A stretch of 64,000 bases of DNA. Origin: Eledone cirrhosa (taxonomy: Eukaryota). The stretch is from the NCBI GenBank assembly GCA_964016885.1, contig OZ024743.1, positions 171,554,001 through 171,618,000 of the forward strand, given 5' to 3'. Below the pieces are notes generated by a model. That model did no database searches, was not told the DNA's origin, and worked only from the letters and a program-made list of their open reading frames with translations. Each line of letters starts with the position of its first letter. Positions within the stretch are counted from its first letter, which is position 1. This document shows, one piece after another, positions 1-64,000 of this stretch. Both the position numbers and the translations under genes were made by a program.

Positions 1-87
1 GTGTGTTTATGTGTATGTGTGTTTTTATTTATGTGGTGATGTAACAATTTGTGTATATGGGTGTGTGTATATAAGTCTACGTATATG

Positions 88-166
<79 letters not shown>

Positions 167-412
167 GTATATAGTTGTGTGTGTGTGTGTGTGTATATAT
201 ATACATACACACACACACATACATTATTATATACAGAGTTATTAAATGTTTATTTTCATTGATTATTTGCTCCAGGAAACTGTTGAGTGCTCTAAATCAG
301 CTATAAACATTTATACCTTTATTTTTTATTTTTCCTATTCTTAACTATTTGAATAGCCCTTCCACCTTTTTATTTTTATATTTATATATGTATATATGTA
401 TATATATGTGTG

Positions 413-477
<65 letters not shown>

Positions 478-488
478 GTATGTGTGTA

Positions 489-519
<31 letters not shown>

Positions 520-862
520 GTATGTGCGTGCGTATGTATGTGTACGTACTTATGCGTATGTGTGTATGTATATCTTAATCTATTGTTTTTTATATTTAGG
601 TTTTTTATATATATGTTTTTTATATATGAGTAACTTTATATATATATATGTGTGTATGTCGTTGTATGTATTTTTTCTCATGTATATGTGTACGTGAATG
701 TATTTATATGTTTTTCGATATATGTATATTCACATACATTTATATATATGTTCCTATTCGTGATTGTGAGTATATGCATGCGTATCAATGTGTATGAACG
801 TGAATATGTATATGTGTGTGTATGTTTTTTATATATATGTATGTGTATGTATATATGTATGA

Positions 863-910
<48 letters not shown>

Positions 911-1072
911 GTATGTATATACATGTATATATTTATGTGTGCGTGTATATGTATTTGTATGTATACACTTTTCTGTGTATATGTTTGTACTGTGTATAAT
1001 TATGTGTGTGTATTTTTCTGTGTATGTGTATATATATATGTGTATGTGTATGCATGTATATATATATATATA

Positions 1073-1150
<78 letters not shown>
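1..1150. repeat. compound (TA)n/(TG)n microsatellite field
   Basis: Direct inspection. The ORFs here are YI/CV dipeptide artefacts. Confidence 0.95.
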
Positions 1151-1153
<3 letters not shown>

Positions 1154-1574
1154 TTAGTTATACTATTTATGGTTATGTAAATACAAAACCTTAAGCAGTT
1201 GTAAGTATTTTACACACACCCTAAATAGTGGTAGGCAGTAATGTATTACTACCTTATTACCAGTAAGTTAAGTAGCTCAATGTAAAAACATCAGATGTAC
1301 ACAGGTACACCATACTCGAATCCATGCATCTATTCCGTAGTGGGCACTTATCCGGTAGGTGGCAATTACAATTTGAGGTTTTTCTGTGTGCAGGTCCTCC
1401 GTTGAGCATGCGTATCAATGAGTATGAATGTGAATATGTATATGTGTGTATATGTGTGTGTATGTTTTTTATATATATGTGTGTGTATGTATATGTATAT
1501 ATGTATGTGTGTATATATATATAAATATATACGATATTAAATAAATGGAAACTATATTTATAAAACCATATCTA

Positions 1575-1636
1575 TTTCATTATATATATTTCAGGGATAT
1601 CATATTAACAATATGCTATGCCTTCCTCAGACAAAA
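1575..1636 (-). ncRNA. minimal type I hammerhead ribozyme (inverted copy of 2567-2628)
   Basis: Reverse complement of 2567-2628 inside the inverted-repeat arm. Confidence 0.7.
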
Positions 1637-2566
1637 TACAATATAAACAGTTTTATAGATAAATAGATTTGACATACCGTACAACATCGACTTGTATTTG
1701 AAAAGTTGAATTGGCAGTGAAAAAATTGTACACAATATATTAATATTAATATATTGAAATCTGCTCTCTATTTCTGCTTGATAGATAATCTTGTAGAGTA
1801 AAGACAAGAATAGTAGTAATATAGACTCTATATATATATGTGTGTATATATATACACATATATGTATACTTAAATTTTTATAGCACAATGAGAATGTTTT
1901 CCGTGAACTTAGGGTTTGCAGAGTTGATCATGTAAATTCACATAGATGTTTGTACTTATCACATAAACATATGAATTTTTTTTTTTAAACTAAACATAAG
2001 ATCATCACTTTTCACACATTATGGATACATGTCTCATTCAGGAATACTGATATTTACAATATAGTGGCTGGTTTTTATACATACTAATACCTCTACATTA
2101 AAACATAGGGTTTTTATGCCTCGCCTATGTCTGGTTATTTTTAATTTTTCTCTCTATATAACAGCTGGTTTCTCTCCTAACCACATATATCTCCCTTACA
2201 TTAATACTAGAGCTAAATAAATAAATAAATAAATAAATGTATCATTGATACGTTTACTCAACGGATGTCCCACTACCTAGTTTTCTATATATATATCTAT
2301 CTCTATTTCCTCTCTCTCTATATATATATATATCTCTCTGTTTCTTTACATGAAGTTCTTCTCTTTATCTATCTTTCCATCTCTCTATTTTGTTCCATGC
2401 ATTTCTTCTTTTTCTTCTTTTTCTTCGTTTTCTGTCTTTCTTTCCTTTTTTCTCTCTTTCTTTCTCTCTGTGTACAATTTTTTCACTGCCAATTCAACTT
2501 TTCAAATACAAGTCGATGTTGTACGGTATGTCAAATCTATTTATCTATAAAACTGTTTATATTGTA

Positions 2567-2628
2567 TTTTGTCTGAGGAAGGCATAGCATATTGTTAATA
2601 TGATATCCCTGAAATATATATAATGAAA
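2567..2628 (+). ncRNA. minimal type I hammerhead ribozyme (PLE-type)
   Basis: TTTTGT-CTGAGGA-A-stem II-GAAA-TATATA-TA-ATGAAA. Core intact, palindromic stem III, stem I with GU pairs. Confidence 0.7.
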
Positions 2629-2794
2629 TAGATATGGTTTTATAAATATAGTTTCCATTTATTTAATATCGTATATATTTATATATATATACACACATAC
2701 ATATATACATATACATACACACACATATATATAAAAAACATACACACACATATACACACATATACATATTCACATTCATACTCATTGATACGCA

Positions 2795-3230
2795 TGCTCA
2801 ACGGAGGACCTGCACACAGAAAAACCTCAAATTGTAATTGCCACCTACCGGATAAGTGCCCACTACGGAATAGATGCATGGATTCGAGTATGGTGTACCT
2901 GTGTACTGTAAATTCAGGCAACTCTACTTGGCACTACATAGGTTCCACGGCTGGGGCGGTCAAGAAAATGTGGTGCGTCCACAGACACTCCATGAAGAAC
3001 CGTAGACTGGAGAACTCTACGACGCTCGCCAATAAAATCTGGCAACTTAAAATCAAAAACCAAGAATATAAGATTAGCTGGTCAAAATTAACGGTAGCTA
3101 GGGCCTACAGCAACGGAATGTCCCACTGCGGACTTTGGAATTTAGAACTACTCCATATTTTAAGGTACGATGGGATGCTGCTTAACAGCAAAATAGAAAA
3201 ATTAATTTTCTGTAGGCATAAAATAGCTAC
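2795..3230 (+). mobile_element. Penelope-like element (Naiad-like) GIY-YIG endonuclease fragment, 5'-truncated
   Basis: CNCHLPDKCPLRNRC, MVYLCTV...HYIGST, TTLANKIW and CRHK motifs in ORF 2785-3255. Embedded in microsatellite. Confidence 0.85.
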
Positions 3231-3424
3231 GTGTATGTGTTATATATGTGTGTGAGTCATATATGTGTGTGTGTGTGTCATATATATGTGTGTGTCATAT
3301 ATATGTGTGTGTGTGTCACAGTTTTTAAGTTAGAAACATATATATGTGTGTATCCCATTCCTTCCTTTTACACACACATACATTCACAGAGACACACACA
3401 CATTTTGTGACGGATGGATGGACA

Positions 3425-4090
3425 GAAGTCGCTCAAATCTATATACATGTGAATGGAGTTCCACTGAAGCAGGTGGAGAAGTTAAAGTATCTCAGGGCCG
3501 TGTTCATGAGTGATGGAAGGCAGAAGGCTGAATTAAGTGCAATAATTGCAAAAGCTGATGCAGTAATGCACCAGCTTCAGCATTCAGTAACCAAGATAGG
3601 GAGGTAAGTGTAAAAGTCAAACTCGCTGTCTTCCTGGTATTCCTGCCAACTCTTACCGAGGGTCATGAATCTTGGGTGTTGACCAAAAGAATAAAATTGC
3701 AAATAAAAGCGGCAGAAATGGGGTTCCTCAGAAGGGTCTTTGGAGTAACGTTACTCGATAAAGTGCATATCTCAGAGACCAGAGAGTCACTCCTGGTAGA
3801 GCCGCTACTTCTCCAAATTGAGAGATCACAACTCCGAGGCTATGGACATGTGGTTAGAATGTCTCAGTAAAGAATCGCTGGACAGATTTTACAGGCAAAA
3901 CCAAACGGCAAGGGACCTAGAGGTAGACCCTAAGCAAGATAGTTGGATAACATCCATGAGCTTGGCTGGTCACACTTTTGGATCCAGCTGGATCAGTTAG
4001 AGATGTTTGCTTCTGACAGACTCGCTGGAAAGAGTGTTTTAGGAGGATTCTGTCCCCACGACCTTCTCAGAAATAAGTGGGCGAAGAAGA
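3425..4090 (+). mobile_element. RTE-clade LINE, 3' fragment (decayed)
   Basis: LKQVEKLKYL, GHESWVLT, AAEMGFLRRV, QLRGYGHVVRM and RPRGRP motifs, with stops and frameshifts. Confidence 0.85.
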
Positions 4091-4094
4091 TATT

Positions 4095-4209
4095 GTCAAT
4101 TGTCTTTTCAATTTAAATATCATATCTATAAGCATATATATTTGCGTATAAAACTAATACGCACACTTCATATGCTAACAGAAAACCGCTCGGGCGGTTT
4201 TTCTGCTAG
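4095..4209 (+). mobile_element. non-autonomous Helitron-like 3' end
   Basis: Hairpin CAGAAAACCGC-TCGG-GCGGTTTTTCTG followed by CTAG|T. Homologous to the minus-strand element at 50208. Confidence 0.55.
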
Positions 4210-4299
4210 TAATATATAACGTTGACAGTGATAAAAGGCTGAACAATGCAAACTGGACTGTAAGATGAGGTAACGAAAAGTAAAAGTTATCAGATAATC

Positions 4300-6557
4300 T
4301 TTGTTTTGTTTTGTTTTGTTTTGTTGTCGTTGTTCTTTTATCTGTCCAATATTTCGGGACCTAAAAGTCCCTTCTTCAGGGTTTAAGGAATCTTCAGTGG
4401 ATAATGTTCCAATTTTTTCTCTTTGGGATAAAATTTTTATTTAGATAAAAAAAAATATTTTAGTCGTTTTCAAGCGCTTTTCGATGGTTGCTTCGCTTTC
4501 CACGTGAATGACGTCAATTGCCAATATAGTATTTCGCGAAATCAATTTTCTTTTTTATATGAGATGTTTAGTTTGTATGCTTGTGGGTCTATCTTTTTAT
4601 GTTAAGTACTGTGTGCTGAGTTCTAATCCATTTTATTTATTTGTGGGTTGAGTCTACGTATGAGCAAGGCTTCCTTAATTCTTAAGTTGCCCACATTTCT
4701 ATCACTGGCTTTAATGGTAATGGTAATATGTTGGTTGGTGTTTCTACATTTGTCGATGTCTTTTTTTAATGAGGATTTGCCTGTGTTGAGGTGTTCTTTA
4801 ATGCGAGTGTGGAGTGCTCCAGACGTGCTACCAATGTAGAACTCCTTATATTTGTTGCATTCAATCCGGTATAACACATGTGTCCGCAGTATCGCGGATA
4901 GGCTAGTTAGTCAGCGAGATTTGATTGTTGTTGTCTCGGGATTGCTTTTGAGACAGGTATCCACGCAGTGAAGGGCCGGAGTGTGCTAACTGTATGTCCA
5001 GTCCTTCTTTGCGGATAGCTCTGCGGATAGCTGTGGTTATGCTTTCGCTGAAATGTGGTAATTTCCTGAAGCAGGTGTTAGTCGATTCATTGCGGGTGTT
5101 GGGTATCCATTCGTATTCAGTACATCTATGAAGTGTGCAGTATCGGTGATCTGGTTCTCTGTCTTGTTACATTTATTCCGGATACGCTTAAGTTCATTTC
5201 TTGTGTATCCGGTTTTAGCACCAAGGGGAAGGGATGATCTATAATGCACAAATAGGTCTCTGTTGGCAGCTTTCTTATAGAGCTTGGTGTATATAGTACC
5301 TTCATCTGTTACTCTAAGTTGGAAGTCCAGCAGAGACAAGGAAACATTTTTTTATCGGGGTGCTCTGTGTTTGAAAATGCCGTAGATATTATGTCGGTCT
5401 CTTCACGGGATGATGTGAAGATGAGTATATCATCTATGTATCGGGTGAAGAAAACACAGAAGCGGCAGGTGTTTAGCGCTCGATGTTCCAGTTGGTATAT
5501 ATAGGTGATGGCTAGAAGGCCTGAAAGACTGGACCCTATGGGTAGGCCTGTGGTTTGGTTGTATGTGTGGTGGTAGAAAATGAAATAAACATATTCTACG
5601 ATGACGGATAGAAGCTGATGTATGTCTTGTGGAGTGAGGTCAGAGCAATATATATTGTATGAAATGATGCTGTCAGTCACTAGGTTGACCGCTGGATGAG
5701 CGGGTACTGTCGTGTAGAGGGAAACAACGTCGAAGCTAAAGGCATATTTGTCAAGTTTAAGTTGGTTAGGTTGTAGTTGTATGACTTCGTCGGAGCTGCT
5801 GACATGTCCAGGAAAAGTAGCAAGCATAGGCTCTGAGAGGAACCAAGAGATTTTATAGAGGGGTCCTTCTATACTCGAGACAATTTGACTAATATGTAGA
5901 TTAACACTGTTTTGTGGGTTTAAATGAGGTGGTAGAACGTTGGAAGTCTGCTGTTTCTAGTGGTGAGGTTGTTTTTATATTTGTTGGGGAGTTGTCTACG
6001 TCTGCAGATATACGTCCAGGTTGTGTTGATGTGATCTTCAATCTGGGATGCAGCTATGTCTGTCACTTCTGTATATAGTTCACCGTTATTAAGGTGCTCA
6101 TATGCCCAACTGTTGTACGTGTCTCTCGAGATAACGCAGAATTCTTTCCCTTTGTTGGAAGGGAGGTATATGAGGTCCTTCTCTCGCATGGTGTTTAAAA
6201 TGGGGTGTTCTTTCCTGGAATGTTTAGGGAGTACCTTCTTATGTTTCAGTAATATGCTAAAAATAGACTCATTAAGTCTGGAGAGTTTGAGGTCAAGCTC
6301 TCGTTTGATAGGCGGTGAAGAATAAGACTGACACAGCTTCGGTCGTTGGCTCACTAACTCAATATTTAAAATCTGTATTATTAAGACACAAACCCAAGAA
6401 AAATTAGAATGCACACGTATACATTAATTAGGGAGAAGAACGATTTCGTGTGGGTGGAAAATTAGATTTTCCGGCCACGGACCAATCTATCTTCTCCATG
6501 GGACTTGTTCTCTTTGATCTTCTTATTGCTCTGTGAAGTTCCTCTCTGGCGAAGGGT

Positions 6558-6558
<1 letters not shown>
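4300..6558 (-). mobile_element. Penelope-like retroelement, near full length and decayed (RT + GIY-YIG)
   Basis: PSNKG, PTFYHLIK, FSFDVVSLYT, GLPIGSSLS, RYIDDIL, LLDFQL and LYRIEC..FYIGST..RIKEH..IKEALLI motifs across ORFs 5920-6414, 5309-5827, 5037-5339 and 4623-4877. The 5' end abuts (TA)n. Confidence 0.92.
4345..4383 (-). ncRNA. minimal hammerhead-like motif in the PLE 3' UTR
   Basis: CC-CTGAAGA-A-GGGAC/GTCCC-GAAATATT-GG. Stem I is only 2 bp. Confidence 0.55.
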
Positions 6559-6591
<33 letters not shown>

Positions 6592-6632
6592 CGAAACATA
6601 AGTCAATTGCATGAACTCATAATCCTTTATTT

Positions 6633-6694
6633 ACTGCTATATATATTTCGATGATAGCCATTGCCATTGAATGGCTATGACCTCATCAGGCAGT
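6633..6694 (-). ncRNA. minimal type I hammerhead ribozyme in an isolated PLE 3' remnant
   Basis: ACTGC-CTGATGA-stem II (ATAGCCATT/AATGGCTAT)-GAAA-TATATA-TA-GCAGT. 5-bp stem I, core intact. Confidence 0.8.
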
Positions 6695-6757
6695 TAGTCA
6701 GTTCTTAGATATGCCAGCTCTGTGTTTATGGTGTTGATGGTATCAGAGCCTTGGGAC

Positions 6758-6892
<135 letters not shown>

Positions 6893-7050
6893 AATATTTA
6901 AGTATCGTGAGAGAGAAGAAGAGGTTTAAAGGGATAAGCGATACTTATAGGTAGTTGCCAAAAGGTTGTGTATTTATGCTTAATACTTTTGCCTACAGGG
7001 TTAAATATTGGAAGCGTTAATATTTAGCGGGCAAGAAGATAAGCAGAGCG
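6893..7050 (-). mobile_element. PLE 3'-terminal segment homologous to 10981-11138
   Basis: Reverse complement aligns by eye with the tail of the 9060-11138 element. Ends at a (TC)n/(TA)n microsatellite. Confidence 0.7.
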
Positions 7051-7055
7051 GTTAC

Positions 7056-7151
7056 AAATGAAAGGATTACAAAGGAGAATATATACTGTCAGAACATGTT
7101 TATATAAACATGTTCTGACAGTATATATTCTCCTTTGTAATCCGTTCATTT
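7056..7151. repeat. 96-bp spacerless palindrome with one mismatch
   Basis: Centre is TATATA at 7101-7106. Arms are complementary except 7063/7144. Confidence 0.95.
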
Positions 7152-7172
7152 ATATATATATATATATATATA

Positions 7173-8330
7173 CAGTGCTGATGTTTGTGATTTAGTCGGC
7201 CTATTCCTCCTACACACACTTAAAGAGAAATTCCCTAACCATATTTTGGGGCTTTACGGCGACGATGGTCTAATACTTTCCCATACCACCATAGACCATA
7301 ACTTAGATAGATTAAGGAAAGACTTAATAAACACCTTCGCTAGTTTTAATCTTAAAATTACTATTGACATTAACCTTTCCAATGTTAATTTTCTAGATAT
7401 AAACATAGATCTGCCTACTGCTTCTTATAAACCATACCATAAACCTAATGAAAATTTAAAATACATAAATAAAGGCTCTTGCCATCCTCCTATAGTTTTT
7501 AAAAACCTTATCCCTAATATTAGCCGTAGGATCTCCACCCTCTCTTCCTCAGAAGCTATTTTCAATAAGGCATCCCCTACTATAATAAAGCCCTTCAAAA
7601 TAGCGGATTTAGCGAACCGATTAAGTACATACCCAACAATACTAACTCCTTTAAACATAATAATAGGAAAAGAAAAATAATCTGGTTCACCCCCCCCCCC
7701 CCCCCTTACTCTTTAGCAGTTAAAACTAAAGTAGGCAAAAAATTCCTAGAGCTCTTAGATAAACATTTCCATAGAACACATAGATACTATAAGATCTTCA
7801 ATAGAAACTGTGTCAAAATTAGCTACTCCTGCCGTCCCCCTATTAAATCTTATATCATCAATAAGAAAACACCCAGAGAACATCAAAATTGCTCCTGTAG
7901 AGTCAAAAGTGAATTACAAGGTAAATGCAACACCAAAGCCATTGTATATGCGGCTAAAGTGACAATCATCAGCAACAACCAACCAGCCACCAGCGAACGA
8001 TATGTGGGTATGACACAAGACAAATTCAAAACGCGTTATTACTCACATGTCGCATCTTTCCGACATCCAGAAAAAAGATTTACAACAGCTCTGGCTAGCA
8101 GAATATGGGATTTGTAAGACCAAAGTATCCAATATAAATTGGATTGGTCAATTTTGAACCAATCTAAAGAATATGCAAGAGGAACAAGAAGATGCACACT
8201 CTGCATAAGTGAAAAATATTGGATTTTACAGAACCTTAAATCAACAAAAACCTGCCTAAACGCAAAAAACAGAAATTTTCACCAGTTGCCCACACATGAA
8301 ATCACACTTGCTCATATAAACTTAACTCAC
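7173..8330 (+). mobile_element. Naiad-like PLE, 5'-truncated (RT C-terminal part, thumb, GIY-YIG)
   Basis: ADVCDLVGL, GLYGDDGL, VNFLDI, PYHKPN, IIWFTPP..YS, CSC, RYVGMT and CTLCISEK motifs. Frameshifted. Starts directly after (TA)n. Confidence 0.9.
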
Positions 8331-9059
8331 TTTCAGATACTTATCCTCCATAAACTCTTGTTCTTCACTTTCCTTAAATTATCCTCTTTACAGACTTCTC
8401 TTTCTGATTTACTTTCATTTTTAACTTTATTTTTAATTTTATTTTTATTTTTACTTCACATACACCAGTGAACCCTCCCCCCCCCTACTTTTTGATTCAC
8501 TTACCTAATATCTTCATATTCCACATTTTACTTCCCCATTTTCATTCACTACCTGATAATACTGTCACTTGCGTTTTCAACTCCAGATATATTCTGTTGG
8601 TTCGCAGCCGCTTTTATATTTGTACTCATTTATTCATACGGCTGGTTTATAATTTGTATCTATGCGTGTGAGTGTGCATATGTGTGTATACGTTCTGTAT
8701 ATGTATCCGAGCGCCTCCGTATGTGTGCATGCGTGCGTACATATATGTGTGTGTATGTGTTTTTATATCTATGTTTTTTACATACTTATTTATACGTGTG
8801 TGTGTATGTGGGTTAATATATGTGTATATGTATGTATATATATATATATATATATATGTATGTAAATGTGTGTATGTATATATATATATATATAGTCGCG
8901 TACGTACGTGTGATTGGATATACATGTGGCGATATATATGTGCCTCGTGTGTATGTATGTACGCATGTGTGCGCTTTTGTCTGTACGTATTTATATGTAT
9001 ATATATTTATATATATATATGTGTTTACGTGCGTACTATATTTTTTTTATTTTTTCTAT

Positions 9060-11135
9060 GCCTCCAACCACCCTAAGCAGACTCTCAACTCCATAGTCTA
9101 TAGTATCTCACATAGAATCTCGAGACTATCCGCCAATGAGGATATCTTCAACCAAGCGGCAGATTACTACAATACGGCCTTGATAAGCGCCGGCTTTAAC
9201 CGCGGAATTTCCTACATCCCGAACGCTAGCTCTAGAAAACCCCCCTCATAAAACGAACGTTATAGTAAGCCATACCTATAACCGATCACGCGGCGACCTC
9301 GTTGAAGTCGGATATAGTAGAATAGATAACCGCACTAAAGATCACGACCCCGGCGATGGTGACCACTGTAGATTACTCGAACGATTCCCCTATTACAAAA
9401 CCAACAAAGGCGACGGCCTACTACCAACGCCTTCCAACCAACATCTTCCTGTACATAAACATGGAAGAGGTAGTGCACCCGAGCATAAAGTGAAAAGTGC
9501 ACTGAACGGGCGACTGCGCATTAACACACATAAGAGCGGTCACCTAGATGGAACCACCCGTAGCAAACGTACAAGGACACGTAATCACCACCGTAACGTC
9601 CTATGGTCCCCGCCTACTCTCGGAGTGTGGCCTCCAACATACCCCGGATGTTCTTCGAAGCCTTAGAGAAGAACTTCCCGCCCAACCATAGGTATAGAAA
9701 AATTCTTAATAGGATCAATATAAAAATATCCTTCTCTACTACTCCTAACCTAGCAGACATCATAGGAACAATGAACCACAGTAAGATCACCAAGACACAG
9801 CACCTCGACACAGACGCACCTACACCTGACAATAACTATATCGGCCTTGACAACTCCCTAATAGCATCCCATAGTGTTGGCAACGGCATCCGCAGACGCA
9901 ACCAGCATAACCGCGAAATGACTGGGGAACATGCAGGACAAGACGTGCGGAATAACAATCGCACCACCCGGCGTGCTGTGGGTTGTAATGGTGCTAACGA
10001 CGGCTGCGGTAGCGTAGGTAACAACGTAGGCAGCAACAATGATAGCCTTACCGTGGGAAATAGACGGAACAGCGACAGAAATTGCAACTGCCGCGACAGA
10101 GGACGCTGCCCCCTTAGAGGATACTGCTTGACTGATAGGGTTATATATAGATGCACTATAACTAGCCACAATAGCGTTAAACATTATATAGGGGCTACCT
10201 CCGGGCCGTTCAAAATGAGGTTTCGAACACATCTCCACTCTTTCACAAATAAAAAACTTAGACACACCACTTCGCTCGAAGACTACATCACATCACTAAA
10301 GGACTTAAACATCATCTTATCCACGCACTGGGATATTGTCGGCAGGGCTGCACCGTACAACTTCAAGAGGAAATGCGATCTTTGCCTCATGGAGCTCTAC
10401 CACATCATAACTGCACCCCACGAGCTCATCAACAGCAGAGCTAAAACAGCGAAAAGTTTAACACATCGCTTAAAAATATCCTTCTTCAGATGGGTTAATG
10501 ATGAGGAGTGAAACCGTGCACCGGATCTCCCTGCAACAAGTCTTAACACCCCGGCGGGCAGGCGCTGCAAAATAACACCCAGGAAACTATCCTTGCATAC
10601 CAGACCCAGCCTCAAACGACTCAGACAAACAGATGCGGCAAAAAAAACTCTCAAAATAAACGTTGATTACATGCGTATCGACAATGTTAAGGTTGTAACC
10701 TCATCTCGTAGCGGAAACAAAAATTTGTCCGGGAAAGACTGCCCTAACACCGGCCAGAGTTACCTTCCTTGACCTGCTGCAAAATCAAAACAAGCTATTT
10801 TTGCGAGCAATGAACCTTGACGTGGATTTAACCCCAAAACTCTTTCCGAGCAATGTAAGGAATACTTTTGATTATTTATGCCCTTGAGAGGCCCAATTGG
10901 GCGAAACGTACGTAGGTGCTGTTTTAAATAAACATGTTTTAACGGTCTCTTCTCCGATTTCTTACTTTCCCACGTGCTTACGCTCTGCTAACTCTCTTGC
11001 CCACTAAATATTAACACTTCGAATATTTAATTCTGCCGGCACTAGTATCGAGCACCTTTGGCATACGCTACTTGGCAAATAACTATATGTATCACTTATC
11101 CTCCCCTTTTTATTCTATCTCTCGATACGTAAATA

Positions 11136-11138
<3 letters not shown>
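9060..11138 (+). mobile_element. Naiad-like PLE, 5'-truncated, with long linkers and complete 3' UTR
   Basis: SNHP..SHRISRLS thumb, CNCRDRGRCPLRGYC, VIYRC..HYIGAT and KCDLCLMELYHI in ORF 9603-10511. Ends in long (TA)n. Confidence 0.9.
10878..10918 (+). ncRNA. hammerhead-like motif with altered core
   Basis: CTTGAGAG-GCCC/GGGC-GAAA-CGTACG-TA-GGT. The CTGANGA box is altered, while stem II and palindromic stem III are intact. Confidence 0.55.
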
Positions 11139-11219
<81 letters not shown>

Positions 11220-11259
11220 TTCAAATATTAAAAAATAGATGTTCTTGTGATCAATCAAA

Positions 11260-11323
11260 TTTTATTATACATCTTTCAGAGGTACTTGAATCAAGTTCAA
11301 CAGTACGTCCTCATCAGATAAAA
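11260..11323 (-). ncRNA. minimal type I hammerhead, slightly decayed, in a PLE 3' remnant
   Basis: TTTTAT-CTGATGA-GGACGTAC...GTACCTCT-GAAA-GATGTA-TA-ATAAAA. Confidence 0.65.
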
Positions 11324-11909
11324 TAAAATGATACATGACATACCCTGACATGTTGGATGGTTAAGATTTAATCAAGGTAGTGATTAACTTATGAGAAAAC
11401 TCAATATTCATACCCTACTAATGAGAACATGCGAAAACGTAATAGAATCAATAGACAGGGTGTGAGTAAGAAAAACATTGCTTTAATGTAACAGTTATCG
11501 AATTTTTAAAGTTTGAAATACTACTGTAGGACTATAGAGGAAGACTATAGATATCTGGAGTTATAATTTTTTAGTTTTTAGTTTGGGAATGCAACTGATA
11601 GATAATTAAAGAGAGGGAGAGATAAAGGGGAGTAATTTATGCACAAATATTCTTCAAACACATATAAACATGTATAGACTTGGCGGTTAAATTTCAAAAT
11701 ATTTAATTTATGTTATTTTAGGGTAACGAATCAAAATTTTAGGTTTTAAAAGTTGATGGTTATTTGTGTTATAAATTTTATAAATGTGTTAAATTTCTAA
11801 AATTCAAAGTTTTATGAAAACAAATTTAAAGGATTTACTAGGCACGCGAAAGAAAATGATGTACTGTTCAATATTCACGCAAAGGTAATATTTAACGATA
11901 TTACTTGTA

Positions 11910-11949
11910 ACAGTGTCAACATATTCCATATGGAATATGTTGACACTGT
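11910..11949. repeat. 40-bp perfect palindrome
   Basis: ACAGTGTCAACATATTCCAT|ATGGAATATGTTGACACTGT. Confidence 0.95.
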
Positions 11950-12316
11950 ATTTACAGTTATAAGTATTTACAGTTATAATTATCAAAGAATTTATTGTTA
12001 AATAGTTATAGTGTCTAAATTATAACAATTAAACCAGAGTTTTCGGCTGTAAATATATATATATGTTGCCATAGGTTATGTATATCAACCTGGCAACATG
12101 TTCTTTTCAAACGTTATATTTGTTTGTATTTATCGGTAAAAATCGGTATTTGCTGTAAAAATATAGCCATATGCATTGGTCACTTCTTTTTCTTGGTGTC
12201 ACACTTTCTTAACTTTGTTTTTACACTGGACTTTTCGAAGCATTGAGTGCTTTGTGTATGCCTCAAACAATTCGATTGGTATCTGTTATACTGCAGCTAC
12301 AACTTCAAATTATACC

Positions 12317-12355
<39 letters not shown>

Positions 12356-14905
12356 TCTTTGAGTCTCAGTCATCCAGTTAACTAACATCTCATTGATGAT
12401 AGTTAACTGGAAAGTTTGTTGAGATGATTATCAAGCCACTACCTGCAGCCTCAGATATTCAGGACGTATCGGAGGGTTCTTGCTGTTCTCAGCAAGCATG
12501 CCTTTTGAAGCGTTCCAAAAAGCGTGAAGGGGCCAATTTTCTTTAACCATCTCTGGAAACTTTTTGAGATAGTCCCTAGTGCGCCTATGACAATCGGGAT
12601 CACTTTGACCTCATGGCAGTTCCAAATCCTTTTTACCTCCCACTTTAAGTCCTGGTATCGGTTAATTTTCTCCCTCTCCTTCTCTTGCACTCTCGTGTCG
12701 AATGGGCAGGCCACATCCACAATCAGGCACGATCTTTTTTCTTTGTCCAAAACCACCAGGTCAGGTCTATTGTGTTCCAGTTTCTTGTCCGTCTGTATCC
12801 TAAAATCCCACAGCACCTTCACCTGATCGTTTTCTATCACCGCCTCTGGCTTATGCTCATACCACTTCTCAGAATGTGGTAAATTGTTTACTTTGCATAG
12901 GTGCCAGTGGATCACCCTGCCCATCACATCATGTCTCCAGCCCTTATTGTGAGTCTGGGCTAGGTGTTTACACTCGGATACAATGTGAGCCACAGTCTCC
13001 TCTCTCTCTCTCCACAGATCCTGCACAGTGGGCTAGCCTCCTCCTTGTAAATATGGTGTTTCAACCACTTCGATTTTAGGGCCTGCTCCTGCGCAGCCAT
13101 TAACATTCCTTCTGTAGCCTTTTTAAGGTCTCCTCTTTTCAACCAGTTCCATGTCTTTGGATCTCTAAATTCAGTTTTCTCAAAGAAGGTACTATGAAGG
13201 GATTTTTCCTGAAGGCTGCTCTTTCTCCACGTTGTTATTTCCTCCTTGGACATCCCCTGGCCTATTGTCCCATCCTTTAGTACAGTTCTGAGCATTGGCT
13301 CCTTACTATCAGTCACGTATTTGTGTAGGTTGTTTTTCTCCATCTGAACACAGTCCTCTATGCTGATAAGACCTCTTCCACCCTCAGATCTCCTTAAGTA
13401 GAGTCTATCGACATCACTCCTCTTGTGGAACATATTGTAGATAGTCAATAGCTTCCTAGTCTTCCTATCCATTTCTTTTTGTTCAGCAACATTCCATCTG
13501 AGAATTCCCGCACTGTACCTAATAATAGACACAGCTCGGGAATTTACTGCACTTATAGCATTCCTACTGTTCAGATGTAACTTTAATACGCTCCTTACTC
13601 TCCGAAGGTACTCAGTTCTTATCAATTCCTTCATTTTTTTGTTCTTGATGTCATCAGCCTCCAGAACGCCCAAATACTTGTATCTTTCCTCAGATACAAT
13701 TTCTTTTATCATCTCACCTGTTGGTATCTGGATTCCGTTACTTCTGCTCCACTTACCCCTCCACATCACAATGACTCCACACTTACTAATACCAAATTGC
13801 ATACATATATCATTGCTGAAAATACGGACAGTGTCAACAAGCACATCCAACTCCTTCTCACTCTTCCCGAAGAGCTTAAGATCGTCCATGAAGAGGAGGT
13901 GATTGATGGTAAGCCCTCCCTTTCCCAACCTGTATCCTGCTCTCACTTTTCGCAGTACACTGGTCAGGGGCATCAGGGCAAGGACAAACAACAGAGGGGA
14001 CAGACTATCTCCCTGGAAAATACCTCTCTTGATCTTCACGCTTCCCAAGGATTCTCCAGTTGATGTTAACTCTGTTTCCCAGGACTTCATACTTTTGCCC
14101 AACAACTGCCTGATGTTATCTGCCACCTTGAAGATCTCAGGCTTTTGGTGATCCAAGAATGAGGCACCATGTCAAATGCCTTTTTGTAGTCTATCCATCC
14201 CATAGCAAGACCAGTGTGTCTCCTCTTGAAATTCCTCATTACCATCTTATCAATAAGTAACTGGTCCTTTGTACCACGTGACTTCTTTCGGCATCCTTTC
14301 TGTTCGTCCGGTAACAAGTTGTTTGTGTGGAGGTGATGGTAGATTTCCTCAGACATAATGCTTGTCAACAGTTTCCACATTACGGACAGACATGTGATAG
14401 GTCTATAGTTGGTAACATCATTACCCTTGATTCGGTCTTTCATTATCAGAACTGTGGTACCTTTTGTCAACCACTCTGGTACCTCACCTGACATCAAGCA
14501 GTCATTGAACATGGTTATCAGTTTCGAGTGGAGGGATGTTATGTTTTTAATCCAATACCCCTGCACACCATCTGGGCCAGGTGATTTCCAGTTGGTTAGT
14601 ATTTTGGCCGCCCCTTAAGAGTTTCAACTGTGATACTCAAATCAGTTTGTTGGCGTGCCTGTTCACTGATCTCCTTCTGTACTGTCTCAATCCACACTGC
14701 CTGGTCATTATGTTTAACATCCTGCTCCCATATTCCTCTCCAGAATGTTTTAGTTTGTTCCGCCTCAGGGATCAAGACGTTGCCTCTTTCTTTCCCTTCA
14801 AGCTGTCCAAACAGCATCTTCTGGTTGTTGTCGAACATGCGGTTCTGTCTATACTGGCTGACTCTGTTCTCGCATCGCCTGATTTTTGCACTTTTTGCTA
14901 CAATG
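12356..14905 (-). mobile_element. R4/Dong-clade LINE (RT, CCHC, restriction-like endonuclease), 5'-truncated, in (TAA)n
   Basis: PGPDG, YRPITCL, EQKGCR..GTKDQLLID, WIDYKKAFDMVPH, RGIFQGDSLSP, HLLFMDDLK, CRIC..H..C, RHD and RPDL..DVACP..EK motifs. Flanked by (ATT)n on the + strand at both ends. Confidence 0.93.
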
Positions 14906-14906
14906 C

Positions 14907-14938
<32 letters not shown>

Positions 14939-15151
14939 TATTGGCGACCTACGTAGTAAATCGTATCATCGTGAGCTCCGCAAAGGTTTGTTATTTCCGT
15001 TTGTTAAAAAATGCCATTTATGGAAAATTTTATTTTTAACTGTTTATAAGCGCACATACATTGTTTTCCGAAAAGGACACCCAAAAAGATTGGGGCCTTG
15101 TGCCCAAAATTTAAACTTTTATGATTATCAAAAAATTTCTTTGAAAAAAAA

Positions 15152-17069
15152 ATGGCTAATTCACCTATGCACCAAGCAGCTGGGAGCCTTCCTCACAAAC
15201 TAACACCTCACACCGACTCCACCATAGTAAACATTACTACGTTTGCCAACACAAATAATTTAAGCAGTAGCAATATTTTAAATTTGTCTCAGGCACACAT
15301 TCATTTCCCGACATTACCAATGACTGCAGGTGTTAAAGCCGCCACCAACACCACCACCGCCGCGACAACCACCACCGCGACAACAGAAACAAAAGGAAAA
15401 AATAAATCAACTCGTGATGTCGAAATGTTTTCAACCAAAATGGACTCTTCCACACCGAACACCACTGACGTCACCACCACCACAACTGAAACTAAAATTA
15501 ATAATAACAAAAAATAACGATAACAACAACAGCAACAATGACATAAAAAAACCACCCTGAGTTTTGCCAGAGTAGCAAAACAGTGCGAAACATTTACAGT
15601 AACTCAGGAGGAATTAGAAAATGCCAAAAAAATGGTAAAGAAGATGCGCAAATGGTCAGCCTCCCCCCACACACACCTAATAAAATGGAGCATCGGCGCC
15701 AATGCACCGTGTCGTATCGAACAATTAATGTAAAATCGCGCCGAGTGGAACGGGCATCCGAGTCCCAAATCAAAAAAGCTTTGGGACATGTGTGGGCAAG
15801 AAAAACCCGCATCAGACGTTGGCAGGAGTATGGAACCGTGGACGTGTTCTTTGAAACACCAGAGGAGGCTAGAGAACACTCCATGGCCCCATTAAGAAGT
15901 GATGACTTCACACTCGTCCCAAGCTATTGTGGCCAGAGACTCGTAAAGATCAGGGTGACCCACGTTCCACCGGCCATCGAAATTTCCTGGCTAATAGCGG
16001 CCGTCCTCGCCGGCATCGAAGCCAACACAAAGATAATAGCAATAGCAAAAGAAAAGCAGGAGAACTGGTCCGGATCTGGGATGGAGCTCCTGATCCAAGG
16101 GGACCAAAAAAGCATTGAGGAGATCCCAGAGGTAATAGACCTCACTGACGGCAGCCACCTTACCGTAATTGTCGAGGGCAGAAGGCTAAAAGGTTGAGGC
16201 CACCTCTCCTACCCACCCCAGTGACTCAACCATCAACACCACCAGTAGCAGAGATGGCAGCAACAAATGTAGCAGCAACAACAGAAGCAACTATAACAGC
16301 AACAACCCCAGCAACAGTAGCAAAACCAACATCACCACAACCAGCAAAACCAACACCACCACCACCCAACGCTTCAGAACTAGCACCAGCGCCTACACCA
16401 TCCACCACGCCACAACCAAAACTAACGCCTGTGGAGGATTTTCCACTCCCCGGCCTATCACAACTGAAGACAGATTGTGACGACGAAGAGTGGGAAACGG
16501 TATCTGGAAAAAAGAAAAAAAGAAACCAAAAAAGAAAAAATTCTCTTCCTTCCCCCTCCAAAAACAAAATACAGAGGGAAACAACTAAATTAACAAACAA
16601 AAAAGTTAGGACAGATATGCCACCAGCATCACCAACCCCATCACCCCATACACCAACACCATCACCATCATTAACTCCAACACCACCATCACCTACACCA
16701 CAAAAGTCACCAAAATGCGAAACAGAAACAAACCCACAACAAACGCAAACAAAACAAAACAACCAAAACGATACACACTACACAGCATTAAATTTGAACA
16801 ACAAGCAATTATTACACTACATCCAACACAACACCAGCATCACAGAAAAAGACTACACAACAACCCAAAAATTCACACCACTTCCACACATTCAAATCAC
16901 TCGCATCACACAGAAAACGTACATGACACTAAAACAAAAATTCCCCAAAGACATCGGAGACTTCCGACAAGCACTCTCCAGGAGGATTTATAAGGACATC
17001 GTTCCTGAGGAGGCCACAAGCAGTGAAAAGGATGGAAAAACCGTCCTTCCTCTACGAGAAGTAAGGTAA
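15152..17069 (+). pseudogene. Tx1-A ORF1, frameshifted
   Basis: Homologous to ORF1 of copies B and D (QCTV.Y.T, QI.KALG.VW, LVPSYCGQ). T/P-rich linkers. Confidence 0.75.
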
Positions 17070-17103
17070 GTGGTCTTTCCCATCTTTTCCACTCCATTTC
17101 AAC

Positions 17104-20100
17104 ATGACCTCACTCTGAATAGGCAGCATAAATGCGCGTGGCTTGGGGTCGTCATGGAAGCAGGGCCGCCTGCTCAACGACCTCAGGTCACTAAACATAG
17201 ATGTAGTGGCCATCAGCGAGACCAGAATCTCCGAAGCACGGGCCTTCGCACCGATCTTCGGCGGCTACGATGTGTACGCATCTCCCAGCCGTCCTGGATC
17301 GGAGGGAGGAGTTTCTGTGCTTTTTCGGAGAGGTTTGGATCTCGCCATACGGGCCATCTTCCTGGACCCAGAGGGTAAGCTAGTGGTGCTGGACGTGACC
17401 AGCGGAGACGGGCAAGCTTTCAGGCTAGTGGCCGTCTATGCCCCGACAGGAGCAGGGTGGCCTGATTTCTTCCGGCGTCTGGAGACCTTTCTTGGAACGT
17501 CCCGCTCTTTAGTGTTAGCGGGCGACTGGAACGGGATCTTAGATGCACGCTGGGACTGTGTGGGATTAGCGGATAGGGGTGGAGGGTGCAAGAGCCTCAC
17601 CAACCTGCTCAGGCGTTTTGAACTGTCTGACAGGTACCGATTGGATTTCCCGAATGTGCCAATGTGGACTTGGTCAAATCGCATAGGGTCATCCAGATCA
17701 TATCGAGATAGAGTACTTTGTAGGGAAATAGATAGGTCTAGCATAGGCTGTCCACAATTCAAGATAGTCAGCTACACGGACGATAAATTCGTGATCTGTG
17801 TGCTTGACTTAGATAGGCTTCATAGACGAGGACCTTAACAGCGCGCAAGGCCTACAGAGGCCGGATTAGCGAACTGGTTAAGCGTGCGTTGACGGGGGCC
17901 ATCGTCAACAACAAGTGGTGGTTTGCTCTGAAAAGAGCGATTAAAATAGAGTCCATTAGGTTTAGTAAGGCTTCAGCAATAGAGAAAAATAGAACAGAGG
18001 GAGAATTAGTTAGAAAATTAGACGAGGCGCTTAGCAAAGGCATCGCGACCGACGTACTTGCGGCGAAATTGGCCCTTGACCAATTCTTCAATGCAAAGCA
18101 CGAAGGCTGCGTTTTCAGAGCTAGTGTGCGTGCTCTCAGACACGAGGGGACGAAAGCCGTTCAATGGGCCCGAGTGGCGGAGGCGCGTCGTGGCAGCCAA
18201 GCCACGATCCGGTCTTTGGTGGACCACGACGGACGCATGCTACTCGATCCCGGGCAAATGTGTGAAGCTTTTCAGCGACACTTCGCTCAACTGTTCGGGG
18301 GAAGTGGCGGGCCGGATCGAGGGATGGACTTTAGTGTCTACCTCGGCGGACTGCCGCGGCTTTCGGCCACTGATGCGGAGTGTTGCGAAAAGCCGATAAC
18401 AACCGCTGAAGTACGGGAGGCAATGAGTGGCTGCACAAGGGGTAAATCGCCTGGTTTGGATGGTCTGCCCTATGAACTTTACTTACAGATGCCAGACTTG
18501 TTCGGATGCCTCTTGGCGGACGTCTACTGCAACTGGCAACAGAACGGGAGAATTCTCAGCTCTGTGAGCCGAGGAGCGGTGGCGCTGCTGAGAAAGGATC
18601 CGAACAAGGGGGATAACATAGATAATTTTAGGCCCATAACCCTGCTAAACACAGAGTTCAAGATTTTGGCCAAGGTGCTAGCAAAGAGGTTGGCGCTTGT
18701 CGTTGGTGGACTGGTGGGAGAGGCACAGACATGCGCCATTCCCGATAGATCCATCCACGACAACCTCCACCTTATGCGATACATCGTAGAGAGGGTTGCT
18801 AGGGAACCTGGCACGGGTGGGTCTTTGATCAATTTAGATCAGTCGAAAGCCTTCGATAGGGTAGACCATCGTTACCTAGCGTCAGTCCTGAGGGCGGCTG
18901 GCTTTGGGCCCGTCTTCAGAGGCTGGATCGCTGCCATCCACAGCGACATCTACTCTGTAGTGAGAGTGAACGGTCACCTTTCAGAACCGTTCAACATCAT
19001 GCGCTCGGTCCGCCAAGGATGTCGCCTCACGTCCCTATTGTACGTATTGACTCTCGAGCCATTACTGCACAAACTGGAGACGTTGAGGGGCATCCCGCGC
19101 GAACTAGGATGCGGAAGATCCGTGTCAGCATATGCGGACGATGTCACCGTAGTGGTGTCGAACGCCAAACACATCGAGGCGATCGGCACTACACAAAGAG
19201 AATACGAAGCGGTGACAGGAGCAATGATCAACCAGTAAAAGTCAGTGGGCCTGCAGCTCGGCACCTGGAGAGGCAGGTCCATGCCATCGAACAGCGTCGT
19301 CGGGCGCTGGACGGACGGACCGGTTAAATTGCTAGGGGTCTGGTTCGGTCCAGACCTCCAGACGGACAAAAACTGGGACGAGGTGACGAGCAGCGTTGCT
19401 TCTCTCACCCAGAAATGGGCCGAGAGGAAGCTATCCCTGAAACGTCGAGCGGAGCTGGCTAACGCGTACATCGCGTCCGTCATCTACTACCGCCTGACCG
19501 TCGTACCTTGTCCTAAGCCCCGCCTGACTGCGCTGGAGCGTTTGCTCTTTCGCTTCTTGTGGAAGGGAAGCGCTCCGATAGTCAGGCGGTCCATCTGCTG
19601 TCAACACCCGCTACGTGGAGGGCTGGGCATGCCGTGGCTGATGATACGCAGACACGCGCTCAGGCTACGACATCTCCACCTCTTCCTCGACGGTGATCAG
19701 GTGTGGTCGCCGTTTGCTAGACACGTTTTTCCCCAGCTCGTCTCCTTGACGGAGCTGCAGTCCTGGGTCAAGTGACGACCGAGAGTGAGCGCTTGGAGAC
19801 TGGAATGTCTTCAGGCGCTCACAGCCCTCGACCAATCGGGCAATGTGATCGGTGGAAACTCCACCTTGGCGTTCTATAGGGGATTAGTGGAGGGGAAGAG
19901 CGACGACGTACTTGGAGAAACTCTAGGCGTCGACGAAAATCAACTAGCCTATCTCTTCGGAAGAACTTTCGGGCCGGGGCCTATGTACAAGTCCCAGAAA
20001 TCCCTGGCCTGGCAGTGATACCGGGGTGCTTTGCCAGTTCGGGATAAACTCTACAGGCATGGAGGTGCCGTCAGCCGGGCATGTCCGAGAGGCGCACAGG

Positions 20101-20500
20101 GCGACGAAACCGTCCTGCACGCACTCGTCCAGTGTCCGAGCATTGATGACTTGTGGGTATATGTCGAACACCTGCTGTCACGTGTAGGACGGATCCAGCT
20201 ATCAGCTGAGTCCATCGTGAGGATTGCCCCGCCCTCTTCCTTTAGCCGGGAAGGGCAGGCAGTTTTTATCTGTCTGGTGGCCATGGCGAAAGAGATAGTA
20301 TGGTGGACACGTTTGAAAGGGCTGAAGACGAGCACTTACCTCTTCGGTGATGCCCTGATTAACTTTTTCAAATTTCATTTGAAAAGGAAAATCAGGGTAG
20401 ACAGGGAAGTGCTCTCTTCCCAGCATTTTGTTGAAAGATGGGTGAGAGAAGCAAGTATGGCCCGAATGAATGGGCCTTCTCTGAGTATGTGTCTGCAAAT
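17104..20500 (+). pseudogene. Tx1-A ORF2 (APE endonuclease, RT, zinc finger) with several stops
   Basis: SINARGL, ISETR, VYAP, LAGDWN, KSPGLDGLP, FRPITLLN, DQSKAFDRVDH, VRQGC, AYADDV, GGLG and ETVLHALVQC motifs. Confidence 0.9.
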
Positions 20501-20739
20501 TAAAGGTGGAAAACTGGGAGAGGGCACTTGCCCTGGTGGTCAGGGTCACTGCTGTCTTTTAATGGGCTTTCTCCACAAATGTCCCTCGGATGTCTCCCCC
20601 CTATTGGGGAATTTTTCTTTGTTATTTTATTACATCCTCTGTTTTTTACACGCAGAAATGCCCATTTGTACCGTCCTGTATTGTCCTGTACTGTCCTTAA
20701 TGTCTACTTTATGTAAACCCTTGTGGTTAATAAAGAAAA

Positions 20740-20773
<34 letters not shown>

Positions 20774-20791
20774 GTTCTTTGAGTCTCAGTC

Positions 20792-23700
20792 AGATGTCGC
20801 TGTGCATGGCAGCGATCCACCCTCTGAAGATGGGCCCAAAGCCAGCCGCCCTCATGACTGCCGCTAGGTAACGATGGTCGACCCTATCGAAAGCTTTTGA
20901 CTGATCTAAATTGATCAAGGACCCACCCGTGCCAGGTTCCCTAGCTACCCTCTCTACAATGTATCGCATGAGGTGGAGATTGTCGTGGATGGTTCTGTCG
21001 GGAATGGCGCATGTCTGCGCCTCTCCCACCAGCCCACCAACGATAAGCGCCAACCTCTTTGCTAGCACCTTGGCTAAAATCCGCAAATTATCTATGTTAT
21101 CCTCCTTGTTCGGATCCTTTCTCAGCAGTGCCACCGCTCCTTGGCTCACAGAACTGGGAATTCTCCCGTTCTGTTGCCAGTTGCAGTAGACGTCCGCCAA
21201 GAGGCCTCCGAACAAGTCTGGCATCTGTTAGTAAATTTCATAGGGCAGACCATCCAAACCAGGCGATTTACCCCTTGTGCAGCCAGTCATTGCCTCCCGT
21301 ACTTCAGCGGCTGTTATCGGCTTTTCGCAACACTTCGCTTCAGTGGCCGAGAGCCGCGGCAGTCCGTCGAGGTAGACACTAAAGTCCATCCCTCGACCCG
21401 ACCCACCGCTGCCCCCGAACAGCTGAGCGAAGTGTCGCTGAAAAGCTTCACACATTTGCCCGGGATCGAGAAGCATGCGCCCGTCGTGGTCCACCAAAGA
21501 CCGGATCGTGGATTTGTTGCGACGACGCGCCTCCGCCACACGGGCCCATTGAACGGCTTTCGTCGCCTCGTGTCTGAGAGCACGCACCCTTGCTCTGACA
21601 ACGCAGCCTTCGTGCTTTGCATTGAAGAATTGGTCAAGGGCCAATTTCGCCGCAAGCACGTCGGTCGCAATGCCTTTTCTAAGCGCCTCGTCTAATTTTC
21701 TAACTAGTTCTCCCTCTGCTCTATTTTTCTCTATTGCTAAAGCCTTACTAAACCTAATGGATTCTATTCTAATCGCTCTTTTCAGAGCAAACCACCACTT
21801 GTTGTTGACGATGGCCCCGTCAACGCCCGCTTAACCAGTTCGCTAATCCGGTCTCTGTAGGCCTTGCGCGCTGGTAAGGACGCGTTTAGATTACAGTTGC
21901 CGGGTCCTCGTCTATGAAGCCTATCTAAGTCAAGCACACAGATCACGAATTTGTGGTCCGTGTAGCTGACTATCTTGAATTGTGGACAGCCTATGCTAGA
22001 CCTATCTATTTCCCTACAAAGTACTCTATCTAGATATGATCTGGATGACCCTATGCGATTTGACCAAGTCCACATTGGCACATTCGGGAAATCCAATCGG
22101 TACCTGTCAGACAGTTCAAAACGCCTGAGCAGGTTGGTGAGGCTCTTGCACCCTCCACCCCTATCCGCTAATCCCACACAGTCCCAGCGTGCATCTAAGA
22201 TCCCGTTCCAGTCGCCCGCTAACACTAAAGAGCGGGACGTTCCAAGAAAGGTCTCCAGACGCCGGAAGAAATCAGGCCACCCTGCTCCTGTCGGGGCATA
22301 GACGGCCACTAGCCTGAAAGCTTGCCCGTCTCCGCTGGTCACGTTCAGCACCACTAGCTTACCCTCTGGGTCCAGGAAGATGGCCCGTATGGCGAGATCC
22401 AAACCTCTCCGAAAAAGCACAGCAACTCCTCCCCCCGATCCAGGACGGCTGGGAGATGCATACACATCGTAGCCGCCCAAGATCGGTGCTAAGGCCCGTG
22501 CTTCGGAGATTCTGGTCTCGCTGATGGCCACTACATCTATGTTTAGTGACCCGAGGTCGTTGAGCAGGTGACCCTGCATCCTGACGACCCCAAGCCACGC
22601 GCATTTATGCTGCCTATTCTGAGTGAGGTCATGTTTAAAATAGAGTGGAAAAGATGGGAAAGACCACTTACCGTACTTTTCGTAGAGGAGGGATGGTTTT
22701 TACATCCCTTTTCACTTGATTGTCTGGTGAAGGGACCGTTGAATCGTCCCTTCTGCTGGTCGTCGGCTCTTCTATGAGTATGTCCGAATATACTCTTCGA
22801 TTGTGTAGTTCCCCCTAGGTCCCTGAAATCACCAACTGCGTTTGGGAATTTCGTTTTAATGTTTGTGTATTGTTTCTGTGCTATTTTTAGCAGTCTTATG
22901 TTAGTTGGCGTTTAGATTGGTGCTGGTATTATGTAGTCGTGTTGTGAAATGTCTGTGTGTTCAATTATGTAAGTCTTTAGTTTCTTGTTGTGTGTATTTA
23001 TTGCCGTGCATTTGTTTTTCTGGGGGTGGGGTGTGGTTCTGCTATTTTCTTGTCGTTGTTGCTGGGTGTGTGTGTTTTGTTGTTGTGTTTGCGATGTTGG
23101 TGCTTGTGATGGTGGTGTTGAAGGTGTTGTTGGCGGTGGGGTTTTCGCCGGTGGTGATGGTGGTGCTAGTGTGGGTGGTGATGGTGTTGGTGGTGTTGCT
23201 GCTGTGAGTCTCTTTGCAGTAGACTTTACCCTTTTCTCATTTCTTTCCTCCCTTTTCAAAGGCGACGATGCGCTGCTTCTGCGTTTGTGCCTTCTTACGA
23301 CCTTTTGCCATCCCTCTCCCACCTCACACTCCATGTCTGATTCTGTGAGGTCGGGGCGGGGTACCAGCTCCACTCTTTCACTTGTTGTTGTTGGTGATGT
23401 TTGCACTGGAGTCTCTGTTGCAGCTGCATTTGTATTGCTGTTGTTGTTGTTAATATTTCCACTGCTGCTGCTGTTCTTGATTTCCGTGGCGTGGGTATGG
23501 GTGCCACGGACCTATCGTTCCTGGTTGCCGCTTGTCCTGTTGCTAGTAGCCGTGGAGCCGGTTTCGGAAGGAGAGGGGGGTTTTCTCCTTTCTCAGGATC
23601 TTCTCGTTGCAGAAGGCCCTGAGGTGAGTCTTCGATCCACAGCGAAAGCATTTAGGGCGTTTGCTCTCAACACTTATGGGCAGTTGAGTGCCGTTATCGA

Positions 23701-24945
23701 AGTCTATCACATCCGGGATAGCTTCGATGCACTCCTGGTTGGTTTGGATTAACATCTCAATGGAGGTGCCGACCCAATCTTCTCTTACTTTTTTCTGTAC
23801 TTGCAGTACAGTTGTTTTGTCCTCGATTCCGACGAGGACTGACGCGGCCAGCCAAGAAGGGGCTATCCCGGGGGGTGGGGGTGGGGGACGTGGGTCAGTT
23901 TGACCTTCACAATTTTTTGCCCGCAGTAGGAGGGCACCAACACCATTTCCTCGCTCCTTAGGGTCACTACGGATTGAGCCTTTGCCTCCTGGGGTGTGGC
24001 AAAAAGTACGTCTACGGTGGCATATTTCTTGCCTCGGGTGATATGCTTTTTCCGCTGCCACACAGACCCCAAGGCTTTTTGTATTTGAGCCTCTGTGGCT
24101 CTTTCAACCATACGGGATTTTGTACTTACTGTACTGTACGTGACCGTACAGTGCTGTTGGGTTTCGAAAAAATTTTCCGCTGCCTTGCAGATTGCTCGGT
24201 GTCCGGTCTTTGTCACCATCTTCTTCGCTTCCTCTAATTCCTCATTTGTTATGAGGATTGTTTCCAGGTTCTTCGCGATACCTGCAAACGAGATTGGTTT
24301 TTCTTTGCTGCTGTTGTTGTTGTCGTCAGAGCTGCTGTTACTTTTGTTGTTGCTGCAGGTACTACGACTACTGCCTCCGCCGCTGTTGCTGTGGTTGTTG
24401 TTGGTGTTGCTGCTGCTAATGCTGTTGTTGTTTATGCTGCTGGTGATGTTGTTGCGGCTGCTACTGTTATTTTCATTGTCACTGTTGCTGTTGTTATTAC
24501 GGCTGCTACTGCTATTATTCCTGACGTCAGACGAATGAAATGGGTTTTCGTATTTCCCGCACACCTGTTTCGTCGTTGTCGTCGTCGTCGTGGAGAAATC
24601 TTGCACGCTTTGCACGAGACTTTTCTTTTCTGTCGTCGCTTGCGAAAGAGAAGGGAGGGAGAGAGACACATTTAAAGAAGGGAGGGTGAGAGACAATCTT
24701 CTCTCTGCTGTAGTGATGATTGAGGAAGAAGAAAACGGAATGAGTGGGAGTGACCTATGAAAATTCTTTTTCGTAGCCATGTTGTTTTTTTTTTGTTTAA
24801 AATAAATATTGGGCACAAAACCCCAATAAGCAGTTATTTAACCCCGAATGGCCAAATAACGGGCAGAAAGACCCCTCTCACGAGGAGGAGGGTGTTTTTG
24901 TCTACAAGTTGGTAAAAGTTTTAAACAATTTACAATTGTTATAGC
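20792..24945 (-). mobile_element. Tx1-clade LINE copy B, 3'-truncated inside RT
   Basis: ORF1 from ATG 24780 to TAA 22668 with zinc knuckle CFRCGSKTHLRAFC. ORF2 from ATG 22632 is nearly identical to copy A as far as WIAAMHSDI. Confidence 0.92.
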
Positions 24946-24954
24946 GTTCAAAAT

Positions 24955-25070
24955 TGTGCATTACTGGTACTTTATTTTATCGACCCCGCAAAGATGAAAG
25001 GCAAAGCTAACCTCGTCGGCATTTGAACTCAGAATGCAAAGCGTCGTAACTCTATGCCGCAAAACTGCAA
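24955..25070 (-). mobile_element. tRNA-derived SINE, family 1, partial
   Basis: B-box GAGTTCAAAT and core GCCTTTCATC..GGGGTCGATAAAATAAAGTACCAGT. Confidence 0.8.
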
Positions 25071-25087
25071 TCCCTAATAATAATAAT

Positions 25088-25955
25088 GATTTTTTTGTTA
25101 GTCACACAGGGCTCACATTAAGGAGACATTTAAGGTGTTACAGGACGATACAGTGTGGGTTTTTTGTGTAAAATAGAATTTATAAAAGAGATTAAGAAAA
25201 TAAACATTAAAAAAGCAATGAAACATAACAAATTCCCGAAAGGTGAGGATACTCCAAGGGTTACTCACGGAGAAAGCCCACAAAAACCACGTCCCCCAGA
25301 CCTTAGGGCAAACGCCCTCTCCCAGTTTTCCTACTTCAATACTACAGGAACATTCTCAAGGTAGTTCCTGTCACACTGGCCATTCTTGCCTATCTCACCC
25401 ATCTTTCGACAAACTGGCTCGGAAGCAGCCTATCCCTCTCCCCCCTTTATTTCCTTTTCAGGCGAAACCTGAATAGTTAATGAGAGGGTCGACGTTTTCA
25501 ACCCTTTCAGACGCATCCACCATACGACCTCTTTCACCATGACCACCGGGCAGATAAAAACTGCCTGCCTTTCCTGGTTAAAGGAGGGCGGCGGGGCAAT
25601 CTTCAAGATGGGCTCATCTGATAGCCGGTTCTGTCCTACACGCGACAGCAGATGTTCGACATAAACCCACAAATCAGCGATACTCGGACATTGGACGAAT
25701 GCATGCAGGACGGTCTCGTCGCCCTGCACGCATTTTGAAAAGGCCCGGCTGATGGCACTTCTTTGCCTTTAAAGTTTATCTCGACCTGTCAACGCTCCAC
25801 GGTATCACTGCCAAGCCAGGGATTTCTGGAAGTTATCCATTGGTTCTGGACTGAAAGTTCTCCGGAAGATTATAGCTAGTTGGCTTTCGTTGACACCCAG
25901 AGTTTCCCGAAGGACGTTGTTGCTCTTGCTCTCCACATTGATGCTCACCCGGGTC
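25088..25955 (-). mobile_element. Tx1-clade LINE copy C, 3' fragment ending in (ATT)n
   Basis: FQKSLAWQ and QGDETVLHAFVQCPSIADLWVYVEH are homologous to the copy A C-terminus. Tail reads (TAA)n on the + strand at 25076-25087. Confidence 0.85.
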
Positions 25956-25956
25956 T

Positions 25957-27060
25957 TCTTGAAGAACTGCTTTGCCCACCCCAAATTCTTGTTCACGCTG
26001 CGCAGTACACCTTGTCACCCCCACACAGATCATCGCGGTGAACTCGACGCCACCATCCGGTGCTGTGGCGAACTCATCTGCAATGTCTGTTTCGACAGCA
26101 CCAGTTGGCAAAAGGTAAAGCTCCCAGCGAGGTTCAGTGGCCTTGGCTTCTGAACCGCTTCGGATCTGACACTACTGGCCTATCATTTCTCAATCTCTTT
26201 CAGTCACACTCTCATCAACGATGTCCTCAGCAAGACAACCGAACCTTACGTGGCCCCAGAGCTTGAGCAGGTTCTGGCCCAGTATACAAATGTCCAACAT
26301 AACTGGGACAACATCAAATGTAGGTCTTCCTTCAGGCGGATCACATCTGGCTTGGACTAACACCGCCTCGCTTGCGCCCGATCCACTTCAAGGCCAAACA
26401 TCGAAGCGTCGTTCTATTTGGTGTCCTCCTCATCAACAGGTATCCTTCCTTCTTGATGACGAGTGCACTCGCAAATGGAATAGCCAACACCCCGGTCCCC
26501 ACGTGTGTGGCCACACAAATGCCGTTGTGGTGCTGTCGTTGACAAGCTTGGCCTGCACCCACTGTCATGCCGCTAGAACGCAGGTCGGTTCCTCAGACCT
26601 GCCCCTCTCAACGAAATATTGACAAGGAGCCTGGATGCAGCTGGCTTTCCAATCACAACTAGTGCCAGCGGCATCGACGCGGAGACGACAAGTGCCCCGG
26701 CGGATTTATCCCCTTCCCATTCGAAAGAGGTAGATCCTTCATCTGGGATGCCACATGTTTTGTCACGTTCTCCGCCTCAAACATAGTTGCTTCGGCCACA
26801 AACCCCAGTACTGCGGCCCACAATGTAGAGGACAGGAAGACAAACAAATACCGGGGATTGTCTTGCCGCTTTCTCTTCGCTGCGGTCTGGTTCAAAACTT
26901 CAGGCGTCCTTGGACTCCGTACTGCCGATCTTCTCCACAAGATCGGAACCATAGCAGCCTATGGTGAGGTGAGGTGGCTTTTGCAGTGTGTGTAACTGGC
27001 CATTGTCCGCAGAAATGTCTTTGCAGTTTTGTCCGGGGGGGTGAAGCCAACACCGCCTAG
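25957..27060 (+). mobile_element. CRE-like restriction-endonuclease non-LTR retrotransposon, 3' fragment
   Basis: PKFLFTLRSTPC, SWQKVKLPARFSGLG, LNEI..SL..AGFP, FIWDATC and LAIVRRNVFAVL motifs in decayed frames. Confidence 0.7.
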
Positions 27061-27136
27061 TGCAAATGAAGCTACTCATTATTGTTAATGTTCGATATAA
27101 CAGAAACGTGCATATGTATATAAGTCTAAAGTCTGT

Positions 27137-27385
27137 CTTAAGCCAGAAGGCTCATTTGGCCGGTGCTTATCTCGGTTTCATGGCGTGATGCGAGTGAGAG
27201 TACAAGACTCCAGAGAGGACGCCAATCCATTGCAGGGTTAAACCCCAAGCTATTGGTATTCATTTTTAGTTGAGTAAACTGGAGCAATGTGAAATGAAGT
27301 GTTTTGCTCAAGAACACAACACACGACCCAGGAATCGAACCCACAAGACATTATGATCGGAAGTCCAACACCATTACCACTAGGC
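27137..27385 (-). mobile_element. tRNA-derived SINE, family 2 (CORE/V/Meta-type middle domain)
   Basis: A box, GGTTCGATTCC B box, TGTGTTCTTGAGCAAAACACTT core. Related copies at 39285-39530 and 48105-48185. Confidence 0.75.
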
Positions 27386-27388
27386 TTC

Positions 27389-27485
<97 letters not shown>

Positions 27486-28070
27486 GAGAGAGTCCGCGGT
27501 GCTGAGATTAATGGGGCCACTAATCATGAGAGTACTCGATACATTGGGAGAAGTAGAGTGTGTATAAAAATCTGATAAGGCTTGCTGAACACACAAGCTG
27601 AAACCACTTGGCGTCGCGGTTGGGACTTTACATCTCTCTATATATATATATAGAGAGAGAGAGAGATAGAGACTTACGCACATTGAGGAGTACTTACCTT
27701 GCTTATATCGGCAATTCTACTTCAGCTCGACAGCAACACCACCAACAACATCAATATGACCAAGCTTAAAGTAATGCTGACCTCATCTCAATAACTAATA
27801 GCAACTATATCAACAATTTGACTATGTTTATGATCAGTCATGAATTGTGTGTCTCTCAACAATTATATACAGACGTACTTTTACTTCAATTGTATTTTAT
27901 ATGTTACCCGACATGCCAGAGACTAGAGGAGACAAATTAATAACATAAACAGTTTAAAGTCTATGTTTATACAATCCAATGTGTTTTTTCAATTGTTAAT
28001 GTTAGTATAAAATGATGCTGCTTCTCATAGGACCCTCTGGAAGGCATGTCTGAAGACTCTGTTCCCAATG

Positions 28071-28148
28071 GAAGAAGAAGAAGAAGAAGAAGAAGAAGAA
28101 GAAGAAGAAGAAGAAGAAGAAGAAGAAGAAGCAGCAGCAGCAGCAGCA
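28071..28148. repeat. (GAA)n(GCA)n microsatellite
   Basis: Direct inspection. Confidence 0.95.
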
Positions 28149-28524
28149 AAAAATAAAACTGCGTGAATTCAATTTTAACCAGAATAAAGGCAAACATTAT
28201 ATTGGTGATACTTTCTCGAAGGGACATTACTCTGTCAACCTTTGCTGTTCAAAGTATTGTGATAATTTATCGATAATCTTAGCTTTTCTTTATGGAAAGC
28301 CACTTGCTTTTAGAACCACAGCTCACCGATTCGAAGTTGAAAACAATAAAGTCCTCGTTCCAGACAATGTATTCAAAAAGTCACTTCATATAGGATATTA
28401 AACAATTTATCATTTTAAAAGTCTTGTCATTTTCAATCTACGGGATGTCGTTTATTTTGGGAATCATTGACATCGTTTTTTATTGTTATAGACAAAGCCC
28501 CTCACATATATAAACAATACGAAA

Positions 28525-28895
28525 TAATTGCTTCTACTTTTGGCACAAGGCCAGCAAATACCCAGTGCATTACTGGTACTTTATTTTATCGACCCCGTAA
28601 GGATGAAAGGCACAGTTAACCTCGGCAGGATTTGAACTCAGATCAGAAAGGGGCGTAACTCTGTGCTACAAAGCATGTTGTCCGACCCTCTACCGATACT
28701 GCCACGAAATAATTGTTTCTATTTTAGGCACAAGGCCAGCAATTACCCAGTACATTACTGGTACTTTATTTTATCGACCCCGTAAGGATGAAAGGCAAAG
28801 TTAACCTCGGCGAGATTTGAACTCAGATCATAAAGGGACGTAACTCTATGCTTCAAAGCATGGTGTCCGACTCTCTACCGATACTGCCACGAAAT
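28525..28895 (-). mobile_element. head-to-tail pair of family 1 SINEs
   Basis: Two ~180-bp copies (28525-28705 and 28708-28895), each with B box, core and GGCCTTGTGCC tail. Confidence 0.85.
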
Positions 28896-28977
28896 AATAA
28901 CGGCTAGGCAGTATATTTGCACTTCCGTTGTTCATCTGCAGCCTCATGAAACATCTTTCCGGTTTCCGATCGATGGA

Positions 28978-29150
28978 CCTCCGTCGGCTTCATCGTTGAG
29001 TGGATGAGTGTTCCAGTTGTTCAATCAACGGAACAGCCTGTTCATGAAATTAACAAGTATGTGGTTGGGCATTCCTCAGAGACATCTTCCTAGAATCAGC
29101 ATGACATGAAATGGGACAAGGCTGGCTCTTTGAATTACAAGTACAGTCCA
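28978..29150 (-). mobile_element. SINE-like repeat tail related to 48229-48340
   Basis: Shared CAGGCTGTTCCGTTGAT...CTGGAACACTCA motif in the opposite orientation. Confidence 0.55.
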
Positions 29151-29532
29151 TCATACGAATTTCCAAGCAGTTTCCTTCTATTCTATTTCACTCATAAGAC
29201 ATGGGTCGGTCCAAGGCTATAGGTAATGAGAATGTTCAAGATATCACGGATAACAGTCGAACCTGGGACTTAATGTTGCATTTACGAATTTGTGTCATGT
29301 TAGAGACATCATGCTAACTTAGAAAAATAAGGAAAGTAGATTTAAAGCATGAATAATTATGCCGTTTCTGCTGATGTCAATTTGAGAGAGCTGAATGGCT
29401 GAGACAATGCATTATACATAAACACTGAAGCCGCATATGAGCTCATGGCTGGAGAGCATTTGACCACATTCCTGGTCAATCAGAGCAGACCTGGAGTAAA
29501 ACAAAACCAACAACAAATATAAATGCACTTAC

Positions 29533-29598
29533 CTCTGTGAAAACCTGCCACAGTTCATCCACATGAGCATTGGAGTACTTGTACTTCAAAATGAAGTT
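29533..29598 (-). CDS. M1 aminopeptidase exon
   Basis: 66-nt exon, aacag acceptor and GTAAGT donor. Translates NFILKYKYSNAHVDELWQVFTE, the expected ..Y.Y.NA...DLW.. segment after the previous exon. The upstream intron is ~23.9 kb. Confidence 0.9.
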
Positions 29599-29708
29599 CT
29601 GTTAACGAGAACAAAATAAATGTGAGATCAATGTACCACTCAAAGATAGAGAGTGAGAAGAAGAAGGCAAAAAGATTGAGAAAAAACACTCGTGCGTATT
29701 CAGTCAGC

Positions 29709-29760
<52 letters not shown>

Positions 29761-29843
29761 GTTTACATATATATATATATGTGTGTTTTGCAACGGGTCA
29801 CTTTGTGGCTCAATGAAGAGTTAATAAATTAAAAAATCAGAGC

Positions 29844-30602
29844 TATATATCATAAAACATGTCTATAGAATCACCAGATAAAATATATACCGTTTCCTCT
29901 CCCAATTAGCATAATTAACCATATAAAAAATCAATTAGACCAAGCTATAAGAATAAAGGCTCCTATGAAGAAATCTCCGACAAATAACCGAAAGCAGCCC
30001 TTCGCGGCGGTTGCATAACACACACACACACATACATATATATATATATGTAAACCTTTATATGTAATAATCTCCGTTAGGTTGAGATACAATTTTGGCT
30101 GTATTGGGATGCGCTTTCTAGCAAAAGGCCACCAGCCGTAAGCAACTAATCACATTCTTTCTAACTTGACCACTCCCACGTCACGATTCTTAGCCATTTT
30201 TGAATGTATTCTTGGCGCGATCACATTGAAAAATTAATTGTCTAAATTTGAGCTAACTCCTGAAGAGTCCGGCGCTCCAGATTTCCAATGTTATCGGATA
30301 TCTTAAAATGCGGACGAAACCATGGTAGAGGTAACTAAATATGTTCACCTTTCTCCTAGTTTATTTTACACCTAATTCTGTTTAGTTGACTGTATACACG
30401 ATTTATACACACTGTCGAAATACTCGATAAATACTCCGTCGCAACCGCCGCGAAGGGCTGCTTTCGGTTATTTGTCGGAGATTTCTTCATAGGAGCCTTT
30501 ATTCTTATAGCTTGGTCTAATTGATTTTTTATATGGTTAATTATGCTAATTGGGAGAGGAAACGGTATATATTTTATCTGGTGATTCTATAGACATGTTT
30601 TA

Positions 30603-30611
<9 letters not shown>
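29844..30611. repeat. inverted repeat, arms 29844-30014 and 30441-30611 (~171 bp)
   Basis: Arms are reverse complements with no mismatch seen. The spacer holds a hammerhead. Confidence 0.95.
30257..30330 (+). ncRNA. minimal type I hammerhead ribozyme with a long loop II
   Basis: CTC-CTGAAGA-GTCCG-(39-nt loop)-CGGAC-GAAA-CCATGG-TA-GAG. Intact core and palindromic stem III. Confidence 0.85.
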
Positions 30612-30660
<49 letters not shown>

Positions 30661-31319
30661 GTGCACCTGTTGGTATTCACTTCAATTTATTATGAACTTC
30701 CAGTCGGTTAACTTAATAACCAGATGGTTGTTTATTCTGTGTCCTTCCCAATGATTAATTTGCTATTTTATGCCTATCCTTTGTTCTGTCCGACACCATC
30801 TTATTTTTGTGAGCTGTGCCGTGTAATTGTGCATGCGTTAAAATCGTGTGTGTGTGTGTTTCTTTCTTTCTTTATATGTATATTTAGTTGTCACTAGTTG
30901 GCTGCTTGTTCTATATGTGTGTCTGGTTTGTTTTAATGGTTTGGTTCTTGTGTGTGTCGGTATGTCTTCATTTTGTCTTTAGTTACTAGTAGTGATGTTG
31001 TTGTTATTCCACACCATGTTTTCTGCTTAGTTTCAATATCTGTTTCAACACACGTTTTCAGATAAAAAAACCTTGCAAAAGTATATATATATATATAGTT
31101 CAAGAAAAACAAGTCACAGAAATACAAAAAGATAAGTTCGTAAAGTTTCACGCTCGGGATGAAGTAAATGAGGGTTTCGACGTATCGGACATGTCGTTCT
31201 TTAGGAAATAGCAAGTATGGGGAGGAGAAAAGGCTGCAACAATGGAATTTGAGAAAAAATATATATACGCGCGCGCCTGTGCATATAAGCATATATAGAC
31301 ATTATTATTAACAAAAGAG

Positions 31320-31633
31320 TTATGCGGACGCCATGCTTTGACGTATAGAGTTACGACCCTTGCCATTCTGGGTTCAAATCCCGCCGAGGTTAACTTTGCC
31401 TTTCATCCTTACGGGGTCGATAAAATAAAGTACCAGTAATGCACTGAATAATTGCTGGCCTTGTGCCAAAAGTAGAAACAATTATTAACAAAAGAGTTAC
31501 GGCCCATGCCATTCTGAGTTCAAATCCCGCCGAGGTTAACTTTGCCTTTCATCCTTACGGGGGTCGATAAAATAAAGTACCAGTAATGCACTTGGTAATT
31601 GCTGGCCTTGTGCCAAAAGTAGAAACTATTATT
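31320..31633 (+). mobile_element. head-to-tail pair of family 1 SINEs
   Basis: Two copies, each ending in GGCCTTGTGCCAAAAGTAGAAAC(A/T)ATTATT. Confidence 0.85.
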
Positions 31634-32227
31634 AACAAAACAAAATAAATTGAGCTAGGAGAAATAACGCAAATGGGCCAACTGACATGAATTGATTAAG
31701 AAATGACATACTGAATGCCATGTGCACAAAATCTCTTAATTAAAATTTCCTTAATATCTGGCGAAAGAAAACCAAGGACTTGGTAACAATCGCTATAAAT
31801 TTTCAATAAAAGAGGTAAATGATTTTACGAAATTAAAAATGAATTTCTCAAAGCTAATTTGTATTTATAGAGGAAAGTCTGATCTTTGTTTGCAGAGGGT
31901 CTGCGTTCTAAAGTGTTTCACTTATGGTGGGTGAGAGTGGCGAGATTGAAAAAAACTTAATGGGCTTACTTCGAACATACTTCTCTAAGACAGGAGGAAA
32001 ATAAACTAGAAGAAGGTACTTTTAATGCCTTTGATGATACAGAGTAATCGGGGACATTGTTTGGGCATTTTGCCCCGAATTACCCTCGGTTTGCTTCTTC
32101 CTTAATGGGGAATTCTTGTTTGAAGTTTATGCTTGCACTTATTGTTTTTGTTGATTTGCACCCATTTTACTCGATGTTAATTCCATTTTGTGTTGTAATT
32201 CGTTCTTGTATTGTCCTCAACGTCTTG

Positions 32228-32425
32228 GTTTGGCAGTATCGGTAGAACGTCTGACGCCATGCTTTTCAGCATAGAGTTACGGCCCTTTATGGTCTGAGTT
32301 CAAATCCAGCCGAGGTTAACTTTACCTTTCATCCTTACGGGGTCGATAAAATAAAGCACCAGTAATTTAATCGACACCCACCCCCCTCAAATTACTGGCC
32401 TTCTGCCTAAAGTAGAAACCATTAT
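32228..32425 (+). mobile_element. family 1 SINE
   Basis: TGGCAGTATCGGTAG A box, GAGTTCAAATCC B box, core and ATT tail. Confidence 0.85.
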
Positions 32426-32434
32426 TAGCATTAT

Positions 32435-32738
32435 TGTCTGCTATTTTTTTTAGCTTAGTTCTGTTTCTCTATTGCCGGGTTCAGGCCTTGAACCTAGGGC
32501 AATATATGTTTTCATTATAGAGAGAGAAATTGTCTGAGAATATGTGCTGTTCCTAGTAGCCCGACATTCTGTAACTCATATTTGGTGATCTTCCAGGGAA
32601 GCACGCTAAGGTGCAGGTCTCAGGATTTGGGTATTAATTGTAATGCTCCTATTACCACAGGGACAGTGTTTGTAGTTATTCTCCACATACATTTGATCTC
32701 TATTTCCAGGTCTTTGTATTTTGACAGTTTCTCTATTA
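32435..32738 (-). mobile_element. R4/Dong LINE 3' fragment
   Basis: EKLSKYKDLEIEI..W....VPVVIGAL and LLGTAHILR motifs. Confidence 0.8.
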
Positions 32739-32739
32739 T

Positions 32740-32960
32740 GGCAGTAGCGGTAGAGGGTTGGACGCCATTGGCAGTATCGGTAGAGAGTCGGACGCCATGC
32801 TTTCCAGCATAGTTACGTCCCTTTACGATCTGAGTTCAAATCTCGCCGAGGTTGACTTTGCCTTTCATCCTTACGGGGTCGATAAAATAAAGTACCAGTA
32901 ATGCACTGGGTAATTGCTGGCCTTGTGCCTAAAGTAGAAACAATTATTATTATTATTATT
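32740..32960 (+). mobile_element. family 1 SINE with duplicated head and (ATT)n tail
   Basis: GGCAGTA(G/T)CGGTAGAG occurs twice. The tail runs directly into Tx1 copy D. Confidence 0.85.
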
Positions 32961-35900
32961 GGCTGTCAGTCATTAAAGAAGTGTTTTGGGAGTTCCGCAA
33001 ACGTAGGATATTTTCTGTTTATTTTTATTTATAATAATTGTTGTATTCTTAGAGAAGGGCCGTAAGACTTCTATCTTTCCCTCTGAAGGGGTGACTGTAA
33101 TATTTGGGCCTTTTGGCCCAAATATTTGAACTTTTTTGTATTTAAAAAAAAAAAAAATTCACGAAAAAAAAAAAAAAATGGCTTGAGACCCCCCCCCCCC
33201 CCAAATTTAAGTCTGCTCTCGTGTGACAGCGACCTAAATGTTCAGAGGAGGCAGAGGAGGAAAGCGGCAAACATTCATTTATACTACAAATACATTTAGT
33301 TATACCACCACAAATAGCATAAACAGTTGCAGCAGCAACACCAATAGTGAGAACAATAAACTTTAAAAAAACGATAATACCAACCACAGCAGTAACAGCG
33401 ACAACCAAAAGACAGACAACAGATATGATGACAACAAAAACAACAACGAAATTAACACCACTAACCAGAATATAAACAGCGACAGCACCGACAGCAACAA
33501 TACCAACTGCACCGAGAACAACAACAACGGTGGCACTAAAGATATAACCAATTACAACAGTGATAACAGCAACAGCACCAACAAGAACAACAACAACAGC
33601 GACCACAACTAAAAGAACACTTTCGCTGTGGCAGCAGCCAAGAAAAGGCCATGCTTCAACATGGACTTGACAGACAAGGAGACAAAGTTGGCCCAGGCAT
33701 GGAAGCTCATCAAACAGGAGCAAACCTGGGCTAATTTAACTGTCCCGGCAGAGGCCATAGAAGCGGTGGAGAGGAGAACTCTAGCATTCAGATGCATCTC
33801 AGCTGAGACGAAAAGAGCCACAAACTCTCCCCAAGCAGACGTCGAAGCTGCGTCGAGGTGCATCAGAGGAGATACAGAGTACGTAGCGAGGGGTCAACAA
33901 TAGGCCACCATCTCGGTGCTGTTTAAGTCGGAGGCCCTCGCTTTGAAGCACTCGACGACCCCTTGCAAAATCAGCACGGTTATTATGTACCCCTCCCAAA
34001 TGGGAAAAACAATGATTAGAGTCCGCATTCCCAGGATTCCACCTGGACTAGATATGTGGTGGCTCTTGGGATGCGTGATTGTGGAGGGGTCAGATGCCGT
34101 CCAAATAGAGGTAACCAGGGCAGGAAGAGAGGACTCGTCCGGGGTTGATCTGGAAATACTCTCCAGATCAAACCTGAAGAAATAAAGAAAATCCCGGAGC
34201 AGATCCGCCTCCAAAAGGGGACGGCTCTACAAAAGGCCGCACTGTTTCGGTTGCGGGGGAAAAAACACGCTTACGAGCCTTCTACCCTCACCTGTTGAAA
34301 AATACAAGCGGTCAAAAGTGTCCGCTGCTGCCGACGCCGGGGCCTCAACAACTGCAACATCGTGAAACAACAACACCAACAACAAAATCTAAAGCAGCAA
34401 CACCAGCAGCAACATCAGCAGAACCAACAACAATTGCAAAGACCACCAAGATCACACAGGGGCCACTCCAAAGAAGGTCTCCCACCCCCTCCTCTCGAAC
34501 ACACACACACATTGAAACACACACACCCATACACACACTGCCACTTATATCTGACACAAACACAGAAACCTCTTCATCACTAAGCGAAGACGAGGAGGAA
34601 CACCAAAAGCCAAAAAAAAGAAAAAAAGAAAACACAAGAAGAAATCTCACACACCAACACAGACAGCAAACAAAAAAGACACATTCGCACCAAACACAGA
34701 CACACATACTACAACACCCACCCCTGCAACAACACAAACACCATCTCCACCGACAACACTATCACTAACACAAACAACTAAAAGAAAACACACACAGCAA
34801 CAACTTACAACCACAACACCTAACTTCGTGTTAGTGAGGAAATCGAACACAAAACTGTTGAACCTCATAACACGAAGTAAGGAAATAGAGAAAGAGGGGG
34901 AGGCGTTTAACACCTGCACCTTCAAGGTGCTACAAACACTTTTGCTGGTGCGAATAGCACTAAGCAATTACAAAACAATTAGGGAGAGCTTCCTTAATGA
35001 CGTGGGAACACCCAGTGTAAAAGCCTCAAGTAGGTTTTTAAATGGGTTCCCAAAAGAAACCCCACCAACTGTGGAGGTCGAAATACCCGACCTTCACAAG
35101 AGCCCGGGAGGTAAGTAAACCTTTCCTCTCTCTTTTAGCCTGCCAACATGGCCATATTAAGAGAAGGGTGTTTAAATGTTCGAGGCCTCGGATCGTCCTG
35201 GAAGCAGGGTCACCTGCTCAACGACCTCAGGTCCATAAAAATGGATGTAATTGCCGTCAGCGAGACCAGGATTTCCGACTCGCGCGCACTAGCCTCAATT
35301 TTCGACTACTATTAGATCTTCGCATCTGTTAGTCGACCGGGAATGAGAGGTGGGATGGCAGTATGTTTAGGAAAGGCCTGGATCTCGAGGTAAGGTCGAT
35401 CTTCCGGGACCCGGACGGTAAGTTGGTGGTCCTGGACGTGAACAATAGCGAAGGTGTTGCCTTTCGACTGGTGGCAGGGGCAGGTCGGCCGGATTTCTTT
35501 AGACGCCTGGAAGCCTTTCTGGGTACGTCTCGCCCTTTACTGTTAGCGGGGGACTGGAACGGCATCTTAGACGCACGCTAGGATTGTGTGGGAGTATCCG
35601 ATAGGAGCGGGTGTGCAAAAGCCTCAAGTTCCTGATCAGCCAGTTCCAACAGTCTGACAGGTATCGACTAGATTTTGCTAATGCAACAGTGTGGATCTCG
35701 ACAAATCGTTTAGGGACATCTAGATCGTACTTAGATAGGTTTCTAATAAGATTAGTGGATAAGGATAGTATAGGGTGTCCACAATTACAATCGGTCGCCT
35801 ATTCAGATCACAAGTTTGTGATCTGTATGGTCGACCTAAATAAGACGCGTAGGTTAGGACCTGGTTACTGGAAGCTGAACATGTCATTTCCGGCACGTAG

Positions 35901-35985
35901 GGCTTGCAGGGACCGGGTCAACTATTTAGTTAAGAAAAAGTTGACAGGGAGAGTCGCCAAAAAATAGATGGACAACAATAGTCGC
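32961..35985 (+). mobile_element. Tx1-clade LINE copy D (divergent family), 5' half, decayed
   Basis: ORF1 with CFGCG..KH knuckle. ORF2 from ATG 35148 with LNVRGL, VSETR, LAGDWN, YSDHK and GPGYWKLN motifs. Begins right after (ATT)n. Confidence 0.88.
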
Positions 35986-35989
35986 CAAC

Positions 35990-36197
35990 AAGGCGGTGGA
36001 TTGGCAGTATCGGTAGAGGGTCGGATGCCATGCTTTGACGTATAGAGTTACGGCCCTTGCCATTCTGAGTCCAAATCCCGCCTAGGTTAACTTTGCCTTT
36101 CATCCTTACGGGGTCGATAAAATAAAGTACCAGTAATGCACTGGGTAATTGCTGGCCTTGTGCCAAAAGTAGAAACAATTATTATTATTATTATTAT
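35990..36197 (+). mobile_element. family 1 SINE, full length, with (ATT)n tail
   Basis: GGCGGTGGATTGGCAGTATCGGTAG...GGCCTTGTGCCAAAAGTAGAAACA(ATT)n. Confidence 0.88.
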
Positions 36198-36199
36198 AG

Positions 36200-37567
36200 T
36201 TATCTTGCTTTATGTTCATACGAGTTATCACCAAGTCACAACCAGTGACCTCAAGAGACAACAAGGTTCGCCATGTTCAAGAAAGAGCACACATATACAC
36301 ACATGCACGTTTAGGTGTTTAGACATGTGATGTTCTTATATTGGCAGAATCTTCCTTAGTATATGGGCAGTTCCCATTAGTACTATCTTTTGTATTTCTC
36401 CTATATGCGGGTTTCCCGGGATTTGCGATAAGTAATCATTAGACCCCTTAGGGATCATTCCTAGAGCGCCTACCACCACTGGTATTGTTTTAATTCTAAA
36501 ACTTCCACATTTTTCCAATTTCTATCTCCAGGTCTTTACACTTGCTCAAGTTTTCAAATGTTTTTATAGATACATTCTTGTCTATTGGAACGTACATATC
36601 AATTATCAGGCATACCCTCTTTTTAAAGTCCTTCAGTCTTATATCAGGTCTGTTTGCATCTATTTTTTGGTCTGTTTGATGCTCCCACCAATTCTTTTGA
36701 TGGGGCAGGTCAAAATGCTTACACATTATCCAATGTATGTATTGTGCAGCTCTGTCGTGCCTGTTTAGGTATTCGGTATGTATCATATAATTTCACTGTG
36801 CACATTGAAATTATATGATCAATGGTGTCTGGTTGTTTTTTTACATACACGGCATAATGGGTTGCATCCATTTTTTATTATGTTGGCTCGATAATTTTTT
36901 GTTGGCAGACACTGATCTTGTGCTGATATAATCAGTCCTTCAGTCTCCGGTTTCAGTCCAGAGGATGCCAACCACTGATGGGTTAAAGTTTTGTCAACAT
37001 CAGGATTGTTAGCTCTTTCTGAGTATTTTCCATACAGAGGCTTTTCTTGCCAGTTGATTAGCAGTTCTTTCTTTGCAGTTTCTTTTACCTGCTTTGCTTT
37101 TTCAGTGTTGTTCATATCAGCAGTAAATGGAACTTCTGAAATTTGTAGTTCATTACTGTATTTTTGTGCATCTTTTGTAATGGAGTATGATCTTTTGATG
37201 AATTCATGTTTCAAAACGAGTTTGATCATCCAAACATGTGATTCCCTTAGATATGTAGATAATCCAATTGTTGCAGTTTTCAACGCAATATCTAACTGGA
37301 TTAATCCACGTCCTCCTTATTTCCTAGGGAGATATATTCTATCTGTATCTGTCTTAGGGTGATGCATTCTGTGCATGGTTATGAATTTTCTAATTTCTGT
37401 ATCGAGCCTACGGATCTCTGTGCTTGACCAGTTCATGACATTGTAACTGTAGGTTACTACTGGTATGGCAAGCGTATTTATGGCATCGATCCTATTCCTT
37501 GCATTCAATTCCGTTCTTAAGATTGCTCTTACTCTGCGGTAACATTCCTTCCTTATCCTTTCCCTCA
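36200..37567 (-). mobile_element. R4/Dong LINE 3' part
   Basis: AINTLAIPV, GGRGL, ETEGLIISAQDQ, CRVC, RHD, NRPDI and LMGTAHILRK motifs. The 3' end abuts the SINE (ATT)n tail. Confidence 0.88.
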
Positions 37568-37765
37568 TTGGGCGGTGGATCGGCAGTATCGGTAGAGGGT
37601 CGGGCGCTATCATATGCAGCATAGTTACGTCCCTTTACGGACTGAGTTCAAATCCCGCCGAGGTTAACTTTTGCCTTTCATCCTTACGGGGTCAATAAAA
37701 TAAAGTACCAGATATGCACTGTGTAATTGCTGGCCTTGTGTCAAAAGTAGAAATAATTATTATTT
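37568..37765 (+). mobile_element. family 1 SINE
   Basis: A and B boxes, core and tail as in the other copies. Confidence 0.85.
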
Positions 37766-37958
37766 TTATTCCGCATCACTACTGCTTTAGCGAGCTGAGC
37801 TCTGTGCGCCTTGGCTATGAGCAGTGTAGTGTTTGCTGATGTTGTTATTATTGTATTCATAGTACTTTTCATAATATGTGTGCAGTGCCTAGTAGTGATA
37901 TCTTTTGTATGCTGTATAAATTTGTAAGTGGTGGCATTTTGGCTATATATTTGTTTGT

Positions 37959-38055
37959 AAATCCCGCCGAGGTTAACTTTGCCTTTCATCCTTACGGGGT
38001 CGATAAAATAAAGTACCAGTAATGTACTTGTGCCAATAGTAGAAACAATTATTAT
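37959..38055 (+). mobile_element. family 1 SINE, truncated
   Basis: AAATCCCGCCGAGGTTAACTTTGCCTTTCATCC core and tail. Confidence 0.8.
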
Positions 38056-38895
38056 AGGTATTGTTTCTATTTTCATTTTCCACATTCGAGTTATTTCTAT
38101 CTCTAGATCTTTATATTTGGACATTTCCTCTATTTCATTGGCATTTCTTTCTCTGTGGTGGTTGGCTTCAATTTCTCTGTGTGTATGTATTGGCATATCC
38201 CAAAGAATGTTTGATTTGTCATTCACTGACACTCTTCTGGTGTGTGTTTGAACCACCTTTTCTCTGTTGGTATTTCATAATCCTGGAATAACTTCCGGTG
38301 TATGAAGGTCCCGACTCTATCATACCTGTGGATATATTCTTTTTTGGCTAGAGCTGGGCATCCAGAGACTACGTGGTTGAGTGTTTCTTCCTTATTTCCA
38401 CATATTCTACAGTTACTTATTGTGCTTTGTTTTATTATGTACTTCAGGTCCTGCACTGCAATTAGAAATCCTTCCATCTCAGTTTTAATCCAGTGATTCC
38501 AAACCAGCTTTGTGTGTTTTCTTTGTCTACTTCCTTTTATTTAGCTTTTTGTGTATTGGCCATATAAGGATTTCTCTTGCCATCGTTTTAACAGGGTATT
38601 CTGGATGTCAGTTTTCAATTTAAATTTCATGTCTTTTACAATTTCTGTAGTTGTTTTTCGTTTGTTTTCTTTTTCTATTAGTCCAGTTTCTGATTTGAAT
38701 TTTTTGTCTTCCTTGAAGACCGAGAACTTTTTTTTATTTTGTTCATATTTCGTGGCTATTTGTATTAGCTTTCCTTTGTTTTTTATTAGGTGTTTTTGTA
38801 GTCCTACAGTAGTTATTTTATAAAAGTTTTCTAATTGCATAAGGCCCTCTCCTCCTTGTGTTCTTGGTAGGTATAATCTTTCTACGTATGATTTT
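38056..38895 (-). mobile_element. R4/Dong LINE fragment
   Basis: RLYLPRTQGGEGL, EGFLIAVQD, CRICGNKEETLNHVVSGC, ILWD and SKYKDLEIEI motifs. Confidence 0.85.
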
Positions 38896-39284
38896 GAACT
38901 AAGAACGTAAGGATCTCTAACTATATATATTTAGCAATAAACAATTGCAAAAATAGAATAGTGAAAGCAGATTCTAACATCAAATGTAGATTATGTAACC
39001 GGTACGGTGAAACAATTGATAGCGCCGTCACCGGCTACTATATTCTTGCCATGTCTGAATATATACATAAACGTGAAATAGTTGGCACCTTTATCCGCTG
39101 GACAATATGCCAACATTTTGACGTTTTTCATGGACAATAAGTGGTGTAATAATTTACCAAACATGGTACCTAACAATGATATGCCAGAACCTGTCCAAAC
39201 TAACAAAAACTCAAGGCCAACCATCCAGATTCCATAATCAAAGACTGGAATAAAGATCCCTTCTGACCAAAATATGAGTTGAAG

Positions 39285-39530
39285 CGGGTCGGAGCTTATT
39301 CTCGGTTTTCTTGGCGTTAAGAGACTGAAAGTACAAACGTTTCCCTGGACAGGACGCCGGTCTATTGGATGATTAACTCCCCAGTTAAAGCTGGTACTAA
39401 TGCATTTCAACTGAGTGTACTGGAGCAACGTGAAATAAAGAGTTTTGCGCAGAACACAACGCGGCACCTACCTATGAATCGAGTCAACGACATTACGACC
39501 GTACGTCAATCATCCTAACAATTAGGCTAT
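39285..39530 (-). mobile_element. family 2 SINE
   Basis: Colinear similarity to 27137-27385. Confidence 0.7.
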
Positions 39531-40235
39531 AATATTGGTGGAAAGGAAGTGAAGAATCTGTCAAAATGCAGGCATCTCAAAATATAGATAACCAGAATGC
39601 ATGAAGGTAAGAATAGTGCGAATAATAATTGGAGACATAGATATACATGAATTTAAAACATACCAATACACAGAAGCTTCCTGTGGATGAACGAATACAC
39701 TGCAACAGAGTAATAACAATATAATCGAAACAAACGGCAATAACCACAAGTAATGGAACAACAATCTTTTAAGAACCAACAATCCAACACGCTAACTCGA
39801 ACTGTGAACTCCAACTTTGACTATCAACACACGAGCTGTATAGTACCAACTGGTACTATTCACATCACGCGAAAGATATAATTGATTCAATAAAATGCCA
39901 CAACCAATCACCACCAACAAAATATTCTACATGAGATTAAAGCCCAGTAACAGAACAGAGTCATGCTCTTACATAATCAATACTCGACGTTTCAAATCCA
40001 GTAACTCACGTAACCAATACTTTAGACTGCTGTAAAGCATCAATACTATTCAAGACACACACCACATACTCTACACTGAGACGCATAACACATTGCACCA
40101 GGCATACGGAATATATTCACCACACAACAAAATAGCACAATTCACACTACACAACACACTGAACTCTGAAAGAATACCAGAAACAAGCTAAACTTCATAA
40201 TATAACAAATCAACACACATAGGGGTCTGTACGCT

Positions 40236-40267
<32 letters not shown>

Positions 40268-40741
40268 ACGCACACCCACACACAACCCCCCCCCTACACA
40301 CACACAGAAAATAAAAGCACAAAACTGTTGCACATAAGGAGATTGGTGGTGCAATTGATGATGCAGTGAAACTGTCGTAATAATAATGACGATTTCTGAA
40401 TTAGGTACAATGTCAACAATTGCAAATGAGTTTCAATAGCTCAACAACATGACTGTAACTCCTTGACGTAGTCAATGAATAATGAACACACTTCTATTAA
40501 CAGGTTTATATATTTCTTATTTTCTTATACCATACAGAAAAAACCCTTGAAGTGAAATTCATTCTGTTAACGATGGACATATCAATATATTGAAGAACTA
40601 TCTGTTATTCTTTGGATTTTGAAATTGTAGTAAGGGTGATTTTTTTTATCCCTAGGGAAAGATGCTTCTACAATAATCTACACCTCAGTGATTTTGTATA
40701 AGATGCTTTCTCACTCTCTCTCTGTATATATATATATATAT

Positions 40742-43700
40742 ATCAACTATACTATATATTTTCAACAGTAATACTGTACTATATATTATCAAGAGTAATA
40801 CTATACTATCTATTTTCAACAGTAATACTGTGCTGTACTATATATTATCAAGAGTAATACTATACTATCTATTTTCAACGGTAATACTGTACTATATATT
40901 TTCAACAGTAATAGTATACCATGTAATTTCAACAGTAATACTATATTATACTATATATTTTCAACAGTAATACTATACTATATATTTTCAACGGTAATAC
41001 TGTACTATATATTTTCAACAGTAATACTATACCATATAATTTCAACAGTAATACTATATTATACTATATATTTTCAACAGTAATACTATACTATATATTT
41101 TCAACGGTAATACTGTACTATATATTTTCAACAGTAATACTATACCATACATTTTCAACAGTAATACTATACAATATATTTTCAACAGTAATACTATACT
41201 GTACTATTGGTTTTCAACAGTAATACCGTAATATATATTTTCAACAGTAATATCGTACTATATAATTCCAACAGTAGTACTGTATTGTACTATATATGTT
41301 CAACGTTAATACTGTACTATATATTTTCAACGTTAATACTGTACTATATATTTTCAACAGTAATAAAGTACGATATGATTTCAACAGTCATACTATGCTA
41401 TACTATATATTTTCAACAGTAATACTGTACTACATATTTTCAACCGTAATACTATAATATATATTTTCAACAGTAAGACTATATTATATATTTTCAACAG
41501 TAATACTGTACTGTACTATGTATTTTCAACATTAATACTAAATATTTTCAACAGCAATACCGTACTATATGTTTTCAACAGTAATTCTGTACTATATATT
41601 TTCAACAGGAATAATATACTTTATATTTCCAACATTAATACTATACTACATATTTTCAACACTAATACTGTACTATACTATATATTTTCAACAGTAATAC
41701 TATATATACTATATATTTTCAAAAGTTTAATTATTCTATGCATATTCAACAGTAATTGTTTTCTATATATTTTCAACAGTAATACTATACTATATATTTT
41801 CAGAAGTAATACTGTACTGTACTATATATTTTCAACGTCAATACAGTACTACATAATTTCAGAAGTAATACTGTACTGTACTATATATTTTCAACACTAA
41901 TATTGTAATATACTGTACTATATATTTTCAATCGCAATACTATACTATATATTTTCAAATGTAATACTATACTATTTATTTTCAACAGTAATACTATACT
42001 ATATATTTTGAACAATAATACTATACTATGTTACAAATACTATACTATATATTTTCAGCAGTAATATTATACTATGCATATTCAACAGTAATAATGTACT
42101 ATCTATTTTCAACTGTAATACTAAGCTTTACTATATATTTTCAACAGTAATACTCTCCCATATATTTTTAACAGTAATGCTATACTATACTATACATTTT
42201 CAACAGTAATACAATACTATATATTTTCAACAGTAATACCGTACTATATATTTTCAACAATAATACTGTACTGTACTATATATTTTCAACAGTAAAACTA
42301 TACTATATATTTTGAACAATAATACAATACTATGTTATAAACAGTTATATTATACTATATATTATCAACAGTAATACTGTACTGTACTATATAATTTCAA
42401 CAGTAATTATATATTTTAACTAGTAATAATATACTATATAATTTCAACAGTAATACTATACTATGTATTCAACAGCCCTACTATATTATATTATATATTT
42501 GCAACAGTAGTACTTCACTATAATTTTCAACAGTAATACTATACTATGTACTATAATATATATTTTCAACATTAACACTACACTATACTATATATTTTCA
42601 AGCGTAATATAATACTATATATTTTCAACAGTAATATTGTACTCTACTATATATTTTCAACAGTAATAATGTACTATATATTTTCAACAGTAAAACTATA
42701 CTATAATAAACAGACGGCTTATCGTCTGCTTATCATCTGCTTATCTGTACTATATATTTTCAACAGTAATAATCTACTATATATTTTCAACAGTAATACA
42801 AGACCATATATTTTCAATAGTAATACGATAGTATACTATATATTTCCAACATTAATACTATACTATATATTTTCAACAATAATAGTATACTATATAATTT
42901 CAACAGTAATACTGTACTATATATTTTCTACAATAAGACTCTACTATTTTTTTTCAACAGTAATACTATATATTTTCATAAGTAATAGCATACTATATAT
43001 TTTCAACAGTAATACTGTACAATATATTTTCAACAGTAATATTATACTATACATTTTCAACAGTAATACTGTACTATACTATATATTTTCAACAGTAATA
43101 CTGTACTATATATTTTCAACAATAATTCTATACCAAATATTTTCAACAGTAATACTATACTATACTATATATTTTCAACAGTAATACCGTACTATATATT
43201 TTCAACAGTAAAACTATACTATATATTTTGAACAATCATACTATACTATCTTACAAATACTATACTATATATTTTCAACATAATACTATACATTTTCAAC
43301 AGTAATGCTATACTATACTATATATTTTCAACAGTAATACTATGCTATATATTTTCAACAGTAATACTGTAGTGTACTATATATTTTCAATAGGAATACT
43401 GTACTATATATTTTCAACAGTAATACTATACTAAATATTTTCAACAGTAATACTATACTATACTATATATTTTCAACACTAATACTGTACAGTACTATAT
43501 ATTCTCAACAATATTACTATACTCTACTATATATTTTCAGCAGTAATATTATACTATGTATATTCAACAGTAATAATGTACTATATATTTTAAACTGTAA
43601 TACTAAGCTTTACTATATATTTTAAACAGTAATACTATGCCATATATTTTCAACAGTAATGCTATACTATACTATACATTTTCAACAGTAATACAATACT

Positions 43701-44878
43701 ATACTATATATTTTCAACAGTAATACCATACTATATATTTTTAACAGTAATACTGTACTATACTATATATTTTCAACAGTAATACTGTAATATATATTTT
43801 CAACAATAAAAATATACTATGTATTTTCAACAGTAATACTATATTATAGTATATATTTTCAAAAGTAATCTTGTCCAAAATATACTAATGCAATACTATA
43901 TATTTTCAACAGTAATACTATATTATTTATTTTCAACAGTAATACCGTACTATATATTTTCAACAGCAATACTGTTCTATACTATATATTCTCAACAGTA
44001 ATACTCTACTATACTATATATTTTCAACAGTAATTCTATACTATACTATATATTTTCAACTGTAATACTATACGATTCTATATGTTTTCAACAACCATAC
44101 TATACTATATATTTTCAAGATTAATACTATACAATACTATATATTTTCAACAGTAAAACTAAACCATATATTTTCAACAATAATATTATACTATACATTT
44201 TCAACAGTAATAATATTATATTATATATTTTCAACAGTAATACCGTACTATATATTTTCAACAGCAATACTGTTCTATACTATATATTCTCAACAGTAAT
44301 ACTATACTATACTATATATTGTCAACAGTAATACTATACTATACTATATATTTTTAACAGTAATACTATACTATCTATTTTTAACAGTAATACTGTGCTG
44401 TACTATATATTATCAAGAGTAATACTATACTATCTATTTTCAACGGTAATACTGTACTATATATTTTCAACAGTAATACTATACTATATATTTTTAACAG
44501 TAATTCTATACTATATATTTTTAACAGTAATTCTATACTATATATTTTTAACAGTAATACTATACTATATATTTTTAACAGTAATACTGTACTATATATT
44601 TTTAACAGTAATTCTATACTATATTTTTTCAACAGTAATACTGTACTATATATTTTCAACAGGAAAACTGTACTATATATTTTCAAGAGTAGTACTACAC
44701 TATGTTTTCAACAGTAATATTATACTATATATTTTCAAGAGTAATACTACACTATGTTTTCAACAGTAATATTATACTATATATTTTCAACAGTAATACT
44801 GTGCTGTACTATATAATTTCAACAGTAATAATGTTCTATATGTTTTCAACAGTAATAGTATACTATATAATTTCAATA
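40742..44878. repeat. AT-rich minisatellite, 27-bp unit TATATATTTTCAACAGTAATACT(A/G)TAC with +5-nt variants
   Basis: ~4.1-kb tandem array. Translates as YYIFSTVIL repeats. Confidence 0.95.
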
Positions 44879-44899
44879 GAATGGGAGCTCCTGGTTTTT

Positions 44900-45860
44900 C
44901 TAATACTTTAGGTTCATTTTGTCTGGAGCAGATCGAAAACGATACGGTAGTTCGCCCCTAGTGGTAGCATCGACGAACACAACACTAGTATCTGGGGCTG
45001 TTATACCATGAGTTGGTCTTCCCTCTCTTCTTATTTGTCCTTTCTATGCTATTCCATGATTTGCTCCTGAATAGTGGGCAAATCCCATTCACCTCATTCT
45101 GTGTAATTGTTCTGACTTTAGCCATGGCTCCTTTGTTCACCCTGATCCTGTCTCTTTGGTTATAACAATAGAACTGCATGCGGTATATGTCTCTTTAACT
45201 CTGTTGGATCGCACATGCGGGATACATTTCTCATAACCCTTACGAGGTCCACTATCAAGATATTGAACCTAGCACTATCTGAGATAGCTGAGTTCCAGTG
45301 GATCAGGTACTTCGAGGCCATGGGTTTGGTATAATGTGAATAGAGGATTTGGGCTTTATAATTGCTAGTTTACATCCAGAGTTCTGTGTCTAACACGGGT
45401 AATCTATGGTTGGGGTGCTTAGTGGAGTGGTCTACTGTTACTTTAATTCCCTGGCAGACGGAGTTGGATATACGATGAATGCTCACCATGGTGTTGGCTT
45501 CTAGTTCTGGTTTATGGGACTCTCTCCTTGATGTTTTAATCACTATATTGATATCGTCAAAATAACGAGAGTACATGGCTATAGCTATAGAGTTCTGAGC
45601 TAAGCCGTCTTTGAGTCTCTTGTTCCACCACACACTGTACAGATTTGCCACATCGCCAGCGATGCTGAAGCTGGTGGCCGCTCCCTCTCCTTGGGCGTAT
45701 GTTTTATTATTGAACTTAAACACATGACACTTTATGGTAAATACTTACTCCCACCGCACGTGCGATCATTCTTCGTGATTTTTGGGGGTCCGTGTGGCTC
45801 TTCTTCCCATAGGGGACTTTTTGGCCATTGACATGATGTTAGGATGTCTACCTCTTACTG
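44900..45860 (-). mobile_element. Penelope-like RT/thumb fragment of a different clade
   Basis: FKFNNKTYAQGEG, ANLYSVWW, RYFDDINI, LPVLDTELW and HYTKPMAS motifs. Confidence 0.75.
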
Positions 45861-45959
45861 GTATACTAGAACAGAGCAGCTAAGTTTGTATTAATGTAGA
45901 TATTCTCTGTCACAATGTAGATCTCTCACATTTTTTGGAAGCTTCTTAAAGAACAGGGG

Positions 45960-47830
45960 CCCTTTGAACCCCAGGCTGTTGCAGAATCTGGTCTTTATTA
46001 TTGATGTGAAGGATGGGACCTTTGGCACTACACAGTGGCGTTCTTTTCGTGGTTCTCAATGGCGAAGTTTAGTGCTAGCCCTTCCACGATCTGCCATGCG
46101 TATATCACTGCTTATCCCTTTTGTCTTCGCTCCAGGGAGTAGAGCTTTAGTTCTTTCAACCTCTCCCAGTAGCTTATCTCCTTCACTGACGCAATCCTCT
46201 TGGTGTAGGTTCGTTGGATTGCTTCAAGCTCCCTGGTTAGTTTGACACTATGGGATGACCACACCTGGAAGCAATAGTCCAATCGGCTGAGGACAAATAT
46301 CCGCCAGAGGACCAAGATGGTTTCCCGGTCTCTTGTTCTGAAAGTCCTCGGAATCCAATCTGCCAGTCGTCTGCACATTGAAGTCATTTTAGTGAGTTGT
46401 GCATGAAACGGTGTATCATTGCTCATGTCTATACATAGGTCTCTTATTAATTTCGGCTCGGGGATTTCGATTCCGCCTGATCCAATGGAGCTTTGTTGTA
46501 GTAGCCTTGTGTTTGCAGGTTGATAGCGGAAGGTTTGAAAGTCATTGGCATTAAAATGCATATTGTTGTCCTCAGCCTATTTGTATTTGGCATCTAAATC
46601 ATGTTGTAAGAGAGTAGCATCAGCCGGTTTCTTGATTGCCTGTGCTACTTTGGTGTCATTAGTATAGTTTGTGAGGGCGGCTGTCTATATTACTGAGGGC
46701 GTGTCTGAGTGAGCCACCACAAACAGTAGCTGTGCCTAGGTGGTTCCCTGGGGTACGTCATTTGGTATTGCTATTTCCTTTGAGAAGGCCTCATTGGTTG
46801 CAACAGTCTAGCTTCTGTCTTTTAAGAAATCATAAATCCATTCACCTAATCATCCAACGTTGCCAAAGCTACGTAGTTTGTGACATATCATTCCATGATC
46901 AACCTTGTCGAATGCCTTCGCAAAGTCGAAATATATCACATCAATGTTCGAAATATATCACATCAAACCCAAACAGCTGTTTCAGCACCCAGTCAAAAGA
47001 CTGCAACAGTTGCACAAGGCAACTTTCACCCAGGAGAAATCCATGCTGGATGTCAGTTAGAAAACCATTTTCCGCTAGAATAGTAATCAGTTTTCTTCTG
47101 ATAATTTGTTTCATGACTTTGATGTTATGTGAGACAGGTCTGTAGTTTTTAGCATCTGTTCCGCATCCTCTTTTATGGATAGGACATATGCCTTCTTTTA
47201 GTTTTCCGGATAGTTTACCTCTTACAAGGGAGATTTGGAAGAGGAGCTGCAGTGGCTTTGCTAATATTCATTTGCATGTTCTTAGGAGGATTGCTGGGAA
47301 TCTATCAGCGCCAGCAGCTTAATTTGGCCGCATTTCATCTATGGCTGATATTACTTCTTCCTCCTTTATATCTATATAGTTGATGGTTGCCATTTCTTTG
47401 TTTAACGCAGTGGTGTAAAAGAACTCATCTCTCTTATGTATTTGGATGTGTCTCATTGGAGATGTGAAAACACTTTTATATTGTACGTTTAGTACCTCAC
47501 TCATCCTTTGAGAGTCTACGGTCATTGAGCCACATTTATGGAAAAGTGGCCCTAGTCTGTCGTGTAGCGAAGCGGTATCTTTTGCAAATTTAAAGAAGGC
47601 CTTCGGTTTTTTTGTTTTGTTTTCTATAGCCCTGGCTTCACTATCTGCCCTCTCATTTTCATGGGTAAGTTTGTGTTCAGTTTCAATTTCAAACAGTGCC
47701 TGCTTCAAATGGGATTCCTTCCCGTTCTTTAGTTCTATATGTTTGAGATCTTAGTTCTTCGTCTCAGGAGGAGTTTTCTGTCTCTGGGAATATGTTTGTG
47801 TCTGGTGGCGGTTTTTATAGCATATGGTTT
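45960..47830 (-). mobile_element. CR1-like LINE ORF2 fragment (decayed)
   Basis: NYRPVS, DVIYFDFAKAFDKVDH, VPQGT, SRLDYC.QVWS and YWERLKELKLYSLERR motifs. Confidence 0.88.
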
Positions 47831-47887
47831 TTATTATTTCTTTCTTTCTCTTTTCAGACATATACACATATATGTAATGCGCACCAT

Positions 47888-47961
<74 letters not shown>

Positions 47962-48009
47962 ACAACTACCATTCCTACATGTATATATCAATGTACACAT
48001 ACACACACA

Positions 48010-48340
<331 letters not shown>

Positions 48341-48865
48341 TTCATAACAAATATATACATATACACATGCTTTTGATTGCTTATGTGTGTGTGTAACTTA
48401 GAAAAAAATGAGAGAGAAAATATGGATTACAGCTATAGTATGTATTACTGCTAGACGTGTTTATAGAGGTCTATCTTCAATTCAAACGTTATGTATGTAA
48501 ATTTGTTGGTAAGTACATGTATACTTTCTGTATATACACTTGCAAAAACTGTACTCGCAAACATACATACAGATATAAAATAAATTATATGATCGTATGT
48601 CTATATGAATGAAAACAGAAAATAAGGAAACTGAGTTGGGGATAAGAGGGAGAAAGAGCAAAAGAAATAAAAAGAGTGAAAAGATATTTAGAAAGTGAAA
48701 AAGAGTTTCAGTTAGAGAGGAACATATACATCACCCGCGCACACCATATGGCTTTATCTGCTTGTATGTTTGCCTTTCTCAAACAGAAGAGTGCTTGCTC
48801 CTTGCTCTGTCTGTTTATCGTTCTCTCTCATCCCCTCTTTCACTTTCTCTCTTTCTCTTCATTTA

Positions 48866-49138
48866 TCTATATATCTAAAACAGAGAATGTCTGTCTGTCT
48901 GTCAGCTCACTAAAACTCGAGAACCGCCCAAACCGATTGTTTTTAAACTTTACACATGTAATACTTATGGACCCGTCAGTGTTGTGAGAAAAAATAATTT
49001 CTAATTTTCAATGCCCTGCGGACCGCATTAGGCGATTTAGCGATCTCTCTCTATAATTCTTAGTCTTTCTTTTTAGATAGATACATAGATATAACGTTGC
49101 GCCCCTATAATATCTGTCTGCATTACGACACTATGACG

Positions 49139-49204
<66 letters not shown>

Positions 49205-49300
49205 TGTGTATATATATATAGTGTGTAACGTTTTTCGAAATGTTTACTTCTGCCTTCACAGATTGATTTTTTCCGTTTCAGGTTAAACTTTAATCTGTTA

Positions 49301-49338
<38 letters not shown>

Positions 49339-49483
49339 TATAATCGTGTACAGATATGTTTGCATACACAATAACAAAATATAAACAAACGTATTTATTT
49401 CACGAGGCTCAATAAGGATAAATATATATAAAATATATAAGAACCCTAGAGCAAATCCCGAGCAACGCCGGGCCATCTGCTAG
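48866..49483 (+). mobile_element. non-autonomous Helitron (~618 bp)
   Basis: A|TCTATATAT start, (CTGT)n near the 5' end, subterminal hairpin CCCGAGCAACGCCGGG and CTAG|T end. Insertion between A and T with no TSD. Confidence 0.75.
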
Positions 49484-49763
49484 TATACTACTGAAACTCT
49501 ATGATTGTGTGCTTGCCTGTAATTTAATACAGCCAAAACGGCGCATAATGGGAAAATACTTTGAAAGGAAGTTGCCCCTTAAATGGGAATATAAATGGAA
49601 TAAAACAAGTTTCGCGTACATCGGAGCACGGGTTTCGAGAGACGGGGTTTATTCGGGTTACCTTCATAAATAGAGAGAGAGAGAAAGATAGAGAGAAAGA
49701 GATAGTGGTTGTGAGAGAGTAGATTGAAAGGGAGATATAGAAGTAGAGAAGGGGACAGAAAAG

Positions 49764-49834
<71 letters not shown>

Positions 49835-49986
49835 GTTGGTGGTGTTATTGAATGAAATTATAACGGGTGACTTCAAAGAAGCGAATACAGCATTACTGTA
49901 TCTAGATTGAATTTGGTGACTGAATATTAAGCCATATGTATTATATTTCCTGCTAAATAGGAAGGTTTCTAAGTGTGTGTGTATGA

Positions 49987-50077
<91 letters not shown>

Positions 50078-50207
50078 TGTCTGTGACCAGTGTATATAGG
50101 TCAAAAACACCCGCATATATATATTTATATACACACACACATATATATATATTTAAACACACACCATATATATATGGGCCTTCCAATTTCATTTTACACT
50201 AAATACA

Positions 50208-50598
50208 CTAGCAGGAAAACCACCCTCCGGGTGGTTTTCTGCTAGCATGTGTAGTATGTATATTGATATTATATGCAAGTATATATGCATGTAGATATGA
50301 TACATCAAATAAAATCGTAATTGACAGTATACACAGAAATTGAACGAAAACTGTGTTACACTCTCTTATGTAATCAGTCACGTAATCCATGATACATTAA
50401 AAAAAGACGATATTATATATCTGCTAGCATATGTAGTGTGTATATCGATATTATACGCAAGTATATATGCATATAGATATGATCAAATAAAATCGTAATT
50501 GACAATATACACAGGAATTGAACGAAGACTGTAACACTGCCTTATGTAATTAGTAACGTAATCCATGATACATTAAAAAAAGACGATATTATATATAA
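50208..50598 (-). mobile_element. Helitron-like element with two tandem ~180-bp units
   Basis: Units ~50239-50420 and ~50421-50597. Terminal hairpin 50208-50245 ends CTAG|T on the minus strand. Same family as 4095-4209. Confidence 0.6.
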
Positions 50599-50785
50599 AC
50601 TGCATTAGGAGAAAATTAATGACAGAAATATATGAATATTTATTTAAACAATCACTACCTACAAGCGTTGACATTTGAAAATTTTAAAGAAGTGAATCTT
50701 TAAATAAGTAATAACATATATTTAATGAACAGCTACAAAATTTAGTGTATAAATTATGTAATATTCATTCATTATTTATTCAAAG

Positions 50786-50885
50786 TAAGTTAACTTTGCC
50801 GTTCATCCTTACGTGGTCGATAAAATAAAGTACCAGTAATGTACTGGATAATTGCTGGCCTTGTGCCAATAGTAGAAACAATTAT
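50786..50885 (+). mobile_element. family 1 SINE, 5'-truncated, with apparent TSD
   Basis: Core and tail present. ATTATTTATTCAAAGTAA occurs on both sides (50771-50788 and 50881-50898). Confidence 0.85.
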
Positions 50886-51392
50886 TTATTCAAAGTAATC
50901 CAACTTATTTTACTAAGGGGATAAACAATTATAAACCGTACGCAGTCCCGCGCTTCTTACTTTATTATAGTTTAGATGTTTGTGTATATTTTAATTATTT
51001 AAAAATTATTCTTAAGTGAACATGATTTTAAAAAAAAATTGTTTAGGTGAACGTGACACAACGGGTCACGGGTGATCTAGTGTGTATTTAACGTTTTGAA
51101 AACACGGAAAGACAACAGGCAGACAATGATATAAAGATATGCGCATGCACACATACATACATACATACATACATACATACATACATACATACATACATAC
51201 ATACATACATGCGCACATACATACATACATTCATACATACATACATCCACACATACATACATACGCACATACATATATACATACATCATACATTATGTAT
51301 GTATACATATTTACGAACACACACACATACATACATACATACATACATACATACATACATACATACATACATACATACATACATACATACAT

Positions 51393-51998
51393 GGTGGCTG
51401 CCAACTCGTTTTCGAGTACGGCCACTACTTTATATCCATGTAGGAGAACTCCTACCGATGCGCTGAACAAGTGTGTCTTTTTAGTCCAGCCAGTGACTTG
51501 AAAACTCTGGTACAAACACTACACTTGTGACAATTATTGACACATAGTGCTGGGCCCATGGTACCATGTGACGACAAGTGCAGAGAGATCTCCAGATATA
51601 AAGCAATGCCTGTGCCGTGAAGCTTTTATAGTGAGCAAAGGCACTGCACAAAGCCAGTCCCACTCTCTTAACCAAGATGATATTTACCAAAAAGAAGAAC
51701 AAGTCAACATCATTGGATACCATCAGGGTTGCAGGTGTTATATCAGAGTTTTCCTTCTCCTAGAATTCTGCCTTGACAAAGGCTAAGGGGTCATCTCTCC
51801 CGGTGATTTTGGATGGCCATTGACTCTTAAGAGCTCTTTTGTCCTTTGACATGTTTTGTTTTTAGTCATGCAGGATGTCCAAAGTCACCCTCCTCACCAA
51901 GAAACCTTGGTGGGATTGCCAGTTTAGTCGCCAATGACGCGACCATGAGACAGGTTGTACTGGAATACATGTTACCAGTAGCACCAACTGGTGACCTG
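51393..51998 (-). mobile_element. ~605-bp non-coding RTE-derived element, copy 1, in (ACAT)n
   Basis: Carries CTAGGAGAAGGAAAACTCTGA, which I recognise as an RTE 5'-UTR-type motif. Bounded by (ATGT)n on the element strand. Confidence 0.6.
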
Positions 51999-52033
51999 AC
52001 ATACATACATACATACATACATACATACATACA

Positions 52034-52064
<31 letters not shown>

Positions 52065-52667
52065 GGTGGCTGCCAACTCGTTTTCGAGTACGGCCACTAC
52101 TTTATATCCATGTAGGAGAACCCCTACCAATGCGCTGAACGAGTGTGACTTTTTAGTCCAGCCAGCGACTTGAAAACTCTGGTACAAACACTACACTTGT
52201 GACAATTATTGACACATAGTGCTGGGCCCATGGTACCATGTGACAAGTGCAGAGAGATCTCCAGATATAAAGCAATGCCTGTGCTGTGAAGCTTTTATAG
52301 TGAGCAAAGGCACTGCACAAGGCCAGTCCCACTCTCTTAACCAAGATGATATTTACCAAAATGAAGAACAATTCAACATCATTGGATACCATCAGGGTTG
52401 CAGGTGTTATATCAGAGTTTTCCTTCTCCTAGAATTCTGCCTTGACAAAGGCTAAGGGGTCATCTCTCCCGGTGATTTTGGATGGCTATTGACTCTTAAG
52501 AGCCCCTTTGCCTTTTGACAGGTTTTGTTTTTAGTCCTGCAGGATGTCCAAAGCCACCCTCCTCACCAAGAAACCTTGGTGGGGTTGCCAGTTTAGTCGC
52601 CAACGACCCGACCATGAGACAGGTTGTACTGGGATACATGTTACCAATAGCACCAACTGGTGACCTG
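52065..52667 (-). mobile_element. ~605-bp non-coding RTE-derived element, copy 2
   Basis: Direct repeat of 51393-51998 with scattered substitutions and the same termini. Confidence 0.6.
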
Positions 52668-52708
52668 ACACATACATACATACATACATACATACATACA
52701 TACATACA

Positions 52709-52739
<31 letters not shown>

Positions 52740-52900
52740 GTTGATAGACGGCAGACACATTGAAGGACATATATGTGAGAAGAATATATTTCATACATAG
52801 ACACGTATGTTTATGCGACAAGTAAACCGAAACAACAAAACAAACATATTATACAATGAAGTTATATATTAATTTACCGCTTGACATAGCAGGGAAAGTG

Positions 52901-52936
52901 TCTTAGCGTCTCAGACATTCATCCTTCATCAGAAGA
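52901..52936 (-). ncRNA. decayed hammerhead-like motif
   Basis: TCTT-CTGATGA-AGGATGAATGTCT-GAGACGCT-AAGA. The GAAA box is mutated to GAGA. Confidence 0.4.
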
Positions 52937-53515
52937 ATGAGAGAATGACAACACAATTGTATGATGAGCTAAATAGAGGAAAGAGACCTGCATGTAAAAC
53001 AAGGTGTGATTTTGCGGCAACATATAAAAGATTGTAGGTTGCATTGAACAACTGGGAAAAAACTGCTTGTGACAGGGTTTTATTGAGGAAAAATCTGTAC
53101 GAGGGGCTGAAAAATTAAGAGTAAAGCGTATAGAACTTGTAAAACTGAAAAGGGCAGTGCAGAAAGTGTATGAGCTACCTGAGGCTTGTCAAAGGAAGAG
53201 CTGACGTGTCCAGTTTGTGGTCGAAGTATTCTGTCCATTTAAAGAGTCGTGAGGAGGGAAACCGAACGGAATACACAGATCTGCAGGTTATGATGTAGCC
53301 TTAACTTGAAAGTATGCGGTAAAGAATGAATGTCCAAGTCAGGCATAAAGGTTCGTCACCCTATTTTATAAACTATTTTATATCCTCTCCGCGCATGAGA
53401 ACATCTTTCTTTATCTTCTCAGCGCTTCGTAAAAGTCCGGAAGACAGAAAAAGATCAACGAGAACAGCAATATCAACTGCAATGATAATGATAAAATCTT
53501 GAAATCCACCCTTAC

Positions 53516-53581
53516 CTGCAACGATCGTCTGAAGTCTTCCCAGCCGAGAAAACCCTTCAACATCCGCAATATAGCCATTCC
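53516..53581 (-). CDS. M1 aminopeptidase exon
   Basis: 66-nt exon, ttttcag acceptor and GTAAG donor. Translates GMAILRMLKGFLGWEDFRRSLQ, continuing the YxK-G...LRML motif. Confidence 0.93.
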
Positions 53582-54645
53582 CTGAAAATAAAAGTATAAG
53601 GAAAATAAAATAAAATGGAAGACTGTATTACCAATTAAAACAGTTGCTACAATAGTCACCAACATCAACATAATAATCTTCAACGTATCCTCATCATTAC
53701 AACAATAGTCTTCGCAATCATCATCAATATTATTCGATATAAACGATATAATGTTCAAGGAAATGAACGGAAGTGAAAAACAAAGGTCCAGGATTTTCTT
53801 GTTTTAATGTTTAGAAGAAAATAGGAGTAGAATTTCCCGCAGTGACGATATATTTAGGGAAGCAGATCTTATTCAATATACAAGAATATGTTACAACGGT
53901 TATATACGGCTCTGTTGAAATATAATTAAGTTGATTTAGTATTGAGCAGAAATCAATGTTAAAGATGGCTGTGTTATGCTACTGTCTAAAAGTCTAAAGT
54001 CTGTCCCGAACTCGGAAGCTCATATCGAAGATATGTACGTCATCTAAACAATCACAAGTATATACGTAACGGAAGGTTTTATATTCACTATCCCTCATAG
54101 TACTAGTATTGAAATAGATGTACTAATTTGCATATTATTTACGTTCGGCTCAATAATTAATTTTGATATATATGAATTTTATATCTGTATATATATACAG
54201 GTAACGGAAACTGCATGAAGTTGGCGTGTTTGCATTTCTTAATTCTCAATGTGGAAGTTATACGCAGTCCCGCTACGGTATATGTACATATATAAATTCA
54301 TCGCATACTTCGTCTGCATTGAGCACAATTTAATAAACTGTATTACGGGATCCCGCTCCTAAGCTATTTTAACTGTACTTCTTTTCTATATCTCTACACA
54401 ACGCTACTCGTTAACCACTTAACGCTAACATGATAGGCTATTTCACATAACAATTTTTGATTTTTGTGATGAGGAATAACCCATAGGAATCAAATAAATT
54501 ATCTACAAAGATTTAACATTAAAACACACCCCTGATAGATACGAGCTGTCCCACAAGCCGGTCAAATTTCTCAAAACACACCATATTTTTATGGTGCCTC
54601 CTATAAAAAATCAACGTGACAGACACTCATATATACGAAACATAC

Positions 54646-54780
54646 CTTGTTGTAGGAAATGTAATCGAAATACTCGAGAATTTGGTCTGTGTTCTCTATA
54701 TGAAAAGACACCGCGTGTGAAGTAAGGAGAGCATCTAAAACCATTACTGGTAAAATCTCGTCTACAACGAGAATAGAAAA
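54646..54780 (-). CDS. M1 aminopeptidase exon with the catalytic Tyr region
   Basis: 135-nt exon, ttccag acceptor and GTATGT donor. Translates FSILVVDEILPVMVLDALLTSHAVSFHIENTDQILEYFDYISYNK (DAL..SH and FD.ISY.K motifs). Phase 0 at both ends. Confidence 0.95.
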
Positions 54781-55205
54781 CTGGAAAGAAGAATGGAATA
54801 AGATATGATTAATTGAATTGTCATATGTCGATTAAAATATAATAGTCATTTTGTTTTTACCTATTCCAAGGCTTCACATATATTTACAAGAGATGGAAAA
54901 TAAGGAATCATAACATCAATTTTCACTGTTGCTGCCACCTTTCATTAGTTCACAAAGCTTTCAGTTGTATATTTCTCCGTGGATTGTGAGAGAATTAGAC
55001 AATTTCAGAATATATTTACAACAATAACCGAATCTCGAGTCAAGTTGTTTGTATTTTTCAATCTACGGAAAATGTGGCATGGATACATGTTTACATCGAT
55101 AAATATGTGTTTTATATATACCGTTATTGCAATAAATGTATGATCAACGGCGTTCCAGTCGTAACTGTACTTGCTTTTTATTGAAATATAACGTTACAAT
55201 GTTAT

Positions 55206-56155
55206 ACTAGACATGAAAAATGCGCAAGCTCAAAAGTGCCACAGAATGTTATAATAAACCTTCAAAAGTGTGGGACTAGAGTTGTTGCTAAAATATATTG
55301 TAATCATTATATATCGTACATTCTGTGGCATCCTTTATAAAAATAGCTTAAACCAACGAAGCCTTTATTTTTACGCTATTTCACTTAGTTAATTCTTAGA
55401 GTGTAACATATAAAAATATGATTTACAACTATAAAATAAATTAATTAATATAATAACAGAGCTGCGGAGATGAAATTTAGGAAATAATGGAGTATCGGAT
55501 CCTGAGTTGGAGCCAGTCAATTTTTAGCCGACTCCGCAGCCCTGTATAATACATTTCATATTAAAGTTATTAATAAACCTATTTTACACTGCATGCAAAT
55601 TACCATGAGATATTGATATTAGATATAAGATACAGCGCAATATCTACAGCTGTAAAAGTACGAAAGCGAAGTAATAATAAGTGGTAATTCCAATATGAAA
55701 GTTTGTAGTGATAAAAATTTGATAATGCAATACGATTGTTAATATTATAGTTCTATGAAAATGTAACAATAGATAACTAAATTATTTTACTATTAGTATA
55801 TTTAAGAAATTATCATTATAGATTTGATCGTTCATATAAGCATCATATTAATTTTCAACACAATTATTTTGTTACTATGAGTATATGATAATAATATTAC
55901 GTAATTATTTATAGCTGTTATTACATTAAACATAGATGTATTTATTTTTATATGTTACACTCTAAGAATTAACTAAGTGAAATAGCGTAAAAATAAAGGC
56001 TTCGTTGGTTTAAGCTATTTTTATAAAGGATGCCACAGAATGTACGATATATAATGATTACAATATTTTTTAGCAACAACTCTAGTCCCACACTTTTGAA
56101 GGTTTATTATAACATTCTGTGGCACTTTTGAGCTTGCGCATTTTTCATGTCTAGT
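55206..56155. repeat. inverted repeat, arms 55206-55418 and 55943-56155 (~213 bp), spacer ~524 bp
   Basis: Arms are reverse complements with one mismatch seen. Confidence 0.95.
55457..55544. mobile_element. 88-bp hAT-type MITE
   Basis: TIRs CAGAGCTGCGGAG and CTCCGCAGCCCTG. 8-bp TSD-like flanks TATAATAA and TATAATAC. Confidence 0.7.
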
Positions 56156-56714
56156 TTAATATTTTTTTAAGGCAACGCTTGTAATAACTCTAGTTAAACA
56201 GGATATATATTAATAATAAATTATCGTTGTAATGTAATTAGATTATGTAATTGTTATTATAAATTATCTTATAAATATTAGTGTAAGATGTATAAAAATA
56301 TTTTCAGACTTTTAATATAAACAACTACAAAAAACAATCAATATTAAATCAATATATTATACATAATAGAAGACATAAAATAAACAATACAAATACAAAA
56401 TATTTACATACAATTGCAATTATCAGTGTATATACATTTTCTTTATATTCCCTGAGCAAATTAATAAGATTTGTTTTTATTGTACATAATTTGATGACTT
56501 GTTGGTGTGTATTAAAAGATAGCAACAATTTGTGATTAAATTGTTATCTTAAGCAACTCACTTTTTAATAGTTGTTGGCTGAGCGAAATTGTAAAAGCCT
56601 ATGAGCAAATATAAAAAAAAAATACACAAACAACATTTCCTTGTGTTATTACAACATTAGATAAAATAATTGAGCAATGTCGTTATATTTTGCTCTTATT
56701 GCACATTAATAGTG

Positions 56715-56880
56715 TTTCTATTTTTCGGCACAAATCCATTACGGCAGTCCATTACTGGTACTTTATTTTATCGAATTAGTAAGTATGAAAGTCGAAGTTA
56801 ACCTCGGCAGGATTTGAACTTAGAATGCAAAGGACCATAACAATACTGCAAAGCATGGTGTCTGACGCTCTACCAATACT
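56715..56880 (-). mobile_element. family 1 SINE, older copy (a further fragment lies at 57828-57876)
   Basis: TTACTGGTACTTTATTTTATCGA...AACCTCGGCAGGATTTGAACT. Confidence 0.75.
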
Positions 56881-57379
56881 TGTGTTGAGCTGGTCATTAA
56901 TTTATGGTGGTCGTGCGTGGAGTAGAGCAATCGCTAGTTGAAATATTATGAACAAAACATTTTTATTTGCCGAAGAACATATTTTCAATACTGTTTGTGA
57001 ATGTGACGAAGGAAATACATTCTGATATGGAACAGTGTACAAAGTGTGTCTGTGAATAACATAATGTTACCTCATGTTGTTGTCAAGACATAATGGATTT
57101 CGTTTATCCAGTTAGAAGATGAAACCTAGCCATCTCGGATTAGTTATATTTCATGCCATGTGTAAACGTGTTTGAGGATAGCAAAATATGCGTGTTTCTT
57201 GTCTGGAAACTTTCTGCTAAACAAATTTGTTTCAGTATATATTTAATATAATATTAATATATTTTGTAATATTATTAACTAATTATTATAATTAGCGCTT
57301 CAGGCTTTGTCTATATACTGAAACAAATTTGTAAGTCATTACCTAATTAAACTCTTTGCTTGAAATTTTATCATTCTTC

Positions 57380-57458
<79 letters not shown>

Positions 57459-58479
57459 TCTAGTCCTTCGCTCAAGATTAATCTATAAGTTTAGATGTCT
57501 GCCTTCGTTTAAGTAAATATTACAGTAAGATTTTTAATATAAACAACTACAAAAAACAATTAATATTAAAACGAAAAAATTATCAATGATAAAAGAAGCG
57601 GATGCAACTTTTTTTTTTATAAAGTTATATTCCTGTTTCTTTAAAGAACATTTAATTTTTGTTCTATTGTAGGCGAAATAATGCATGCAATGGTTTAATA
57701 GGGAAGATATAACTTACCAATTATGTCTCTAACCGTGTAACGCTTTTTAAGTAGATAACTACAATTGAAAATACTAAAGAAATGGAACCAACAATTCAAT
57801 TTGAAAGTCGTCTACTTATAGTGACAGTGTATTACTGGTACTTTATTTTATCGACCCCGTAACGATGAAATGCAAATGCTTAAAATTTAAATTGCCTTAA
57901 TTCTATCGTCTGCTGTTTCATTAAAGGGAGATTCTCGTCTGTATTTAATTCTATCGTCTACTGTTCCACTAAACAGATATACCTCCACTATCGTCTCGAT
58001 TTATACATTTTAACTTATAACTTATACACATTTGATTTGAAATATTTTATCTAGTCCCCCCTCTCAATATTATGATGATTTCTTTCGAATGAAACAGTTC
58101 TAGTCCTGTAGAAGCCATTTATATATATAATTGAACTGAGTTAAAAATTCACAATATTTATAATTAAATAAGCTCATATATATATGTGTGTATTTATCTG
58201 TTTATTGTATTATATATAATGTGTGTATATACAGGATGTCCCCCAAAAATATATACACACTTCAACAGCATTCTAATAACTATTGCCTGTACAGGTAATC
58301 AAAGTGTCAATCGAATGTTAGTTTCGTGTTTTAACAGTACAAATTTACAATACACACATAACACACATAAAACCAGTGTATATACATACATGAGTGTGTA
58401 TAAACATACATGAATGTGTATATACAATATATATGTATATATATATAGACACATATATTCACGGTGCAACGGAACATTA

Positions 58480-58794
58480 AAATATAGATGCGGGAGGGGG
58501 GGTGTATATATAGGGGCGCTGGGGATAAAGGAGTGTAAAGCGTGTGTAATTGATATATTGAAGGAGAGGAGCGTGCAGCGATAGAGTAACAAATATATAG
58601 AGAGGGGGAGAGATGGTATTGAAGGGGAGGAATGCAAAGCGAAAGAGTAAGAGAGATATATATAAAGACGGAACAGATAGAGAGAAACAGGCGTAAGTAA
58701 CAGTGGAAGAGATATATAGAGAGGGGGAAATGTGTTATTGAAGGGGAGGAGTGTAAAGCGAAAGCGTAAGATATATATAGAGAGAGGGGGAATA

Positions 58795-58795
<1 letters not shown>
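58480..58795. repeat. degenerate purine-rich tandem repeat
   Basis: Recurrent ATATATAGAGAGGGGG...TATTGAAGGGGAGGAG.GT.AAGCG. Confidence 0.7.
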
Positions 58796-58840
<45 letters not shown>

Positions 58841-59643
58841 ACACTTACTCTGATTGGTTGAAAATTAGCCAATGACATACGATCACCACCACCACGGCTA
58901 TCCCCGAAAAATTTATGAAGAAGCTAGGCATATATGTTAGAACACGAAAAGTGAACATTCTGTTGTTTCACACTTTTCGTGTTCTAACAGATAATGAACC
59001 CCTCAATTTCAAATTGAAAAGTATAATTTGAGAGAGACTTGGTTTCTATCTCTAACAGGTCGAGTGAGAGAGTAGAGGTTTTCTTATTGGCTCATATCTG
59101 ACATAAGAGAATTGTCCTTTAACAAGGACTGTTTTATCTACTGCTGTTGGATAAAAGTAAAAATCAACAATGAAGGCATTCGTACTCGGAGTGCAGTAAG
59201 ACACAAGTTAATATACATTGTAGATTAATTTCTCCTTGTGGATACCGTCACACTTTACATATTGATCCTATAACCACGTGACATCAAACAACAAATAAAA
59301 AGAACAAATATATCCTTTATTTTAATTTCTGTCAACATTTTTATATGCTTTAACAAAGTTGTCATCAAAGGTGTTTTAACTATAACCATCTCATTTTTAT
59401 TTCAGACATGATATATCTGGAGAATTATCCAATGCATTTTTACGTTTTTTTAAACGGTAAATTAACCAAAACAAAAGAGAAGGGAAAGAGAAGTAAGAAA
59501 ACTAAAAAATAAAGAATTCAGCAACAAAAGAAAGGTAGAGGGACAGACTCTACAACCCTGTCTGAGCGGTGATTAGCCTTGCAGACAGAATTTAATCCTC
59601 CATTTTGCGATAATATTTATGTTTGATGTATTAATACACTTAC

Positions 59644-59757
59644 CACATCCCAGTCTGGGTGCACATGGTTCATTCCAAAATACATGAGTATACTGGCAAA
59701 CCCTTCGTTAAGCCAAATGTCATCCCACCATTTCAAAGTCGCCATGTTTCCAAACCA
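59644..59757 (-). CDS. M1 aminopeptidase (aminopeptidase N/ENPEP-like) exon with the distal zinc-ligand motif
   Basis: 114-nt exon, tag acceptor and GTAAGT donor. Translates [38 protein letters not shown], the WFGN..T..WW.D.WLNEGFA motif that follows HEXXH in M1 peptidases. Confidence 0.95.
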
Positions 59758-59916
59758 CTATAACAGAGAGAGAGAGAAAGCGAGAGAGAGAGAGAGAGAG
59801 AGAGAGAATTAAGATACTACAAAATGAGAAATATATGAGTTTTTAGAATATTATAATTAATATTCGAAATTATTGCACACACACACACACACAAACACAC
59901 AAACACACACACACAG

Positions 59917-60002
<86 letters not shown>

Positions 60003-60163
60003 ATATTTAAAAGAATAGAGGTGTAACACACAAGTTATGATATATTGGTAAACGGAAAAGAAAATGCTGACAAATTGTTCACAGTGATAAATAGTTTAAT
60101 TAGAAATAAGTGAGAATTAGTAATAGTATTGGTTAGTATTCAGTTTTGGTTTTAAGTTTTACC

Positions 60164-63113
<2,950 letters not shown>

Positions 63114-63369
63114 TGTGTGTGTACAAGCAGACACATACACACACACATATATATACACACACATATACATACATTCACACAAACATACAACGTACATACA
63201 TACACATACATGAATGCACTCCACTGCATATTAACACACGCAAATAAATATAAGAAAAAAATATATTAATATATATTAACAAAATTTTTGACAGCGATAC
63301 ATGCCCCAGTTAACAGGACAGACACGCGTGGTAAGTAATACACACATAAGCACATATACATACAAAGAG

Positions 63370-64000
63370 TCTTGCCATCCTCCTATAGTTTTTAATAATC
63401 TTATTCCTAACATTAGCCGTAGGATTTCTACCTTATCTTCGTCTATAGACATTTTTAATAAAGCCGCCCCTTATTATAATAAAGCCCTTAAGAACAGCGG
63501 TTTTACAGAAAATATTTCTTATCTACCTACTCCCCCCCCCCCTAAAACTAACCATAATAACAGGAAAAGGAAGATTATTTGGTTCACACCCCCCTTCTCT
63601 CTAAATGTCAAAACTAATGTAGGAAGGAAATTCCTTGAACTATTAGACAAACATTTTCCTCCTATTCATAGATATTATAAGATTTTTAATAGGAATGTAG
63701 TTAAGATCAGCTACTCTTGTTGCCCATCCATGAAGTCCAAAATCACCAGTTCAAACCGTACGAGGATCAATCCAGGATGCAGTTGCAGGAAGCCGGACGA
63801 ATGCCCATTGCAGGGTAAATGTAACACAAAATCTGTCGTTTATGAGGCTAAAATAACGCCAGTTATCAACAACCAGCCAGCCAGAAGCGAGCGATATGTC
63901 GGTATGACCCAGGACAGGTTTAAAACCAGATTTTACTCACATGTCGCTTCTTTTAAACACTCAGATAAACGAACATCAACGGCCCTCGCAAGTAAGGTAT
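63370..64000 (+). mobile_element. Naiad-like PLE, 5'-truncated, open frame running off the window
   Basis: Stop-free frame SCHPPIVF..RRISTLS..RKIIWFTPPFS..KISYSCCP..CSCRKPDECPLQGKC..VVYEA..RYVGMT. Same family as 7476-8110. Confidence 0.92.

Follow-up and report, generated by a model that had tools for sequence, protein, structure and literature searches.

The stretch of DNA analyzed here (the window, 64,000 nt) contains a LINE of the Tx1 type and a SINE with a tRNA-type head. Both end in a small hairpin with a CTTGT loop, followed at a short distance by ATT repeats. This raises the question of whether the SINE is moved by Tx1 elements. An earlier note on this sequence had proposed that it is, through structural mimicry of the hairpin of one Tx1 family, type A, with an (ATT)n tail. 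Our results lead us to a modified form of this proposal. The 28 nt at the end of the SINE match the 3' ends of ATT-targeting Tx1 elements in loop, stem position, GAAA and register. We consider it fairly probable that the SINE relies for its copying, in trans, on a Tx1 ORF2 protein (ORF2p), which would bind the CUUGU hairpin.

Tx1 elements and their 3' ends

The features of the window are collected in Table 1. The type A copy is assigned to Tx1 by its organization (ORF1, and an ORF2 with APE endonuclease, reverse transcriptase (RT) and C-terminal zinc finger; Pfam matches PF03372, PF00078 and PF13966), by its preference for a target sequence and by an insertion with no poly(A). Its RT groups with homologues which include one named TX1 149 kDa protein (34%), and stands apart from CR1 and RTE with a support of 96/99, in a tree without an L1-proper reference. 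The best PDB matches of the endonuclease are L1 and L1 chimeras. Both boundaries of the element were set by comparison with relatives, 30 for the start and 30 for the end. An (ATT)n array is found upstream of all 30 full-length starts fetched. The (TAA)n-tailed LINE in which the window copy is inserted is one which we take, from its C-terminal motifs, to be R4/Dong-like.

Table 1. Position of the features found in the window.
Feature	Position	Strand	Remarks
LINE taken to be R4/Dong-like, 5'-truncated	12317..14907	-	(TAA)n tail, orientation opposite to Tx1-A; RT matches, sequence
(ATT)n array 5' of Tx1-A	14908..14942	+	
Tx1-type LINE, type A, full-length, frameshifted	14943..20740	+	5'UTR, ORF1, ORF2 (APE endonuclease, RT, zf-RVT)
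Tx1-A 5'UTR hairpin	15093..15105	+	GGGC-CTTGT-GCCC, about 45 nt upstream of the ORF1 ATG
Tx1-A 3' hairpin	20716..20728	+	AACC-CTTGT-GGTT, loop 20720-20724
Tx1-A true 3' end	20729..20740	+	AATAAA 20729-20734, GAAA 20735-20738, then AC; duplications start directly after
Target array (ATT)11 3' of Tx1-A	20741..20773	+	opposite strand is the (TAA)n tail of the presumed R4/Dong-like element
Leftover (20 nt) of the Dong-like 3' end	20774..20793	-	its tail is the entry point of Tx1-A
Tx1 type C copy, 3' part	25076..25936	-	hairpin 25113-25100, short (ATT)4
Full-length SINE, about 186 nt	35992..36177	+	A-box-like 36002-36013, B-box-like 36069-36078, central block, tail
SINE tail	36154..36177	+	GGC-CTTGT-GCC 36154-36164 (loop 36157-36161), spacer, GAAACA 36172-36177; ATT from 36178
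5'-truncated SINE	50771..50898	+	target-site duplication of 15-18 nt (50771 and 50881); lies within a different repeat
Inverted repeat	1297-1734 with 2469-2906		438 nt at 100%
RT fragment	5309-5956	-	unrelated to Tx1 or Dong; possibly Penelope-like
27-nt satellite	40746-44876		about 148 copies
Direct duplication, 741 nt	51325-52063 with 51999-52734		
Inverted repeat	55198-55418 with 55943-56163		221 nt at 98.6%
(TA)n tract	60168-63087		2.9 kb

The 3' hairpin of the type A copy and the ATT repeats which follow it lie exactly where the earlier note had placed them. Among the best 30 relatives fetched (665 candidates, 40 scored), 28 have this hairpin intact. Contigs from four public runs gave 1,792, 3, 2 and 0 pieces which align to the end of Tx1-A. 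No substitution at a frequency of at least 5% is found among them inside positions 20716-20740, a weak comparison because only pieces at least 80% alike count. A metagenome scan for 3' ends across species found nothing.

Six types of Tx1 3' end were found among the loci examined in the genome (3.0 Gb, 1,796 contigs): A, C, H, D1, D2 and one inserted in (ATCT)n. The hairpin is present in all of them as part of a common layout, which consists of a stem of 3-4 bp, the CTTGT loop, AATAAA, GAAA, two bases and the target. The distance from loop to target is 16-17 nt; the earlier note had given it as 16 nt in both Tx1-A and the SINE, which is correct. The stems are AACC/GGTT in A, AGCC/GGCT in C, AGCC/GGCC in H, GGCC/GGCT in D1 and GGCC/GGCC in D2. 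The modal form of the hairpin is found in 49 of 56 A ends, 11 of 19 C, 9 of 16 H, 10 of 11 D1 and 8 of 10 D2, numbers which are approximate, as some ends are mis-binned (for example, three A-type ends within C). The (ATCT)n type has the same 3' hairpin and AATAAAGAAA (loci L078, L086, L075, L294 and L320), so the hairpin is a property of the element and not of the target. Type C, with a 6 nt loop (CTGTGT), is the sole departure from CTTGT. The window copy of this type, AGCC-CTGTGT-GACT (minus strand, from 25113), had been read correctly but regarded as a weaker hairpin. This does not hold for the family, since GACT is a private change of this copy and most relatives have GGCT.

Every Tx1 family seen also has a hairpin 30-50 nt upstream of the ORF1 ATG, in some cases long and perfect, with a CTTGT, TTTGT, TTTAA or TTTT loop. 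In the window, such hairpins are found at 24824-24811 (minus strand) and at about 33120-33140, besides the one in Table 1; other examples are in loci L012, L019 and L023. In Tx1-A the loops of the 5'UTR and 3' hairpins are identical, and the GGC-CTTGT-GCC core of the former is intact in 23 of 30 relatives. Moreover, 5' ends are exchanged as modules: one 5' region, whose ORF1 is about 53% identical to that of type A, is joined to an ORF2 of either type A or type H (loci L151, L153 and L160 versus L152; window 20792-24840).

The SINE and its insertion sites

There are 13 SINE hits in the window. The B-box GTTCRAATCC is found in six of the window copies, together with an A-box-like word with one mismatch. 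ARAGORN detected 0 tRNA genes, and an Rfam search gave no tRNA match at E up to 10 and nothing significant. The central block (window 36093-36140) has a match to the 5' part of U2 snRNA (13.1 bits, E = 1.4) which is not significant. As in OR1 and OR2 of octopus, the head is of the tRNA type, and the central block presumably resembles the octopus CORE domain. On account of this resemblance and of the LINE families present, we take the genome to be octopus-like. OK is said to be a further tRNA-derived SINE of octopus, from the work of Ohshima and Okada in 1994. The usual marks of retroposition are present: a fixed 3' end, 5' truncation, target-site duplications and empty sites.

The tail of the full-length copy reads as had been claimed, with the loop and the first ATT at the positions given in Table 1. 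The SINE had also been described as abundant, and in fact exact tails of the short type occur 134,745 times in the genome. A sample of 100 evenly spaced 10-kb stretches contains 122 copies with a 3' end, 97 from a short subfamily and 25 from a longer, older one. Among the short copies, 65 of 93 have TGGC-CTTGT-GCCW with a 16-nt spacing; among the long ones, 6 of 25 do. Some variants were detected. At locus L290, the head of the SINE (about the first 40 nt) is present in seven tandem copies ahead of one body. A second SINE family has the same central block and a different, longer tail (loci L114, L099, L095 and L085). A search for a LINE whose stem is like that of the SINE and whose upstream letters are like those of Tx1 gave 361 matches.

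The ATT repeats which follow the SINE and Tx1 had been taken for a tail. They are the duplicated target. Both elements are thus tailless, since the duplications begin right past the GAAA and two bases. An exact repeat of 9-21 nt is found in 44 of the 118 SINE copies with usable flanks (4 of 122 were dropped), against a mean of 3.8% and a maximum of 7.7% in 200 shuffles of the flanks. Of these duplications, 26 begin exactly two bases past the GAAA, and 30 of 34 sites read at this offset start with ATTAT. For Tx1, 30 of 76 boundaries have a repeat of at least 8 nt, although many of the 76 are alignment ends instead of true junctions and the flank-shuffle control refers to the SINE set only. Most of these repeats are simple-repeat arrays and thus uninformative. 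The five informative duplications (9, 14, 14, 21 and 30 or more nt), which are not pure arrays, begin 1-2 bases past the GAAA, with no added units.

The SINE at 50786 is a good example. Its duplication had been reported to begin with ATTATT, and this is the case: 15 letters are identical in both copies, extending to 18. The SINE lies in a repeat of about 400 nt (window 50485-50977), in which the same site is filled by independently inserted SINEs in five of nine copies seen, with different truncation points (filled loci L287, L290, L304 and L175). The empty copies, at four distinct loci (L233, L239, L281 and L162), carry the target only once. The duplication is therefore real and the site is an insertion hotspot; roughly 2% of ATTAT sites overall have a SINE, far below five of nine.

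The earlier note had expected SINE and Tx1 to share their insertion signature. Motif with its ATT start, register and duplications agree; array preference agrees for type C but not for types A and H. At least seven ATT units are found after about 60% of A/H ends (6,782 vs 11,255) and after 3.4% of SINE ends (4,576 vs 134,745), the latter equal to the background of 3.2% (167/5,290), figures from patterns which are not strictly nested. The median ATT run is 7 in A, 4.5 in D1, 4 in H, 3 in D2, 2 in C, 2 in the short SINE and 1 in the long one. From this gradation, the SINE resembles type C, not A, in array length.

Likeness of the tails and candidate partners

Two SINE tails were compared with each LINE end by end-anchored alignment, which gives pairs of scores: 17/23 for A, 21/27 for C, 27/32 for H, 24/32 for D1, 27/32 for D2 and 27/33 for the ATCT type. 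Tx1-A, the family named as a match in the earlier note, is the worst of the six and prefers long arrays, unlike the SINE. On present evidence, it is not the specific partner. Type C fits the SINE in run length, but its loop has 6 nt. A different SINE of octopus may have a tail even nearer to the Tx1 ends. Ten LINE ends outside Tx1 (three CR1-like, two Dong-like, four RTE-like and one I/Nimb-like) reach at most 18/22, and no better match for the SINE is found among them; these scores exclude one zinc-finger RTE-type family, whose true 3' end was not located.

The observed scores between SINE and Tx1 are met by 6 and 0 of 10,000 shuffled tails. Among 5,263 genomic 28-mers which precede ATTAT, those reaching the score are SINE or Tx1 ends, with one exception, as judged by eye. 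The shared sequence is short and diverged, not near-identical as in classic pairs, but the likeness covers about 28 nt, which favours descent from a Tx1 tail over the structural mimicry originally proposed. Judging from the sequences, Tx1 elements as a group are the likely mobilisers of the SINE, by virtue of such descent rather than by pure mimicry. We should also note that the best local match to the SINE tail in the whole Tx1-A element is the 5'UTR hairpin (15094-15116, 33/30), which equals any 3' end; out of 100 shuffled elements, 1 and 3 do as well. SINE-tail-like matches can therefore arise elsewhere. This match may be partly due to chance, since other Tx1 families have other loops at that place.

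The stems had been described as different yet complementary, and the alignment of the six Tx1 and two SINE ends agrees with this: 90.6% of the 32 stem cells are paired, and three of the four stem pairs have changes on both sides. Covariation of the stem is 0.473, against 0.174 in shuffled alignments and at most 0.232 when the stem is slid, which is only suggestive, because the eight rows were hand-picked and the structure was taken from those same rows. The SINE stem may also be obtained from D2 by deletion of one C-G pair, an alignment which removes one of the changes. Folding predictions are less uniform. In 40-nt Tx1 contexts the closing pair of the hairpin has a probability of 0.79-0.96; in longer contexts it is 0.64-0.95 in 9 of 12 cases and 0.01-0.16 in the other three. 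For Tx1-A it is 0.88 in contexts of 40 and 80 nt, and 0.16 in 150 nt. The short SINE gives 0.00-0.04 in folds of 80-200 nt, while in the long SINE the value is 0.74-0.91 at 80 nt, dropping to 0.00-0.45 at 150-200 nt. Thus, the covariation expected from the earlier note is suggested by these eight rows, and the SINE hairpin is not favoured when the whole RNA is folded.

The ages of SINE and Tx1 overlap, but they single out no partner. Median divergence is 3.2% in the short SINE and 9.6% in the long one, and 4.2% in A, 3.4% in H, 0.6% in D1, 4.9% in D2 and 5.6% in C, the Tx1 sets being biased by their retrieval.

An unsampled or lost LINE with a closer 3' end, either from another L1/Tx1 lineage with a relaxed ATTAT specificity or from another clade, might be the true partner. 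The SINE is without the array preference which Tx1-A/H have, our family searches scored the best 150 of 13,078-44,774 candidates, and the RTE-type family mentioned above might also be considered here. Nevertheless, we regard such a LINE as unlikely. A protein search of loci totalling less than 2 Mb of the 3.0 Gb, a coverage in which a rarer LINE can be missed, found no L1/Tx1-like fragment outside the known families. Of the tail-variant loci inspected, 27 of 30 have the SINE central block upstream, three have other flanks, and none is recognisably a LINE. Furthermore, one would expect a LINE behind more than 10^5 recent copies to have left visible copies of itself. A search for the L2-type marker PF09004 had no match anywhere, controls included, and is hence uninformative.

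Tx1 might also mobilise the SINE without recognizing the hairpin, if AUUAU priming suffices (a relaxed mode), and the motif would then be a relic or the polyadenylation context of Tx1. The loop and the fixed spacing of 16-17 nt are kept while the stems change in pairs, and the SINE has retained hairpin and GAAA and lost AATAAA, so we find this reading improbable, even if the hairpin is weak and out-competed in folds of the whole SINE, AATAAA follows the hairpin in all Tx1 types, and SINEU, a crocodilian SINE, has been assigned to Tx1 from target preference, copy age and 5' heads, according to the available parts of PMC4494074.

Some LINE families of the genome were considered as partners and rejected. 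A very young CR1-like family has a 957-codon ORF, intact in many copies; its 3'UTR is duplicated and its (ATT)n tail is a real one (loci L244, L246, L247 and L251-L280); all 40 matches scored are identical over 118 nt. It is very improbable, and largely refuted, that the SINE is moved by this young family with its ATT units, or by Dong or RTE, and resembles Tx1 by chance: the CR1 hairpin has a different loop and scores 9/14, CR1 junctions have a repeat of at least 8 nt in 1 of 21 cases, compared with 44 of 118 for the SINE, which removes this most obvious rival, and the Dong-like, RTE-type and I/Nimb-like ends do not match the SINE tail, with Dong-like tails being TAA on the element strand and RTE ends carrying other repeats.

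A possible mechanism and its relation to known systems

In target-primed reverse transcription, a nick by the APE endonuclease frees a 3' end, which primes on the RNA. If the SINE is copied by Tx1, the endonuclease would nick the strand opposite ATTAT, and ORF2p would hold the RT on the hairpin, a ruler which would fix where the cDNA begins, at 16-17 nt from the loop. There, the freed DNA end would act as primer by pairing with AUUAU read through into the RNA, and a second nick 10-18 nt downstream would give rise to the duplication. The source of the SINE tail is probably an older 3' end of Tx1, of type H, D or C but not A; the tail would since have lost AATAAA, unneeded by a Pol III transcript, and either exchanged or dropped one stem pair. 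That SINE and Tx1-A/H differ in array preference might reflect the endonuclease of the partner family (type C has short runs like those of the SINE) or the length of the AUU read-through. Source copies which retarget paralogous sites by longer pairing would be consistent with the hotspot.

A more specific version is a serious candidate, yet still a tentative one. A tRNA-type SINE, among the most abundant repeats of the genome, would be driven by Tx1 through a stem-loop ruler, with ORF2p on the CUUGU hairpin and the RT starting exactly 16-17 nt downstream, neither a tail nor poly(A) being involved. The (ATT)n and (ATCT)n families would use one and the same hairpin, and the 5'UTR hairpin with the same loop would mark the other end of the RNA. 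If this is true, the Tx1 branch would gain its first stringent SINE partner with a shared tail, and the animal L1 clade a case of template choice based on structure.

[quoted passage not shown] The likely motor of a major cephalopod repeat would be named. A minimal element of 28 nt with natural stem variants provides test material, and a target preference which relaxes between LINE and passenger is relevant to site-specific retrotransposon tools. Our literature search found no paper on this Tx1-SINE pairing (supplements or entries in Repbase and Dfam may already name the partner), and the pairing is barely described so far.

In octopus, the tRNA-derived CORE-SINEs OR1 and OR2 are credited to Ohshima and Okada 1994 in the parts available of PMC4758252 and PMC4824008. 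Those two papers together with PMC13282606, PMC10294476 and PMC5786205, in the parts available, jointly describe recently active L1-Tx1, CR1, RTE and Dong-R4 families in O. vulgaris, and name no partner LINE for the octopus SINEs.

Several Tx1 elements insert in simple repeats. According to the parts of PMC4494074 available, Kibi targets (TC)n, Koshi (TTC)n, and crocodilian Tx1 families (TTCC)n/(TTTC)n. The elements described here are like these families in their L1/Tx1-type ORF2 and in their insertion in simple repeats with fixed orientation and phase; they differ in their targets, (ATT)n and (ATCT)n, and those parts of the paper give no SINE partner for any of these families. The same source argues that SINEU is likely moved by Tx1-Mar, from target, age and 5' heads. 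As in that case, the present SINE is tied to Tx1 machinery by a shared target and age. SINEU, however, has snRNA heads and a Mariner-element target, and no argument from a 3' hairpin is made for it in those parts (PMC4494074), whereas the present SINE has a Pol III tRNA-type head, a Tx1-like tail and over 10^5 copies.

The SINE and Tx1 probably form a partnership of the known stringent kind, in a branch of LINEs for which the literature searched has no tail sharing. The stringent pairs are UnaL2/UnaSINE in eel and LINE1-1_ZM with ZmSINE2/3 in maize (PMC3747384), and Table 1 of that paper includes no Tx1 partner and no mollusc. As in these pairs, LINE and tRNA-type SINE have in common a short 3' hairpin with a conserved loop, a variable but complementary stem and conserved flanking letters. 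On the other hand, the partner here is of the Tx1 type, LINE and SINE share no more than about 28 nt, and the elements have no terminal repeat or poly(A) of their own.
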